NCBI GenBank assembly: GCA_964494395.1 | Contig: CAZBTI010000008.1 | Coordinates: 1-52,279, forward strand | From: an uncultured Acidimicrobiales bacterium | GTDB lineage: Bacteria; Actinomycetota; Acidimicrobiia; Acidimicrobiales; SHLQ01 | Direction: 5' to 3' | Length of the DNA: 52,279 nt | Shown here: positions 1-52,279 of the stretch, one piece after another | Position numbering within the stretch: position 1 is the stretch's first letter | How the letters are laid out: every line of letters begins with the position of its first letter | Notes under the pieces: generated by a model | What the model saw: the letters and a program-made list of their open reading frames with translations, nothing else | Database searches by the model: none | What the model was told of the DNA's origin: nothing | Position numbers and translations under genes: made by a program

Positions 1-27
1 CGCTCGGGACCAGTTCATTCGACTCTC

Positions 28-1050
28 CTACGCAGCAGCGGCAATGCCGCTGTCTTGATCGTTTCGTGTTGGCCGACCCGATGAACCACCCGGAGGAACC
101 ATCTCGCCAGCCACAGATCCATGTTCTCGACGGATCGCGAAGTACAGATCCTCGAGCGAAGGTTCGATTGGAACAACGCTGGTGATCGAGACCTTTCGTT
201 CGGCCAATTTCGCTACGAGGGTCGGCACGATGTCAAAATCTCGAATATCGAGCACTGCCGTATCGCCCGATCTCGTGAACGCACACACGCCAGGCTGCGT
301 CTCCAAGAAGTCCAGTGCCTGAGGAATCGTCGCCGATATGGATACCTTCTTGTCCGGCCAATAGGTCTTCGCGAGATCTGCTGGCCGGCCGGCCTCAAGG
401 CTCGTGCCGGTTTGCATGACAACAATCTCATCGGCCAAGCCCTCGGCTTCGAGCAGGAGGTGCGTGCACATCAGCACGGACTGTCCGTCGTTGGCCATCT
501 GCCCAATAAGATCGAGAACAGCGAGGGCCGACTCTGGGTCGAGCCCAGAAGTTGGTTCGTCGAGCAAGAGGAGGTCAGGTTCATGCAGAACAGCTCGAGC
601 GAGTGCAAGCCTCGTCTTCATGCCCGTCGAGTAGCCGCCCACGAGTTGGTCGAGTGCACCCTCGATCGCAAAAAGCGATGCTGCTTCCTCCATTCGCGAG
701 TTGGTCTCCTTCCCTTTCGGGAGGTTGTACAACTCTGCGGCATAGAGCAGATTGTCGCGTCCGGATAGCCGTTCATAGAGAGAAGGCTTTGCCGAGACGA
801 CACCGCAACGCTGGCGGACATCATTGCCGTCGGGGCCCGCAGGGTTCATCCCGAAAGTCCTCGCCGTTCCAGTATCAGGAGCGAGAGCGCCGGTGATCAT
901 GCGAATTGCGGTGGTCTTACCCGCACCATTCGGTCCAAGAAGAACCGTTACTTGGCCCTCAGCAACGGAAAGGTTCAGATTCTCTAGGGCCGTGACGTCT
1001 CCAAAGGATCGGGTGACGTTATCGATGTCGACGATCAGCGGTGACTCCAT
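28..1050 (-). CDS. ABC transporter ATP-binding protein
   Basis: 340-aa ORF with Walker A GPNGAGKTT, ABC signature YSTGMKTRLALA and Walker B LLLLDEPTSGLD. Confidence 0.9.
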   Translation of the reverse strand: MESPLIVDIDNVTRSFGDVTALENLNLSVAEGQVTVLLGPNGAGKTTAIRMITGALAPDTGTARTFGMNPAGPDGNDVRQRCGVVSAKPSLYERLSGRDNLLYAAELYNLPKGKETNSRMEEAASLFAIEGALDQLVGGYSTGMKTRLALARAVLHEPDLLLLDEPTSGLDPESALAVLDLIGQMANDGQSVLMCTHLLLEAEGLADEIVVMQTGTSLEAGRPADLAKTYWPDKKVSISATIPQALDFLETQPGVCAFTRSGDTAVLDIRDFDIVPTLVAKLAERKVSITSVVPIEPSLEDLYFAIRREHGSVAGEMVPPGGSSGRPTRNDQDSGIAAAA

Positions 1051-1115
1051 CTAAAGCCATCGGCAAGATTCCCGTTGAACCAACGGTCGAAACTAGGCAC
1101 ATCGGCCCAACAGGG

Positions 1116-1985
1116 TTAGTAGCCGAGACGCTCGAGAAGACTGACTTCGGTCTGCCAGTTCTTCGCTACCTTGACCTGTAGATCGAGGTATGTGCCCTCT
1201 CGAAGCTGCTCGCGAGCACCGATTCCGACCTTCTTGATGACCGCACCCTTCTTTCCGATAACAATGCCCTTCTGGGAGTCGCGCTCGACAAGAATCTCGC
1301 AGCGAACATGCGGCCACTCCATCTCGGTGACACGAGTGGCGATGGAATGTGGGATCTCGTCGCGCAGCACTTTTAGCAACTGCTCGCGAACGAGTTCGGC
1401 GACCCAAAAGGCATCAGCGGCATCACTCACCATGTCCTCGGGATAGTACGGAGGCCCAGGAGGCATTCGAGATGAGAGGTGTTGAACCAACGCTTCGACG
1501 CCGTCGCCAGTGACTGCAGAAACCGGGTAGTACGAATCGAGGTCAAAGCCGCCCGCAGTTCCGAGCTGGCTAAGGATCTCTTCTGGGCTTGCCTTGTCCG
1601 TCTTGTTCACAACCAAGATCGAATCCTTTGGGCACCGTTCGATGACCCACTTGTCGCCGGGTCCGATCGGCATTGTTGCGTCGACCAGAACGCAGACAGC
1701 ATCGACGTCGCCAATAGTCGACTCGGCCGACTCGTTCAGGCGCTTGCCGAGCGGGCCACGAGGCTTGTGAATCCCTGGCGTATCCATGAAGACGAGTTGC
1801 AGGTTCTCTCGGTGAAGAACACCGCGTACCTGGCTTCGCGTCGTCTGAGGCTTGTCGGAAACAATCGACACCTTCTCCCCCAGGATCTTGTTGAGCAAGG
1901 TCGACTTCCCAACATTTGGACGGCCGACCAGCGTGACGAAACCAGACCGGAAGACCGGTTCATCGTTCGTTGCCTCAGTACTCAA
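1116..1985 (-). CDS. era: GTPase Era
   Basis: 289 aa. G1 motif GRPNVGKSTLLN, G3 DTPG, NKTD, C-terminal KH-like region. 4-nt overlap with the upstream CNNM gene. Confidence 0.95.
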   Translation of the reverse strand: MSTEATNDEPVFRSGFVTLVGRPNVGKSTLLNKILGEKVSIVSDKPQTTRSQVRGVLHRENLQLVFMDTPGIHKPRGPLGKRLNESAESTIGDVDAVCVLVDATMPIGPGDKWVIERCPKDSILVVNKTDKASPEEILSQLGTAGGFDLDSYYPVSAVTGDGVEALVQHLSSRMPPGPPYYPEDMVSDAADAFWVAELVREQLLKVLRDEIPHSIATRVTEMEWPHVRCEILVERDSQKGIVIGKKGAVIKKVGIGAREQLREGTYLDLQVKVAKNWQTEVSLLERLGY

Positions 1986-3274
1986 GATGCATGCTCCGAT
2001 TCTTGGACGTTTGGCGAGCCGGGAAGCGTGGGGAGCTTCACGGCAACGACATGAGTGATCCGGCGACCCTCAACAGTTTCGACCGTAAGTTCGAAGCCGG
2101 AGTTCTTCACCGACTCACCCACGGTTGCGACATGGCCGAGACCGTTGAAGATCAGACCGCCGACGGTGTCCCACTCGTCGTCGGGCAACTCCGCGCCAAC
2201 CATCTCGTTGAATTCATCGATGGTCATTCGACCGTGCACCCGCCACTGATCGCCAGCGAGCTTTTCCACGAGCGGTTCTTCGACCGCGTCGAACTCATCG
2301 ACAATCTCACCGATGAACTCCTCGATGAGGTCCTCCATGGTGACGATCCCGGCCATCGATCCATATTCATCGATCACCACGACCAGCGTTGTTGGCAGGC
2401 CTTTCAGCTCTCGGAGCAGCTCGGCGGCGCGCTTGGTCTCGGGCACAAACATTGGTTCGCGCTGGGCGATCGAAACGAAATGGTCGCCACGACCCCGTTG
2501 CAAGCGTGCGAAGAGATCTTTGATGTGCACCACACCAACGACGTCATCGACATCGTCTCCGTAGATCGGCATGCGAGAGTGCCCGCGCTCCACCATCTTC
2601 GTGATCGCGTCAGAGATCGTCATCTCGGTGGAGGCCGAAAGCACGTCGGGACGAGGCACCATGATTTCTCGAACGATGGTGTCGCCGAACTCGAGAATTT
2701 CCTGGATGATCCGACCCTCGTCCTTCTCGAGCACCTGCTCAGCTACTGCAGCATCGGTGATCGCCACGATCTGCTCTTCTGAAGAGACCTCGGTGAGACT
2801 GCCAGACGTGTTGCGAAGAATTACCCTGCTGACGCCGCCCAAACCGGTGAGAACCCAGCGGAGGGGGGCAAAGGCCATCAGACCTCGGCTCAGCGTGGCG
2901 GCTCGAGGCGCTGCGCGGTCGATGTTGCGCTGCGCCCAAGCCTTTGGGACCGACTCGGTGACGATCAGCATCATGCCCAAGAGCACGAGAAGTGCAACCG
3001 GGATCCAGCCGATCCCAAAACGGTCGGAGACAACGACCGCAACAATCGCACCCAACGCCAGCTGGGATGCGAGCGAGAACGCCAGAATGGGTGAGAGCAG
3101 ACGCCGGCGATCCGAAAGCCCCTCCACCAATTGTGCTGCGCCCGGGACATCATCTTCCTCGAGCGCTTCAGCGCGAGAACGACTGATTCCATTCAAGGCG
3201 CTCTCGGCGATTGCCAGGCCGATGAGAACCAGGATCAGCACGAGGCCAATCAGGATAGAAACCACATCGCTCAT
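1982..3274 (-). CDS. Hemolysin-family / CNNM (CorC-type) membrane protein: DUF21 TM domain, CBS pair, CorC_HlyC domain
   Basis: 430 aa with N-terminal TM helices, a CBS-pair region (..IMVPRPDV.., ..VIDEYGSMAGIVTMEDLIEEFIGEI..) and a C-terminal transporter-associated domain. Conserved position between ybeY and era. Confidence 0.9.
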   Translation of the reverse strand: MSDVVSILIGLVLILVLIGLAIAESALNGISRSRAEALEEDDVPGAAQLVEGLSDRRRLLSPILAFSLASQLALGAIVAVVVSDRFGIGWIPVALLVLLGMMLIVTESVPKAWAQRNIDRAAPRAATLSRGLMAFAPLRWVLTGLGGVSRVILRNTSGSLTEVSSEEQIVAITDAAVAEQVLEKDEGRIIQEILEFGDTIVREIMVPRPDVLSASTEMTISDAITKMVERGHSRMPIYGDDVDDVVGVVHIKDLFARLQRGRGDHFVSIAQREPMFVPETKRAAELLRELKGLPTTLVVVIDEYGSMAGIVTMEDLIEEFIGEIVDEFDAVEEPLVEKLAGDQWRVHGRMTIDEFNEMVGAELPDDEWDTVGGLIFNGLGHVATVGESVKNSGFELTVETVEGRRITHVVAVKLPTLPGSPNVQESEHAS

Positions 3275-3798
3275 GAGTGATGCCCATCGGTCGTCAGCAC
3301 CGAACTGGTAGGAGGCGGGACAGCAAACTGTGTCGACTCAGATTCATGTGTTCGCCACGCCGAGAGGTGTCGCGTCTCGGCAGCCTTCATCTCGGCTGCT
3401 TCATCGGGCTCCATGTGGTCCATCCCCAAAATGTGCAGCACACCGTGGACGACCATGAGTGCCATCTCGTCGTCGGGTTCGCCAGGCGCCTGCTTCACCA
3501 CGATGTCAGGGCAGATCAGAACATCGCCCAACAACCGAGGTTGGCCTGCAAAGTTCGAGTCCGGCGTGTCATCGAGGGGAAATGACAGTACGTCGGTCGG
3601 CCCGTCTTTACCCATGTGCTCTCCGTTGAGCGAAGTCATTTCTTCGGTGTCGATGAACGTAAGGTTGAGTTCGCAATCGGGCCCCAGACCTTCAGCAACG
3701 AGGACTGAGCAAGCAAGATCGGCCCACCGTTCAAGGGAAATGGCTCGCTCTGACTGTTCGTCGAGAGCGAACACCTGGGGTGCCGAGGGAGTGGTCAC
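3271..3798 (-). CDS. ybeY: rRNA maturation endoribonuclease YbeY
   Basis: Zinc motif HGVLHILGMDH. The ORF is open back to 4071, but the homologous part starts at the GTG (VTTPSAPQVF) 14 nt after the phoH stop. The upstream extension overlaps phoH. Confidence 0.88.
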   Translation of the reverse strand: MTTPSAPQVFALDEQSERAISLERWADLACSVLVAEGLGPDCELNLTFIDTEEMTSLNGEHMGKDGPTDVLSFPLDDTPDSNFAGQPRLLGDVLICPDIVVKQAPGEPDDEMALMVVHGVLHILGMDHMEPDEAAEMKAAETRHLSAWRTHESESTQFAVPPPTSSVLTTDGHHS

Positions 3799-3811
3799 CA
3801 ACCCACCTCGA

Positions 3812-4852
3812 TCACGGTTTTGAGTCCCGAGAATCACCAGGCTTCGAGCTGCCCGGTCGACCGCGCAACTTGTCCATGCTGTCGCCGTCTTGCTCGTAGG
3901 CATCAACGATTGCTTGAACAATGGAATGTCGCACGACATCTTTACTACCAAGCCGGACGAAGGCGAGGCCATCGATTCCGCCAAGAATTCGCTCGAGGCC
4001 ACCGAGCCCTGTTCGCCCGCCCTGAACGTCGACCTGGGAAATATCGCCCGTGACCACCGCCCTCGACCCAAAGCCGATTCGGGTCAGGAACATCTTCATC
4101 TGCTCGGGAGTGGTGTTCTGTGCTTCGTCGAGGATGATGAAACTACTGTTGAGGGTTCGGCCACGCATGAACGCGAGCGGAGCAACCTCGACCGTGCCCT
4201 TCTCCATGAGCCGGGTCACGCCTTCGCTATCGGTCATGTCGTACAGCGCGTCGTAAAGCGGGCGCAGATACGGGTCGACCTTCTGCATCAAGTCACCTGG
4301 CAGGAACCCAAGGCGCTCCCCCGCCTCTACGGCTGGCCGGGTGAGGATGATCCGCTCAACTTGACCGGCCTGCAACGCCTGCAGTGCCATTGCGACAGCG
4401 AGCCAACTCTTTCCGGTACCCGCCGGGCCGATACCGAAGGTAATGACGTTGTTCGCTATTGCTTCGAGATAGCGCTGCTGACCAGCGGACTTCGGCCGGA
4501 TCGTCCGGCCGCTCGCCGTCCGAAAGACATTCGAATTGAAGACCTCGCTCGGTCGTTCGTTCGCCTCCACGAGGTCGACCGTCCGTTCAACGATGCGCTT
4601 GTCGAGGCGCTGGCCAGTCTCGAGCATGATCACAAGCTCTTCGACGACCTTGCCAGCTTCGGCGGCTCGGGCTCCATCGATCGATACCTGATTTCCTCGA
4701 ACGTGAAGCGAAGTTGCAGGAAAGCGGTCTTCAATCACCCGTAGGTATTCGTCGCGCTCTCCGAGTAGGCCCGCCATGAGGTGGTTTCCGGCGACATGGA
4801 TAGTGACGGATTGATCTGTCAAAAGGTGCTCGAATACAAGGTGATCGGACAC
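3812..4852 (-). CDS. phoH: PhoH-family ATPase
   Basis: 346 aa, Walker A GPAGTGKSWLAVA, ..IILDEAQN.., GTG start. Confidence 0.92.
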   Translation of the reverse strand: MSDHLVFEHLLTDQSVTIHVAGNHLMAGLLGERDEYLRVIEDRFPATSLHVRGNQVSIDGARAAEAGKVVEELVIMLETGQRLDKRIVERTVDLVEANERPSEVFNSNVFRTASGRTIRPKSAGQQRYLEAIANNVITFGIGPAGTGKSWLAVAMALQALQAGQVERIILTRPAVEAGERLGFLPGDLMQKVDPYLRPLYDALYDMTDSEGVTRLMEKGTVEVAPLAFMRGRTLNSSFIILDEAQNTTPEQMKMFLTRIGFGSRAVVTGDISQVDVQGGRTGLGGLERILGGIDGLAFVRLGSKDVVRHSIVQAIVDAYEQDGDSMDKLRGRPGSSKPGDSRDSKP

Positions 4853-5007
4853 GGTTTCCTCGATGCGGAAACGGTGCGGTTCTTAGGTGTGAGCGTATCA
4901 CTGCCACCAGAAACCCCCATTTCGGAGCAGTTTCTGCCCGTCGGGTCTACGTGGTTTAGGTCTATCGGCCCGTTGCCTTTCCGGCGTCTAGGCCAAGTCT
5001 CTTCAAC

Positions 5008-5631
5008 GTGGGCGCCGCGGCCTATTTCGACCCCTGTTCTGGCAATCCATTATCGAAGTGGAAGCCAACCGAACGGACCCCAGTGCCCGCAACCCCATCA
5101 TCTTTCGATCGCGAACTTCAGGCTCTTGCTGACGAAGAGCGCCGTGCCAGTAAAGCACGTGCACGCCTCCAGCGCGCCGATCGGAAAATCATGGACGGCT
5201 TGAGCGGATCATTCGTTGGCACCCTGATCGAAATCGCAGAAACTCACGCACCTGTCACAGTGTTGACAAGGACCGAGGCTGCCGTGCGCGGCACCATCGC
5301 AACCGTTGGAACCAACGTCGTTGCCATACGCACTGCTGGCTCATCGTCTGAGGTTCTCATTCGCATCGGAGCGATCGAAGGCCTGTTGGAATCGGGAAGC
5401 GGACACAACCGCAGCAACAGCACAACCAGCACCGGTCCGACCTTTGCTGAACTACTCGATCGCTACAGCGAGACGAACGAACGAATCGCTGCCACGACGA
5501 CAAGTGGAAACACCGTTATGGGCACCGTCCAGCGCGTAGGCGAGGACCAAGTTGTCCTCGCACTAGACGGCAGCGGAGACACCCTAACCGTCCCCACCTC
5601 AGCAATCGACCAGGTGGTGACCAGCCGATGA
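5008..5631 (+). CDS. Hypothetical protein with an internal duplication of a roughly 45-aa beta-rich segment
   Basis: 207-aa ORF with gene-like codon usage. Short basic coiled segment (ELQALADEERRASKARARLQ), then two similar segments: VRGTIATVGTNVVAIRT..VLIRIGAIEGL and VMGTVQRVGEDQVVLALD..LTVPTSAIDQV. No family recognised; start uncertain. Confidence 0.5.
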   Translation: MGAAAYFDPCSGNPLSKWKPTERTPVPATPSSFDRELQALADEERRASKARARLQRADRKIMDGLSGSFVGTLIEIAETHAPVTVLTRTEAAVRGTIATVGTNVVAIRTAGSSSEVLIRIGAIEGLLESGSGHNRSNSTTSTGPTFAELLDRYSETNERIAATTTSGNTVMGTVQRVGEDQVVLALDGSGDTLTVPTSAIDQVVTSR

Positions 5632-5681
5632 CCGCAATGCACTCACCTCACACAGTGCAACAACCTCACACAGTGCAACGG

Positions 5682-5918
5682 CTATTCGGTGGCGACAGCC
5701 TCTGGGTACAGATGCTCCAACTCGCCTGGCGTGATCTGACTCTTGGAAACAAACGAGTCGATCTCGCCCTGCTTGAGGCGAATAACTCGACCAAACCGAT
5801 ACGCGGGCAACTGACCTTCGTCGATGAGCCGGTAGAGCGTGCGGGGCGTGAGTCCCAGCGCGGAGGCCGCTTCTTTAGTGGACAACCAATCGCCGTCTGC
5901 AGATGTCATAGACAGCAA
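5682..5918 (-). CDS. Small helix-turn-helix DNA-binding protein (excisionase/MerR-like HTH_17 type)
   Basis: 78 aa. WLSTKEAASALGLTPRTLYRLIDEGQLPAYRFGRVIRLKQGEIDSFV is a typical excisionase-family HTH. Divergent from the tad operon, with 56 bp between the starts. Confidence 0.75.
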   Translation of the reverse strand: MLSMTSADGDWLSTKEAASALGLTPRTLYRLIDEGQLPAYRFGRVIRLKQGEIDSFVSKSQITPGELEHLYPEAVATE

Positions 5919-5974
5919 TATAACACTCTTTCAATGCTTTTGACCACATTTCGTCTATCTTCAGGAGGTCGGTC

Positions 5975-6649
5975 GTGACCGATGTTCAGCAGCCCGTGCT
6001 TCGTGTAAAGAAGCGACTTCCCAGTGGCCGCGCCGTGCTCGGCGGTCTCTTGGTCTCGCTCTCGGTCGTTGCCCTCCTCGTTGCATCGAGCGTTGGCGAA
6101 GACTCAACGTTCCAAGATGTCGTCGTGGCGAGCCAAGACCTCGCCCCTGGAACCGTCATTGAACCAAGTCATGTCGAACAGGCAAGAATCCGACTGAGCG
6201 AAGATGCAAACTTCGTCATTTCAAGCCCCGAAGCCGTCATTGGCTCGGTAGTCCTTGGACCGGTTGGCCAGTCGGAGTTCCTACAGACATCGAACATCGC
6301 TGCGAGCGGCCCAGACACGCTCCCCTCTGGACTCGCTGAAGTCTCGATCGAGATCGAAGCCAACCGAGCACCGGCAAACATTGCTTCGGGCGAACTCGTT
6401 TCGCTGCTCGCTACCTACGAAGATGGGAACGGCCCACGGACAGCGCTCATTGCTGATCGAGTTGTCGTTCTCTCCTACGACAACGGCAGCGGCGACGACT
6501 TCTCCACCGGCGACACCGTCCTACGTCTCGGCGTAAGTAGTGGTGACATCGCCAGCTCCATCGTCACCGCAGCCATTACTGGCGACATCTCCGTCCTCGG
6601 CGTCACCGGCGCAAACGACGTTCGTATCCCAAGCGAGATCGTCGGATGA
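5975..6649 (+). CDS. cpaB: CpaB/RcpC-like Flp pilus assembly protein (N-terminal TM anchor plus SAF domain)
   Basis: 224 aa. TM segment LGGLLVSLSVVALLVA, then a SAF-like FQDVVVASQDLAPGTVIEPSHV...VIGSVVLGPVGQSEFL. AGGAGG RBS 6 nt before the GTG. ATGA overlap with the next gene. Confidence 0.72.
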   Translation: MTDVQQPVLRVKKRLPSGRAVLGGLLVSLSVVALLVASSVGEDSTFQDVVVASQDLAPGTVIEPSHVEQARIRLSEDANFVISSPEAVIGSVVLGPVGQSEFLQTSNIAASGPDTLPSGLAEVSIEIEANRAPANIASGELVSLLATYEDGNGPRTALIADRVVVLSYDNGSGDDFSTGDTVLRLGVSSGDIASSIVTAAITGDISVLGVTGANDVRIPSEIVG

Positions 6650-7962
6650 AGGACCGTTTCGTAGTCCTCGGAGTCGCCCCGGTACGCCGGGAGTGGTTCG
6701 GTCTCGTCAGCAAGTGGGCCAATGAAGCCGCGCTGCCGATCGAATTCATCAAGTGCATCTCCTCCAACGAGGTCATTTCGAGGCTCGAGTCCGGGCGTCC
6801 TTTCTCTGCAGTCCTTATCGATGCTTCGGCCAACGGCGTTGACCGAGACCTCATCGACCTCGCCCTCTCGGTGGGAGCGAGCCCGATCATCATCGATCAC
6901 GGCCTCGTCGACCGCGACTGGGAAGAACTCGGCGCAACAGCCGTCCTTGCTGAGCACTTCGATCGCGGAGACCTCTCCGCAGTGCTCGAAGACTTCGCCG
7001 CTCCGATCGGACAGGGCGAACAGGCCCCCATGCCGTCGAAGAGCCAGAAGGTCGAGCATTCGAACCTCGGCAAGGTCGTCACCGTGACTGGCGCCGGAGG
7101 CGTTGGCACATCAATCGTGGCTATGGCGTTGGCTCAGGGCCTCGCAGAGAACCACAAGAGACAACCCGTTGCGCTGACCGACATGGCCTTACGGTCCAAC
7201 CAAGCCATGTTGCACGACACCCGCGATGTGGTTCCTGGACTCCTGGAGTTCGTAGAGAGCCACCGCCTTGGCGTACCAAACGAGGCCGAAGCTCTCGGCT
7301 CGATCCACTCCTTTCCCGAGCGCGGATACGACCTGCTCCTTGGCCTGCGCCATGAGCGTGATTGGTCGTCGATACCCGCACGGGCGCTCTCGGCTGCTTG
7401 GACCACGCTGATGAACCGCTACCAAACGACCGTTTGCGATGTCACCGGTGACTTCGACGGCATCGACGAAACCGGCTCAGCCGACCTCGAAGACCGCAAT
7501 CGTCTCTCTCGAATGGCTACACGCCAAGGTGACCTCGTGCTCGTCGTCGGACGCGACGGTGCGTGGGGAATTCACCACCTCATCCGCACCATCCTTTCGC
7601 TAACCGATATCGGCATCGAATCCTCTCGCATCATCCCGGTGATCAACCACGCACCACGAAACCCCCGGGCCAAGGCCGAGATCACCTCGGCGGTAAACGA
7701 GCTGCTCAGTGCTCGCATGTCGACCGCAGACTCAGTCGCACCGGTGGTCTTCATCCCCTACAAGAAGACGCTGGAAGCGACCCTCAGTACTGGTGAACCC
7801 CTTCCGAGTGCAATCACATCGCCACTCGCCTCGTCGGTGCGAGCGCTACTCAACATTGTTGAGCCTCAAGAAGAACTCGTTCTTCCAGAAGACATTGACG
7901 AGCTGGAACCCGTAGCAGTGACTCCAGGGTCGCTCGGAAGCTGGAGTGACATCGATGACTGA
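6646..7962 (+). CDS. CpaE/TadZ-like (actinobacterial Ssd-type) ParA/MinD-family protein with N-terminal pseudo-receiver domain
   Basis: 438 aa. P-loop position reads VTVTGAGGVGTSIVAMALA, a lysine-less deviant Walker A as in the actinobacterial CpaE-like family. Sits immediately upstream of the TadA ATPase. Confidence 0.8.
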   Translation: MKDRFVVLGVAPVRREWFGLVSKWANEAALPIEFIKCISSNEVISRLESGRPFSAVLIDASANGVDRDLIDLALSVGASPIIIDHGLVDRDWEELGATAVLAEHFDRGDLSAVLEDFAAPIGQGEQAPMPSKSQKVEHSNLGKVVTVTGAGGVGTSIVAMALAQGLAENHKRQPVALTDMALRSNQAMLHDTRDVVPGLLEFVESHRLGVPNEAEALGSIHSFPERGYDLLLGLRHERDWSSIPARALSAAWTTLMNRYQTTVCDVTGDFDGIDETGSADLEDRNRLSRMATRQGDLVLVVGRDGAWGIHHLIRTILSLTDIGIESSRIIPVINHAPRNPRAKAEITSAVNELLSARMSTADSVAPVVFIPYKKTLEATLSTGEPLPSAITSPLASSVRALLNIVEPQEELVLPEDIDELEPVAVTPGSLGSWSDIDD

Positions 7963-9337
7963 TATGGCCGAACGCATCACGACCGACGAGTCTCCACTGA
8001 TCGAACTTGAGCAGATGACCCTCGAAGTCGCAAACGATCGCAACATCTCGCCCAACTCCGAGACGGGTAAAGAGCAGCTCCGCTCGATCACCGCAGAGCT
8101 CGTCGAGCAATGGCGTGCCGATTTCCGGCGCGGGATTCGCAACGTCGATCTGACCGAACCAGAGGTCATCATCGAGCGAGCGATCCGGAACCTCACCGGC
8201 TATGGCCCACTCGAATCACTGATCGACGACGACGATGTTTGGGAGATTATGCTGAACGCTCCCGATCAAATTTTCGTCAAGCGCCACATCGGCCCGAGCG
8301 GATATCACAACGAGTCGTTCCACGATGACGATCACGTGCTCCGGACGATGACCCGCATCGTCGATCGTTCGAGCGGCGCCCACCGCGCACTCGACCCAAC
8401 CGCTGGCCTCCAAGACGCTCAACTCGACGATGGAGCTCGCCTCCACATCGTCCACGGAGATATTGCTCGCGGTGGCCACATGATGGTCAACATTCGTAAG
8501 TTCACCGGCATGGCCTTCCGCTCGCTCGACGAGTTGGTCTCCTCCGACACCATCACCACCGAGGCCGCTGCACTGCTCCGAGCATGTGTTGGCGCCAACC
8601 TCTCGATGGTGTTCGCCGGTGTTCCCGGCGCTGGCAAGACAACGCTGCTCTCCTGCTGCGCTGCTGAACTCGACCCTACGCTTCGTGTCGTCGTTGCTGA
8701 GGAAGTCTTCGAGGCCGACGTACCGCTCCCCAACGTTGCGAGCATGCAAACCCGTGGCGGGCGCCCCGATCGTCCAGGTGTCGACCTTCGGACCCTCGTC
8801 GGCGGCTTCCTCCGTATGGCTCCAGACGTCGCCATCGTGGGCGAGGTTCGTGACCGTGAAGCCCTCCCACTCATGATGACCCTCTCGTCGGGCGTCACCG
8901 GCTTTACGACCATCCACGCCGGATCTGCCCGCCAAGCACTGACTCGCCTCCGTTTCGTCTGCCAGCTCGCAGAGACCTCGAGCGATATCCCCATGTCGGC
9001 GCTCAACGACCTCGTTAGCCAAGCAATCGACGTGGTCGTCCACACCGTTCGCACTCCTGAGGGCCCTCGAGTCAATCAGATCGCCTTCGTCGAAGACCTC
9101 AGCTCAGCGGCTGACGGCACGGCCTTCACCATGACCGAAGTCTTCAAGCGCAACCCACACACGGGAACCCTCGACTGGACTGGCCACATGCCAGTCCGAG
9201 CAGCCGAAGAAATGGCAAACGCCGGAATCGATATCCGGTCGGTGCTCCCCAACGAGGCCAAGACCGCTCCAAACAAATCGAGCAAAAAGACAAAGACCTC
9301 CCGTACGTCGGCTCCGAAGCCGGAGAGCAACCCATGA
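7946..9337 (+). CDS. tadA: Tad/Flp pilus secretion ATPase (CpaF/TadA, T2SSE family)
   Basis: 463 aa. Walker A GVPGAGKTTLLS, ..VVAEEVFE.., ..IVGEVRDREA... Alternative ATG starts at 7955 and 7964. Confidence 0.92.
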   Translation: MTSMTDMAERITTDESPLIELEQMTLEVANDRNISPNSETGKEQLRSITAELVEQWRADFRRGIRNVDLTEPEVIIERAIRNLTGYGPLESLIDDDDVWEIMLNAPDQIFVKRHIGPSGYHNESFHDDDHVLRTMTRIVDRSSGAHRALDPTAGLQDAQLDDGARLHIVHGDIARGGHMMVNIRKFTGMAFRSLDELVSSDTITTEAAALLRACVGANLSMVFAGVPGAGKTTLLSCCAAELDPTLRVVVAEEVFEADVPLPNVASMQTRGGRPDRPGVDLRTLVGGFLRMAPDVAIVGEVRDREALPLMMTLSSGVTGFTTIHAGSARQALTRLRFVCQLAETSSDIPMSALNDLVSQAIDVVVHTVRTPEGPRVNQIAFVEDLSSAADGTAFTMTEVFKRNPHTGTLDWTGHMPVRAAEEMANAGIDIRSVLPNEAKTAPNKSSKKTKTSRTSAPKPESNP

Positions 9338-10209
9338 TCCCGCTGCTGATCGCCTTTATTGGCGCCTATGGCGTGCACTTGGTGTACACCGCATACGCCT
9401 TTGATTGGAAGGGCCACCAACCCGGCCCGCAGATCGAACGCAAACAGCGAGCGTCGAGCCAAGAGACGATCTCCCAACTCGGCCTCGGAGATCTCAACCC
9501 CGGCGCCCTCGTAAGTTCGATGCTCGTCGTGGCTTTCCTCGGCTTTGCCGTCGGCACCCTTCTGTTCGGAGGCATCCTTCCTGCGCTCATGGTTGGGCTC
9601 TTCGCTGCAGTATCTCCAGTAGGTGTCGCACGACTCCGCCACGAGCGCCTGATCGAAGCTGCCCATCACGCATGGCCCGGCATCATCGAAGAAATCCGTC
9701 TGCTGACCGGCACGCTCGGAAGATCGATCCCGCAAGCAACGTTTGAAGTCGGGCTTCGCACCCACGATGGGCTGCGTCCAGCATTCGAAGAGGCACACCG
9801 CGAATGGCTCATCTCCACCGATTTCGCTCGCTCTCTCGAGGTACTCAAGCAGCACCTCGGCCACAACACCGCCGACATCGTTGCTGAAACTCTTCTCACC
9901 GCCCACGAACTCGGAGGCGGCGAGGTGGGCAACCGTCTCGGAGCCCTCGCAACCGACCGCATGACCGATCAGCGCCACCGCCGAGACGCGGTTGCCCGAC
10001 AGTCCGGCGTTCGTTTCGCTCGATGGTTCACCCTCATCGTGCCGTTCGGCATGGCACTGACCGGCCTCAGCATCGGTGACGGCAGGGCCGCCTACGGCAC
10101 GCCACTCGGCCAAGCCCTCGTCATGGTTGCTCTGACGCTCATCCTCCTGTGTTGGTTCTGGGCTGGCCGCATCATGGCGCTACCAAAGGAAGAGCGGGTG
10201 TTCGCATGA
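9334..10209 (+). CDS. tadB: Tad pilus inner-membrane platform protein TadB (T2SSF family)
   Basis: 291 aa polytopic protein. ATGA overlap with tadA. Position and topology fit TadB. Confidence 0.8.
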   Translation: MIPLLIAFIGAYGVHLVYTAYAFDWKGHQPGPQIERKQRASSQETISQLGLGDLNPGALVSSMLVVAFLGFAVGTLLFGGILPALMVGLFAAVSPVGVARLRHERLIEAAHHAWPGIIEEIRLLTGTLGRSIPQATFEVGLRTHDGLRPAFEEAHREWLISTDFARSLEVLKQHLGHNTADIVAETLLTAHELGGGEVGNRLGALATDRMTDQRHRRDAVARQSGVRFARWFTLIVPFGMALTGLSIGDGRAAYGTPLGQALVMVALTLILLCWFWAGRIMALPKEERVFA

Positions 10210-11105
10210 TCCGCCTCATCGCCGCAGCCGCCATTCTTCTGTTCGTCGGCACGACCCTCATCCTCAGTGAACTGCGCCCCTTCCGCCATCAAACGTTGGC
10301 TGCTCGGGTCTCGCCATACCTCCCTGGCGGACGTGCCAGCGGCGCTCGCGGCCTTCTTTCGCTCGAGAGCTTCGGCCAACTGCTCGGCCCGCTCTCCGAG
10401 GTCATTGGTTCATCAGCGGCAAAGATCTTTGGGGTTAACGAAGAACTGCCCCGTCGTCTTCGTCGAGTGCACTCGTCGATGGACGAGACCGAGTTCCGCC
10501 TTCGCCAAGTTGGTTGGGCTGCCGCCTCTGCTGCGCTCGTCATCTTGTTCGGCGTCGTGCTCTCGCTTCCGGTTGGACCGGTCGCCATGTTCTCGGTCAT
10601 CGCTCCGCTGCTCGCGTTCCTGATTCTCGAACAGCAACTCGCGGGCGAATCCGATCGGTGGAAGGCCCGCATCTTCCAGGAGCTCCCGATGATCTCCGAA
10701 CAGATCGCCATGCTCCTCGGTTCGGGCTACTCGCTCGGCGCAGCATTGCAGCGGATCAGCGAACGGGGCAGCGGCGCCGTTGCCCAAGACCTCGGCGTGG
10801 TGATGTCTCGTGTCCGGCAGGGCACCAGCGAGCACGCCGCTCTCCAAGAATGGGCTGACACGGTCGACATCGAAGCGGTCTCTCGCCTCGTCAGCATCTT
10901 GGCGCTCAACAAGGAAGCCGGCGACCTCGGCTCGATGGTCGCCGCAGAAGCTCGCAATGTCCGAACCGAATCCCACCGTGAACTCCTCGAAGCCATCGAG
11001 AAGAAGAACCAACAGGTATGGATTCCCGTCACCCTCGCAGCCCTAATCCCCGGCGTGATTCTGATGATGATTCCCTTCGTCAGCGCACTCTCGGCCTTCG
11101 GCTAG
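10206..11105 (+). CDS. tadC: Tad pilus inner-membrane platform protein TadC (T2SSF family)
   Basis: Start moved to the ATG (MIRLIAAAAILLF) that overlaps the tadB stop as ATGA. T2SSF-like core ..ELPMISEQIAMLLGSGYSLGAALQRI.. Confidence 0.8.
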   Translation: MIRLIAAAAILLFVGTTLILSELRPFRHQTLAARVSPYLPGGRASGARGLLSLESFGQLLGPLSEVIGSSAAKIFGVNEELPRRLRRVHSSMDETEFRLRQVGWAAASAALVILFGVVLSLPVGPVAMFSVIAPLLAFLILEQQLAGESDRWKARIFQELPMISEQIAMLLGSGYSLGAALQRISERGSGAVAQDLGVVMSRVRQGTSEHAALQEWADTVDIEAVSRLVSILALNKEAGDLGSMVAAEARNVRTESHRELLEAIEKKNQQVWIPVTLAALIPGVILMMIPFVSALSAFG

Positions 11106-11153
11106 CGAACTCTCCAACGAGAGCCCAAATCTCAACCAAGAGAAAGAAAGAAA

Positions 11154-11396
11154 ATGATGAACAGCACCACTTATGTAGCCCGCACCTTGGGCCAGTACTT
11201 GGGCCTCGCCCAGCACGCCATCGTTACCGGAGTCAAGGATCGTCTTACCGACGACCGTGGCGAAGGAGTCATCTCGATGGCGATCGCCATCCTCGTGATC
11301 GCTGCTCTCGGCGTTGCGATGTTCGCCGTGTTCGAAGGCGTCGGCGAAGCTGCTGGCGACAAGGCAACCGATTCGATCAACAGCATCGGTAGCTGA
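11154..11396 (+). CDS. Putative Flp-type (type IVb, DUF4244-like) prepilin with long leader
   Basis: 80 aa. Leader ends in ..DDRGEG, followed by a hydrophobic helix VISMAIAILVIAALGVAMFAVF. Occupies the position after tadC where flp sits in actinobacterial tad loci. Confidence 0.55.
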   Translation: MMNSTTYVARTLGQYLGLAQHAIVTGVKDRLTDDRGEGVISMAIAILVIAALGVAMFAVFEGVGEAAGDKATDSINSIGS

Positions 11397-11402
11397 TCCA
11401 TC

Positions 11403-11783
11403 GTGAGGAAGCTGACGAGAAGAGCTAACCCCGAGCGGGGGTCTGGAGTGTTCTCCATGGCCATGGGGCTGCTCTTCTTTTTCGGCTTTCTCGTCTTTGC
11501 GATCAACGTCATGTACAACCTCTACGCCACGTCGGTGATCTCGGGCCTCGCGCTCGACGCTGCCCACGATGTCGCAGAGCGAAACGGCTCCGAGGCCCAA
11601 GCGCGAGCAGAGTTCCGAGAACAGGTCGGCAACGATGTCGACTTCGATATCGAGATTCTCGGCGACACCGTGCGGGTCGATGTGCGGTGGGAGACCCGAG
11701 CGATCCTCCCCCAGATCAGCGAGGCTCGCGCTTTTGGTGTCTTGGATCGAAGTTTCGAAGTACGACGAGAACAGCAGCAATGA
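11403..11783 (+). CDS. TadE-like pseudopilin / pilus assembly protein
   Basis: 126 aa. N-terminus ..PERGSGVFSMAMGLLFFFGFLVFAINV is typical of the TadE N-terminal segment. Confidence 0.65.
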   Translation: MRKLTRRANPERGSGVFSMAMGLLFFFGFLVFAINVMYNLYATSVISGLALDAAHDVAERNGSEAQARAEFREQVGNDVDFDIEILGDTVRVDVRWETRAILPQISEARAFGVLDRSFEVRREQQQ

Positions 11784-12271
11784 TGGCCACACCCGTGGAG
11801 CGGTTTCGAGCGATCCTTCGCCAAGTAATCAACGATCGCCGTTACGACGATCGCGGATTCGTTGCGGGCGCAGAGATGCTGATCTTTGGTGTGATCGCGT
11901 TCGTGATGGGGTCGCTGCTCATCATCAACGTGTGGAACGTCGTCGATTCGACACTCGCGGTGTCTGCCGCTGCCCGTGAGGGGGCCCGAACCTACGTTGA
12001 AGGCAATCCCGATACCGCACGTGCCGAGTCCGAGGCTCGCATTCTCCAGGTGATGGATGACTTCAACCGAAGCGACCGCGTCGGTGTCCCGCAGGTTTCG
12101 AACCCTGGTGGCTTCGAGCGTTGCTCGGTCGTGACCGTGACTGCGAGCTACGAGGTTGCACTCGTGACGATCCCGCTCTTTGGCCAATTCGGCACCCTGA
12201 CCGAGGTCGAAGCGAGCCACAGTGGCCGGATCGATGCGTACCGAAGCGGAAACTTTGGCGGTGAATGCTGA
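11780..12271 (+). CDS. TadE-like pseudopilin / pilus assembly protein
   Basis: Start set at the ATGATG overlapping the previous stop (ATGA). ..DDRGFVAGAEMLIFGVIAFVMGSLLIINV.. Confidence 0.65.
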   Translation: MMATPVERFRAILRQVINDRRYDDRGFVAGAEMLIFGVIAFVMGSLLIINVWNVVDSTLAVSAAAREGARTYVEGNPDTARAESEARILQVMDDFNRSDRVGVPQVSNPGGFERCSVVTVTASYEVALVTIPLFGQFGTLTEVEASHSGRIDAYRSGNFGGEC

Positions 12272-12747
12272 CCATGGCGACGCTTCCCAAGCCCATAGGC
12301 GGCAAACGATTCCGATGTCCGGAAACATCCGAACGCGGCTCGACCCTGCTGTTGGCCCCAATCGGGTTTCTGATCGTATTGATGCTGGGCGCCGTCACCC
12401 TTGAAGTGGGTGCATTGCATCTGCGCCAACGTCAACTGCACGATCTCGCAACGACGATCGCCAACGACGCGGCCACTGTTGGCTTCGATGTCGCAGAGTT
12501 CCGCGAAAGCGGGGAGATAACGATCGATCGAGATGAAGCAGGGGGCGTTGTGGAACCGAGCATCGCCATCTCCCCCATCCCCGAGGCCCGCGGCGCTGGA
12601 CTCAATGTCGTCGCTGGCGCACCCCCAACGGTTGAGGTGAGCCTCGAACTGACCCATGAATTCGTGTTGGGCCAGCTCATCTGGGGAGCGTCGACCGAAC
12701 TGACCGCAAGCGGTCAGGCAACCCTCCTACGAACGGGCGAACTATGA
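12265..12747 (+). CDS. TadE/TadG-like pilus assembly protein
   Basis: 160 aa. ..SERGSTLLLAPIGFLIVLMLGAVTLEVG.. 7-nt overlap with the previous gene. Confidence 0.55.
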   Translation: MLTMATLPKPIGGKRFRCPETSERGSTLLLAPIGFLIVLMLGAVTLEVGALHLRQRQLHDLATTIANDAATVGFDVAEFRESGEITIDRDEAGGVVEPSIAISPIPEARGAGLNVVAGAPPTVEVSLELTHEFVLGQLIWGASTELTASGQATLLRTGEL

Positions 12748-13484
12748 GCTCTCTCTCTACCGCTACCGCTACTCCCGATACGCCATCGAAACTGCGAAGC
12801 GTTGCCGTTCTCGCCGCATTACTTGCGGTGATTGCCGGGCTGCACTTCGTTGCCCGATTCGGTCTGAGCGGACCGGCGCAAATGACGCTCGACTCGATTC
12901 GAGAATGGGCCAACGAGCCGGTCGCTGCGATCGCCACAGCGGCCCGATGGACATCGCTGCTACTCACCTACTACCTCGCCGTAGTCGTCGGAGTTACCGT
13001 CATTTTCGGCGACCAGCTCGAAGACTCCCGATTCGAACGATTCGCCCCCTCCTCGGTCACTGGACTCGTGGGCATCCTCCTTGGCACCTCCGCGATCGTT
13101 GTTCCGATGGCGATGCACGAAACTCCAGTACTAGAACAACAGCAACAACCACAGCCGGCAGCTACGTCGCCTCTCACCTTGAATCAACTCGATGACCCGT
13201 TGTCGTTGAGTCGCACACCCGACTCTTCGGATCTCAGCCTCGTGTGGAGCGACACGCGGTCTTCCAACGGTGACGACGCGTGGATCGTAGAAAGTGGCGA
13301 TTCGCTCTGGACAATCGCCCAAGAAACCCTCGAGGACCACTCCAGCGGCGTCTCCTTCTCCGAGGAAGAGATCGCCGACTACTGGCGGACCCTTATCGCA
13401 GCAAACGAAGACCGCCTCGTCGAACCCGGTAACCCAGATTTCATCCTCCCCGGCCAAGAACTGATTCTGCCACCAACCACTTAG
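12744..13484 (+). CDS. Membrane protein with C-terminal LysM peptidoglycan-binding domain
   Basis: 246 aa. About 3 TM segments, a Q/P-rich linker, and a C-terminal LysM-like WIVESGDSLWTIAQETL...ILPGQELILP. 4-nt overlap with the preceding tad gene. Confidence 0.75.
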   Translation: MSSLSTATATPDTPSKLRSVAVLAALLAVIAGLHFVARFGLSGPAQMTLDSIREWANEPVAAIATAARWTSLLLTYYLAVVVGVTVIFGDQLEDSRFERFAPSSVTGLVGILLGTSAIVVPMAMHETPVLEQQQQPQPAATSPLTLNQLDDPLSLSRTPDSSDLSLVWSDTRSSNGDDAWIVESGDSLWTIAQETLEDHSSGVSFSEEEIADYWRTLIAANEDRLVEPGNPDFILPGQELILPPTT

Positions 13485-13504
13485 CGAGCGGGCAGAATGG
13501 GGTC

Positions 13505-13905
13505 GTGGCGCAAGTCCCGATTCTCGATCTTTCTGGCTGCGACGAACCGCCCTCCGCTGAAGTCGTCGGCGAAGTTGCCGATGCCGCAACGAGGTTCGGG
13601 TTCTTCCAAGTCGTCAACCATGGCATTCCCGACTCGCAGATCGAGCAGCTCTGGGCCGCAACTCGGGCATTCTTCGCTGAGCCAATGGAGGTAAAGCGGC
13701 AGATCTCTCGGACCAAGGACAACTCGCGGGGCTACTACGACCGGGAGCTCACGAAGAATGCCCGGGACCAGAAGGAAGTCCTCGACATTGCCCACGTGCC
13801 GTTCCCCGACCGTGCCGATGACGATCCAGCGAAATCCAAAGTCCGGGGAAACCGCGGAAACTGCGACTCGTTGCAGAACAAGTGCGAGGCGCCGGAAGCG
13901 ATGAT
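13505..13905 (+). pseudogene. Truncated 2OG-Fe(II) oxygenase (only the N-terminal DIOX_N-like part)
   Basis: VPILDLS...FGFFQVVNHGIPDSQIEQLWAATRAFFAEPMEVK..SRGYY is a typical N-terminal domain of isopenicillin-N-synthase-like oxygenases. Similarity is lost after about 110 aa. The rest of the ORF runs antisense into bldD, and no HxD...H catalytic core is present. Confidence 0.6.
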
Positions 13906-14451
13906 TTATTGCACGACCTGTGGGACGAAGGTCAGACCGAGAGCGTCGATCCGTGGCGCTGCGCCCTCAATACCGGTACCGAGGATCGCTGCGAGTGCCT
14001 GCAAATCGTCGCGGCGGATCGTGAGGACCCGACCGTTGAAGTCTTGGCGCTGCACCTGAATCATCGTCAGGTAGCGAGACAGCATGTCGGCCTCGGGGCC
14101 GGACAGCTTCTCGAGTTTGGTGAGATCGATCGTGATCGATGCTCCAGAAGCTCGGGTCGGACGATCGCGGAGATCGATCTCGTCGTCCACCTCGACACCG
14201 AAGTCAGGCGCCCCTTCGATGGGCAACAGCTGATCGACAGGCACGCTGTAGAACATCGCGAGCTTGCGGAGGCGGGGAACGCTGATCGCTCGTTCGCCTC
14301 GCTCGTAGGCACCCAGTACAGATGCTTTGAACTCTTGACTTGAATTGGCCTCTACCTCTTGGAGAGAAAGACGCTTCTGCCGACGAATTGCGCGCAGACG
14401 TTCACCCACCTTGCGGCTGTATTGATCCGAGTTGGTTTCGTTGTCGTCCAT
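13906..14451 (-). CDS. bldD: BldD-family transcriptional regulator (XRE HTH plus c-di-GMP-binding C-terminal domain)
   Basis: 181 aa. By-eye match to Streptomyces BldD over both domains: VGERLRAIRRQKRLSLQEVE...VLGAYERGERAISVPRLRKLAMFYSVPVDQLLP and SRYLTMIQVQRQDFNGRVLTIRRDDLQALA. RQD-X8-RRDD matches the RxD-X8-RxxD c-di-GMP signature. Confidence 0.85.
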   Translation of the reverse strand: MDDNETNSDQYSRKVGERLRAIRRQKRLSLQEVEANSSQEFKASVLGAYERGERAISVPRLRKLAMFYSVPVDQLLPIEGAPDFGVEVDDEIDLRDRPTRASGASITIDLTKLEKLSGPEADMLSRYLTMIQVQRQDFNGRVLTIRRDDLQALAAILGTGIEGAAPRIDALGLTFVPQVVQ

Positions 14452-14499
14452 ATTCCCTCACATGCGTGCATGAATCGCACTGCGGCGTCTGTAGACCGC

Positions 14500-14522
14500 T
14501 CACAGTGACGAGTGGGATCACC
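14500..14522. promoter_or_regulatory. Inverted-repeat operator candidate upstream of bldD (AGTGA/TCAC half-sites)
   Basis: TCACAGTGAcgAGTGggaTCACC, 50-70 bp upstream of the bldD start. Resembles the AGTgA(n)TCACc half-sites reported for BldD targets. Confidence 0.3.
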
Positions 14523-14614
14523 ATAGACAGAATTGATCGGCATGGTCCAAACGAAGAAGAACTATTTATTGAAGCGTTCTTCAACAACCTCTGCAAGCCC
14601 CTCCGCCGAGACTG

Positions 14615-15292
14615 CTAGAGCGTCAGACGAACGCCAGCCGCGACCGCTGCTGTCTCGGCGCGGAGCACGCTTGTTCCAAGAGAAATTGCCATCGATGCAG
14701 CATCAACTTCGTCGTCGGACCACCCGCCTTCGGGACCGATCGCGATCGAGCGAACGAGCGGTGTGAGCACCTCTCCACCGAAGTGGGCAATGGCGACATC
14801 GGGTCGAGCCAACCACTCGATGGCAGGCACCACGCCGGTCACTGTCGGCAGGCGAACCTGATGGCTCTGCATTGCGGCCTCGCGTACGATTCGCTTCCAT
14901 CGACTAGTCGCCTTATCGATCTTCGAGTCGTCCCACTTGACGATCGTGCGCTCGCTCCGGAGCACAACGATGTTGAGAACCCCGAGTTCGGTGAGCTTCT
15001 GAATGACCCACTCCGGCTTCGAACTCTTGGTGAGCGAAAACGCGACGGTGCTCTGGGAGTCGGGGCTGGGTTCAGCCACCGTCACAATCTCCCCAGCGGG
15101 CTTGAGCGAACCATCGGAGGAGAATTCGGCGTGTTGCCAACGACCGACACCGTCGCTGACCGTGAGCGGATCGCCATCGCGCATGCGCAAAGACTTGGCG
15201 AGGTGGTCGAGGTCACCCGCTGCAACTTGGAGCACATCGAGCGAGTCGACAAAAACATGCGGCCCCGGGGACCCTGCGAGCGCTTCGCTCAC
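14615..15292 (-). CDS. rsmE: 16S rRNA (uracil1498-N3)-methyltransferase RsmE
   Basis: 225 aa. C-terminal SPOUT motif ..IAIGPEGGWSDDE...LGTSVLRAETAAV.. 4-nt overlap with the dnaJ stop. Conserved position after dnaJ. Confidence 0.88.
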   Translation of the reverse strand: MSEALAGSPGPHVFVDSLDVLQVAAGDLDHLAKSLRMRDGDPLTVSDGVGRWQHAEFSSDGSLKPAGEIVTVAEPSPDSQSTVAFSLTKSSKPEWVIQKLTELGVLNIVVLRSERTIVKWDDSKIDKATSRWKRIVREAAMQSHQVRLPTVTGVVPAIEWLARPDVAIAHFGGEVLTPLVRSIAIGPEGGWSDDEVDAASMAISLGTSVLRAETAAVAAGVRLTL

Positions 15293-16416
15293 TTGAACGC
15301 GGACTTCACCTTGCTGAAGAAGCCATCGTCGGGTGGAGCAACAGACTCTGCACGAAGTTCGGCGAACTGTCGGAGAAGTTCTTCTTGTTCGTCGGTGAGA
15401 TCCGTTGGTGTAGCGACGGCCAGGTTCACGACGAGGTCGCCTCGCCCGCGGCCGTTGACGAATGGAACGCCCTTTGCCCGTAGGCGGAACTTCTTGCCGC
15501 TGTTCGTTCCCGGAGGAACCACGAGTACTTCAGGTTCTTCCAAGGTTGGGATCTCAAGCTCGGCGCCGAGAGCGGCTTGGGCAAAGCCGATTGGCTGATC
15601 GAGAACGAGGTCGTTGCCCTGTCGTGTAAAGATTTCATGTGGCTTGACGTCGATGTGAACGTAGAGATCACCTTGGGCACCACCGCGGGGGCCAACAGCG
15701 CCGCGGCCGGTGAGTCGGAGCGTCGAACCAGAGTCGACGCCAGCGGGCACGTCGACGGTGTAACTGACTTCATCGATCTGTCGGCCTTGCCCTTCACAGG
15801 TGGTGCACGCCTGGTCGATCGTCTCGCCGCGGCCGCTACACGTAGGGCACTGAGCGTTGGTGACCATTTGGCCGAGAATTGATTGACGCACTCGCTGCAC
15901 TTGGCCAGCACCGTCACATTCAGTGCAGCGCGTTGTTCCAGTGCCGGGTTCGGATCCGGTCGCTTCACACGGGGCACACACGACGGCGGTCTTGACGGTG
16001 ACCATCTTCTCGCCACCGAACACCGCGTCGGGTAGATCGAGATGCAGAACGGTCTCGAGATCTTCGCCGGCAGGGGGCCCGGACGGACCTCGACCAGCGC
16101 CGCCACCAAATGGGCTGCCACCTTGACCGAAGAACGTTTCGAAGATGTCGCCGAGGTTCGCTCCGAATGGACCAGCTCCCGGTCCTGCGCCTTGACCTCC
16201 AAGCCCGTCGTCGCCGAAACGGTCGTAGCGCTGGCGTCGCTCGGGGTCGCCGAGCACTTCGTAGGCGTTTGCTACTTCTTTGAACTTGGCTTCGGCTTCG
16301 GCATCGTCGGGGTTCTGGTCCGGATGATATTTCCGGGCCATTGAACGGTAGGCCTTCTTGATCTCTGCTTCGGTCGCCTGCTTGGAGACGCCGAGGATGT
16401 CGTAGTGTTCGGCCAT
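15289..16416 (-). CDS. dnaJ: Molecular chaperone DnaJ
   Basis: 375 aa. J-domain with YHPDQNP, G-rich linker, and four CxxCxGxG zinc-finger repeats (CAPCEATG, CTECDGAG, CPTCSGRG, CTTCEGQG). Confidence 0.96.
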   Translation of the reverse strand: MAEHYDILGVSKQATEAEIKKAYRSMARKYHPDQNPDDAEAEAKFKEVANAYEVLGDPERRQRYDRFGDDGLGGQGAGPGAGPFGANLGDIFETFFGQGGSPFGGGAGRGPSGPPAGEDLETVLHLDLPDAVFGGEKMVTVKTAVVCAPCEATGSEPGTGTTRCTECDGAGQVQRVRQSILGQMVTNAQCPTCSGRGETIDQACTTCEGQGRQIDEVSYTVDVPAGVDSGSTLRLTGRGAVGPRGGAQGDLYVHIDVKPHEIFTRQGNDLVLDQPIGFAQAALGAELEIPTLEEPEVLVVPPGTNSGKKFRLRAKGVPFVNGRGRGDLVVNLAVATPTDLTDEQEELLRQFAELRAESVAPPDDGFFSKVKSAFK

Positions 16417-16417
16417 T

Positions 16418-17407
16418 TCAGCCCTCGCTCAATCTTTTTCCAAGCGATTGGGAGACCACTGCTACTGCGGCCATCGCGTGGGGGTAATTCATGCGTGTAG
16501 GTCCTAGCAGGCCAATCGTTCCAGTCTGATTGCCCTCTGCAGAATACGGCGCGACGACGAGAGAACAATCAGCGAGTGGATCTACACCGGTCTCTTCGCC
16601 AATGGCGACGGACATGCCGCGTCCAATGACGTCTCTGAGGAGCGTCACGACGACCAACTGCGTTTCGAGGAGCGAGAGAACTTCGCGCATTGTTTCGGCT
16701 GCGGCGAAGTTGGAAACGCTCGAACGACCCCCGACGTAGACATCGCCGGCGGTCTCTTGTGTGGTGAGGACGGCACGTGCGGATTCAACAAAGCGATCCG
16801 CCTGTGCATTCCCACTCGGTTGCGGTGCCGCTTCGTTACCGATGCTGCGTCCCACCATCGCTGCGCTGAGATGGCCGTTCGCAATGGCGAGCGTGGCCTC
16901 ATCTGCCTCGTCGACAGCTTCGATCGTGCACTTCTCGACCGTGCCGTCGGAGAGCACCATGACCGCGAGCACCACCGATGGTGCGAGCTGTACCAACTGC
17001 ACACTCTTGACGGTCGCGTTGTCCTTATCTGGTGCCACGACCACCGAGGTCACGCCAGTCATCTCCGACAGAAGCTTGGATGTCTTGCCGAGCATGCCTT
17101 CGATTTCGCCGTGCGCGTGATCGAAGAAGTCGGCGACCCGTTCGCTCTCGCTGCGGTCGAGGTTCGGTTCAGAGATGCCATCGACGAACGCTCGGTAGGC
17201 CTTGTCGGTTGGGACACGTCCGGCGCTCGTGTGTGGCTGAGTGAGATATCCCTGCTGGTCGAGTAGTGCCAGCTCGTTTCGGATTGTCGCCGAGGAGACT
17301 TCGAGGCTGATCACGTTCGTTACCGCGGTCGAACCCACGGGTTCCGCGGTTTCGATATACGTCTCTACGACAGCCCTCAAAATGGCCATCTTCCGGTCAT
17401 CCAACAT
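16418..17407 (-). CDS. hrcA: Heat-inducible transcription repressor HrcA
   Basis: Start placed at MLDDRKMAILRAVVETYIETAEPVGS (canonical HrcA N-terminus). The ORF is open 17 codons further upstream. Confidence 0.92.
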   Translation of the reverse strand: MLDDRKMAILRAVVETYIETAEPVGSTAVTNVISLEVSSATIRNELALLDQQGYLTQPHTSAGRVPTDKAYRAFVDGISEPNLDRSESERVADFFDHAHGEIEGMLGKTSKLLSEMTGVTSVVVAPDKDNATVKSVQLVQLAPSVVLAVMVLSDGTVEKCTIEAVDEADEATLAIANGHLSAAMVGRSIGNEAAPQPSGNAQADRFVESARAVLTTQETAGDVYVGGRSSVSNFAAAETMREVLSLLETQLVVVTLLRDVIGRGMSVAIGEETGVDPLADCSLVVAPYSAEGNQTGTIGLLGPTRMNYPHAMAAVAVVSQSLGKRLSEG

Positions 17408-17451
17408 CGCCTTACAGGTTACAAGGCTGCGCCCACGTCTATGGTCGAGCC

Positions 17452-17868
17452 ATGACAACTACGCCGCTCAACCAACGCATCTCGATCATCACCATCGCGG
17501 TCACCGACCTCGACGAGTCGCGGACCTTCTATAACTCGGCCTTTGGCTGGACCCCCGACGAGGCAGATGAGGAAGAAGCGGCCAACATTGCTTTCTATTC
17601 GATGAATGGATTCAAGTTCGCGTTGTATCCGCTCGCGAAGTTTGCCGAAGAACACGGCGGCGAGGTCGCTCCGCCCTCGGGATTCACCCTGGCGTACAAC
17701 GTCAATACAGAAGTTGAGGTCGACGCGCTGTTCGCCCGTTTCGCAGCACACGACGTGACGGTGTTGAAGGCACCGGAGAAGGTCTTCTGGGGCGGGTACT
17801 CGGGCTACATTTCCGGCCCGAGTGGCGAACAATGGGAGATCGCCTACAACCCGTACTTGTCGGTCTAG
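17452..17868 (+). CDS. VOC (glyoxalase/bleomycin-resistance) family protein
   Basis: 138 aa. ..ISIITIAVTDLDESRTFY..FGW.. and a C-terminal ..GYSGYISGPSGEQWEIAYNP.. typical of the VOC fold. Confidence 0.8.
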   Translation: MTTTPLNQRISIITIAVTDLDESRTFYNSAFGWTPDEADEEEAANIAFYSMNGFKFALYPLAKFAEEHGGEVAPPSGFTLAYNVNTEVEVDALFARFAAHDVTVLKAPEKVFWGGYSGYISGPSGEQWEIAYNPYLSV

Positions 17869-18003
17869 CCCGCAGCTGCGTTCGCCGTTCGCCCCGCTCA
17901 CTAACGGAGTCCGAAGCTGCGAAGCCGGTTCGGACGGACGCGGCCTACGGCCAGCCGCTGAGCATCGAGAGCCGCCAGGCTCGGATTGCGACCGCGGCGA
18001 AAG

Positions 18004-19788
18004 TCAGTCGTCTAATTTGAGCGCGGAGACGAAGGCTTCTTGGGGGATGTCGACCGAGCCGATCGACTTCATCCGCTTCTTGCCCTCTTTCTGCTTCTTC
18101 AGCAGCTTGTTCTTTCGCGTGATGTCACCGCCGTAGAGCTTCGCGGTCACATCCTTGCGGAATGCCTTCACTGTTTGGCGGGCGATAAACCGGCCGCCGA
18201 TCGCTGCCTGGATTGGCACGTCGAACTGTTGACGTGGGATGAGCTCTTTGAGCTTCTCGGTCATCTTCTTGCCGTACTCGTAGCTGCGATCGTCGTGGAC
18301 GATCGTGGAGAACGCATCGACGGGGTCTCCGGAGAGCAAGATGTCGACCTTGACCAGCTTCGAGCGTTCCATGCCGTCGGGTTCGTAGTCGAGGCTGGCG
18401 TAGCCCTGAGAGCGGCTCTTCATCTGGTCGAAGAAGTCCATCACGACTTCGGCCAGTGGAATTCGGTAGACGAGCTCGACACGCTCGGGCGAGAGGTATT
18501 CCATCTTGCCCATCACGCCTCGGCGGCTTTGGAGCAAGTCCATCATGGCGCCGGTGTATTCAGACGGTGTAACCACGCTGACCTTGAGCATCGGCTCTTC
18601 AATGAACTCGATCTCGGCCATGTCGGGCAGTTCGGAGGGGTTGTCGATCAGGAGCTCTTGGCCGTCTGACTTGTGCACGTTGTACTTCACCGAGGGTGCA
18701 GTGGAGATCAGGCTGAGGCCAAACTCTCGCTCCAGGCGTTCGCGAACGATCTCCATGTGCAAGAGCCCAAGGAAGCCACAGCGGAACCCGAACCCGAGCG
18801 CACCCGACGTTTCGGGTTCGAAGGTGTACGAGGAGTCGTTGAGGCGCAGCTTCTCGAGGGCGTCGCGGAGTGCTGGATACTCGTCGCCGTCGATTGGGTA
18901 CAAACCAGAAAAGACCATCGGCAGCGGCTCTTGGTAGCCAGCGAGAGGTTCGGTTGCAGGGTGACGTGCGGTCGTGACTGTCTCACCGGAACGAGCTTCA
19001 CCAACGTCTTTGATGCCAGCGATGAGGTAGCCAACTTCGCCAGCTCCGAGTTCGTCGACCGGAGTTGGGTCGGGGCTTCGCACGCCGATCTCTTCGATGT
19101 CATGGGTGCCGTTGGCCTGCATGAACAGGGCTTTGCTTCGGCTCTTCAAGGTTCCGTCGACAACGCGAATCGACGAGATAACGCCGCGGTAGGGGTCGAA
19201 GAAACTGTCGAAGATGAGCGCTTTGGTATCGCCGTCGGGGTCGCCCGCTGGCGGAGGTGTGCGTTCAATGACGGCATCGAGCAGGTCTTCAACCCCCTCG
19301 CCGGTCTTGGCGCTGATTCGCAAGATGTCTTCGGCCGGAATGCCGAGCACGTTCTCGATCTCTTCGGCGTACTTGTCGGGTTCGGCGGCGGGGAGGTCGA
19401 TCTTGTTGAGGGCCGCCACGATCTCGAGGTCGTTCTCGAGGGCGAGGTAACAGTTGGCGAGCGTCTGCGCTTCGATTCCTTGAGCGGCATCGACGACGAG
19501 GATCACACCTTCACACGCTGCGAGAGAACGGGATACTTCGTAACCAAAGTCGACGTGACCAGGTGTGTCGATCAGGTTGATGACGTGGTCTTTCCAGTCG
19601 AGGCGCACCGATTGCAACTTGATCGTGATGCCGCGTTCGCGCTCCAGATCCATCGAATCGAGGTATTGCGCCTTCATATCGCGCTGCTCGACCGCACCGG
19701 TGAGTTCGAGCATGCGATCGGCAAGGGTGGACTTGCCGTGATCGATGTGGGCGATGATCGACGTATTGCGGATGAGCGACTGATCCAT
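18004..19788 (-). CDS. lepA: Translation elongation factor 4 (LepA)
   Basis: 594 aa. [27 protein letters not shown]. LepA-specific C-terminal domain ..[17 protein letters not shown].. Confidence 0.97.
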
Positions 19789-19915
19789 GAAGCACTAAAC
19801 GGTACTCCAAATACCTGCCACTTCACCCCCGCAGAAGTTGCGACGCCCGCTGATCCGGCTACGATTACCTGCTGGCCCGATTGGCGGGTCTATCAAGAAC
19901 GAGGTCGAAGCCGCA

Positions 19916-20182
19916 GTGGCAAACATTAAGAGCCAAATCAAGCGCAACCGCCAGACGGAGAAGCGCAACGCTCGCAACCGTCAGATCCGCGCAGAACTCC
20001 GCACCCGCACCCGCTCGGTACTTGCTGCGGCCGAAGCAGGAGACGACGACGTCGACGAGAAGCTTCGTCTTGCGATCAAGCGCATCGACAAGGCCGTCAC
20101 CAAGGGCACGATGCACAAGAACACCGCCGCTCGCACCAAGAGCCGGCTCACCGCCCAGGTCCGCGGCCTTCAGAACGCGTAG
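19916..20182 (+). CDS. rpsT: 30S ribosomal protein S20
   Basis: GTG start giving (M)[20 protein letters not shown].., 88 aa. The ORF track's upstream extension was discarded. Confidence 0.93.
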
Positions 20183-20227
20183 CTTCGGCTACGACAACAT
20201 TCTGATCCCCGCCGATATCGAGCTCAA

Positions 20228-20257
20228 GGCGCCCTCCGGGGCGTCTTTTGTCGTTTT
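20228..20257 (+). terminator. Rho-independent terminator of rpsT
   Basis: GGCGCCC-tccg-GGGCGTC stem (7 bp, one G-U) followed by TTTTGTCGTTTT. Confidence 0.7.
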
Positions 20258-20268
20258 CGTCCCGGTTT

Positions 20269-21354
20269 CTAGTCCTCGACAGGAAGCAAGGCGGCGTGGG
20301 TGTGTACGTGGCCGATCTGGTGACCCCAGAAACCCTTCGGGGCCTGCAGTCGCTCGATCAGATACTCGAGTTCGGCGGCATAGGTCAACCGAATTCCGAG
20401 CGCATGGGTGACCGCATCGTCGTAGGCAAGCATCGGGAAGCCATGGGTTTCGAGCGTGTCGTATAGGAGGCGCAATTGTTCGGTGGCATCCTCGGACTGC
20501 TGCTGTGCCCGCTGTCGGTACTCGGTGAGGTCGACCCCGTCGGTCAGGAACTGCAGAAGGCGGACCGAACGACGCAGCGCCCAGTAGGCCGACCGCCCCT
20601 GCCCGCCTTCGGTCAACTCGACATGGAGCGCAGCATCGGTGACAAGACCGAGCGCGGTGATCCAGTTCTGTCCGTCGTGTTGAGAACGGAAGAGGGCCAA
20701 CATCGGGAAGGTGGTGTGCGTCTCGAGCACTTGGGCGATCCATCCCTCCCACTCTTTGAAGAAGTCATCGAGCTCACGAGGGTCGCCGTCGGGCGAGCGA
20801 GAGAGCACGAGGTTGGTGGGTGTCATGCGCGTCTCGCTGCCATCGTCGAGCGTGAGCAACTTCTGTTCGCGCTCGGAGTATGCCGAGTACAGCGCTGGGA
20901 GGTAACCAATAACCAGTGCGGTTGTAAGCACTCCGGAGAAGGCCTCGATGAGCGACCCAAACCGAGGCACCGTCTCTACGGGAACCACTTCGCCGAAACC
21001 AATCGTGAAGTACACCACGCCCGAGAAATAGATGGCTTCGACCAGACCATCGAGTCCGCTTACACCGCCAGTCCCCCACCAGATCAGTCCGAACCCAACG
21101 ACTTGCTGGATAACCCACGACACCAACATCGCAATCACCGATACCGGTGCGAAGCGAGCATAGAAGCGCTCGCGCATCCGTTCATTCTTGATGTGCTTGC
21201 CAAGGGACGCCGTCATCGACCACGTCACCCGATACAGCACGCGGGTCAGCCACCATTGCGAACTCGACGCCGTCGTGGCCACAAGTGTGTTGATGATGTC
21301 GGCCAACACAGACACGACGAGCACGACGCCAATAATGATCACGAGAGCGCTCAC
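20269..21354 (-). CDS. Two-TM potassium-channel-like protein (Ion_trans_2 type pore) with large cytoplasmic C-terminal domain
   Basis: 361 aa. Pore helix and filter-like YFTIGFGEVVP flanked by TM helices. About 220-aa C-terminal domain of unknown family. Confidence 0.68.
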   Translation of the reverse strand: MSALVIIIGVVLVVSVLADIINTLVATTASSSQWWLTRVLYRVTWSMTASLGKHIKNERMRERFYARFAPVSVIAMLVSWVIQQVVGFGLIWWGTGGVSGLDGLVEAIYFSGVVYFTIGFGEVVPVETVPRFGSLIEAFSGVLTTALVIGYLPALYSAYSEREQKLLTLDDGSETRMTPTNLVLSRSPDGDPRELDDFFKEWEGWIAQVLETHTTFPMLALFRSQHDGQNWITALGLVTDAALHVELTEGGQGRSAYWALRRSVRLLQFLTDGVDLTEYRQRAQQQSEDATEQLRLLYDTLETHGFPMLAYDDAVTHALGIRLTYAAELEYLIERLQAPKGFWGHQIGHVHTHAALLPVED

Positions 21355-21471
21355 ACCCGAAACGGTACTGCAACTCCGCTCTAGGTAATAAAAGCAAACA
21401 GCTAGTCAGTGACGGCTGGGAGACGGCTTTCAGCCGGGTTGCTCGATTAGCGGACGGTCTACCCGGAACGG

Positions 21472-22482
21472 TTACCGGAGGTTTGCGAGACGGGCCACGA
21501 GCACTTCCATGACCAGTTCTGGCGGCCAACCGACCTCGCCGCGAAGCCCCCGGTCAGCTTCGGCGAGCAATTCGATTGCTCGTTTAGCCCCGTCTGAGCC
21601 GAGCCGCTTCGACTGGGTCAGCGCCTTCTTCGCTGGAAAGGTGGAGCCCTTCATACCGAGCAACTGCGCGGCCTGCTTCTCGCCACTCACCGGCGCTCCA
21701 TCGAGGCGCAGGATAGCGAGGTAGTGCTTTTGCAAGCTCGCCATAATCTGCAGTGGATGGCGGCTACCTGCACTCATCATGCGAGACAGCTTGTCGAGCG
21801 CGACGTCGATCTTGCCCGAGTCGATCGCGTCGGTGAGTTCCCATGGAGGCACACCGCCGGTGTCCCCCAAGAACGGTTCGATCTCCCCGACACCGATCGT
21901 GCGATCGGTTCCGTAGATCGACTCGAGAGTTGACAGCAGGTTGACGACCCGAGCCCGATCGTCGCCGAGGTGAGTCGACAGGTGCTGCTCGGCCCGCCGG
22001 TCGAGCGACACCGATGCAAGCTTGAACTGTTGAGCGAGCCACATGTCGGCGCCCTTGCCACTGGGCACCCCGGCATCGATCGTCTCTGCCCCGACCGACT
22101 CGAGTGCTTCCTTCAGCGACTTCGGTGCGCCGGTGAGCGTGTTCTGCTTGGGCGATACGCCCTTTTCCCACACAAGGACGAGGTCGGTGCTCGGAAGCGG
22201 ATCAGCGAGGTAGCCCACGAGCGGTTCGACATCGACCGCTTTGGTGAACCGGCCCATGTGTCGACCAACAACGACTCTGCGCTCGGTGAGGAACGGTGGG
22301 GTTTGTGCTGAGTCGACCAGCCGGCGAATGACGAACGTGTCGTCTTCCATGCGGTACTGCGTTTCGGTCAGCTCTTCTACCATCAACGATGCGTCACCTG
22401 AACCAACCAACTCGTCGACCTTCTCTTTGATTGCTTTGGAGAGCAAGGACTCGTCGTTGCCCTTAAACAAGAAGACAGCCAT
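21472..22482 (-). CDS. holA: DNA polymerase III subunit delta
   Basis: 336 aa. N-terminal ..FLFKGNDESLL.. and overall HolA-like pattern. Conserved position next to rpsT and downstream of comEC. Confidence 0.85.
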   Translation of the reverse strand: MAVFLFKGNDESLLSKAIKEKVDELVGSGDASLMVEELTETQYRMEDDTFVIRRLVDSAQTPPFLTERRVVVGRHMGRFTKAVDVEPLVGYLADPLPSTDLVLVWEKGVSPKQNTLTGAPKSLKEALESVGAETIDAGVPSGKGADMWLAQQFKLASVSLDRRAEQHLSTHLGDDRARVVNLLSTLESIYGTDRTIGVGEIEPFLGDTGGVPPWELTDAIDSGKIDVALDKLSRMMSAGSRHPLQIMASLQKHYLAILRLDGAPVSGEKQAAQLLGMKGSTFPAKKALTQSKRLGSDGAKRAIELLAEADRGLRGEVGWPPELVMEVLVARLANLR

Positions 22483-22820
22483 TAGCCCAACACCTCGACC
22501 GAACCGGCCTCGATTGCGGCGTGCGTAGCGAACAACCGGCGCACCACCTGGCCGTGGCGGGTTTCGAAGCCCGCTACTCCCCCGTTGACCAACACCGATG
22601 CGAGGGCGACGAACTCGTCGAAGTCAAAGCCCTCAGGACGGTTGGGTGGGATCACCTCGTCGATGGCGACGAGCAGCGTGCTGGTGTCTTTAGCCGCCCG
22701 GCATTTCTCGATCAGTTCGTCGACGGAATCCGCAGAGACTCGCACGAGCTCGGCCTCGCCGTCGCTCGATCTACGCAAGACCACTTCTCGGTCAACTTCT
22801 CCTTCAGCCACAGGGCGCAC
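22482..22820 (-). CDS. Hypothetical protein, translationally coupled to holA
   Basis: 112-aa ORF whose TAA stop overlaps the holA ATG (TAATG). No family recognised with confidence. Confidence 0.45.
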   Translation of the reverse strand: MRPVAEGEVDREVVLRRSSDGEAELVRVSADSVDELIEKCRAAKDTSTLLVAIDEVIPPNRPEGFDFDEFVALASVLVNGGVAGFETRHGQVVRRLFATHAAIEAGSVEVLG

Positions 22821-22960
22821 GATATCTGACCCGAGGGTGGCTCATACCTGCGCAGGTGAGGTCCGCCCGGCAAAGGGTGCAGGTTCGGGTTTAGGTCGTG
22901 AGTTGTGTGACAACGGATTCGGCGAGGCTTGCCGTGCTTTTTGACGAGTTATCATGAGTC

Positions 22961-23476
22961 ATGACCTCAAGGCGTCGGATTGGTGTTGCTCTCACTCTCG
23001 TCGTTGGAGTGTTGGCCTTCGACCAGCTAACCAAAGAATGGGCGCTCGGCCGCCTCAGCGACGGCAGCGCAATCGAGGTTCTTCCCACGGTCCAGTTCGC
23101 GCTCACCTTCAACCGTGGATTCTCGTTCTCGATCGGGAGCGGCAACGGCAATCTTGTGGGGTTTGCCGTCATTGCCATCTGCGTCGTTCTCTCGGTATTG
23201 ATCGTGCGAGAGACTCACTGGCGCCGAACCATCTTGTTGGCAGTGATCCTTGGTGGCGCGCTCGGCAACCTTGTTGACCGTGCGTTTCGCGCTGACGAAG
23301 GACTTCTGTCAGGCGCGGTTATCGACTTTATCGACGTCGAGTGGTACGCCGTGTTCAACGTCGCTGACATCTTCGTCGTGGGTGGCATCGCCTTCCTGTT
23401 CGTCGACGAACTTCTGCGAAGCCGTTCCGAACTGCGAGCGGCGAACGCCGAGACTGTGGCGGCAGCTTCCGGCTGA
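22961..23476 (+). CDS. lspA: Lipoprotein signal peptidase (signal peptidase II)
   Basis: 171 aa. DQLTKEWA, FNRGFSFS, GNLVDR, VIDFIDV..FNVADIFVVGG. Confidence 0.92.
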   Translation: MTSRRRIGVALTLVVGVLAFDQLTKEWALGRLSDGSAIEVLPTVQFALTFNRGFSFSIGSGNGNLVGFAVIAICVVLSVLIVRETHWRRTILLAVILGGALGNLVDRAFRADEGLLSGAVIDFIDVEWYAVFNVADIFVVGGIAFLFVDELLRSRSELRAANAETVAAASG

Positions 23477-23524
23477 CGAGGTGCGGCAAACGGATTTTGG
23501 ACTCTTCGGACGTCCAGCGCTGGT

Positions 23525-23932
23525 TCAGTGCTCGAGACTGTCGAGGAAGTCCTGAGACGGTTGACCTTCCGATGAGACATCGACCATGGTCCCGTCCGGG
23601 TCGGTCAGGATCATGCGTCTCTGGCCGTAGAACAGATCTACCGGCTCCTCCACGACCATGTAGCCAAGGTCCTGGGCTCGGGTATGAACCGCGTCGACGT
23701 CTTCGACGACGAAGGTCAGGAGGCGGCCACCGCCTCCAGGTTCGACTCCCTCCGGAACAATCTCGTGCCCAGCGGCGATGATCCCGAGTTCGACACCCGG
23801 GGCAACGGGTGCGTTGAGATGAACGAACCAATCGCTATCGAATTCTGTCTCCCATCCGAGCAGGTCGACGTACCACTTCTTGGTGGCTGGAAGGTCGTGA
23901 CTAATGATGTTCGGGAAGCCTCGTGTGATCAT
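23525..23932 (-). CDS. VOC (glyoxalase) family protein
   Basis: 135 aa. ..ISHDLPATKKWYVDLLGW.. and ..FYGQRRMILTDPDGTMVDV.. Confidence 0.8.
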   Translation of the reverse strand: MITRGFPNIISHDLPATKKWYVDLLGWETEFDSDWFVHLNAPVAPGVELGIIAAGHEIVPEGVEPGGGGRLLTFVVEDVDAVHTRAQDLGYMVVEEPVDLFYGQRRMILTDPDGTMVDVSSEGQPSQDFLDSLEH

Positions 23933-24005
23933 CGGGTTGCTCCTGGTATTTCGTGATCGCTGCGACTCGGGGCGACCAGCGGCGGTAGAACGGGTCTACC
24001 ACCTC

Positions 24006-25838
24006 TCACCCACCGGAAGCGATATGGATGCTGCCGCTCGGGTCGGCGATGATTTCGAGCGAGCCGAGCGTTCCGGCGAACTCTGGGCGAGCCTCTGCTC
24101 CCGGAACGGAGTGACCGGGTGGCGCCCAGATCGTCGTGATCTCGAATTGATTCGACAGGGTGTGCACCACGAAACCGGTCTGCCGCGATCCGTTCGTGGC
24201 GATCAAGAGATCGATGCGGCCAAGCCTGCTCGTCCGGAGCTGTTCGAGCGTGTCGCTCACATCGGCGCCAGCATCGAGCACCACGAGGTCATGTCCTTCG
24301 ACCGAGCGGGCCACCGTGACTTCGGTGGATAGTCGGTGGACCCCAGGGCCGAGTGGGCGTGGCACCAACAGCGGAATGGCGACGCTCACGATGAGGAGGC
24401 CCACCCCAAGCCTCGAAGGTAACCCTCCAAGCCAACCCCGACTCTCCCTCGCCACCAGTATGGTTAACAAGCCAATGACGCCAACGACGAGATGACCGCC
24501 GCTGAAGTGGCCGACCGGCAATGACGCGAAGGCGTCGGCGACACCAGCCACCCACTGCACCATCAACCACGTGGGTACGTGCAACACCATGGCGATTGGC
24601 GCGGGAACCAACGCAGCGATGGGCCCTGCCACGAGCCCCCACATCATTACCCCCGCTACCGCTGGCCCGGCGAGAACGTTAGCGGGAACGGCGACCAGGC
24701 TCACCCGGCCGAAGGTTCCCAGCAGAAGCGGAGCCACGAATAGCTGGGCACCGAGCGTCGCTGCGACCGTGAGCCGAAGGATCTCCGGGCCGGGAAGTAG
24801 CACGGCGATTCGGGGAGCCAATACGACCATCCCGACGGTTGCGGCGACGGAGAGCTGGAACGCCAACGACCAGGCGAACAACGGATCGAGCGCGAATAGG
24901 AACGCGACCGCCGGCGGCAACACAACTGCCGCATCGGACTGACGACCAACCGAGTGGGCAATGAGCGCCAAGCCGGCCATCACGATCGCCCTGGTCACCG
25001 ACGCTTCAAACCGCGTGAGGAACCCGAACCCCAAGAGCAGGAAAATCGATGCGCCCACCCGGGCAGGAGCCCAGCGGACACGACGAAGAATCGGCGCGGC
25101 CAACAGCAGCACGAAGGCAACGTTCTGCCCGGAAACCGCGAGGGCATGGGAGAGTCCGCTCGCTCGAAAGTTGTCGGCATCGATCGGGTCTTGGTTTCGG
25201 TCATCACCGAAGACCAGCCCGGTAAAGAGCGCTCGATCCGCTGAATTGAAATGGCGAACCCCACCTCGATACGCAGATCGAAGCGCATTGGCCGCACCGA
25301 TCACCCCAGATGCTTCTCGGCGCTCGTGGAGTTTACTCACCGTGACGCTTCCGACGATCCGTCGGGAGATCGACCATGAGGTTTCCGGTTCGCTCCCTCG
25401 CAGCGACCCGGAAATCACCAGGGCATCACCAACCGCTGCTCCCCCAAACGATGGGGCGACACCGATCCGTGCGTTCAAAACGACCCTTTCGCCTCTGACA
25501 TCGGCCTGAGCGCTCCAACCCGAATCACCTTCTCGTGGGTCGCTGATCAAGACCGCTGTTACTTCTGTGAGAGGTCTCGACCTTGCTGCTTCCAACCCGT
25601 CTAGCACCACACCAGAGCGTGCGCCGAGAAGCAGAACCAGCCCAATGACGAGCACGCGAGGCCGCACGCTCGCGACACCCGCCAACACGATGATCAAGCC
25701 AAACCACCAACTCACTCCATGGAGTAGACGAACGACACTGAACAGGCCAACGATGCTCCCGACGACGCTCGCATCTCTCCGTCGCCGCCGACGCTGTTGC
25801 TCCTCGACGGCTCGGTCTTCAGACGCGAACGTAGTCAC
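24006..25838 (-). CDS. comEC: ComEC/Rec2-family DNA internalization channel protein
   Basis: Polytopic competence domain (..FNSADRALFTGLVFGD.., ..RASGLSHALAVSGQNVAF..). Start set at the GTG (VTTFASEDR) overlapping the comEA stop by 20 nt. The ORF is open to 26102, but that part overlaps comEA. Confidence 0.85.
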   Translation of the reverse strand: MTTFASEDRAVEEQQRRRRRRDASVVGSIVGLFSVVRLLHGVSWWFGLIIVLAGVASVRPRVLVIGLVLLLGARSGVVLDGLEAARSRPLTEVTAVLISDPREGDSGWSAQADVRGERVVLNARIGVAPSFGGAAVGDALVISGSLRGSEPETSWSISRRIVGSVTVSKLHERREASGVIGAANALRSAYRGGVRHFNSADRALFTGLVFGDDRNQDPIDADNFRASGLSHALAVSGQNVAFVLLLAAPILRRVRWAPARVGASIFLLLGFGFLTRFEASVTRAIVMAGLALIAHSVGRQSDAAVVLPPAVAFLFALDPLFAWSLAFQLSVAATVGMVVLAPRIAVLLPGPEILRLTVAATLGAQLFVAPLLLGTFGRVSLVAVPANVLAGPAVAGVMMWGLVAGPIAALVPAPIAMVLHVPTWLMVQWVAGVADAFASLPVGHFSGGHLVVGVIGLLTILVARESRGWLGGLPSRLGVGLLIVSVAIPLLVPRPLGPGVHRLSTEVTVARSVEGHDLVVLDAGADVSDTLEQLRTSRLGRIDLLIATNGSRQTGFVVHTLSNQFEITTIWAPPGHSVPGAEARPEFAGTLGSLEIIADPSGSIHIASGG

Positions 25839-26598
25839 GGAGTGCCTCGAGGGTCGCCGGCCCGATGCCGGGCACAGAGACCAACGCATCGACCGTGCCG
25901 AACGCACCGAAGTCATCGCGGTGAGCAACGATCGCGGCCGCAGTCGCCGGACCAACTCCAGGCAGGCTCTGCAAGGCCAATGCATCAGAGGTGTTGAGAT
26001 TGACCGGCGCGTTAACCGCCTGCCCTTCCCCACTGGCCGACTCTGGTTCGATGACGACCGGTACTTCTTCATCGACGAAGGGAACGAAGATCCGCTGCCC
26101 ATCGAGAATCGGTGCCGCCAAGTTCACGCGATCGAGATCAGCTGAAGCTGCTGCCCCACCGGCCGCCGTCACTGCGTCATCTATGCGCCACTCTCCCGTC
26201 CCCTCGATGATGCCCGGCCGAACCACCGCTCCGGCGACATGAACGACTACCTCTGCAGGCGCCTGGGATTCGACCGAAGCGGGCTCCGAAGTATCGAGAG
26301 GCGACACTTCGAAATTTGGTTCAACAACCGTTGTTGGCGGAGCGCCGCTAGCCAGTGGGAGGCTCGCCTCAACCGGCGGCTCCGACTCGGTGAATAGACG
26401 CCAGCCGACCCCGATAGATAGGGCAACCACGAGCGCAGCGATCGCAAGTCTTCCCGTTGTAGCGGCCAGCACGGCTGGACCTTGGCGCAGGAGATCAGCA
26501 CTTAGGAGCCGCTCTCGCAGCACCTGCGACCTTGGCCGTCGATCACTGGCGCGCAGCGCCGCCAGAGGATCTGGCGCACCTTCGTGCAACCCAGACAT
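25819..26598 (-). CDS. comEA: ComEA-family DNA receptor (TM anchor, SLBB-like domain, tandem helix-hairpin-helix)
   Basis: 259 aa. C-terminal ..VNLNTSDALALQSLPGVGPATAAAIVAHRDDFGAFGTVDALVSVPGIGPATLEAL.. Confidence 0.88.
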   Translation of the reverse strand: MSGLHEGAPDPLAALRASDRRPRSQVLRERLLSADLLRQGPAVLAATTGRLAIAALVVALSIGVGWRLFTESEPPVEASLPLASGAPPTTVVEPNFEVSPLDTSEPASVESQAPAEVVVHVAGAVVRPGIIEGTGEWRIDDAVTAAGGAAASADLDRVNLAAPILDGQRIFVPFVDEEVPVVIEPESASGEGQAVNAPVNLNTSDALALQSLPGVGPATAAAIVAHRDDFGAFGTVDALVSVPGIGPATLEALRDYVRV

Positions 26599-26705
26599 CG
26601 CAAAACTTCCTCATGTTCGATGAACGCAGGGGAAGTGCCTTCGAGTCAAACGGTAGCGAACGCCATTCGACGACGCCAAGCGGCGGCTACCGGGACGGTT
26701 GCATA

Positions 26706-27383
26706 TTAGAAGAGCGCAGTTGCGAGCTTCCGGCGGTAGTCGTTCGTCCGAGGGTCGCCAGCTCCCAATTGTTCGAGGAGAGTGATGTAGCGCTCGCGGG
26801 CTGCGTCGTCGCCCTTGACGGTGGTCAGGAGCGTCTTCAATTCGGCTTCGATCGCGTCGGCCTCGGCAGCGCTCGGCGCTGCTGGCGCAGGTGCGGGCAT
26901 CCCTGGCTCAGAGATAACAGCGTCGGGCTTGATCGCCGCTGGTGCGACTGCTGCGGCTGCACCGCCGGCGACCGCGTCTTGTGGAGCATCGGCCGCGTCT
27001 GAATCGGTCGCATCCCCGTCTTCGGCTTCGCCGTCTTCAGCGCCATCATCAGCTGCTGCGAGATCCAGGAGCACCTGAACGAACTGCACCACTTCGGCTT
27101 CACCCCGAGCGCCTAAGAAATGGTCGACGACCTTCCCGTCGTAGATGCCATAGACCGCGGGGATCGACTGCACTTGGAACTCTTGGGCGACGACGGGGTT
27201 TGCGTCGACGTCGACCTTGGCGAGTTCGACCCGCCCTTGAGTCTCGCCGATGACCTTCTCAAGGACTGGACCAAGCGACTGGCACGGACCGCACCACGCC
27301 GCCCACAGATCGACCACGATCGGAACGGTTTTGGACCGCTCGACCACATCGGTCGCGAACGTTGCATCGGTTACATCAGCCAT
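26706..27383 (-). CDS. Thioredoxin-domain protein with TPR-like C-terminal domain (YbbN/CnoX-like co-chaperone)
   Basis: Start at MADVTDATFATDVV. WCGPC active site, acidic/Ala-rich linker, and a C-terminal ..ARERYITLLEQLGAGDPRTNDYRRKLATALF typical of the YbbN family. Confidence 0.85.
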   Translation of the reverse strand: MADVTDATFATDVVERSKTVPIVVDLWAAWCGPCQSLGPVLEKVIGETQGRVELAKVDVDANPVVAQEFQVQSIPAVYGIYDGKVVDHFLGARGEAEVVQFVQVLLDLAAADDGAEDGEAEDGDATDSDAADAPQDAVAGGAAAAVAPAAIKPDAVISEPGMPAPAPAAPSAAEADAIEAELKTLLTTVKGDDAARERYITLLEQLGAGDPRTNDYRRKLATALF

Positions 27384-27480
27384 AGTCAGCTCCAAGTCTT
27401 GCTGGACATTCCAGAGCGTAGCCGCCGACATCGTTCTCCGAGCACCCCAAAGGTCACCGACGGTGTCGTACTCTGTAGCG

Positions 27481-28560
27481 GTGAGCACCAACGAATCTGC
27501 CCCATCTGATGACGACCAAGCTGCACCAGCGGGTATCGACGTCGCTGCCATCACCGACTGGCTGGCTACCGCTGTGTCTCAGACCGGTGGCGAAGTTGTT
27601 GGTGGTCTGTCATTCGACCAGATAACCGGCGGTCGATCGAACCTCACCTTTCGAGTTTCTGATGAGGCTGGCAACCAGTGGGCGTTGCGTCGTCCGCCAA
27701 CCGGCCATGTCCTCGCCACCGCTCACGACATGGGTCGAGAACACCGAGTGATGTCAGCGCTCGAGCCAACGGCAGTTCCGGTTCCCAAGATGGTCGGGCT
27801 ATGCACCGACGAGTCGGTGAATGGTGCCGACTTCTATGTGATGGAGTGGGTCGAGGGCACGGTGGTGCGCAACAAAAACACCGCCTTGGACTTCGATCTC
27901 GACACCCGCAGAACCATGAGCATTTCCACGATCGAGAACCTCGTCAAGATTCACCAGATCGACATCGACGAGGTGGGCCTCGGAGACTTCGCAAAGCGTG
28001 AGGGCTACATCGAGCGGCAACTGCGCCGATGGCGCCGCCAGGTCGATGCGGTCGAGACACCGACCGATCCGCTGGTTATCTCGGCCCATGAGAAGCTGGT
28101 GGCGGCTATGCCCGAACAGGGTCCGGCCCGTCTCGTTCATGGCGACTACCGACTCGACAACACGATCATCGACGACTCGGGGCAGGTCATCGCCGTGCTC
28201 GACTGGGAGCTCACCACGCTCGGGGACCCACTCGCCGACCTCGGAGCGATGCTCACCTACTGGACGAGACCCGGAGATGAGATAGCCGCGCTCGACGAAC
28301 CTCCAACCATGGCCGACGGCTTCATCGAGCGCGACGAGGTCATTTCCGTCTACGAAGATGCGATCGGCGAGAAGGTATCCAACATTGGCTACTATCAAGC
28401 GTTTGCGACATGGCGCCTCGCATGCATTCTCGACGGCGTTGTCGATCGCTATCGCGCTGGCGCTATGGGGAACGACGACGGCTTCGATGTCGAAGACTGG
28501 GCGGAGCGAGTCTCCTCTCTTGCAGCCAAAGCACTCGAATTCATGGGCGAAGATTCGTAG
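27481..28560 (+). CDS. Phosphotransferase (APH/choline-kinase-like) family protein
   Basis: GGRSNLTFRV, catalytic loop LVHGDYRLDNTII, VLDWELTTLGDPLADLG. GTG start chosen to avoid overlap with the divergent thioredoxin gene. Confidence 0.8.
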   Translation: MSTNESAPSDDDQAAPAGIDVAAITDWLATAVSQTGGEVVGGLSFDQITGGRSNLTFRVSDEAGNQWALRRPPTGHVLATAHDMGREHRVMSALEPTAVPVPKMVGLCTDESVNGADFYVMEWVEGTVVRNKNTALDFDLDTRRTMSISTIENLVKIHQIDIDEVGLGDFAKREGYIERQLRRWRRQVDAVETPTDPLVISAHEKLVAAMPEQGPARLVHGDYRLDNTIIDDSGQVIAVLDWELTTLGDPLADLGAMLTYWTRPGDEIAALDEPPTMADGFIERDEVISVYEDAIGEKVSNIGYYQAFATWRLACILDGVVDRYRAGAMGNDDGFDVEDWAERVSSLAAKALEFMGEDS

Positions 28561-28569
28561 GTCCTTGCC

Positions 28570-28974
28570 ATGAAGAAAATTGTGGCCCTCGGTGCCGGTG
28601 GCATTGCCGGAATCCTCCTCGTCGTCGCGCTTCTCGCCGGTGGCGACATCATCGATCTTCCAGCATGGGCCAACATCCCCGGCGTCGATGTGCCGATCGT
28701 TGGCGACACCGATGCAGTCGATTGTCGGTTGGAACAGATCGGCGACACCGATCGCGTACGAATCACCATCGTCGATGGAGACACCGACACCCATGGCCAG
28801 TACGTGAACGTGTGGAACGCCGGCGAGTTGGTTGACGCGAGCGAACTCGTTCGCGTGTCCGACAGCGTCATCGAGTCGTCGTCGACCGAAGGTATTGAAG
28901 AGCAGTTCTACTCGGTCTCGATCGAACCGGTCCGAGAGGGCCGAGTGTTCTGCGAGTCGATCGTCCTCAACTAG
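28570..28974 (+). CDS. Hypothetical membrane-anchored/secreted small protein
   Basis: 134 aa. N-terminal MKKIVALGAGGIAGILLVVALLAGG anchor/signal and an acidic mature part. No family recognised. Confidence 0.5.
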   Translation: MKKIVALGAGGIAGILLVVALLAGGDIIDLPAWANIPGVDVPIVGDTDAVDCRLEQIGDTDRVRITIVDGDTDTHGQYVNVWNAGELVDASELVRVSDSVIESSSTEGIEEQFYSVSIEPVREGRVFCESIVLN

Positions 28975-28992
28975 CCGGGCTGCGACCGCCGA

Positions 28993-30021
28993 TCACGCAG
29001 CGCCGAGTGCCCCGGAGGTCGCGAGCTCGATCGCCTCGACCAGTCGTTCTGCGAGACGGAGCTGACTAATCGACCGCTCGAGGTTCTGATTTGGGGTCGC
29101 TGCTCCGTAATACGGATCGCCAGCGAGGTGATCGGCCATGAACCGGACGGCATTCTCTACCGTCATGAGCGGGCCGGCCAAGAGCATGCAGTCGTGTTCG
29201 GCTTCGGTGAGGTCACCGCCATAGCCGGCGAGGAAGCCACGATTGGTCGAGGCGACCTGAGCCATGAGCGCTTCAGGCCCGGCCTCTTCCAAATGTCGCG
29301 TGCTCGACCGAACGAGTTCGCCGATATCGGACAGCACGGTTCCGGGCATAGTCGTGTCGAGGTCGATGATCGTCCGTCGTCCGGCTCCAATGATGCAATT
29401 GGGCCCCTTGGCATCGTTGTGCGCGTTCCGCGTCGGCACTTCGAGCCACGCTTGAAACGGCGATGCGAGTCGTAGTCGATCGACCATTGCGAGCAACTCG
29501 GTGACGTGGGCTTCGCTACTCGCTAGCCGGCCAGCAGAATCGGCCTCGACCGCTGCGTCAAAGGCGTACACACGGCGATCGAAGTCGTGAAAGCCAGGCA
29601 GATGTTCGACCAGATCAAGGCCATCGATGGCACGGGCAAAGCGCCCAAACGCTCGAGCGTTGGACTGCGCATCCTCGCGGGTGAGGATTGGAGGCGTCGC
29701 AACACCGCCGACGAATCGATAGCAGCGCCATGGGGATCCATCGTGCACAACGATGAATGCATCGTCGACGGAGCGGCGGAACTCGATACTCCCCAAGTTG
29801 AAGGCCTGCTGACGGGCCACGATCAGTTCGATGTTGGCCATCATGTCCGCTGGCTGGGTGAAGATCGAGGCGTTGATGGCTTGGATGACGAAGGCGCCTT
29901 CTTGGCAGTCGACAACGGCCGTATTGTTGACGTTGCCGTCGCCGATCTCAGAGACGCGCACAGGGTTCAGCCCGAAGTATTCGGCCGCCAACTGTTCGAA
30001 GAGTGACATGTCCATACGCAT
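28993..30021 (-). CDS. Phosphotransferase (APH-fold kinase) family protein, possibly a sugar/small-molecule kinase
   Basis: 342 aa. Catalytic loop AHNDAKGPNCII and metal-binding IIDLDT. Confidence 0.72.
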   Translation of the reverse strand: MRMDMSLFEQLAAEYFGLNPVRVSEIGDGNVNNTAVVDCQEGAFVIQAINASIFTQPADMMANIELIVARQQAFNLGSIEFRRSVDDAFIVVHDGSPWRCYRFVGGVATPPILTREDAQSNARAFGRFARAIDGLDLVEHLPGFHDFDRRVYAFDAAVEADSAGRLASSEAHVTELLAMVDRLRLASPFQAWLEVPTRNAHNDAKGPNCIIGAGRRTIIDLDTTMPGTVLSDIGELVRSSTRHLEEAGPEALMAQVASTNRGFLAGYGGDLTEAEHDCMLLAGPLMTVENAVRFMADHLAGDPYYGAATPNQNLERSISQLRLAERLVEAIELATSGALGAA

Positions 30022-30100
30022 CCAAGATGCCGCCAGACCAAGAAGACTAGTAACAGAACCGTCAGAGGCAACGGTCGCGATCTCGTTCGTTCTAGAGCCA

Positions 30101-30127
30101 TGGATAGCCGATGAGGTTTGACCCCAC
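30101..30127 (+). repeat. Copy A of the 24-nt repeat GGATAGCCGATGAGGTTTGACCCCAC
   Basis: Read directly. Identical 22-nt core ATAGCCGATGAGGTTTGACCCC shared with copy B; one mismatch to copy C. Confidence 0.85.
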
Positions 30128-30602
30128 GGGATATTCGCGTTTCGCTCGTCGAACTCGCATAAGGCCGGAGAGCGGGCGGGGTCAGGGTTCGCCCTCGATT
30201 GCGACCCTTGTACGAGGTCGTGACCGTGGACAGTTCTCTACGGCTTGTATGTGTTCAGGGAAGGCCGCGATCAACACCTTGGTCGCAGACATTCGGACAT
30301 TGGCAGAACCTGGCGACCCCTCGACCGCGCCCACTGTCACAGATGCGAATGAAGGGTTGTCCGTGCTCGATCGGCGGCGACCGAGATTGCCAAACATCGA
30401 CCTTGGTGGGGCTGACCTCAAGCGCCATTACACGCGCAGAACGCACCAATCTATTTCCCATGCCAGGAGTTGCGAGTCGACGTTGATCGCGTTTAGCCGA
30501 TGGATGCTTGCTGTCTGCTCCGCCAAGTCCTTTTGTTAGAGGTCCCTGGGGGTCTTGCATAGACCTGATCACCGATGCCTCGGACAAGGAAAATCTGGTC
30601 GC

Positions 30603-30652
30603 CTGTACAGAGCTGTACAGACAAAGGACCCTTTTCTGTACACTCCTGTACA
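30603..30652. promoter_or_regulatory. Array of four CTGTACA motifs (two pairs, 10-bp phasing within each pair)
   Basis: gcCTGTACAgagCTGTACAgacaaaggacccttttCTGTACActcCTGTACAtgg. Copies start at 30603, 30613, 30636 and 30646. Confidence 0.45.
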
Positions 30653-30678
30653 TGGCCACCCTACGAATCATCAGCTAG

Positions 30679-30830
30679 TCGCTGATAAGCGGCGGCGAAG
30701 AACGATCCGAAGGCCGCTCACTGCGAGCTATCGCCGCTGACCTCACCGGCGATGAACTACCGACCGCACACGACGGACAGTGACACGCACCGCCTGTTGA
30801 GCAAGCACTATCAACCTCGACGCCTTCGGC
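30679..30830 (+). pseudogene. Fragment of a large serine recombinase (recombinase-domain HTH region)
   Basis: An open frame between two stops reads SLISGGEERSEGRSLRAIAADLTGDELPTAHDGQ*. GxSLRAIAxxLN..G.PT...G.W is characteristic of serine integrases. It may continue (..THRLLSKHY..) after a frameshift. No catalytic domain is evident. Confidence 0.35.
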
Positions 30831-30875
30831 GAAGCCATGAGCACCGTCGCATAGGACAGGGTCCACGGACAGATC

Positions 30876-31550
30876 TTGGACAGGTGGCAAGCTTTCAGGG
30901 TGAGTACAGAAGAGATGACATGGACACTGACCGATGCTGCGAAGGACTGTCGACGTAAGGAGACAGACGGCTACTGGTCGTCTGTCAGCCGCAAGACAAT
31001 CCAACGGGCGCTCGATGCTGGCAAGTTCCCCGACGCCTACCGGGACGACGGACACGCCGGGCCGGGGTCAGGACCGTGGCGCATTCCGAAGTCCAACCTC
31101 ATCGCCGAGGGTTTCATCCCCGGTGGCGGCCGCGCACTCGATAGCGACCGGTCCGCACCGACACCGACTGCCGCCGCAGAACTGGACGCCATGCGCGCCG
31201 AGCTCGCCGAGTGCCGACACCGGGCCGAAATGGCCGAAGCCCGCGAGCAACTACTCGCCGAGAATGTGACCGACCTACGCAACTCCCTCCGGATGTTAGA
31301 AGCTCAGACCTCCGACAACTCCCAACGGAGGTTGGAAGCCAAGACCACCGACTCCGTCGACGACGGTCGCGGGCTGTTCGGACGGGTCGGAGAAGCCGAG
31401 GCGGTCGACGGCGCGCTCGATCTGACCGACACTGCCACCGCGCCAGATTTCGTCGCCCCTACAGCCCCGGCAGCATCGACCGTGGCACACACGACGCCGA
31501 CGCCAGCGAAGCCTCGCAAACGACTCCAGCGATGGGGTTCCGGTCAGTAG
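30876..31550 (+). CDS. Phage/ICE-type HTH DNA-binding protein with central coiled coil and Ala/Pro/Thr-rich tail
   Basis: 224-aa ORF (alternative start MTWTLTDAAK at 30915). N-terminal excisionase-like ..LTDAAKDC...TIQRALDAGKFPDAY...WRIPKSNLIAEGF.., then AAELDAMRAELAECRHRAEMAEAREQLLAENVTDLRNSLRMLEAQ. Confidence 0.55.
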   Translation: MDRWQAFRVSTEEMTWTLTDAAKDCRRKETDGYWSSVSRKTIQRALDAGKFPDAYRDDGHAGPGSGPWRIPKSNLIAEGFIPGGGRALDSDRSAPTPTAAAELDAMRAELAECRHRAEMAEAREQLLAENVTDLRNSLRMLEAQTSDNSQRRLEAKTTDSVDDGRGLFGRVGEAEAVDGALDLTDTATAPDFVAPTAPAASTVAHTTPTPAKPRKRLQRWGSGQ

Positions 31551-31618
31551 CCGTGGCCATGCTCATCGGTTGTTCGACCCACGCTGGCGTCTTTGCAGCG
31601 TGAGGGTGAGGGGCAACC

Positions 31619-31645
31619 CGAATAGCCGATGAGGTTTGACCCCAC
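31619..31645 (+). repeat. Copy B of the 24-nt repeat (CGAATAGCCGATGAGGTTTGACCCCAC)
   Basis: Read directly. Confidence 0.85.
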
Positions 31646-31684
31646 CTCAGAACGCCGCACGCGCATGCATCGACCGAGTTCGTC

Positions 31685-31710
31685 GGGATAGTCGATGAGG
31701 TTTGACCCCA
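31685..31710 (+). repeat. Copy C of the 24-nt repeat (GGGATAGTCGATGAGGTTTGACCCCA)
   Basis: Read directly. 66 bp downstream of copy B and 100 bp from the tRNA-Ala 3' end. Confidence 0.85.
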
Positions 31711-31809
31711 TTTCGGTGACTGAGACCAGTGGGCGGGGCGTTTTCTCGAGCGCAGCGAGCGAAAACACGGCACGAACCCCAAAGGCCCGTTAGGGCCGAC
31801 GGGTTCGAG

Positions 31810-31882
31810 TGGAGCTAAGGAGAATTGAACTCCTGACCTCCTCCGTGCCACGGAGGCGCTCTACCAACTGAGCTATAGCCCC
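31810..31882 (-). tRNA. tRNA-Ala (anticodon GGC)
   Basis: The reverse complement GGGGCTATAGCTCAGTTGGTAGAGCGCCTCCGTGGCACGGAGGAGGTCAGGAGTTCAATTCTCCTTAGCTCCA folds as a cloverleaf, with the G3:U70 Ala identity pair. CCA is not encoded. Confidence 0.92.
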
Positions 31883-31929
31883 TTGAAAGGAATTTGAAGG
31901 TTATCAGCTGAGGTGCTGATTGCGTCGAA

Positions 31930-32322
31930 CTACTCCTCTTCGCTGGCGCTGTCTTGTGGATTGTCTTCGGCCCAGGCAATGCGAGGGCGGTCTCCCCAGA
32001 GGCGTTCGAGTTCGTAGTAGGCGCGGTGTTCTTCGACGAACACATGGCAGATGAAGCTGCCGAAGTCGATGAGGACCCATTCGAAGGTGTCGTTGCCCTC
32101 GCGGCGAATTGCATCGGGTCCGCCATCGCGAGCGACCATTTCCTCGATGTTGTTGGCGATCGCCCTGACCTGCCGAGGGTTGGCGCCCGCGGTGATGAGG
32201 AAGAAGTCGGTGATACCGAGGACTTCGCCAACATCGACGATGAGGGTATTGATTGCCAGCTTGTCGTCGGCGGCCCGAGCAGCGGTGATCGTCCAGTCGA
32301 CGATCTCTGAGTCGGCGGTCAT
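31930..32322 (-). CDS. rsfS: Ribosome silencing factor RsfS
   Basis: Start at MTADSEIVDW. ..DKLAINTLIVDVGEVLGITDFFLITAGANPRQVRAIA..WVLIDFGSFICHVF..R.YYELERLW. Confidence 0.9.
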   Translation of the reverse strand: MTADSEIVDWTITAARAADDKLAINTLIVDVGEVLGITDFFLITAGANPRQVRAIANNIEEMVARDGGPDAIRREGNDTFEWVLIDFGSFICHVFVEEHRAYYELERLWGDRPRIAWAEDNPQDSASEEE

Positions 32323-32395
32323 GAATGGGCACTCGTTTGTGGCACGCCCAGATGCTACGGGCCGATCCGATGCGACCACCACACGGAAGGGTGCG

Positions 32396-33559
32396 TTAGC
32401 CAGTGACGACGGTGATCGCCGTGGTTGCGTCTTCCAGAGCAACCATGCGTGGCGGCCCGTAGCCCAGTCGCTGTGCGATCTCTTCGGCAACGGCTTGGGC
32501 AAGGGGGTCGTGCACTTGCACTTCGAGCGGTTGGGCGGTGACGCCGTCGGTATTGCCGAGGACGGTGACCGACCCCCCCGAGCGAGTGATCGAGGAGATG
32601 ATCGGTAGTTGGCTGCTGGCGCCGAGTGAGTTGTCGAGCAACAGTACCGTCGGCCGCCCGATCGCTGGGATCTGCTCGGGGAACGGGACGATCTGTGCGA
32701 CCAAGTCCAAAATCATTTCGTTCTGTGCGACATACACGGTGTCTTCAGGGAACTGCGCTGGAGAAGTTCTGGTGCCGATGGTTCGGTAGGAGACTTCGGC
32801 GTTTGAGAGGTCTCCGACGAGGGAAGCGAAGCTTCTCTCTTGTCCAAGGACTTCGGTCCGTTCCGAGTCACCGGCTGTGCGAGAGATCCAAGCACGCCAG
32901 ATCTGCTGTTGCCGGAGTGCAACACCGAGGGCTGGCTCGCTGGGGTTGCGATGCCCGGCGATGGTCGCGATCTCGTTAAGATCGAATCCCCTAGTGCCAG
33001 CTTCCAACACAACCTCGGTCGGCGCATTCGGGATGCCACTCGCATCGAGGGGACGGACGAGGTCGTCGCGGAGTGTGAGCGTGAGCGGCAAGTCGTCGAC
33101 CATGAGCCCGGTCCACGAGGAAGCATCGAGAACGACAACGTCACCAAAGCCCGTCCGAAGAGATCCGTTGAGTTCGCTGATGACGGCGCTTAGTCCGCTC
33201 ACTCGGAAGAGATCCGCGAGTGTGAGCCCGGTCTGCTCTGCATCGATGAAGTTCCGCGGAATCGTGACGACAGATCCGCCAGCGTTACCGTCGGCACCGG
33301 TGAGCAGCGACACGCCAACGAGTTCGGCTCCGGCTTCTGCGGTAACCGCTGTGTGAAGAACGAGGGCGGTCTCGGTGGCGGTGGTGAACGCCCGAAAACC
33401 GGGTGAGGATGGGTCTGAAGGGAACTCGGTGACCTGGCCTGCCTGGGACTGCAAGATCGCCGTCTCGGCCTGCGTCGCAGCCCACACTGCCCCCAGCAGG
33501 ATGAGGATCAGGAAACCTAAGAAGCTCGCCGACAAGACCTGACCGCGGCGAAGCGTCAC
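32396..33559 (-). CDS. Membrane-anchored protein with C-terminal LytR_C-like domain
   Basis: 387 aa, N-terminal TM. The C-terminal ..TVLLLDNSLGASSQLPIISSITRSGGSVTVLGNTDG...ITVVTG resembles the LytR_C domain. Lies between nadD and rsfS, as in many actinobacteria. Confidence 0.55.
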   Translation of the reverse strand: MTLRRGQVLSASFLGFLILILLGAVWAATQAETAILQSQAGQVTEFPSDPSSPGFRAFTTATETALVLHTAVTAEAGAELVGVSLLTGADGNAGGSVVTIPRNFIDAEQTGLTLADLFRVSGLSAVISELNGSLRTGFGDVVVLDASSWTGLMVDDLPLTLTLRDDLVRPLDASGIPNAPTEVVLEAGTRGFDLNEIATIAGHRNPSEPALGVALRQQQIWRAWISRTAGDSERTEVLGQERSFASLVGDLSNAEVSYRTIGTRTSPAQFPEDTVYVAQNEMILDLVAQIVPFPEQIPAIGRPTVLLLDNSLGASSQLPIISSITRSGGSVTVLGNTDGVTAQPLEVQVHDPLAQAVAEEIAQRLGYGPPRMVALEDATTAITVVTG

Positions 33560-34152
33560 GAGTCTCCGCCTGCGATGTACAACTCGTCCTCGGCAATGAG
33601 CGCTTGAATGTCGGCTGGGAGAAGTCCGTCGATTGGCTCACCGGCGTGAACTCGCCGGCGAATATCGGTGCTCGAAATCTCGAGGCCGGGAAGGCTGAGC
33701 CGTTCCCATGTGAAGCCGTCGGGCGGCTCGGAGTCAACATGTCCTCGGCGAGGAAAGACCGCAATCGTTGCGAGTTCGCCGACTTCTTCGAATCGCTCCC
33801 ACGTGTCGAGGCCGGCAGCGGCATCACTTCCGAGCAGGAGAAAGAGGTCGACGTCTTCCCCGCTCAATTCGCTCAACGTGTCGACGGTGTAACTGTTGCC
33901 CGACCGCCGGAGTTCCATGTCAGAAACTTCAACGCCTTCCACACCGCGGAAGGCCTCGGTCGCCATCTTCATCCGAAGCTCGGCATCGGTGATGTGACGG
34001 CTCCCGACCTTTTGCCAGGGCACGCCAGCCACCGTCACGATGAGCGAGTCGAGCAAGAGCTGATGGATCGCGTTCGCCGCCAGCACGACGTGAGCGGTAT
34101 GGGGCGGGTCAAAGGTTCCGCCGAAGACCCCAATACGTTGACGCTTTTGCAC
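33556..34152 (-). CDS. nadD: Nicotinate-nucleotide adenylyltransferase
   Basis: 198 aa. GVFGGTFDPPHTAH motif and a C-terminal ..ISSTDIRRR.. Confidence 0.93.
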   Translation of the reverse strand: MQKRQRIGVFGGTFDPPHTAHVVLAANAIHQLLLDSLIVTVAGVPWQKVGSRHITDAELRMKMATEAFRGVEGVEVSDMELRRSGNSYTVDTLSELSGEDVDLFLLLGSDAAAGLDTWERFEEVGELATIAVFPRRGHVDSEPPDGFTWERLSLPGLEISSTDIRRRVHAGEPIDGLLPADIQALIAEDELYIAGGDS

Positions 34153-34578
34153 CTCTTCACACTACGCCGCTCTCGGGTCGCTCTGGAGGTATCTCCCCGG
34201 ATACCGAAATTGCTAAGGATGAATGGCTATACCGCCTGTCGCAAACCCTTACAACGTCTCATAGACAGGAATTAATGAGGCGGCTGAAGGTTGGTCGGGA
34301 CGAAGATTTGAATCGTTTAAGTGCAAACAGCTCAAGCTTGTCGGTCAGTTGCCGATTGAAAACATAGGCCGATGGACCTAACAAGTTCTTCACGAGTTAG
34401 ACCGTAGACCCATCCTCAAGTACCCGAAACACTGGTGGCGTGACCGAATTCATAGGGTCGCCAATGGGACGGATTGCGCTGGATGTACTTGAATAATCAA
34501 CGACCAAAACATTGGAAATGAAGATTTCCCCCGATAAAGGGAATTGCAGAGCTGCGAGACCCGTTTAAGTGAAGCAAC

Positions 34579-35415
34579 ATGAGTGATTCAGTAGGTCAAT
34601 ACCTTAACGAAATCGGACTCGTTCCTCTCCTGACTGCTCAGGAAGAGCGGGATCTGTCCAAAATCATCGAACGTGGCGCCGAAGCCCGTGCGAAAATGGA
34701 AGACGGCGAAACCGGCCGCGACCTCGGTCGTTCGATCCGTGAGGCAGCCGCTGCCAAGGATCGTTTCATCCGCGCAAACCTTCGCCTCGTCGTCAGCGTC
34801 GCCCGCCGTTATCCGCTGCCTCCTGGCATGGAGCTGCTCGACCTGATCCAAGAAGGCAACCTCGGTCTTGAGCACGCTGTCGACAAGTTCGACTGGCGCA
34901 AGGGCTTCAAGTTCTCGACGTACGCAACGTTCTGGATCCGCCAGGCAATCGGTCGTGCCCTCGATCAGAAGGCCAGCCTCGTTCGCCTCCCCGGTGACCG
35001 CTCGGCAAGCCTTCGTGCCGCTCTCCGCCAGGTTTCTGGTGACGGAGACGAACTCGATGAAGAGCACGCACGCCTCCACCGCCTGACCACCCCAACTTCT
35101 CTCGACCGCACCATCGGCGACGACGACTCGAACGAACTCGTCGACCTCCTCCCAGACGCAAAGCCTGGGCCGGAGGCCGAGGTGATGGCACGAGCTGAAG
35201 AAGAGATGGTCACTGGCCTTCTCGACATTCTCGACCCACGGGCTCGTTACGCAGTCGAGCAGCGCTTCGGACTGCACGACGGACGCAAGCGCAGCTACCG
35301 CGAAGTCGGGGAAGAACTGGGTGTCACAGCAGAAGCAGCCCGCCGCTTGGTAAAGCGTGCGGTCAGCTCGGTGCGTGAGCACGCTGCTGAGAAAGCAGCT
35401 TCACCAGCTGCGTAG
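34579..35415 (+). CDS. RNA polymerase sigma-70 family factor (group 2/SigB-like, no region 1.1)
   Basis: 278 aa. Regions 2.1-2.4 ANLRLVVSVARRY...IQEGNLGLEHAVDKFDWRKGFKFSTYATFWIRQAI. Region 4.2 YREVGEELGVTAEAARRLVKRAV. Confidence 0.9.
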   Translation: MSDSVGQYLNEIGLVPLLTAQEERDLSKIIERGAEARAKMEDGETGRDLGRSIREAAAAKDRFIRANLRLVVSVARRYPLPPGMELLDLIQEGNLGLEHAVDKFDWRKGFKFSTYATFWIRQAIGRALDQKASLVRLPGDRSASLRAALRQVSGDGDELDEEHARLHRLTTPTSLDRTIGDDDSNELVDLLPDAKPGPEAEVMARAEEEMVTGLLDILDPRARYAVEQRFGLHDGRKRSYREVGEELGVTAEAARRLVKRAVSSVREHAAEKAASPAA

Positions 35416-35457
35416 GCGCTGACCCGCCCTAGCGGGCACAACAAACAAGAACAATGG

Positions 35458-35501
35458 GAACGACGGATCTGCCTCGGCGGGTCCGTCGTTCACGTTTTGC
35501 C
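35458..35501 (+). terminator. Probable intrinsic terminator after the sigma gene
   Basis: GAACGACGGATC-(10 nt)-GGTCCGTCGTTC stem (11/12 bp) followed by ACGTTTTGCC. Confidence 0.55.
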
Positions 35502-35514
35502 TTAAGCTGTAGGG

Positions 35515-36867
35515 GTGACCAATACGTGGAATCCACAGAGCTGGCGTAACTTCTCGGCCCTCCAACAACCGGCGTGGCCCGAAGATAGCGACCTCGATCA
35601 AACACTCAAGATTCTCGGCGACCAACCGCCACTCGTCTTTGCTGGCGAAGCTCGCGACCTGCTTGAGAGTCTGGGCGCAGCGAGTCGAGGCGAAGCATTC
35701 CTACTGCAAGCTGGCGACTGTGCCGAATCGTTTGAAAGCTCGGCCGACTCGATCCGAGATCGATTGAAGGTCATCCTCCAGATGGCGGTCGTGCTTACCT
35801 ACGCGGGCGGAATGCCGGTGGTCAAGGTAGGACGCATCGCTGGCCAGTTCGCCAAGCCCCGCTCGTCCGATACCGAAACACAGGGCGACGTCGAACTCCC
35901 ATCGTTCCGCGGACACATCATCAACGACATTGGCTTCTCCGAGAGCGAACGTCGCGCTCAGCCCAACCGCCTTCTTATGGCCTACAACCGGGCAGCAGCC
36001 ACCCTCAACCTTGTTCGAGCGTTCACCCGCGGCGGTTTCGCCGACCTGAGCCTCGTCCATCAATGGAACCAAGAGTTCGTCGCCGACAGTCCCGTCGGCG
36101 AAAAGTACGAAACCCTGGCGGGCGACATCGAACGCTCCCTCGCCTTCATGACCTCGTGCGGCATTGACCTCGGGAAAGAGAGCAGCCTCAACGAGGTCGA
36201 CTTCTACACTTCACACGAAGCGCTGCTCCTCGACTACGAAGAAGCCCTCACCCGGGAAGACTCCATCAGTGGCGATTGGTACGACTGCTCAGCGCACATG
36301 CTGTGGATTGGCGAACGAACCCGCCAACTCGATGGTGCACACATCGAGTTCCTCCGCGGAGTGAAGAACCCACTCGGCTGCAAGATCGGCCCAACAGCGA
36401 CCGTCGAAGATGTCGTCGGCATTTGCGAAGCACTGAACCCCGACAAGATCGAGGGCCGGGTAACGCTCATCACCCGAATGGGCGCAGAGAATATCCGCGA
36501 GAAGCTGCCTCCGTTGTTGGCTGCGGTCAAAGAGACCGGCCACCCCGTGTTGTGGGTTTCGGACCCAATGCACGGCAATACCTACACCGCATCCGATGGC
36601 CACAAGACCCGGCACTTCGACGCCATCGTCGACGAGATAGCAGGCTTCTTCGAATCCCACGAAAAGGCCGGAACGATCGCTGGTGGCATCCACCTCGAAC
36701 TCACCGGAGATCCGGTCACCGAGTGTGTCGGTGGCGGCGACGGCTTGGGAGACGACGATCTCGCAAGCGCGTATGAGACCATGTGCGACCCACGACTCAA
36801 CGGACGCCAAGCACTCGACGTGGCCTTCAAGGTCGCCGACATCATTCGGAGACGCTCGACGGTCTAA
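35515..36867 (+). CDS. aroG: Class II (plant/actinobacterial type) 3-deoxy-7-phosphoheptulonate (DAHP) synthase
   Basis: 450 aa. N-terminal WNPQSWRNFSALQQPAWPE and ..GRIAGQFAKPRS.., ..WIGERTRQLDGAHIEF.., ..DPMHGNT.. are typical of class II DAHPS. Confidence 0.93.
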   Translation: MTNTWNPQSWRNFSALQQPAWPEDSDLDQTLKILGDQPPLVFAGEARDLLESLGAASRGEAFLLQAGDCAESFESSADSIRDRLKVILQMAVVLTYAGGMPVVKVGRIAGQFAKPRSSDTETQGDVELPSFRGHIINDIGFSESERRAQPNRLLMAYNRAAATLNLVRAFTRGGFADLSLVHQWNQEFVADSPVGEKYETLAGDIERSLAFMTSCGIDLGKESSLNEVDFYTSHEALLLDYEEALTREDSISGDWYDCSAHMLWIGERTRQLDGAHIEFLRGVKNPLGCKIGPTATVEDVVGICEALNPDKIEGRVTLITRMGAENIREKLPPLLAAVKETGHPVLWVSDPMHGNTYTASDGHKTRHFDAIVDEIAGFFESHEKAGTIAGGIHLELTGDPVTECVGGGDGLGDDDLASAYETMCDPRLNGRQALDVAFKVADIIRRRSTV

Positions 36868-37000
36868 GCCGCCAACGGCTCCGCCGTTATTTTGGCGGCA
36901 CGCCCTTCGAGCCCATCGTCCCCTTCGGGGAGCGTTCATGCGGCACGCAGCCTGGGCGCCGGAGGCGGTCTACAACGGTCGACCCCGGAGGCGGTGGTTG

Positions 37001-37669
37001 CTAGAGATTCTTGCCGAAGTTGGCTAGCGTCTGACGGATTGTTTCGACGTCTTGACGGGTGATTTTCTGCTCGACCCTGCTCTCGGGGTTGAGGCACACA
37101 CGCCAGAGTTCGTCAGCGTTTAGGCCAGCGATGCTCTTGAGATAGTCGTGGTCGATGCCCGTGATCTTCTTCTCCCTCATCTTTGCGACAAGTGCCTCAC
37201 GATGAGGTGCCGAGTACGCATAGACCACATCTTCGAGTTGGTCGGCATCGATGGCAAACAACGGTGCACGGACATTGACGAGCCGATCGGCGCTAATGAG
37301 TTCGGGCATAAGGAAGTCGAACGCAAGCAACAAAAGGGCGCTGGCGTGAACCCCGTCTGGGTCGCCGTCGGCCAAGATCAACACCCGGTCGTATTGCACC
37401 GAGTCCAGATCGAACGCTTCCCCACTCCACGCACCGACCGCTCGAACGATCGACTTCAGCTTGTCGTTCTCGAAGACCTCGCGCTCCGATGCCCGCTCGA
37501 CGTTCATGGGCTTGCCTTGCACAGCGAGGATTGCTTGGGACTTCGGATCTCGCGCAGCCTTTGCAGCATTCGCCGCAGAGATCCCCTCGACTACAAAGAG
37601 CTCTCGTGGCCCTCCACCTTGCTCATTGGTGCAAGGTGTAAATGCGTCCAAAGGCGAGGAGCGTGACAT
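37001..37669 (-). CDS. Orphan GyrB/ParE C-terminal half: Toprim domain plus GyrB C-terminal tail, no ATPase/transducer
   Basis: PRELFVVEGISAANAAKAARD..QAILAVQGKPMNVE; RVLILADGDPDGVHASALLLLAF; YLKSIAGLNADELWRVCLNPESR. Start set at M25 (MSRSSPLD), 10 nt after the upstream gene's stop. The ORF is open to 37741. Confidence 0.75.
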   Translation of the reverse strand: MSRSSPLDAFTPCTNEQGGGPRELFVVEGISAANAAKAARDPKSQAILAVQGKPMNVERASEREVFENDKLKSIVRAVGAWSGEAFDLDSVQYDRVLILADGDPDGVHASALLLLAFDFLMPELISADRLVNVRAPLFAIDADQLEDVVYAYSAPHREALVAKMREKKITGIDHDYLKSIAGLNADELWRVCLNPESRVEQKITRQDVETIRQTLANFGKNL

Positions 37670-37679
37670 CGCTCCAACG

Positions 37680-38429
37680 CTAGCAAGACCACTCGCGGTG
37701 AGACTTCCTACTTGCTGGCGATTGCGGTAAGAGCTGACCACCCCACCACACTCGCCATAGGTAAAAAATTATCCCGCTAGCGAGAAACGTACCGAGCGCT
37801 GCGGTCGCGACGGAGGGCTGCACACTCTCAGCTCTCGTATCCCACGTCCACCGTATAACCGCAAGAAGTGCACCGCTAGAAAGGATGATCATTGCAGTCA
37901 GCGAAGATCCCAGAATGAGCCGTTGCCTCATTGCCGATGACCCTACGAGGATTGCACCCAACCCACTCACGGTGAACGACCCAACGTTCAAAGGTGTTGC
38001 AGGGCTCACCGTCAATGCCGCGAAAATATCCGTTATGCCGAAGACCACCAAATAGACCGCGAATCCCCATCGGAAAGAAAGGTCCCACGGCCTTCTCAAA
38101 GAGAACCAGATGAAGGAAGAGACTAGGCCAACGAGCATGAGGTCGACGCCGAGTCCGAACCTTCCAACGTCACCCGTGATGGTCAAGACCGTCACGATGG
38201 CTATTTGCAGTGCGAGCATCAAGGCAAACGGCACAAGTGTCGCTTCAGACTTTCGCGTGATTCGCCATGTCACGTAAGAGAGCGCGCCCTGCAAAAGTTC
38301 GAACACGCACTCGGCTGAGCTGTGGTCAGCGATGAAGTCGTCGGTGTAATCGAGCCAGTCTCGCGTGAGGCATTCGGCAACCTCTGGACGCTCACCTATC
38401 GTCACTATGGCAAAGAGTAGGCGCCGCAT
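37680..38429 (-). CDS. Polytopic (about 6 TM) membrane protein of unknown family
   Basis: 249-aa ORF. About 60-aa soluble N-terminus, then six hydrophobic helices. Lower GC than surrounding genes. Confidence 0.6.
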   Translation of the reverse strand: MRRLLFAIVTIGERPEVAECLTRDWLDYTDDFIADHSSAECVFELLQGALSYVTWRITRKSEATLVPFALMLALQIAIVTVLTITGDVGRFGLGVDLMLVGLVSSFIWFSLRRPWDLSFRWGFAVYLVVFGITDIFAALTVSPATPLNVGSFTVSGLGAILVGSSAMRQRLILGSSLTAMIILSSGALLAVIRWTWDTRAESVQPSVATAALGTFLASGIIFYLWRVWWGGQLLPQSPASRKSHREWSC

Positions 38430-38555
38430 GCGATGAAAGACTAGTGCGACCTCTGGGCACGCAACGCTGCTACCAAAAACAAACTGTTCTTTCGGTCGCG
38501 ACCGTTTACTATTCCTCGCGTTCCAAATCTCTTGACGGTTTTCAATTCGTGACCG

Positions 38556-40055
38556 CTAGGCCAAATTATCCGCAAACTTCTCTAACTGGCGGAGGTTCCG
38601 AACTTCGAAGATGCCATCGCAGTAGCTCGAGTACTCGCCGATGATCGAGTCGCCGGTGTCCCAGTAGCTCTTTGGTTCGGGGTTGAGCCAGAACACGTTG
38701 CGGGCCCGCTCGGCAATGTCCTTGATGATCCAACTGTTCGGGGCGTGGTAGTTGTTGCGCGCGTCGCCGAGGATCAGCACAGAAGTCTTCGGCCCAACGT
38801 CCTTGCCGTACTTGTTCCAGAACACCTCAAGAGCGTGGCCGTAGTCGCTGTGGCCATCGACCCACACGACGTCGGCCTCGCTGTTCACTCGATGAATTGC
38901 TTCGGTGATGTCGTCGGTTTGTTCGAAGTACTCGGTGACCTCATCGAGCCCATCGATGAACACAAACGAGCGGACTTGGGTGAATTGGCTCGACAGTGCG
39001 TAGACGAGGTGGAGCGTGAAGCGGGCGAACGCAGCAACCGAACCCGAGATGTCGGCAATGACCATGATCTCGGGCTTCTTTGGCCGTGGGTTGCGAAACT
39101 TCGGTTCGGCAGGGACACCGCCATAGGAAAGCGATGTACGAATCGTGTGCCGGAAATCGAGCGGACCCTTGCGGCCGCGGCGACGCTTGCGAGCAAGCCG
39201 CACCGCAAGTTTGCGAGTGAGTGGATAGATGGCCTTGCGCAGGTTGGCCATCTCTTCTCGACTGGCGTGCATGAAGTCGACATCTTCGGGAAGCGGCTTA
39301 CGCAGCGTCTTCGCCATAGCTTCGACACCGCGGTCGGCAACGAGGCGGCGACGGATCTCGGCTTCGATCTCCTTCTTGAGCGACTCGATGCGATCTTTGA
39401 ACTCGTCGCGCTGCAAGCGTTGTTCGAACTGGCTCATCTCTTCAGACTCGTCCTGTTCTTGTTGCATAAGCTTGTCGAGGATGCCGTCGAGGTCGAGGTT
39501 CCGAAGCGTGCGATACAGGTAGTACGTACCGCCGACCGGCCGACCAGGCTCCATACCCGCATATCGGCGAACCGATTCGCGGGCCATCGAGCGCATCATG
39601 GACTCGTCGCCATTGGCCAGCGCGTTGTAGAGCATTTCGGCCAACTCTTCTGGCGTCATCCCAGAGTTGCCACCCTGCCCCTTGCCCTCACCCTGTTGAC
39701 CGGGTGGGCCTTGACCTTCTTCGTCTTCGTCCTCTTCGTCGAGGAGGCTCGAGAGTTCGCTGTCTAACGCGTACTCCTCGCCACGAAGTGAGAAGTACAC
39801 ATCGAAGACGATCTCGAATGCTTTCCAATGCGAGTTGTTCTTGACCAGCGTCGCCGCCAACGCATACTTCAGCGCGGTGCGATCCTCGAGGGGAACGTGC
39901 CGGATTGCCTCCATTGCGTCGAGGTTCTCGGTGAGGCTTACGGGCAGCCCAGCGTTTCGAAGCTCGACGATAAAGCCCGACAACAAGTCGAGCAGCGGCG
40001 ACGGCTCGGGTTCGGGCCCAGCACCATTGGTTTCGGCTGGCGGCACGGTGGTCAT
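38556..40055 (-). CDS. VWA domain-containing CoxE-like protein
   Basis: 499 aa. N-terminal ..FIVELRNAGLPVSLTENLDAMEAI.., an acidic/charged middle region, and a C-terminal VWA with ..IMVIADISGSVAAFARF.. (MIDAS-like DxSxS). Confidence 0.85.
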   Translation of the reverse strand: MTTVPPAETNGAGPEPEPSPLLDLLSGFIVELRNAGLPVSLTENLDAMEAIRHVPLEDRTALKYALAATLVKNNSHWKAFEIVFDVYFSLRGEEYALDSELSSLLDEEDEDEEGQGPPGQQGEGKGQGGNSGMTPEELAEMLYNALANGDESMMRSMARESVRRYAGMEPGRPVGGTYYLYRTLRNLDLDGILDKLMQQEQDESEEMSQFEQRLQRDEFKDRIESLKKEIEAEIRRRLVADRGVEAMAKTLRKPLPEDVDFMHASREEMANLRKAIYPLTRKLAVRLARKRRRGRKGPLDFRHTIRTSLSYGGVPAEPKFRNPRPKKPEIMVIADISGSVAAFARFTLHLVYALSSQFTQVRSFVFIDGLDEVTEYFEQTDDITEAIHRVNSEADVVWVDGHSDYGHALEVFWNKYGKDVGPKTSVLILGDARNNYHAPNSWIIKDIAERARNVFWLNPEPKSYWDTGDSIIGEYSSYCDGIFEVRNLRQLEKFADNLA

Positions 40056-40058
40056 GAA

Positions 40059-40964
40059 CTAGCCGGAGTAGCTGTCGGCGTTTGCGTTCATGTCCTTCAC
40101 GGCCTTGTCGATATCGGTCCGGTACTTCAACAAGATGTTGACAGTTTCCGTCGCCGTCTCGGCGTCGATCTGATCGATGCCGAGCAGCACCAGCGTGCGG
40201 GCCCAGTCGATGGTCTCACTAACAGATGGGTGCTTCTTCAACTCGAGCTGACGGATCGAACGGACGACGCGGGCGACTTGGTTTGCAAGATGTTCAGTGA
40301 TGTCGGGAACCCTTGTCATGACGATCTGCTTCTCGCGCTCCATCTCTGGGTAGTCGAGGTGCAAGTACAGGGCACGACGCTTCAGCGCTTCGGACAGCTC
40401 GCGGGTGTTGTTCGACGTGAGGAAGACCAACGGGATCTGCTTTGCGACAACCGTTCCCAATTCGGGAATCGATACCTGGTAGTCCGACAGAATCTCGAGC
40501 AGCAGTGCTTCGGTTTCGATCTCGACACGATCGACTTCGTCGATGAGCAACACGACGGGCTCTTCGGAACGAATGGCTTCGAGGAGCGGGCGAGCGAGAA
40601 GAAATTCTTCGCTGAAGATGTCATCTTCGAGTTCAGACCAGTCGCTCTCGCCGCTGCGATCGGACTGGATGCGCAAAAGCTGCTTCTTGTAGTTCCACTC
40701 GTACAGCGCCTTAGCCTCGTCGAGGCCCTCGTAGCACTGCAAGCGAATGAGCTTGGCGCCCGTCATCTCCGCCACCGACTTTGCGAGCTGGGTCTTGCCT
40801 GTACCGGCAGGCCCTTCGACCAGAATTGGTTTCTCAAGCCGATCTGCGAGGTACACGGTGCCTGCTATGGCATCGTCGGCAAGGTAATCAACAGAAGCAA
40901 GTTTGTCCCGAACTCCTGGTATGTCTTCAAAGCGATGGTCCATTCCCAGAAGGGTATCGGCCAC
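40059..40964 (-). CDS. MoxR-family AAA+ ATPase (CoxD-like)
   Basis: 301 aa. Walker A VEGPAGTGKTQLAKS, Walker B VLLIDEVDR. Immediately upstream of the VWA partner (3-nt gap). Confidence 0.9.
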   Translation of the reverse strand: MADTLLGMDHRFEDIPGVRDKLASVDYLADDAIAGTVYLADRLEKPILVEGPAGTGKTQLAKSVAEMTGAKLIRLQCYEGLDEAKALYEWNYKKQLLRIQSDRSGESDWSELEDDIFSEEFLLARPLLEAIRSEEPVVLLIDEVDRVEIETEALLLEILSDYQVSIPELGTVVAKQIPLVFLTSNNTRELSEALKRRALYLHLDYPEMEREKQIVMTRVPDITEHLANQVARVVRSIRQLELKKHPSVSETIDWARTLVLLGIDQIDAETATETVNILLKYRTDIDKAVKDMNANADSYSG

Positions 40965-41000
40965 GGTGCCCAGCGCTCGGGTCCTTCCGCAACGGATAGT

Positions 41001-41015
41001 TAGGGACTGTCCCTA
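41001..41015. promoter_or_regulatory. Perfect 7-1-7 palindrome TAGGGACTGTCCCTA upstream of moxR
   Basis: Read directly. Lies 37-51 nt upstream of the moxR start. A 1-nt spacer rules out a hairpin terminator and suggests a dimeric protein-binding site. Confidence 0.35.
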
Positions 41016-41050
41016 TTTGTCCGGTTCTTGCTACGAAGCGATGTTGACGC

Positions 41051-42547
41051 TCAGCGGCGCAGCGTTGGATTGGTTTGGGTGACTTTGGAGCGGACGGTAA
41101 AGACGCTGTCGCCGCTGAGAACGCCGCCGCGGCCGAAGAGACGGCCGAATTCCCAATTGGAGAGGCCAAGTTCGGGTCGGTTGAAGGCGTACTGACCGTC
41201 GACCCAACGGGTGAAGCCGTCACCGACGAACGGCGCATCGACCCGCTCGAAGAACACTTCGCGTTCTTGTTCATCTTGACTCAACAGCGAGATCACAAAG
41301 CGGGGCGACTGCGCGTTGTACAACTGAACAGCCTGCTGGACCGACTGCACAACGACGAGGGTGACCTCGGGGCTCTCCTCCCATTCCCACTCGTTTCCGA
41401 GCTCGTCCCAGTCGATTACGCCGGTGCGAGGTTCGGTCACTGGTCCTTCAGCGCGAAGAATCTCCGCGTCAGCAAGCCAATCGTCTGGGAGCAGGTGCAT
41501 TTGATCGGCGGTCACATGCAGCTTGCTGGTTGCGCCGCGAGTCTTGCCAGCTGCGTCGAGCGCGTCGAGGAAGACGGGCAGAAGTCGGTCGAGTTCTGCC
41601 GCCACGATGCAGCAGGTGTTGAGCGTGTTGCACACCTTGCGATCGAGGCTGGCTTCGACGACGGCTTTAAACCGCTCAGCATCAGTGGAGTCTGCCGCGA
41701 CCATCCACGCACCACCCGTTCCGTGGAGGCTGACCGAGATACCTGCCTGTCGAGCGACAGCTCCGAGTTGTGCCACTGCAGCACCACTCCCCCGAGCCAC
41801 AGCCAGCGCAAGACGATCATCGGAGAACATTGCATGGCCAGCAGCACGAGACGCACTTGCCACGAGGCTGGCCGCACCAGTGGGTAGACCCGCTTCGGCC
41901 AAGGCCGGAGACAGCGCATGTTCGACGATGGCTTTAGCCGTGCCGAGCGCATCGCTACCGATGCGGAACACCACGGTGTTGCCAGACCGGATCACGCCGG
42001 TCGCATCGGCGAACACATTCGGCCGACCTTCGAACACAAAGCCCACGACACCGAGCCCAGCGCGAACTTGTTCGATGGCCCAACCGTCGTGTTCGACCCG
42101 CTCGACCACTTCACCACGACCTGAAGGCTGAGCAGCCCAGCCACGAAGGCCGTCGATCATGTCGGTGCGCATCGTGTTGGTCAGTTCGAGCCGTGTGGTG
42201 CTGCGACCCTTTGCCTTGGCCTTCTCAATGTCGTCGGCATTTGCGGCGGCGATTGGAGCAAAGGTTGCATCGTCGGCGAGTCGATCGGCGAACAGACCAA
42301 AGAAGGCCGAAATGGCTTCATCGGAGACGGTGCCCATGCGATCGAAGGCGTCGATGGCCGCACCGACCGCTCCGTCGGCGATCGCCGCGACGTCGGCGGG
42401 AATGTGGATCAGGTCACCCGTCGACTGCACGACGACGAGGGAGTCACCTGGGCTGAATTCAGCTGCCAGCTCCGCTGACACGGTCTTTATGCGGTTTCCC
42501 CCATAAATAATGGACATTCCCTCTTCGAGCTCGTTCAACTCAGACAT
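41051..42547 (-). CDS. proA: Glutamate-5-semialdehyde dehydrogenase-like (ProA family) protein with N-terminal extension
   Basis: 498 aa. ..GVVGFVFEGRPNVFADATGVIRSGNTVVFRIGSDA.., ..RKVCNTLNTCCI.. (catalytic Cys region). Divergent C-terminus and about 50 extra N-terminal residues. Confidence 0.75.
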   Translation of the reverse strand: MSELNELEEGMSIIYGGNRIKTVSAELAAEFSPGDSLVVVQSTGDLIHIPADVAAIADGAVGAAIDAFDRMGTVSDEAISAFFGLFADRLADDATFAPIAAANADDIEKAKAKGRSTTRLELTNTMRTDMIDGLRGWAAQPSGRGEVVERVEHDGWAIEQVRAGLGVVGFVFEGRPNVFADATGVIRSGNTVVFRIGSDALGTAKAIVEHALSPALAEAGLPTGAASLVASASRAAGHAMFSDDRLALAVARGSGAAVAQLGAVARQAGISVSLHGTGGAWMVAADSTDAERFKAVVEASLDRKVCNTLNTCCIVAAELDRLLPVFLDALDAAGKTRGATSKLHVTADQMHLLPDDWLADAEILRAEGPVTEPRTGVIDWDELGNEWEWEESPEVTLVVVQSVQQAVQLYNAQSPRFVISLLSQDEQEREVFFERVDAPFVGDGFTRWVDGQYAFNRPELGLSNWEFGRLFGRGGVLSGDSVFTVRSKVTQTNPTLRR

Positions 42548-42582
42548 GCATTGAACGCTAGCCCACTAGCCCGAGAAGTAGC

Positions 42583-44313
42583 GTGGTCAAGATCTCTGTG
42601 AGCCCCTCCGACAAACCATCCGCGTCCGGCGATAAGCCCAAGCGCTCCGCGTCCGTCCTGGTCGCCGCTGGCATCCTCTTTTCGCGCCTTGCCGGAGTTA
42701 TCCGGACATCGGTGTTTGCAGCATTCCTCGGTGTGGGCGCAGCGAACGATGCCTTCGTCACCGCCACGCGCATTCCGAACGTGCTCCAGATGCTGCTCGG
42801 CGAAGGCACGCTCTCAGCCTCGTTTATCCCCGTGTACTCGACCGAGATTGAGCGAGACGAAGAAGAGGCAGGACGCATCGCTGGTGCAATCGCCGCGCTG
42901 CTGGCTCTCGTCGCAGCCATCATCGTCATCCTCAGCACGATATTCGCCGAACAGATTGCTTGGGCGGTACTACTCGGGAAGACCGACGACGTGCGCTTTG
43001 ACCTCACGGTCAGCTTGCTGCGCATCATCTTCCCATCGGCCGGGCTGCTCGTGCTCTCGGGTTGGTGCCTCGGCATTCTCAACAGCCACCGGCAGTTCTT
43101 CCTCTCCTATGTCGCCCCCGTCTTGTGGAACATCGCTCAGATCGCCGCAGTCATCGGTGGCGTGGTGTTCTTCGCCATCGGCGACACCTCGGTACTTGGT
43201 GGAAGCACTGAGGAGATCAACGATCAGCTGAAGGACGGCTCGACCAATATCGAGATCTTGGGCGAAGTCGCGCGAGTAGCAGCGTGGGGATTCCTCGCCG
43301 GCTCAGCGCTCCAGTTCGGTATTCAATTGCCCTTCGTCTTTAAGGTAGCCAAGGGTCTGAGCTTCAAACTCGACCTTCGCAGAGCCGGTGTTCGTGCAGT
43401 CCTGAAGCGATTCGGCGAGACCGTCATTGGACGAGGCGTCATTCAAATCTCCGCGTTTGCGGACACGATCTTGGCCGCGGCTATCACCATCGGTGCGGTC
43501 ACCGCAGTCGGCACAGCGCAAATTCTCTACATCCTTCCGATCAGTGTGTTCGCCGTCAGCGTGGCTGCCGCCGAGCTCCCCGAGCTGAGTCGGCTCAAAG
43601 ATCACGAGGAGATTCGCACTCGTGGTGAAGGCGGATTCGCCCAGATCGCGTTCTTCGTCTCGTTCACCGCATTGGCCTACATCCTGCTCGGCGACAAGAT
43701 CGTGGCCACGCTCTTCGAACGGAGAAACTTCACGAGTGACGACACCCTGCTGATCTGGTTCACCCTCGGCACCTATGCGCTCGGCCTCGCACCATCGGCA
43801 CTTTCTCGCCTTACGCAGAACACCCTGTGGTCGCAAGGAGACACACGAAGCCCAGCGCTTGTCGCCGTTGTTCGCGTGGTCATCGCTATTGCCATCGCTG
43901 CGGTAGCGAGACTTTTCTTCGACCAATTCGGTCCAGACGATGTCCGCTCTTGGCTTCCGACCCTGTTCGACGGCGGTACACGCAACTCAGCGCTTCGATT
44001 CGGAGCTATGGGCATCACCTTCGGCTCGGCGGTCGCTGCTTGGGTCGAAGGAATCTTGCTGTGGCGTGCAGCTGATCGGGCCGTCCCTGGCGTCTCGCCG
44101 CTTCGACCCATCAAAGCCCTCATTCCAGCACTCATCGCAGCCGCCACTGTTGCCATCGGCATGCGGTTTGCGACCGACGATATGTGGCCTCCGCTCGCCA
44201 TGGTTCTTTCGGTCGGGCTATCGGGATTGACCTACCTGATCGTTTGCTGGATGACGAAGGTCAAAGCACTCAACGTGCTCTTGGTCGGACCACTTCGCTC
44301 GCTGCGCCGTTAA
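42583..44313 (+). CDS. murJ: Lipid II flippase MurJ (MviN family)
   Basis: 576 aa. ..GILFSRLAGVIRTSVFAAFLGVGAANDAFVTATRIPNVLQMLLGEGTLSASFIPVY.. and about 14 TM helices. GTG start is tentative. Confidence 0.88.
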   Translation: MVKISVSPSDKPSASGDKPKRSASVLVAAGILFSRLAGVIRTSVFAAFLGVGAANDAFVTATRIPNVLQMLLGEGTLSASFIPVYSTEIERDEEEAGRIAGAIAALLALVAAIIVILSTIFAEQIAWAVLLGKTDDVRFDLTVSLLRIIFPSAGLLVLSGWCLGILNSHRQFFLSYVAPVLWNIAQIAAVIGGVVFFAIGDTSVLGGSTEEINDQLKDGSTNIEILGEVARVAAWGFLAGSALQFGIQLPFVFKVAKGLSFKLDLRRAGVRAVLKRFGETVIGRGVIQISAFADTILAAAITIGAVTAVGTAQILYILPISVFAVSVAAAELPELSRLKDHEEIRTRGEGGFAQIAFFVSFTALAYILLGDKIVATLFERRNFTSDDTLLIWFTLGTYALGLAPSALSRLTQNTLWSQGDTRSPALVAVVRVVIAIAIAAVARLFFDQFGPDDVRSWLPTLFDGGTRNSALRFGAMGITFGSAVAAWVEGILLWRAADRAVPGVSPLRPIKALIPALIAAATVAIGMRFATDDMWPPLAMVLSVGLSGLTYLIVCWMTKVKALNVLLVGPLRSLRR

Positions 44314-44374
44314 AGCACAACGATCCCGTGTACTTTTCGTCGTTCGGGTCCAGGAACGGACTACGATCAACGCC

Positions 44375-45169
44375 ATGATCACAACGTTGAAGAAATGGTG
44401 GAAGTACCTCACTGCAAAGGCTGACTCGGAGTTCGAAAAGAACGCAGATCCGAAGATCCAGCTCGAGCAAGCAATTCGTGAAAGCAAAGAGCAGCACCAG
44501 CGCCTGAAGGAACAGGCCGCCAACGTCATTGCGCATCAAAAGCAGACCGAGATGCGCCTCGACAAGTCGATGGAAGAGCTCGAGAAGCTCACCAGCAATG
44601 CCCGTCAGGCCGTGATGATGGCCGACGAAGCCATGCAGCGAGACGATGAGACCAAGGCAGTGGAATACACCAGTGCCGCCGAAGCATTTGCCCAGCGTTT
44701 GATCGCCGTTGAGCAAGAGGTCGAGGACCTCAAGGCGCTTCACCTCCAAGCCACCCAGTCGGCAAACGAAGCCAAGACCGCCGTATCGCAGAACTCCGAT
44801 CGCCTTCAGACCAAGCTCGCCGAGCGTCAGAAGCTGCTGAGCCAACTCGACCAGGCCAAGATGAAAGAGCAGATGAACGAGGCCATGGACTCGCTGACCG
44901 AGCAGGTCGGAAGTGACACCCCATCACTCGATCAGGTCCGCGACAAGATCGAAGGCCGTCTCGCAAAGGCCCAGGCATCGTCAGACCTCAGCGCATCATC
45001 GACCGAAGGCCGTATGGCCGAAATCGAAGCAGCAGCAAAGGGCACCCAAGCCAAGGCTCGCCTCGAGAAGCTGAAGAGCGAACTCGGTGTCGGATCGGTC
45101 ACGACCGCAACGCCAAGCGACGCCACCACTGCCGCACCCGAAGAGGGCGGCACCACCGCAACCGCATGA
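44375..45169 (+). CDS. pspA: PspA/IM30 (ESCRT-III-like) family protein
   Basis: 264 aa. N-terminal amphipathic MITTLKKWWKYLTAKADSEF, ..DPKIQLEQAIRESKEQ.., long heptad coiled coil, Thr/Ala-rich tail. Confidence 0.88.
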   Translation: MITTLKKWWKYLTAKADSEFEKNADPKIQLEQAIRESKEQHQRLKEQAANVIAHQKQTEMRLDKSMEELEKLTSNARQAVMMADEAMQRDDETKAVEYTSAAEAFAQRLIAVEQEVEDLKALHLQATQSANEAKTAVSQNSDRLQTKLAERQKLLSQLDQAKMKEQMNEAMDSLTEQVGSDTPSLDQVRDKIEGRLAKAQASSDLSASSTEGRMAEIEAAAKGTQAKARLEKLKSELGVGSVTTATPSDATTAAPEEGGTTATA

Positions 45170-45846
45170 CCCCTGAACAGCTCCGAGCGCTGCGCGAGTC
45201 GGCGGTCAACATCATTGCCTACGAGAACCAACTCGAGGCACAACGAACCAAGCTGTACGGCGAACTTGAGCGGGCCAACACGAATGCCCGTCAAGCCGTG
45301 CTCATGGCCTCCGAAGCTGAGCAGGCCGGCGAGGCTGCAGACGCTGCGAGGTTCAGCGAATCGGCCGAGTTGATCGCAGGCGAGATCGTGAGCATCGACA
45401 CCCAGATCGCTGCTATCGATATCGAGTTGATCGAAGCCAAACAGGCATCGGAAGAAGCAAAGTCCATCGCATCTGATTCGGCGATCGAAATGACGCAGAT
45501 GAAAGCAAAGGGCGCAGCGCTTCGGGCCGACTTTGAGCGGGCCAAGATGGCCGAGGCCACACTCGAGGCCGAAGGCGGCACGAGCTTCGATTCGGTCAAA
45601 GGCAAGATCGACAACCGCGTGGCTACCGCCGAGGCGCGTGCCGAACTCGATGCTGTCGAGAGCAAAAATGATGTTGCTGGTGCAACAGCGATGGTCGAAC
45701 AGGCTGCGGCCGAATCAAAGGCAGCAGCAAAGCTCGCCGAGATCCGCAACCAGATGGGTTTCGTGAGCGCCGCTCCCCAGGACGCAGTAACACCACCTAC
45801 TGATCCTGCCGAGGATGACGCCTCCGAAGACGACAATAACGACTAG
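45166..45846 (+). CDS. N-terminally shortened PspA/IM30 paralogue
   Basis: 226 aa. ATGA overlap with pspA. AVNIIAYENQLEAQRTKLYGELERANTNARQAVLMASEAEQ aligns with AANVIAHQKQTEMRLDKSMEELEKLTSNARQAVMMADEAMQ of the upstream gene. Acidic tail. Confidence 0.62.
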   Translation: MTPEQLRALRESAVNIIAYENQLEAQRTKLYGELERANTNARQAVLMASEAEQAGEAADAARFSESAELIAGEIVSIDTQIAAIDIELIEAKQASEEAKSIASDSAIEMTQMKAKGAALRADFERAKMAEATLEAEGGTSFDSVKGKIDNRVATAEARAELDAVESKNDVAGATAMVEQAAAESKAAAKLAEIRNQMGFVSAAPQDAVTPPTDPAEDDASEDDNND

Positions 45847-48800
45847 GTCCCGGCGAGCGCCCCGAACGTCCAAATCGCGACACCGTGAGACTGATGCACG
45901 GTAAATTCTGCCTGGCCGGGGTACTCGCCGAGGTCAGCGAATCCGTGGAGGTACGGCCAATCAAACGGGTCGGGCGAGATTCCGCCACCGCGGAGGAAGT
46001 ACCTCAGGTACCACTCCGGCAGCGTGTGTGTAGGTGCAAGACCATAGAGCGGCGTACCCGGCCACACCGGGAAGCCGCTTCGCTGGTCGACGCCCAAAAT
46101 TCGGTCAGGACTATCGAAGCCGATTCCCGTGATCCAGGTCCTCCCCGCCGGGTTCGCTCCAAGGGCAAACTGTGCATTCAGGACGACCTGATCTCGGTAG
46201 TGATCTTCTCCGGTTAGAAGGTATGCGTACATGAGGCCGACCCCGTGAGCGTTAGACGGGCCACCCCCGAAGAACAGCTGACCGTTGACCGACTCAGGGA
46301 CCCACCCATAGGCGGTGAGCTCGGCCCCAACCAACAACCAGTCGGCAGCGGCGATGATGGAGTCGGCAGCGTTTTGTCGAACTGCGTCGTCTCCAAGGCC
46401 ATCGGGCAATGTGGCGTATCGCCACGCTCCTTCGCATGCGTAACCGTGGATGCATTGCAGAACTTCGATGCCATCTGAGAGAGGTGAGGTCGCCAAGAAC
46501 AGTTCGTTCCATTGTTCGTCCTCGGTCGCCCGATAGAGACTGGCCGCAGCATTGGTCCGTTGCACTGCGAGATCTGGGTCGGCATTCAGGTCGACCCGGC
46601 CCGCCTCGAGCTCGGCTTCGGCCCACTCCATTGCCCTGACAGCGCTGTCGCGTAGCTCCGCGGCCCGTTCGCTGTCGTAGCGGTCTAAGACGTATGCAGC
46701 GTCGGCCACGACCCACGAGTAGATCCAACTCGACCATGCATCGGGCGCATACACGAAGAGTTCGAGCGGATCGGTCCACGACGTCGTTCCCGCCAACGGG
46801 TGCTCTTCTGACTCGATACCGCCGCGAATAGCCCCGTCTGGAAGCTGCAGACGTCGATACGCGTCAATGCCCCACAAGGCCTCGTCGAGCAAGTCGGGCA
46901 CCCCATCACCTGATTCTGGAATCTGTAGTTCGATCGCCGCTACCTCATCGAATTGATCGACCAAGTCGACGAGGCGTCGGGCCGTCCAAAGGTGCTGGAT
47001 CCGTCGGTCCCAGTCGCCGGCATCGAAGTGCCCACCCCACGCATTGCTTACGGTCTCCTCGGTCGCGCGGGCCACGAGATCTTCAAACATGGGTCCGTCA
47101 CCGCGGCCGTTCGGGTCTTCGAAGAGCGACTGCTCGCTAACCGTTGGAGACCAGCCCTCGTCTGGGTGGTGAGCTCGGGGCCGCTCAAAGGCGGTGAAGG
47201 GTTGTTCTAGGGTGATGCCGGAACGTTGGTGGAACAGCGAGCGCGACACGGTCGACAGCACCGATGCCCATGGGCCGGAGTCGGTGACTTCGAAAGGGCT
47301 CGAGCAACCAATCGACTCAACACAGAAGCGATAGGTGCCGGCTGTTGATATGCCGTCGAGTACAAACTCGGCGGTCGGGCCTCCGCTGAGGTCGCCTCGA
47401 TACAGCTCGGTGTCCGTATTGGGAACAAACACCGCACCATTCACTTGGAGGACCGTTGTGCCTTGAGCATCGACGACCTCACCGCGTAGACCGTCCACTT
47501 CAACGGGGCTCTGCGTCGTGGTCCAGACCGTAACGAACGCCCGCTTTACATCGGCCGTGCCCCAACCAAGGTCGCTGGTCTTTACCGCTGGGCTCCATTC
47601 TCTGTCGCTGATACCGGACTCGACAGGCTCGTCAACACCCGGCAGGTTGATCGATATTTCACCATTTGGGATCGATCCGTTGGTGCGGACGTGGAATTGA
47701 TGGCGCATCGAGAAATCCGTTGTATCGACTTGGCCTGTCGGTGTGGAGATTCTGCCGATATCGATGACGTCCAATGGTGTTCCGTCAGCCGAGAGTACAA
47801 AGTCTTGGGCATCCCACAGCTCCGGTTCCAAGGCGGGGCCTTCGATGAACACCGGAACCCCGGCAACGTTAGTAACCTCACCGAGCTCGAAATCCACCTG
47901 CAGGACATCGCGAGCAACCCGGGAAACTCGAATGAACTCTGGATCGGCCTCACTACCGACGAGAGGCTGGAGCGGGCCGTCGAGCGTGAAGGTGGTGACA
48001 ACGGTGCCACCAACAAGAGCACCGGTTGAACTGCGATAGCGGAGAAAGAGCTCTTGTACACCGGTGGAAGGTACCGAAAGGTCGACTTGGCCAATCGCAT
48101 TCCAAGGAGCGTTTTGAAACGATGGGTCGGTCGCCAGTTGCACTTCTGAAGCACCTACGGGTGCTTGTTGAATGACATTCACCGATGCTGCCAGTGACGG
48201 ATGCGAGATTCGAATGTCGACCATGCTCGGGTCATCGAGAGTGTCGATTTCCGTTTCACACTGCGGCGTTGCAGTGTCCGAGCCATCGCCTCCGTCGCAC
48301 AGATCGATGCCAGCCTGACCGTCAAGACTGTCATCTCCACTCTCGCCGAACAGCTCGTCATCTCCGCCGCCACCCAGCAGCACGTCATCCCCGTCGCCGC
48401 CGTGCAAATTATCGTCGTTGACTGCCCCCTCGAGGATGTCTGCGCCCGGTCCGCCGAAGAGGTCATCGGAACCGTTGCCGCCTCGCAGCCGGTCATCTCC
48501 ATCAAGACCCAGAATCTCGTCTATTCCAGCGCCGCCTACAAGATCATCATCTGCAGGAGAACCGGTGATGATGTCATTGCCATTTCCACCACGAACCAGT
48601 TGACCAGTGCCTAAGTTGCCCCCGTCGCCGGAGTTGAGTACATCATCGCCGGCCCCTCCGATGAGCTGATCCACATCCGGCCCGCCTTCCAACGTGTCAT
48701 CACCTCCCTGGCCTCGAAGATCATCATCTCCACTGCCACCATCGAGTAGATCGTCACCCCCTCCGCCATTCAGGCTGTCGACGCCCATTTCGCCCATGAG

Positions 48801-49193
48801 CACATCGATACCCGCCCGACCGGCGAGGAAATCATCGCCGTCCCCACCAAAGATGGTGTCCATACCCGGCCCACCGTTGATCTGGTCGTCGCCGCCCCCA
48901 CCACAGATCGTGTCATCACCGGCTAAACCGAGAATCACATCGGGGCCCGGCGTACCCAAAATAACGTCGTCGTCCGTCGTGGGCACACCGCCCGTTGCGA
49001 GGTCGACCGTTACCACGAGATCGTTGCACGTCGAGGGTGTTGGTTCCAGCTGTAGAGCTACGTCGGTCGCGTGGGCCTGTGCCAGCCCAGTCGTGGCGAA
49101 GGAGGCGAGGAGCAGCACCAACGCTAGAGAGCAGATTTTCAGGAACCAGATCGCGCCAAGACTCCCCAGGCACCTTCGAATGAACTCACGCAC
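45843..49193 (-). CDS. Secreted multidomain protein: Sec signal peptide, RTX-type Ca-binding repeats, Ig-like/beta region, GH9-like (alpha/alpha)6 glycoside hydrolase domain
   Basis: 1116 aa. Signal ..LLLASFATTGLAQA-HA. About 25 GGxGxDxL-type nonapeptides. GH9 hallmarks ..RSLFHQRSG.. and ..WGGHFDAGDWDRR.. Confidence 0.8.
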   Translation of the reverse strand: MREFIRRCLGSLGAIWFLKICSLALVLLLASFATTGLAQAHATDVALQLEPTPSTCNDLVVTVDLATGGVPTTDDDVILGTPGPDVILGLAGDDTICGGGGDDQINGGPGMDTIFGGDGDDFLAGRAGIDVLMGEMGVDSLNGGGGDDLLDGGSGDDDLRGQGGDDTLEGGPDVDQLIGGAGDDVLNSGDGGNLGTGQLVRGGNGNDIITGSPADDDLVGGAGIDEILGLDGDDRLRGGNGSDDLFGGPGADILEGAVNDDNLHGGDGDDVLLGGGGDDELFGESGDDSLDGQAGIDLCDGGDGSDTATPQCETEIDTLDDPSMVDIRISHPSLAASVNVIQQAPVGASEVQLATDPSFQNAPWNAIGQVDLSVPSTGVQELFLRYRSSTGALVGGTVVTTFTLDGPLQPLVGSEADPEFIRVSRVARDVLQVDFELGEVTNVAGVPVFIEGPALEPELWDAQDFVLSADGTPLDVIDIGRISTPTGQVDTTDFSMRHQFHVRTNGSIPNGEISINLPGVDEPVESGISDREWSPAVKTSDLGWGTADVKRAFVTVWTTTQSPVEVDGLRGEVVDAQGTTVLQVNGAVFVPNTDTELYRGDLSGGPTAEFVLDGISTAGTYRFCVESIGCSSPFEVTDSGPWASVLSTVSRSLFHQRSGITLEQPFTAFERPRAHHPDEGWSPTVSEQSLFEDPNGRGDGPMFEDLVARATEETVSNAWGGHFDAGDWDRRIQHLWTARRLVDLVDQFDEVAAIELQIPESGDGVPDLLDEALWGIDAYRRLQLPDGAIRGGIESEEHPLAGTTSWTDPLELFVYAPDAWSSWIYSWVVADAAYVLDRYDSERAAELRDSAVRAMEWAEAELEAGRVDLNADPDLAVQRTNAAASLYRATEDEQWNELFLATSPLSDGIEVLQCIHGYACEGAWRYATLPDGLGDDAVRQNAADSIIAAADWLLVGAELTAYGWVPESVNGQLFFGGGPSNAHGVGLMYAYLLTGEDHYRDQVVLNAQFALGANPAGRTWITGIGFDSPDRILGVDQRSGFPVWPGTPLYGLAPTHTLPEWYLRYFLRGGGISPDPFDWPYLHGFADLGEYPGQAEFTVHQSHGVAIWTFGALAGT
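48279..48971 (-). repeat. Coding tandem repeats (hemolysin-type calcium-binding nonapeptides, aa ~75-305 of the GH9-like protein)
   Basis: GGGGDDQINGGPGMDTIFGGDGDDFLAGRAGIDVLMG...GGDGDDVLLGGGGDDELFGESGDDSLDGQAGID. Confidence 0.85.
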
Positions 49194-49254
49194 AGTGAGT
49201 GAGGGTAGACCGTTACAGGCTTTTAGGACGAACTTTGACTACTTTGAGTAGTTT

Positions 49255-50328
49255 TTAGTCGGAAATGATTACAAGGTCGTCGGCGTGAACGACGACCCCA
49301 CCGGGACCGGAAGCATCGCTCAGCTCCACCGAGCTTGTTCTGGCGATGCCCTTTGCGAAGACAGTGTCGTCGGGTCCGACGATTTCTATGGGGTTCCGTC
49401 GCTCAAACGATCCGTCGATCTTCGTAATGCCGACCGACAGCAACGAGGTGCCGCCGCTAATCAGTGCCTTACGTGCTCCTTCGTCGACGTGAATGGATGC
49501 CACCGACGGCATAGCGAACCCAATCCAGAGTTTGCGAGCGGTCAGGGTGACTTCACGCGGCTGTACCGAAGTCCCGACGCCGGGAACCCCGGCCACGGCA
49601 TCAGCAATGACGTTCGGCCGGACCGCGTTGGCTATAACAGTTCGCACGCCTGACCATGCAGCGATCTTTGCTGCAGTGAGCTTTGAAGCCATGCCACCGG
49701 AACCACGAACCGAACCCGCTCCGCCGGCCAGATCGTCGAGTTGCTGGTCAAACTCGACGATCTCATCGATGAGTGACGCGTTTGGATCGACGCTTGGGTC
49801 GGCGGTAAGTACGCCGTCGGTATCGGTGAGAAGAACAAGTGTGTCTGCTTCGACGATCGTTGCGACGAGCGCAGCGATTCGGTCGTTGTCGCCGTATCGA
49901 ATTTCGGCGTCGGTGACCGCATCATTTTCGTTGATAAGCGGGACCACTCCGAGTTCGTGCAACCGCTGCAGGGTTGACCTGGCGTGCAAGTATTGCTGGC
50001 GTTCGCCGAAGTTGTGCGGAGCGAGAAGGATCTGTCCAACGGCGTAGCCGTGCTGTTCCAGTGCGTCGGACCAGGTCTTGACGAGGGCGGGCTGGCCGAT
50101 AGAGGAGAGCGCCTGAAGCGTTACTGCGTTGGTGGGTCGATCGGCGGCGGCGATATTCATCACCGGCATGCCGGCGGCGATCGCACCCGAGGTGACGATT
50201 GTGACCTTTGCGCCTTCGGCCCTCAACGCGGCGACTTCGTCGGCGACCTTGCTGATCACCGACGCGTCGATGACACCGTCCGCGCTGGTCAGCGAAGACG
50301 TGCCGATCTTGATCACAACCCCATTCAC
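49255..50328 (-). CDS. proB: Glutamate 5-kinase (with C-terminal PUA domain)
   Basis: 357 aa. VIKIGTSSLT, ..VTSGAIAAG.., ..NENDAV...GDNDRIAALVA.. Confidence 0.93.
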   Translation of the reverse strand: MNGVVIKIGTSSLTSADGVIDASVISKVADEVAALRAEGAKVTIVTSGAIAAGMPVMNIAAADRPTNAVTLQALSSIGQPALVKTWSDALEQHGYAVGQILLAPHNFGERQQYLHARSTLQRLHELGVVPLINENDAVTDAEIRYGDNDRIAALVATIVEADTLVLLTDTDGVLTADPSVDPNASLIDEIVEFDQQLDDLAGGAGSVRGSGGMASKLTAAKIAAWSGVRTVIANAVRPNVIADAVAGVPGVGTSVQPREVTLTARKLWIGFAMPSVASIHVDEGARKALISGGTSLLSVGITKIDGSFERRNPIEIVGPDDTVFAKGIARTSSVELSDASGPGGVVVHADDLVIISD

Positions 50329-50337
50329 AGAAGAACC

Positions 50338-51621
50338 CTAGTCAGCTTCGTATTCGAAGCTGATGTCTCCAATGTGGACTATGTCTCCCTCGCGAGCGCC
50401 CGCCTTACTCAGCGCTTTGTTGACCCCCAGCGAGTCGAGACGATTTTGCGCGTGCTCGAGCGCTTGTGGATCGGTGAGATCGCTAAGGCGCACGGCCTTG
50501 AGCGCTTGCCGCCCGTGGACGACGTATTGGTCATTTCCGACTCGCTCGACCGAAATTGTCTCGGCCACAGGGCGGTGGATAACGATCTCACTGGTGTCGA
50601 GTTCGGCTTCTCCCCGTCGCACTTCTTTGACGGCGTCGGCCATCTTGCCCAGCAGTTGGGGAAGGCCCTGACCGGTAACCGAGGAGATGGTCAGAAGTTC
50701 GTTTCCTTGAGCGTCGAGCACGGGTGTATCTCCGTCGTTCGAGTGAGCCGACATATCGGCCTTCGACGCAACGAGAATTCGTGGTCGGTCGAGAAGGTCG
50801 GGTTGGTACGCCTCGAGTTCGGTGAGCAGCGCCGTTTCTTGTTCGGCGGGGGTCACGCCTTCCCAACTGGCCGTGTCGAGCAGAACAACGAGGACTCGGG
50901 CGCGTTCGACGTGACGGAGGAATTGGTGGCCGAGGCCTTTGCCCTCGGCAGCCCCTTCGATGAGGCCAGGGATATCGGCGACGACCATCTCGAAGTCGTC
51001 TTTGTCGTCCTCGATTCGCACCACGCCGAGGTTGGGCTCGAGCGTGGTGAATGGGTAGTTCGCGATCTTGGGCTTGGCCGCAGAGATGCGAGAGATGAGT
51101 GTGCTCTTGCCCACGTTTGGGAACCCGACGAGCGCCACGTCGGCAACGAGTTTGAGTTCGAGGTGGAGCCAGCGTTCTTCGCCCTCTTCGCCTTGCTCGG
51201 CAAAGACTGGGGCGCGGCGCTTGTTCGAGAGGAAGCGGGCGTTGCCCTTGCCTCCTTCGCCACCTGCCGCTGCGAGGAAGCGGTCGCCGTGGTTGGAGAG
51301 GTCGGCGAGTTCGCTGCCGTCGAAGTGATAGATGACGGTGCCTTCGGGGACCATCACTTCGAGGTCGGTCGCCGAAGTGCCGTGCTTCTTCTTGCTGCTC
51401 CCGTGCTTTCCCGAGCCCGCCTTACGGTGCGGATGGTCTCGAAAGTTCAGGAGTGAGGCGGTGTTGTGGTCGGCAACGAACCAGACGCTGCCGCCGCTGC
51501 CGCCGTCACCGCCGTCGGGGCCACCTTTAGAGACATGGGCTTCGCGACGGAATGACACGCACCCAGCGCCACCATTGCCGCCCTGCACATTGATGTTGCA
51601 CTCATCAACAAAATTGCTCAT
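50338..51621 (-). CDS. obg: GTPase Obg/CgtA
   Basis: Start at MSNFVDECNINVQGGNGGAGCVSFRREAHV..GGPDGGDGG (Obg fold). G domain GFPNVGKSTLIS, DIPG, SKAD. The ORF is open 65 codons further upstream. Confidence 0.93.
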   Translation of the reverse strand: MSNFVDECNINVQGGNGGAGCVSFRREAHVSKGGPDGGDGGSGGSVWFVADHNTASLLNFRDHPHRKAGSGKHGSSKKKHGTSATDLEVMVPEGTVIYHFDGSELADLSNHGDRFLAAAGGEGGKGNARFLSNKRRAPVFAEQGEEGEERWLHLELKLVADVALVGFPNVGKSTLISRISAAKPKIANYPFTTLEPNLGVVRIEDDKDDFEMVVADIPGLIEGAAEGKGLGHQFLRHVERARVLVVLLDTASWEGVTPAEQETALLTELEAYQPDLLDRPRILVASKADMSAHSNDGDTPVLDAQGNELLTISSVTGQGLPQLLGKMADAVKEVRRGEAELDTSEIVIHRPVAETISVERVGNDQYVVHGRQALKAVRLSDLTDPQALEHAQNRLDSLGVNKALSKAGAREGDIVHIGDISFEYEAD

Positions 51622-51695
51622 TACTCTCCTCGACAATCCCAGTCGAGATCCGTGGAAATCGACATGGTTACTACGCGAGCTTCGTTCCCCCAAGC

Positions 51696-51736
51696 TCAAA
51701 AAGCAAAGGACCAGCGCCAAAGCGCTGGATCCTTTG
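51696..51736 (-). terminator. Rho-independent terminator downstream of rpmA
   Basis: The minus strand reads AAAGGATCCAGCGC-tttg-GCGCTGGTCCTTT (13-bp stem with one bulge) followed by GCTTTTTGAG. Confidence 0.6.
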
Positions 51737-51883
51737 AAACCAAATAACTCGCCCCGGTCCGACTCAGTATCCCAGCGAGGAGACCCGCAAGGAGCGAAGC
51801 GTCTCCGACTCTCCAAACGCCAGAGCGTTTTCGCCGGAGCGAAGCGAAGGCGAAAAGGCGAGTTTGCCGAACTCCGACAGGAG

Positions 51884-52132
51884 CTAAGGCAATACGTCTA
51901 CAAGTTTGCGTCCGTTGCGGGAGCCGAACTTGACCTTGCCTGCTTCGGTCGCAAAGAGGGTGTCGTCGCCACCGCGGCGGACGTTGTGTCCTGGGTGGAA
52001 CTTCGTTCCACGCTGGCGGACAAGGATGCTTCCAGCGGTGACTGCGCCACCGTCGAATACCTTGACGCCGAGGCGCTGTGCGTTTGAGTCACGACCGTTC
52101 CGTGTGGAACCGCCGCCCTTAGTCTTCGACAT
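51884..52132 (-). CDS. rpmA: 50S ribosomal protein L27
   Basis: 82 aa. [52 protein letters not shown]. Confidence 0.96.
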
Positions 52133-52153
52133 GAGAGTCTCCTAGTTCGTGTT

Positions 52154-52279
52154 TCAGCCAGCCTTGATCGAGGTGACCTCGATGCGGCTGAGTTCTTGGC
52201 GATGACCCCAGCGCTTACGCTGGTTGGACTTGTTCTTGTAGGTGAACCCGTTGATCTTGGGTCCACGGGTGTTCTCGAC
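52154..52279 (-). CDS. rplU: 50S ribosomal protein L21 (C-terminal 41 codons; gene runs off the window)
   Basis: The minus-strand frame reads VENTRGPKINGFTYKNKSNQRKRWGHRQELSRIEVTSIKAG*, a typical L21 C-terminus. Lies immediately upstream of rpmA. Confidence 0.85.
   Translation of the reverse strand, partial: VENTRGPKINGFTYKNKSNQRKRWGHRQELSRIEVTSIKAG

Follow-up and report, generated by a model that had tools for sequence, protein, structure and literature searches.

Genomic context of the BldD-like gene

The DNA analysed here (52,279 nt; hereafter the window) comes from an uncultured Acidimicrobiales bacterium of a MAG lineage. On its minus strand lies an ORF (13906..14451) that encodes, from an ATG start, a 181-aa BldD-like regulator of an Acidimicrobiia subfamily; the gene is preceded by a Shine-Dalgarno sequence, GAGGG, at 14455-14459. 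According to Pfam, its upstream neighbours on the same strand are rsmE (14615-15292), dnaJ (15289-16416), and hrcA (16418-17458). On the other side, the plus strand carries a Tad/Flp-type pilus cluster together with a LysM gene (5975..13484; Pfam). This cluster contains genes for CpaB-like SAF, CpaE-like, CpaF ATPase, TadB, TadC, Flp-like pilin (11154-11396), and TadE/G-like proteins, and the LysM-domain gene (12744-13484; Pfam) is the last plus-strand gene of the block. Divergent from the first tad gene, a gene for an HTH_17/excisionase-family regulator is found on the minus strand (5682..5918; Pfam HTH_17 1.1e-13, NCBIfam 'excise' 1.7e-14).

As originally predicted, the BldD-like gene is convergent to the end of the tad block at a distance of about 420 bp: the LysM gene ends at 13484, leaving a gap of 421 bp. 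The claim that only an oxygenase fragment separates the two also holds, with this gap containing a DIOX_N ORF on the plus strand (13505..13870, end approximate; 2.8e-24, residues 4-110). We regard this ORF as the truncated remnant of a 2OG-oxygenase gene because DIOX_N covers only its first ~110 residues and its tail is antisense to the BldD-like gene. No counterpart of the fragment was found in 80 related loci, where the tblastn matches were the antisense of the BldD-like gene itself. Among the ~37 ORFs scanned in the window, there were no sporulation, bld, or whi genes, in agreement with the earlier statement that the window offers no obvious sporulation context. The only sigma factor gene of the window (34579-35415) was considered as a possible whiG and rejected, its product being RpoD/SigB-like.

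Domain architecture and relation to genuine BldD

The protein begins with an XRE-type helix-turn-helix DNA-binding domain at residues 16-75 (14227..14406, minus strand; Pfam, AF2, Foldseek), where both HTH_31 (6.7e-8) and HTH_3 (1.3e-7) score above the Pfam gathering threshold. A PDB sequence search matched this part to 2EWT, the N-terminal domain of BldD, at an E-value of 1.3e-17, and Foldseek superimposed the predicted domain (AF2 pLDDT ~87-93) on 2EWT/4OB4 with a TM-score of 0.95, an rmsd of 0.6 A, and 54% identity. The interdomain linker (residues 78-105; 14137..14220, minus strand; alignments, AF2) is ~16 residues longer than that of Streptomyces BldD and includes a clade-conserved segment, IDLxDRPxR. 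It is predicted to be disordered between two confident domains, with pLDDT values below 50 at about residues 79-102 (79-89 and 96-102), and so has the flexible character of the linker in the BldD family.

Residues 106-170 form a BldD-like C-terminal domain (13942..14136, minus strand; PF21179, Foldseek) that is predicted to bind c-di-GMP. BldD-like_C (PF21179) matches residues 106-158 at an E-value of 6e-19 and 68.1 bits, against a cutoff of 27, and the complexes of the BldD C-terminal domain with c-di-GMP (4OAZ/4OAY/5KHD) were matched at ~2e-8 in the PDB sequence search. The predicted fold agrees with 4OAZ/5KHD at a TM-score of ~0.80, an rmsd of ~2 A, and ~34% identity; the AF2 model is non-independent evidence here, because BldD homologues are in its alignment and BldD structures are public. 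Pfam, the PDB matches, and the predicted folds all agree with the earlier description of an XRE domain joined to a BldD-type C-terminal domain, and the peptides quoted for the two domains are present. The protein carries both domains of the BldD family in the broad sense (HTH_3/HTH_31 plus BldD-like_C) and, judged by them, is a true two-domain BldD homologue, far beyond a chance match.

The relation to genuine BldD is more distant. The protein shows 44% identity to genuine BldD over 149 aa, outside the range of BldD sensu stricto, as the BldDs of sporulating actinomycetes share 77-99% mutual identity and 95-100% in the DNA-binding domain (PMC4151990). Its score against the NCBIfam BldD equivalog NF050110 was 139.7 bits, below the cutoff of 250; all 28 Acidimicrobiia homologues examined fell short of this cutoff, whereas all 19 Actinomycetia BldDs passed it at 301-308 bits. 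The gene neighbourhood also differs between the Streptomycetaceae loci (L081-L083) and the 80 Acidimicrobiia loci. Because of the 44% identity, the failed equivalog cutoff, and the lack of synteny with Streptomyces bldD, we assign the 181-aa protein by sequence to a distinct, uncharacterised BldD-like subfamily. The original label of a BldD orthologue is therefore sound in so far as it names a two-domain BldD homologue, but claims too much if taken to describe function.

The c-di-GMP signature

To define a c-di-GMP-binding BldD, we followed Tschowri 2014, whose criteria comprise the motif RXD-X8-RXXD (R114, D116, R125, D128), a Lys/Arg84 that contacts the c-di-GMP phosphates, dimerisation driven by a c-di-GMP tetramer, diguanylate cyclases in the host, and DNA binding at the box 5'-TNAC(N)5GTNA-3', also in front of the gene itself. 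The 181-aa protein contains the bipartite motif as R135-Q-D137, FNGRVLTI, and R146-R-D-D149 (14005..14049, minus strand; sequence reading and alignment), with the codons CGC CAA GAC ... CGC CGC GAC GAT running from 14049 to 14005. RQD-FNGRVLTI-RRDD is thus intact and lies where the original prediction had placed it. In the alignment with characterised BldDs, its arginines and aspartates are in register with Streptomyces R114/D116/R125/D128 rather than misplaced (QRQDFNGRVLTIRRDDL vs QRGDYNGKVLSIRQDDL in the PDB sequence alignment). The near-invariant R100 aligns with BldD Lys/Arg84, and there are five extra residues before the first strand of the C-terminal domain.

Alignments across the Acidimicrobiia and genuine BldDs showed that R135, D137, R146, and D149 occupy invariant columns, and the RxD-X8-RxxD signature was kept in 201 of 201 clade members. 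Its x positions drift within the clade (RRDD, RAND, RAQD, and others) around a fixed X8 spacing. The exact motif was absent from 36 of the 119 full-length representatives of the wider family, some of them frameshifted or chimeric and others with a decayed motif 1, which indicates that the fold does not force the motif.

For the enzymes of c-di-GMP turnover, no GGDEF or EAL gene was found among the ~37 ORFs scanned in the 52-kb window, and PAS-GGDEF and EAL genes are present at related Acidimicrobiia loci. A further effector, the c-di-GMP-binding RsiG, has been reported in three of four Acidimicrobiales (PMC8325347).

A conserved block and a putative own promoter with BldD-box-like sites

Across the related loci, rsmE lies directly upstream of the BldD-like gene on the same strand in 74 of 75 cases, and dnaJ and hrcA are present in all 75. 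By this synteny, the gene is a fixed part of a class-wide housekeeping block, hrcA-dnaJ-rsmE-(bldD-like)-phoH. Of 66 loci, 38 carry a LysM gene, in some cases without any tad genes; in others phoH follows directly.

The region between rsmE and the BldD-like gene (14452..14614, minus strand) contains a putative own promoter and leader, recognised from an alignment of the upstream regions of the clade. Its elements, all on the minus strand, are a -35-like TTGGAC (14545-14550), a -10-like TATGGT (14520-14525), the clade-conserved element TCACTGTGAGCGG (14496-14508), and a second element CGCCGCAGTGCGA (14475-14487). A simple scan for sigma-70 promoters and intrinsic terminators around the BldD-like gene found none.

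The upstream regions of the clade are rich in BldD boxes. The Streptomyces box with at most one mismatch occurs in 24 of 81 clade upstream regions compared with 1-2% of controls, and 13 of the 81 contain a perfect match to the published box in its relaxed form, where 1.6 would be expected; as a control, the scan recovered both boxes of real Streptomyces bldD promoters. Over 80 loci the density of boxes immediately in front of the BldD-like gene is raised ~15-fold; they form a single peak at -400..0 (0.78/kb vs ~0.05/kb), with no second peak within 10 kb on either side. In other Acidimicrobiia, a box with zero or one mismatch lies within 200 bp of the start codon, in several cases directly 3' of a -10-like hexamer; L060, with the box TCACGCAGCGTGA, and L012 are relatives with such canonical-box promoters. 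The DNA box is accordingly found in silico for the clade, and the window's own gene has only a degenerate version with three mismatches, namely TCACTGTGAGCGG at 14496-14508. Because of the enrichment upstream of the gene across the 80 loci, these boxes suggest c-di-GMP-dependent autorepression.

In the window as a whole, neither form of the box was enriched, the strict one giving five matches (at most one mismatch) against 8.7 expected and the relaxed one four perfect matches against 7.2 expected. Several other candidates were considered and rejected. The upstream element CACTGTGnGCG did not behave as a regulon motif (five window matches vs 6.1 expected), and for a possible hairpin between the inverted CACTGTG...CAGTG elements of the leader RNA the z-score was a non-significant -1.1, with no Rfam match there. 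A second local target, for example the LysM gene promoter, was likewise discarded, as the slight excess of sites at +800..+1600 is scattered and lies inside long ORFs.

The adjoining Tad cluster

The original prediction proposed that the protein links c-di-GMP to the Tad pilus, and this part was not supported by the comparison of loci. Tad genes occur within 10 kb downstream in only 14 of the 47 loci with enough flank. From the comparison of these loci, we consider the Tad block an insert of variable occurrence that lies outside the conserved surroundings of the regulator; since in this lineage the block (orf5008 to the LysM gene) occupies a variable slot in front of phoH, the adjacency is probably positional and not regulatory. 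The box scan proposed for the tad promoter regions gave, at best, strict-box matches with two mismatches at 5919-5974 and three at 11106-11153, and no box was found at the tad promoters of 16 Tad-carrying loci. Neither a conserved association nor promoter operators, as expected of a dedicated Tad-pilus regulator, were seen for the BldD-like gene. The HTH_17 gene, on the other hand, is conserved in six relatives together with a CTTTCA-N5/6-CTTTGA promoter element and is likely the local tad regulator.

Two box-like sites elsewhere in the window were inspected. An 18-bp tandem duplication (5645..5679, plus strand) contains two box-like 13-mers, TCACACAGTGCAA, at 5648-5660 and 5666-5678, and sits between orf5008 and the HTH_17 gene, whose 3' ends converge on it. 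This pair was rejected as a conserved operator in view of its non-promoter position and its absence from L001, L002, and L006-L009. The other site (49186-49198) is at the start of a gene for a secreted RTX/GH9 protein; in one metagenome scan, the homologues of this protein were 33-46% identical and lacked the N-terminus, and no promoter-proximal sites were seen.

Discussion

The explanation we favour, and hold to be probably correct, is that the 181-aa protein is a BldD-family repressor that is dimerised by c-di-GMP, represses its own gene, and resides in a housekeeping block, its adjacency to the Tad genes being positional. Two monomers, each consisting of an XRE domain, a long flexible linker, and a small helical C-terminal domain, would most likely be joined at the C-terminal domains by c-di-GMP, held by motif 1 (R135/D137) and motif 2 (R146/D149). 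The dimer would then bind a BldD-box-like pseudo-palindrome of the TNAC-N5-GTNA type. Its own promoter would be one target, giving autorepression at high c-di-GMP, and the remaining regulon would lie elsewhere in the genome. We infer the binding of c-di-GMP and the number of molecules bound, as well as repression and, for the window organism with its degenerate box, autoregulation. Several findings count against this explanation: the 44% identity, the failed equivalog cutoff, the uncertain Lys84 match, the difference near the recognition helix (SQEF vs QGRW), the three mismatches in the own box, a clade-specific upstream element that is not enriched elsewhere in the window, and the lack of a c-di-GMP enzyme in the 52-kb window.

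Three other readings were weighed. That the protein is tied to hrcA-dnaJ-rsmE, being co-transcribed with these genes or controlling a heat-shock/ribosome-maturation response rather than development or surface functions, would fit the strand and order conserved in 74 of 75 loci for rsmE and in all 75 for dnaJ and hrcA, as well as the failure to find a terminator-like site between rsmE and the BldD-like gene. We nevertheless judge it unlikely: the clade-conserved -35/-10-like elements in the 163-bp intergenic region argue for an own promoter, and the sites peak directly upstream of the BldD-like gene only and not at the hrcA promoter region. Moreover, the block is situated within a stable housekeeping array (lepA-hrcA-dnaJ-rsmE...phoH-corC-era), so that the linkage need not mean shared function. 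A regulator that has kept the BldD fold but no longer uses c-di-GMP seems quite unlikely. Its motif would be structural or serve another ligand or partner, and the linker segment IDLxDRPxR would mediate another dimerisation or partner contact. The low identity (44% overall, 34% in the C-terminal domain), the failed equivalog cutoff, the clade-specific linker segment, the different C-terminal tail, and the uncertain Lys84 equivalent are compatible with such a change, and some members of the wider family evidently lack motif 1 and presumably work differently. However, invariance of exactly the four guanine-specifying residues in 201 of 201 members with varying x positions is what ligand contacts would lead one to expect, the spacer is always X8, the C-terminal domain folds like the ligand-bound structures, and the class possesses enzymes of c-di-GMP turnover as well as a further effector of this nucleotide.

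Direct coupling of c-di-GMP to the Tad operon or to adhesion genes by the BldD-like protein, through operators at or near tad, is in our estimate improbable. Apart from the nearness of the genes, both in the window and at 14 of 47 related loci, it could draw on the two identical one-mismatch 13-mers, which are 18 bp apart (5648-5678), lie ~300 bp away from the first gene of the tad operon, and recall the two adjacent boxes of real bldD promoters, and on the box-like sequence where the RTX/GH9 gene starts (49186-49198). In non-sporulating actinobacteria, moreover, type IV pili have been placed under c-di-GMP control, via RsiG-WhiG and not BldD (PMC8325347, PMC12871210). Yet the genes are convergent, most loci have phoH or a LysM gene next to the BldD-like gene instead, the tad promoters named above have two or three mismatches, and none of the 16 Tad-carrying loci has a promoter box. 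No second site peak exists within 10 kb, and the box density of the window is at or below chance (5 vs 8.7). The tandem repeat has gene 3' ends on both sides and is missing in six syntenic relatives, a conserved divergent HTH_17 regulator with its promoter element is present at tad, and our literature search found no paper linking BldD to pili. Nearness to Tad genes should therefore not be taken for regulation.

BldD serves as the textbook example of how a c-di-GMP tetramer dimerises a transcription factor; to our knowledge, work on it has been confined to sporulating actinomycetes. The Acidimicrobiia, abundant as a class but mostly uncultured, inhabit marine and freshwater environments, soil, and wastewater, and the diverged BldD-like protein offers a concrete handle on c-di-GMP control in them. 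Because the four residues are kept in 201 of 201 members and the box is often found upstream of the gene across the class, our data suggest that sporulation arose later than both the nucleotide switch and the DNA specificity. It is improbable that BldD-(c-di-GMP) is an ancient class-wide effector of the non-sporulating Acidimicrobiia, fixed beside hrcA-dnaJ-rsmE, with an ancestral role in surface/extracellular control instead of development, exerted here on Tad (5648-5678) and/or the RTX/GH9 gene (49186-49198); if true, this would reveal a pre-sporulation role of BldD, parallel to the published re-wiring of RsiG-WhiG.

Comparison with known systems

The N-terminal HTH fold of the 181-aa protein is common to generic XRE/SinR-type repressors such as C.AhdI, DdrO, and SinR, but these dimerise via protein-protein contacts and have neither a BldD-like C-terminal domain nor the nucleotide signature. 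RsiG-(c-di-GMP)-WhiG, another c-di-GMP effector system in the Acidimicrobiales, is of an unrelated protein kind, an anti-sigma factor with a sigma-28 factor, and binds a c-di-GMP dimer, whereas BldD binds a tetramer. In non-sporulating Rubrobacter, and in other genera, type IV pilus genes are under its predicted or demonstrated control; among Actinomycetota, this is the route from c-di-GMP to pili that has been documented (PMC8325347, PMC12871210).

Within the class of the host, Chandra and Chater (2013/2014) recognised a 'convincing orthologue' of bldD in Acidimicrobium and inferred that very early actinobacteria already had the gene (PMC4255298). We liken our protein to that of Acidimicrobium ferrooxidans on the strength of this statement; the paper gives no motif, operator, or neighbourhood analysis of the class. 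According to Chandra and Chater 2014, bldD orthologues 'always show ... local synteny' (PMC4255298), but this 'always' fails between Acidimicrobiia and Streptomyces: the Streptomyces gene lies among pyrR-pyrB-pyrC-carAB / nusB-efp and the Acidimicrobiia gene among hrcA-dnaJ-rsmE / LysM / phoH.

The closest characterised counterpart is Streptomyces BldD (SCO1489 / S. venezuelae BldD; 2EWT, 4OB4, 4OAZ, 4OAY, 5KHD). The 181-aa protein differs from it in a different, shorter C-terminal tail and in residues 38-41 of the recognition region (SQEF vs QGRW). In both proteins, however, a flexible linker connects an XRE domain with a helical C-terminal domain, both predicted folds match, and the R/D/R/D signature is in register; and just as the autoregulated Streptomyces bldD has a box upstream of the gene, many clade members carry a BldD-box-like pseudo-palindrome at this position.

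Architecture and fold of the BldD-like protein

The ORF at 13906..14451 on the minus strand, read from the window sequence, has an ATG start and the predicted length of 181 aa, and a ribosome-binding site (GAGGG) lies 4 nt 5' of its start codon on the same strand. Pfam assigned an XRE HTH domain (HTH_31/HTH_3) to residues 16-75 and BldD-like_C (PF21179; E 6e-19, 68 bits vs a cutoff of 27) to residues 106-158. The best PDB sequence match of the N-terminal part was the BldD DNA-binding domain (2EWT/4OB4, E 1.3e-17), while the C-terminal part matched the BldD C-terminal domain in both its free and c-di-GMP-bound forms (2MC4, 4OAZ, 4OAY, and 5KHD, ~2e-8). In these alignments, QRQDFNGRVLTIRRDDL of the BldD-like protein pairs with QRGDYNGKVLSIRQDDL of the BldD C-terminal domain, and therefore both halves of the c-di-GMP signature (RxD-X8-RxxD) are in register. 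The codons of RQD-FNGRVLTI-RRDD were located at 14049-14005 in the minus-strand reading, as had been proposed, and alignment with characterised BldD placed the motif residues R135, D137, R146, and D149 correctly, opposite R114, D116, R125, and D128 of the Streptomyces protein. An AlphaFold2 model (input alignment of 47 sequences) showed two confident domains (pLDDT ~85-93) joined by a low-confidence linker (residues 79-102). The top 15 Foldseek matches of this model were all BldD structures, with TM 0.95 and rmsd 0.6 Å for the N-terminal domain, and TM ~0.80 and ~2 Å for the C-terminal domain against c-di-GMP complexes; however, this support is only partly independent, as BldD homologues were included in its alignment and BldD structures are public.

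Putative operators upstream of the gene

In the window and 80 related Acidimicrobiia loci (n = 81), the 200 bp preceding the gene was scanned with the Streptomyces BldD box consensus TNACNCWGNGTNA. A box with at most one mismatch was found in 24 of the 81 upstream regions, compared with 2.3% of shuffled sequences and 1.0% of windows drawn at random from those loci. Over all 1.28 Mb, the box sites formed a single peak at -400..0 from the start codon (25 sites, 0.78/kb vs a background of ~0.05/kb), and the published box in its relaxed form, TNAC(N)5GTNA, was perfect in 13/81 upstream regions against 1.6 expected. The scan also recovered, as a positive control, two adjacent one-mismatch boxes, TCACTCTACGTAA and TCACAGTGAGTTA, in the promoters of genuine Streptomyces bldD genes. 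In several loci the box lies right behind a -10-like TAGGGT (e.g., tagggtcgccgtTCACGGTGCGTAA), where a bound repressor would occlude the promoter. Overall, there is good in silico evidence that autoregulation and a BldD-like DNA specificity have been retained in the Acidimicrobiia clade.

This evidence is weakest for the window's own clade, in which the conserved upstream order is -35-like TTGGAC, -10-like TA(T/G)GGT, CCACTGTGnGCG(T/G)T, and, later, CGCACAGTGCGA. The best box match at the window's own promoter, TCACTGTGAGCGG (14496-14508), has three mismatches, agrees with Streptomyces box 2 at 9/13 positions, and was not enriched elsewhere in the window. A hairpin formed from the two conserved upstream elements was not significant. 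We therefore regard autoregulation in the window organism itself as a prediction. Elsewhere, a box-like palindrome at 49186-49198, TCACTGTGCGTGA, separates a -10-like TACCCT from the GTG initiation codon of a minus-strand gene (45843-49193) encoding a 1116-aa protein with a signal peptide, four RTX repeats, and a GH9 domain. The promoter of the BldD-like gene itself has this same layout of -10-like element, box, and start. As a single match at chance-level density, with only distant homologues obtained for the RTX/GH9 protein, it is an unconfirmed lead to a candidate target.

Proposed mechanism and alternatives

We consider it probable that a c-di-GMP-bridged dimer of the BldD-like protein represses transcription through TNAC-N5-GTNA-type sites. 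At high c-di-GMP, the nucleotide would sit on R135/D137 and R146/D149 and bridge two monomers via their C-terminal domains, and the tethered XRE domains would then bind the pseudo-palindrome, repressing transcription. One target would be the promoter of the gene itself, with the remaining regulon elsewhere in the genome; ligand binding and its stoichiometry, like repression, are predicted parts of this model.

An alternative is that the protein has lost or changed its ligand. In a whole-library HMMER search, the wider BldD-like family comprised 2082 representatives at 50% clustering, and the exact motif was absent in 36/119 full-length representatives, some frameshifted or chimeric and others with a decayed motif 1 (e.g., RHGFSG, RQSFDR, and RRAFHG); the BldD-like fold therefore tolerates signature loss. 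Some full-length members (P0261, P0275, P0287, P0289, P0308, P0317, and others) have lost motif 1 and kept an R..D-like motif 2, and motif-1-less members may be c-di-GMP-independent or dimer-binding relatives. Within the Acidimicrobiia set, the regular expression R.D.{8}R..D matched 201/201 sequences, which came from the window, from 80 genomic loci, and from 120 protein clusters. In every one, motif 1 was RQD, and the x positions of motif 2 varied (RRDD in 113, RAND in 25, RAQD in 10, then RQDD, RHDD, RRED, RVND, and others). Ligand binding is the best explanation for this strict retention of the four guanine-specifying residues, and a lost or changed ligand is unlikely. Genes for c-di-GMP turnover enzymes, none of which was found in the 52-kb window, occur in the class, as a PAS-GGDEF protein in locus L072 and an EAL protein in locus L053.

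Functional coupling to the neighbouring hrcA-dnaJ-rsmE operon (14615-17458, minus strand) is unlikely and would be compatible with c-di-GMP-dependent repression. These same-strand upstream neighbours were present in 75/75, 75/75, and 74/75 loci with enough flank, respectively, and their order with the BldD-like gene is kept in 74-75 of these 75 Acidimicrobiia loci (from the set L001-L080). The window has a uniform GC content (~60%) and is core chromosome, carrying obg, proB, murJ, pspA, DAHP synthase, nadD, comEC, holA, lepA, hrcA, dnaJ, rsmE, phoH, corC, and era.

A Tad pilus cluster within a variable slot

Downstream, of the 47 loci whose flank reached 9.5 kb or more, 13 have phoH within 2.5 kb; in L052, L065, L071, L074, and L076 its match begins 600-710 bp past the BldD-like start codon, just beyond the stop. 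In the window and its closest relatives (L002 and L007-L009), the tad block separates the BldD-like gene from phoH (3812-4852), the window's intervening segment running on the opposite strand from orf5008 to the LysM-domain gene and an oxygenase remnant (5008-13900). In 14/47 loci, two or more of cpaF, tadB, and tadC lie no farther than 10 kb downstream. Thus, the housekeeping backbone is conserved, and the Tad cluster fills a variable slot within it. The proposed geometry was borne out, with 421 bp between the BldD-like stop and the end (13484) of the block's final plus-strand gene. This gene, encoding a LysM-domain protein (12744-13484), is convergent with the BldD-like gene in 38/66 loci (see L010-L061); many of these lack tad genes, and it may therefore not belong to the tad operon. 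Between the two genes is a DIOX_N-only remnant of a 2OG-dependent oxygenase (13505-13870, plus strand), whose ORF runs by chance antisense into the BldD-like gene and which had no counterpart in the 80 related loci.

Direct control of Tad by the BldD-like protein, as suggested in the original prediction, is very unlikely. The tad promoter regions proposed as targets gave best box matches with two and three mismatches, and no box was found at any tad promoter among 16 Tad-carrying loci, where four scattered box-like matches fell within tad coding sequence (2) or over 1 kb away from the tad genes (2). No second peak of box sites appeared within 10 kb on either side of the BldD-like gene. Near tad, the sole box-like sequences are a pair of identical 13-mers, TCACACAGTGCAA (5648-5660 and 5666-5678, one mismatch each), one per copy of a perfect two-copy 18-bp tandem duplication, ACCTCACACAGTGCAACA (5645-5679), located where the 3' ends of orf5008 and an HTH_17 gene converge. 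This pair, absent in L001, L002, and L006-L009, may bind the BldD-like protein in the window organism alone and is not evidence of a conserved circuit. The HTH_17/excisionase-family gene (5682-5918, 78 aa; Pfam 1.1e-13, NCBIfam 1.7e-14) is divergent from the first tad gene, and the 56-bp promoter region between them holds CTTTCA-N5/6-CTTTGA. Because gene and element are kept in six relatives, they likely represent a dedicated tad regulator and its operator (5682-5974). No paper in the literature searched ties BldD to pili; in Actinomycetota, c-di-GMP is documented to act on type IV pili through RsiG-WhiG (PMC8325347, PMC12871210). Within the cluster, an 80-aa Flp-like pilin candidate (…DDRGEGVISMAIAILVIAALG…; 11154-11396, plus strand) had no Pfam/NCBIfam match, the TadE/G-like ORFs behind it matched their own families weakly or not at all, and no prepilin peptidase gene was recognised.

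Relation to genuine BldD

All of the closest homologues, at 71-96% identity, belong to metagenome-assembled genomes of Acidimicrobiales/Acidimicrobiia. Over 149 residues, the window protein shares 44% identity with P0122, a genuine, source-named Streptomyces BldD, and BldDs of sporulating actinomycetes share 77-99% identity with S. venezuelae BldD and 95-100% in the DNA-binding domain (PMC4151990). The window protein scored 139.7 bits with the NCBIfam BldD equivalog model (curated cutoff 250). In a mixed alignment this cutoff separated the two groups without overlap, with 19/19 Actinomycetia BldDs above it (301-308 bits) and 28/28 Acidimicrobiia proteins below it (139-147 bits). Much of the HTH is shared with BldD (K42, A43, V45, G47, Y49-G52, and R54), and the near-invariant R100 aligns with the phosphate-contacting Lys/Arg84 of BldD, with five extra residues then preceding the first strand of the C-terminal domain. 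However, SQEF replaces QGRW just N-terminal of the recognition helix, the C-terminal tail is shorter and different, and the linker (residues 78-105; 14137-14220, minus strand) is ~16 residues longer, with a clade-specific conserved segment, IDLxDRPxR. This segment is predicted to be disordered and echoes the C-terminal domain's first strand, ITIDLTKL. Streptomycetaceae bldD lies between pyrR-pyrB-pyrC-carAB and nusB-efp, whereas the Acidimicrobiia gene is never so placed, which, given its hrcA-dnaJ-rsmE neighbourhood, contradicts the claim that bldD orthologues always show local synteny (Chandra and Chater, PMC4255298). Based on identity, equivalog score, alignment differences, and neighbourhood, we therefore file the protein as a distinct Acidimicrobiia subfamily of the broad-sense BldD family; the predicted orthologue holds in this broad sense, with its signature intact, but not as BldD sensu stricto.

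This kind of protein was already known, since a "convincing orthologue" of bldD was reported in Acidimicrobium and the gene concluded to be ancient (Chandra and Chater, PMC4255298), BldD-like_C is an existing Pfam family, and, according to the Cell and NAR papers, every BldD homologue examined conserves the signature. What is new relative to these systems is the negative answer on Tad, the strict class-wide signature conservation in a distinct long-linker subfamily, its fixed hrcA-dnaJ-rsmE linkage, and the retention across the class of predicted BldD-box autoregulatory sites.

Follow-up and report, generated by a model that had tools for sequence, protein, structure and literature searches.

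The window analysed here is a stretch of 52,279 nucleotides from an uncultured Acidimicrobiales bacterium (contig CAZBTI010000008.1). On its minus strand lies a short gene whose product is similar only to the C-terminal half of GyrB/ParE (E 1e-30 to 1e-40), and which we call mini-GyrB. In this lineage a tight co-directional cluster runs from a MoxR AAA+ ATPase through a CoxE-type VWA protein and ends with mini-GyrB; it is flanked by proA/MurJ on one side and by genes for a DAHP synthase and a sigma factor on the other. The features of the locus are as follows.

37001 to 37669, minus strand: stand-alone GyrB/ParE B′ (Toprim plus tail) gene, mini-GyrB, 222 aa from the ATG
37346 to 37369, minus strand: codons of D101-G-D103-P-D105-G-V-H108, the Toprim acidic metal-binding cluster (DxDxDG.H), read from the sequence
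37586 to 37588, minus strand: codon of Glu28, equivalent of the catalytic Glu in ExxVEG(D)SA, the motif here being EGISAAN, read from the sequence
37670 to 37741, minus strand: in-frame 5′ extension to GTG 37741, probably untranslated, judged from orthologue N-termini
37670 to 38555: lineage-specific low-GC insertion of 886 nt between the VWA stop and the Toprim start, delimited by synteny and GC
37680 to 38429, minus strand: orphan ORF of 249 aa outside the conserved module, ending 10 nt before the mini-GyrB ATG
38556 to 40055, minus strand: CoxE-type VWA protein, 499 aa, with the MIDAS motif DISGS (Pfam VWA_CoxE, E=5e-43)
40059 to 40964, minus strand: MoxR-class (CoxD-like, AAA_5) AAA+ ATPase, 294-301 aa (Pfam AAA_5/AAA, AAA_5 E=7e-14)

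A sequence-only reading of this DNA had proposed that the gene encodes Toprim and tail only, on the strength of three canonical motif correspondences, all of which were reproduced in the HMMER alignment. Pfam recognised Toprim (PF01751) with E=1.3e-10 and 41.7 bits against a cut-off of 23.1, the NCBIfam gyrB profile aligned over positions 422-613 of its 641 (E=3.7e-40), and ParE30/GyrB Toprim-tail fragments in the PDB matched with E=5e-30. Scores stayed far below the whole-protein cut-offs for GyrB/ParE (137.9 versus 740 bits for NF004189, and 125 versus 882 for TIGR01059). A predicted structure built from 90 diverse sequences reached pLDDT 95 (23 close orthologues alone gave 50) and a TM score of 0.81 to the B′ part of M. 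tuberculosis GyrB (5bs8), and its top 50 structural matches were all GyrB/ParE B′ parts. The N-terminus falls at the canonical KLxDC position just ahead of the Toprim fold, and the protein ends (..LANFGKNL) directly past the alpha-beta-alpha seat-belt of the tail, so that it comprises no GHKL domain, no transducer domain and none of the final ~25 residues (LMGD..RRxFI) seen in canonical GyrB. The predicted model does contain the tail fold, yet PF00986 gave no match, and LKSIA stands in place of YKGLG. The reported absence of the ATPase half also held: Pfam found no transducer domain (PF00204) in the protein, tblastn with two full-length GyrB queries detected no GHKL or transducer similarity across the window (best E>0.1), and no such traces were found in the loci of relatives. 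Nor does the window contain a GyrA/ParC-sized partner gene, as had likewise been noted. We are nearly certain that the ORF encodes a stand-alone type IIA topoisomerase B′ module.

The public record of the contig calls a 246-aa version starting at GTG 37741. We place the start at ATG 37669 because the N-terminal alignment of the orthologues supports it, all of them beginning at this position with N-termini of the form MA..FT.C. The 5′ extension overlaps the 3′ end of the 249-aa ORF and, as far as the aligned sequences indicate, is probably not translated. Shine-Dalgarno sequences are mostly unclear or missing in the orthologues and were uninformative for the start codon.

Retention of the catalytic Glu and the DxDxD cluster was confirmed by alignment of 23 orthologues, in which E28, K53, N56, D101, D103, D105, G106, H108 and R198 are invariant. 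Glu28 is also invariant in superfamily alignments, and little or no variation occurs across the superfamily at D101, D103, D105, G106 and H108. Throughout the family the catalytic Glu, the QGK..N loop and the DxDxDG.H metal site persist, alongside common changes in three motifs: RGK to QGK, EGDSAGG to EG(D/I/V)SA(A/S)x, and YKGLG to (Y/L)(K/R)(G/S)(L/I)A. The Asp of EGD is replaced by Ile or Val in the focal clade, and the Arg of PLRGK by Gln family-wide; we take both to be GyrB quinolone-resistance positions. The extreme C-terminus of GyrB, missing throughout the family, is presumably the region that contacts GyrA.

About 60 orthologues were found in Acidimicrobiales MAGs (214-226 aa, 68-80% identity), and their length is uniform. 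The dN/dS of the gene is ~0.10, compared with 0.12 for proA and 0.12 for nadD, and strains differ at 3 variable residues in 222. An apparently disrupted Toprim gene in two loci of sister populations (L018 and L019, 168-aa call) proved to be merely another start call, the DNA being 100% identical. Within its Acidimicrobiales lineage mini-GyrB is a vertically inherited, single-locus chromosomal gene under purifying selection.

The conserved neighbours, which the sequence-only reading did not consider, are the genes for the MoxR ATPase and the VWA protein. The Walker A (GPAGTGKT) and Walker B (LLIDEVD) motifs of the ATPase were read in the translation, and its closest solved relatives are Midasin AAA modules. 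The MoxR gene precedes the VWA gene by 3 nt, an order kept in all related loci. Both proteins fell below the cut-offs of the NCBIfam profiles MadB (AAA; 312 bits versus 475) and MadC (VWA; 166 versus 600), and the origin of these names was not found in the literature searched. The AAA, VWA and Toprim genes are contiguous in 16 of 16 related loci, and the outer junctions vary on both sides. The gap between VWA stop and Toprim start in relatives is 6-19 nt in seven loci, 78-115 nt in five and ~190-240 nt in one, and the genes overlap in two; in an outgroup (L028) the Toprim gene, whose product is only 53% identical, comes right after the same VWA gene, its start overlapping the VWA stop by 4 nt. 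Measured by dN, the Toprim gene evolves ~2.5 times faster than the AAA and VWA genes. The genomes compared are fairly close (DAHP synthase ~90% and sigma factor ~97% identical), so the adjacency could be inherited synteny. Moreover, orthologous-type AAA-VWA pairs in Rhodococcus and Nonomuraea (61-66% and 38-42% identity) have no Toprim gene within 5 kb. The link of MoxR-VWA with mini-GyrB is lineage-specific and, as a functional one, putative.

The 886-nt segment that in this population comes between the VWA gene and the Toprim gene had been read differently. The sequence-only reading described a ~6-TM protein of 249 aa and no recognised family 10 nt upstream of the half-GyrB, and took both genes for an acquired, GC-poor islet. 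Size, spacing and lack of a family were borne out, with five clear hydrophobic segments and a sixth that is weaker. The low GC applies to the segment with the membrane ORF and its spacer (37670-38555, 55.0% versus a window mean of 60.1%, z=-2.7, significant) and not to the Toprim gene (57.4%, z=-1.3, not significant); acquisition likewise fits the inserted ORF only, the Toprim gene being vertically inherited, with conserved synteny, in a core chromosomal region. The membrane ORF is absent from 16 of 16 orthologous loci, and the insertion has no nucleotide similarity in any related locus. Its product gave no Pfam, NCBIfam, PADLOC or PHROG match, and among 5.8 billion proteins nothing was found beyond its own 90% cluster. 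Its codon preference shows no host bias (-0.088 versus +0.07 to +0.23 for confident genes). Strains vary at ~16 residues in 240, non-conservatively, whereas the Toprim gene varies at 3 of 222; within the same populations amino-acid polymorphism is ~5 times higher in the membrane ORF, and a frameshifting C-terminal indel gives products of 240 or 249 aa. An open frame of this length arose in 2 of 5000 shuffles. Around 37670-38555 we found no flanking or meaningful repeats, IS hallmarks, terminators or Rfam match. The membrane ORF is an unrelated, recent, GC-poor insertion, and only in this population does it part the VWA gene from the Toprim gene.

Beyond the Acidimicrobiales, an exhaustive HMMER search found many full-length proteins of 200-240 aa, and 1,179 proteins matched at E<=1e-10, cultured Pirellulaceae being represented among them. 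We define the mini-GyrB family by a length of 200-240 aa, a start at KLxDC, an end past the seat-belt helix, presence of QGK(P)xN and DxDxDG.H, and loss of the GG of EGDSAGG; the focal protein has all of these features. Members occur in Planctomycetota (among cultured genera Stieleria, with the S. varia homologue WP_146521195.1, Novipirellula and Rubripirellula), Pseudomonadota and Actinomycetota, in varied genomic contexts. The window family formed a clade with P0064-67/73 at a bootstrap of 98, and the grouping of all short proteins in one clade had a bootstrap of 35. In a small sample of seven distinct contexts of distant members, the neighbours were multi-rhodanese genes (L027, L031), UvrD and RNB RNase genes (L032), an MFS gene (L023) and neocarzinostatin-domain genes (L024-26), one relative sitting between two of the latter. 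UvrD-type helicase genes are near mini-GyrB in two unrelated contexts, and on a Thiodictyon plasmid an RNB ribonuclease gene lies directly upstream. A Stieleria varia member (39% identical) adjoins a MoxR(AAA_3)-DUF58/VWA-BatA block. Where Toprim-tail proteins carry extensions that might hint at function, these contain no Pfam domain. Neither of the two partner sets proposed below is obligatory. One candidate short form, a 'toprim' match on a B. thuringiensis plasmid, was rejected as it is actually a 726-aa B subunit adjoining gyrA.

The nearest known counterparts are the B′ fragments of GyrB and ParE (E. coli GyrB47, M. tuberculosis GyrB′ 2zjt/5bs8 and S. pneumoniae ParE30), which have 29-32% identity to mini-GyrB and, by the predicted model, the same fold (TM 0.81), sharing the catalytic Glu, the DxDxD cluster and the Toprim, tail and seat-belt elements. 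GyrB47 is an engineered fragment that gives ATP-independent relaxation together with GyrA (PMC7897471). Mini-GyrB, in contrast, is natural, separately encoded and conserved rather than a laboratory or proteolytic product; it also differs in its missing last ~25 residues, its altered EGDSAGG, PLRGK and YKGLG motifs and the lack of an A-subunit gene nearby. In split topoisomerases of the T4 gp39/gp60 type, B-subunit function is likewise spread over separate polypeptides, and in PHROG mini-GyrB weakly matched a small-subunit family of 172 positions named 'DNA topoisomerase II'. The phage systems, however, have an ATPase-bearing partner and an A subunit adjacent, neither of which is encoded in the window; the mini-GyrB gene is chromosomal, and the short form occurs in none of the best 80 viral loci. 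RNase M5, OLD/Gabija GajA, Wadjet JetD and topo VI 'mini-A' resemble mini-GyrB in having a Toprim centre outside a complete topoisomerase or primase, but belong to the DnaG, OLD and topo VIA branches, whereas mini-GyrB is a type IIA B-subunit Toprim with its tail. The two genes upstream, 3 nt apart, are the AAA_5 MoxR and MIDAS-bearing VWA_CoxE pair that defines CoxD/CoxE and NorQ/NorD. Such pairs are chaperones that typically act on a third, co-encoded client protein (PMC4240915, PMC9976466, PMC7159879). Unlike in those systems, no CO dehydrogenase (coxLMS), NOR, Rubisco or other known client is among the neighbours here. A topoisomerase-like Toprim as third gene of a MoxR/VWA cluster, a paper linking Toprim or GyrB-like proteins with MoxR-vWA, and a description of the mini-GyrB family, or an experiment on it, were all absent from the literature searched.

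We favour, at a probability of about 0.5, the overall explanation that mini-GyrB is a stand-alone B′ module, last in a MoxR-VWA cluster, that would act in a DNA-gate-like manner together with partners. Through its intact Toprim centre it would bind Mg2+ and nucleic acid, and it would need partners because it has neither an ATPase of its own nor a domain bearing the nucleophile. A GyrA/ParC-type subunit is one candidate, as the ATP-independent relaxation of DNA by GyrA2/GyrB47_2 suggests by analogy (PMC7897471); the other is the co-encoded MoxR-VWA pair, which by analogy with CoxD/E and NorQ/D may be a chaperone that uses ATP to drive assembly or remodelling and has the VWA MIDAS for an adaptor. 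DNA-gate-like action with either type of partner is possible but tentative. Against partnership with GyrA, mini-GyrB is without the extreme GyrB C-terminus, and its DNA-proximal EGDSAGG and PLRGK motifs are altered. We regard as doubtful the bolder proposal that MoxR, VWA and mini-GyrB form an ATP-driven three-part machine that would load the Toprim module onto, or remove it from, DNA or GyrA (for example to remodel gyrase cleavage complexes that have stalled, or as a Toprim nuclease gated by a chaperone), and that the family of more than 1,100 members would be unrecognised type II topoisomerase accessory factors.

Another reading gives the MoxR-VWA adjacency no functional meaning, as inherited synteny, and takes mini-GyrB for a nuclease, nickase or nucleic-acid binder in DNA or RNA repair or processing that depends on Mg2+, is probably dimeric and works by itself. 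The metal site, invariant or nearly so across a superfamily that has no universal neighbour, is consistent with this, as are the UvrD-type helicases in two unrelated contexts, the Thiodictyon RNB ribonuclease, the AAA-VWA pairs that occur without a Toprim gene and the family-wide loss of the extreme GyrB C-terminus. Other small Toprim proteins, RNase M5 and the OLD nucleases, are hydrolytic enzymes. In type IIA enzymes, however, Toprim alone does not cleave, the nucleophile being the A-subunit tyrosine, and we identified no new candidate catalytic residue in mini-GyrB. GyrB′ is an autonomous, dimerising Toprim-tail unit that has its hinge at YKGLG and a seat-belt at the C-terminus, and by itself a stable homodimer (PMC2761264), which would suit an autonomous enzyme; yet the tight or overlapping VWA-Toprim spacing, kept down to 53% identity, and the second, independent MoxR adjacency in a planctomycete speak against this reading, and we consider a self-sufficient enzyme a somewhat unlikely alternative. 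Mini-GyrB could instead, as the sequence-only reading had also suggested, modulate gyrase or topo IV, competing with GyrB/ParE for the A subunit or soaking up a poison of the Toprim pocket, and so tune supercoiling or protect against a gyrase-targeting toxin. Its predicted fold equals the GyrA-binding B′ unit, GyrB47 assembles with GyrA into an ATP-independent relaxase (PMC7897471), and one relative lies between neocarzinostatin-domain genes. The family-wide changes fall at presumed GyrB quinolone-resistance positions. On the other hand, the gene has a core housekeeping context with no resistance, toxin or biosynthetic genes around it in the 16 orthologous loci, the GyrB C-terminal extension is missing, and invariance of the catalytic Glu and DxDxD would be unnecessary in a pure decoy; a modulator or decoy is unlikely.

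A system of half-GyrB and 6-TM partner on an acquired islet, acting in defence or abortive infection as an effector, or else as an immunity pair, is what the sequence-only reading had suggested from two same-strand ORFs 10 nt apart in a low-GC setting, and the length of the membrane frame is indeed improbable by chance. Such a pairing is nevertheless rejected, as conserved co-occurrence in homologues, on which that reading had made it depend, is lacking; it is very improbable, given a membrane ORF that has no homologue outside its own population, is missing from all 16 orthologous loci, lacks host codon bias and accumulates non-conservative changes and a frameshift, beside a Toprim gene that is vertically inherited. 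Membership in a known defence system was rejected in its own right: PADLOC matched neither the Toprim, the 6-TM nor the VWA protein, and the AAA protein gave only weak, generic P-loop matches. That the gene is a pseudogene, or the leftover of a mobile-element or phage topoisomerase, would account for its being half a B subunit, and phage type II topoisomerases are sometimes split, with the weak PHROG match pointing to a T4 gp60-like small subunit. A gyrB/parE pseudogene is ruled out by the dN/dS of ~0.10, the invariant active site and the lack of any GHKL/transducer remnant, in line with the view that this is not a decaying fragment. Length is uniform over the ~60 orthologues and more than 1,100 relatives, the best 80 viral loci all encode full-length B subunits, and the locus lies in core synteny without integrase, IS or repeats; pseudogene or relic together are hardly tenable. 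Phage matches, ~30-36% identical, are labelled gyrase B or topoisomerase where annotated, and a phage origin was discarded.

Few bacterial enzymes have been studied as thoroughly as gyrase and topo IV, both of them major drug targets, and a widespread, conserved and separately encoded DNA-cleavage half would be an overlooked part of topoisomerase biology. With its catalytic metal site kept and the ATPase lost, mini-GyrB may regulate or partner GyrA/ParC in nature; alternatively, it may be a nuclease derived from a topoisomerase domain. Should the MoxR/VWA adjacency be functional, mini-GyrB would represent a new kind of client for these poorly understood AAA+ systems. Its occurrence in cultured Planctomycetes makes the function directly testable. 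Database labels for the family are inconsistent, members being listed as 'DNA gyrase subunit B', 'topoisomerase IV subunit B' or 'toprim domain-containing protein'.

The ORF at 37001-37669(-) encodes only the C-terminal half of a type IIA topoisomerase B subunit, the Toprim-plus-tail unit B′, and the matches from Pfam, NCBIfam, the PDB and a structure model all bear out the sequence-only reading on this point. The following features define it:

37001-37669, minus strand: Toprim-only ORF, 222 aa from ATG (the mechanical ORF reaches GTG 37741, 246 aa)
37586-37588, minus strand: codon of Glu28, the catalytic Glu, present in this ORF
37346-37369, minus strand: codons of Asp101/103/105-His108, present in this ORF

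The Pfam Toprim match was above threshold (E=1.3e-10), and NCBIfam GyrB/ParE models aligned over their C-terminal third only (gyrB profile 422-613/641, E=3.7e-40), with 138 bits falling far under the whole-protein cut-off of 740 bits. A PDB sequence search returned isolated ParE30 and GyrB Toprim-tail fragments as top matches (E=5e-30), and its alignment recovered all three motif correspondences noticed earlier. The structure model, built with a 90-sequence alignment as input (pLDDT 95, pTM 0.91), had B′ parts of gyrase/topo IV cleavage cores as all of its best 50 structural matches, the top one being M. tuberculosis GyrB 5bs8 (E=3e-22, TM 0.81). By homology the protein corresponds to the B′ half of GyrB/ParE and is predicted to work likewise. 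It is not itself a GyrB/ParE: it has neither GHKL domain nor transducer and stays under the curated scores, and as to the C-terminal signature, the model shows the tail fold, but PF00986 gives no match and the chain stops at ..LANFGKNL, short of the last ~25 canonical residues. The GHKL and transducer domains are indeed missing, as two full-length GyrB queries found no similarity to them anywhere in the window, and no GyrA/ParC-like partner occurs among the window ORFs. The N-termini of orthologues support ATG 37669 as the predicted start, and the 246-aa protein of the public record probably starts too early.

Searching 5.8 billion proteins by word index retrieved about 60 proteins of 214-226 aa that are 68-80% identical to the Toprim-only protein, all from Acidimicrobiia/Acidimicrobiales metagenome-assembled genomes, below which identity falls to 36% at the next match. 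In an alignment of 23 orthologues, the catalytic Glu, K53, N56, D101, D103, D105, G106, H108 and R198 are invariant, confirming retention of the Glu and the acidic cluster, and equally fixed are EGISAAN (canonical EGDSAGG), AVQGKP (PLRGKI) and LKSIAGLN (YKGLGEMN). The median pairwise dN/dS over eight orthologous loci is 0.10, a level of selection equal to that of proA and nadD (0.12 each) from these genomes, and within the window's own population strains differ at only 3 of the 222 residues. Decay to a gyrB/parE pseudogene, of which unconserved acidic residues or upstream GHKL/transducer remnants had been named as signs, is excluded by the fixed active site, the dN/dS, the few strain variants and the lack of any GHKL/transducer trace upstream of the gene in any relative. 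One database member of P0335, the cluster of the window's Toprim protein, ends in '...CLLYTSDAADE' rather than a normal C-terminus, which looks like an assembly or adapter artefact and not a biological variant.

Upstream on the same strand lie two genes of a MoxR/VWA type:

40059-40964, minus strand: MoxR-class AAA+ ATPase gene, AAA_5/AAA matches, Walker A GPAGTGKT, Walker B LLIDEVD
38556-40055, minus strand: CoxE-type VWA gene, VWA_CoxE E=5e-43, MIDAS motif DISGS, 3 nt downstream of the AAA gene

The solved structures nearest to the AAA protein are Midasin AAA modules. The best NCBIfam models, both under cut-off, are 'MadB family AAA-type ATPase' and 'MadC family VWA protein', names whose source could not be traced in the searched literature. 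In MoxR/VWA pairs, CoxD/CoxE and NorQ/NorD among them, the two proteins serve as an ATP-driven chaperone by which a third protein is matured or remodelled (PMC4240915, PMC9976466, PMC7159879); the window's two genes form a bona fide pair of this kind, yet one without any known client. A one-genome-per-species scan and contig look-ups gave 16 related loci, onto which the window's neighbouring proteins were mapped. AAA, VWA and Toprim follow one another on one strand in 16/16, which identifies AAA and VWA as the genuine conserved neighbours of the Toprim-only gene. No locus breaks an inner junction, whereas the outer ones vary, with proA or a response regulator upstream and DAHP synthase downstream, directly or past 1-3 kb insertions. 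At a further locus (L028), a Toprim protein only 53% identical lies behind the same VWA gene, whose last 72 residues are 97% identical, the stop of one and the start of the other overlapping by 4 nt. The variable outer and intact inner junctions, together with this arrangement, are evidence that the trio acts as a unit in this lineage.

In the window, one further ORF separates VWA from Toprim:

37680-38429, minus strand: membrane ORF, 249 aa, stopping 10 nt before the Toprim ATG, five clear hydrophobic segments

As had been noticed, it belongs to no recognised family (Pfam, NCBIfam, PADLOC and PHROGs), and it has no homologue beyond its own 90%-identity cluster. The distance from VWA stop to Toprim start is 886 nt here, compared with 6-19 nt (seven), an overlap (two), 78-115 nt (five) and ~190-240 nt (one) at related loci. 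The membrane ORF occurs in 0/16 of these, and nucleotide similarity to the inserted DNA is absent from every one. The pairing is therefore not conserved, and the proposed system of half-GyrB and membrane partner fails on the refutation criterion that had been set for it: those two genes do not form a real system, and the underlying Toprim-only gene is real and conserved. Neither flanking repeats, IS features nor an Rfam family were found in the inserted DNA. The lower GC ascribed to both genes and their spacer holds for the 886-nt stretch (55.0%, z=-2.7, the window mean being 60.1%) but not for the Toprim gene (57.4%, z=-1.3), which is unremarkable. An open frame of this length arose in 2 of 5000 shuffles, so a chance origin is unlikely. 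The host's codon preference is missing from the ORF (in-frame score -0.088, close to that of its own off-frames; confident genes +0.07 to +0.23), its 13 strain variants differ at ~16 positions, mostly non-conservatively, and a frameshifting indel near the 3′ end alters the C-terminus (240 or 249 aa among strains), all of which argues that constraint on it is weak or absent. The most fitting description is an orphan ORF, young or foreign, that was inserted into an operon. Where it is 240 aa long, gene callers lengthen the Toprim ORF upstream to 252 aa, and at 37680-37741 the public 246-aa Toprim call (GTG 37741) overlaps it.

Searched exhaustively with an HMMER profile, 1.84 billion representatives yielded 8,118 matches, the best 150 of which include many full-length proteins of 200-240 aa. 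All of these short proteins start with Met just ahead of the 'KLxDC ... ELxxVEG' Toprim entry and stop right past the last tail helix, ahead of the canonical LMGD..RRxFI. Common to them are QGK in place of RGK, GLA in place of GLG and an EGDSAGG motif without its GG; the Glu, the Asn, DxDxDG.H and the C-terminal Arg are retained. Their alignment, used as query for a second search, returned 1,179 proteins at E<=1e-10, including cultured Pirellulaceae (Stieleria varia, Novipirellula, Rubripirellula) and Burkholderiales MAGs. The Toprim-only gene belongs to a family that is sizeable, conserved and apparently unstudied, here called mini-GyrB, of more than 1,100 stand-alone GyrB-B′-like proteins of 200-240 aa (P0064-P0329) from Planctomycetota, Burkholderiales and Actinomycetota, variously labelled 'toprim domain-containing protein', 'DNA gyrase subunit B' or 'DNA topoisomerase 4 subunit B'. 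Neighbour-joining united the window family with P0064-P0067/P0073 at 98% bootstrap, but monophyly of all short proteins, apart from full-length B subunits, received a low 35%. Four 'short' sequences with canonical motifs nested among full-length enzymes and are fragments. None of the 80 best viral contigs carries the short form. The searchable literature, whose coverage is incomplete, yielded no account of type IIA B′ proteins that stand alone, nor of Toprim associated with MoxR-vWA.

The contexts of distant members are heterogeneous. In Stieleria varia (L029/L030 8001-13306, CP151726.1), a 39%-identical mini-GyrB heads a co-directional MoxR (AAA_3/bpMoxR) - DUF58/VWA_2 - BatA block after a gap of 240 nt, a second MoxR/VWA adjacency that is independent of the first and involves a different MoxR subfamily. 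A multi-rhodanese gene follows by 22-110 nt in a Burkholderiaceae MAG (L031 8001-10271) and an unrelated JGI contig (L027 654-1729), a pairing recurrent within its subgroup. On the Thiodictyon plasmid pTs417 (L032 2704-7657), a UvrD-type helicase and an RNB ribonuclease precede mini-GyrB on the same strand, with PRTRC-system genes nearby. In an Acidimicrobiia-like lineage (L024 4915-7910; L025; L026), the 46%-identical P0066 is flanked by two genes for neocarzinostatin-family-domain proteins (378-387 aa), with a UvrD helicase two genes upstream; an MFS gene overlaps yet another distant member. In Rhodococcus and Nonomuraea, conversely, AAA-VWA pairs of the same type as in the window (61-66% and 38-42% identity) have no Toprim gene within 5 kb. 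Neither partner set is thus obligatory, and the MoxR/VWA link is lineage-specific, though it is seen twice in unrelated phyla.

The Toprim-only protein is a B′ unit whose Mg2+ centre is intact and which evolves under purifying selection; it has neither ATPase nor nucleophile-bearing partner domain, and its gene closes a MoxR-VWA cluster in this lineage. We tentatively propose, with a probability of roughly 0.3, that it acts on nucleic acid as a partner-dependent, DNA-gate-like module. A GyrA/ParC-type subunit is a plausible partner by analogy, as GyrB′ is an autonomous dimerising unit (PMC2761264) and an engineered GyrA2/GyrB47_2 complex relaxes DNA without ATP (PMC7897471); the missing GyrB extreme C-terminus and the altered DNA-proximal motifs of the family count against it. 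The MoxR-VWA chaperone would likewise be plausible as an ATP-driven loader or remodeller, although their adjacency is not general and may be inherited synteny. Either partnership, if true, would make the gene highly interesting.

The foremost rival is a Toprim nuclease or nickase that works on its own, at which the UvrD and RNB neighbours of distant members hint by suggesting nucleic-acid processing; we give it slightly less probability than the partner-dependent module. A modulator, or a decoy against poisons of the Toprim pocket, is possible but improbable, being without contextual support at these loci. A defence or abortive-infection effector found no backing, as no defence-system model matched. 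The two-gene model, a pseudogene and a mobile relic are, even jointly, very improbable compared with the partner-dependent module.

The window is core chromosome, with obg, proB, an RTX/GH9 protein, pspA, murJ, proA, AAA, VWA, the two focal ORFs, DAHP synthase, a sigma-70 factor, nadD, comEC and lepA. The RTX/GH9 ORF (45843-49193(-), 1116 aa, RTX calcium-binding repeats and a glycoside hydrolase family 9 domain) is an insertion that interrupts otherwise core synteny between proB and the pspA-like/murJ genes. The gene at 32396-33559(-), which has a 4-nt overlap at the nadD stop codon, encodes a protein of 387 aa without Pfam domain; related loci carry a similar-sized protein without Pfam match between nadD and rsfS, and it is a conserved hypothetical gene of a housekeeping operon.
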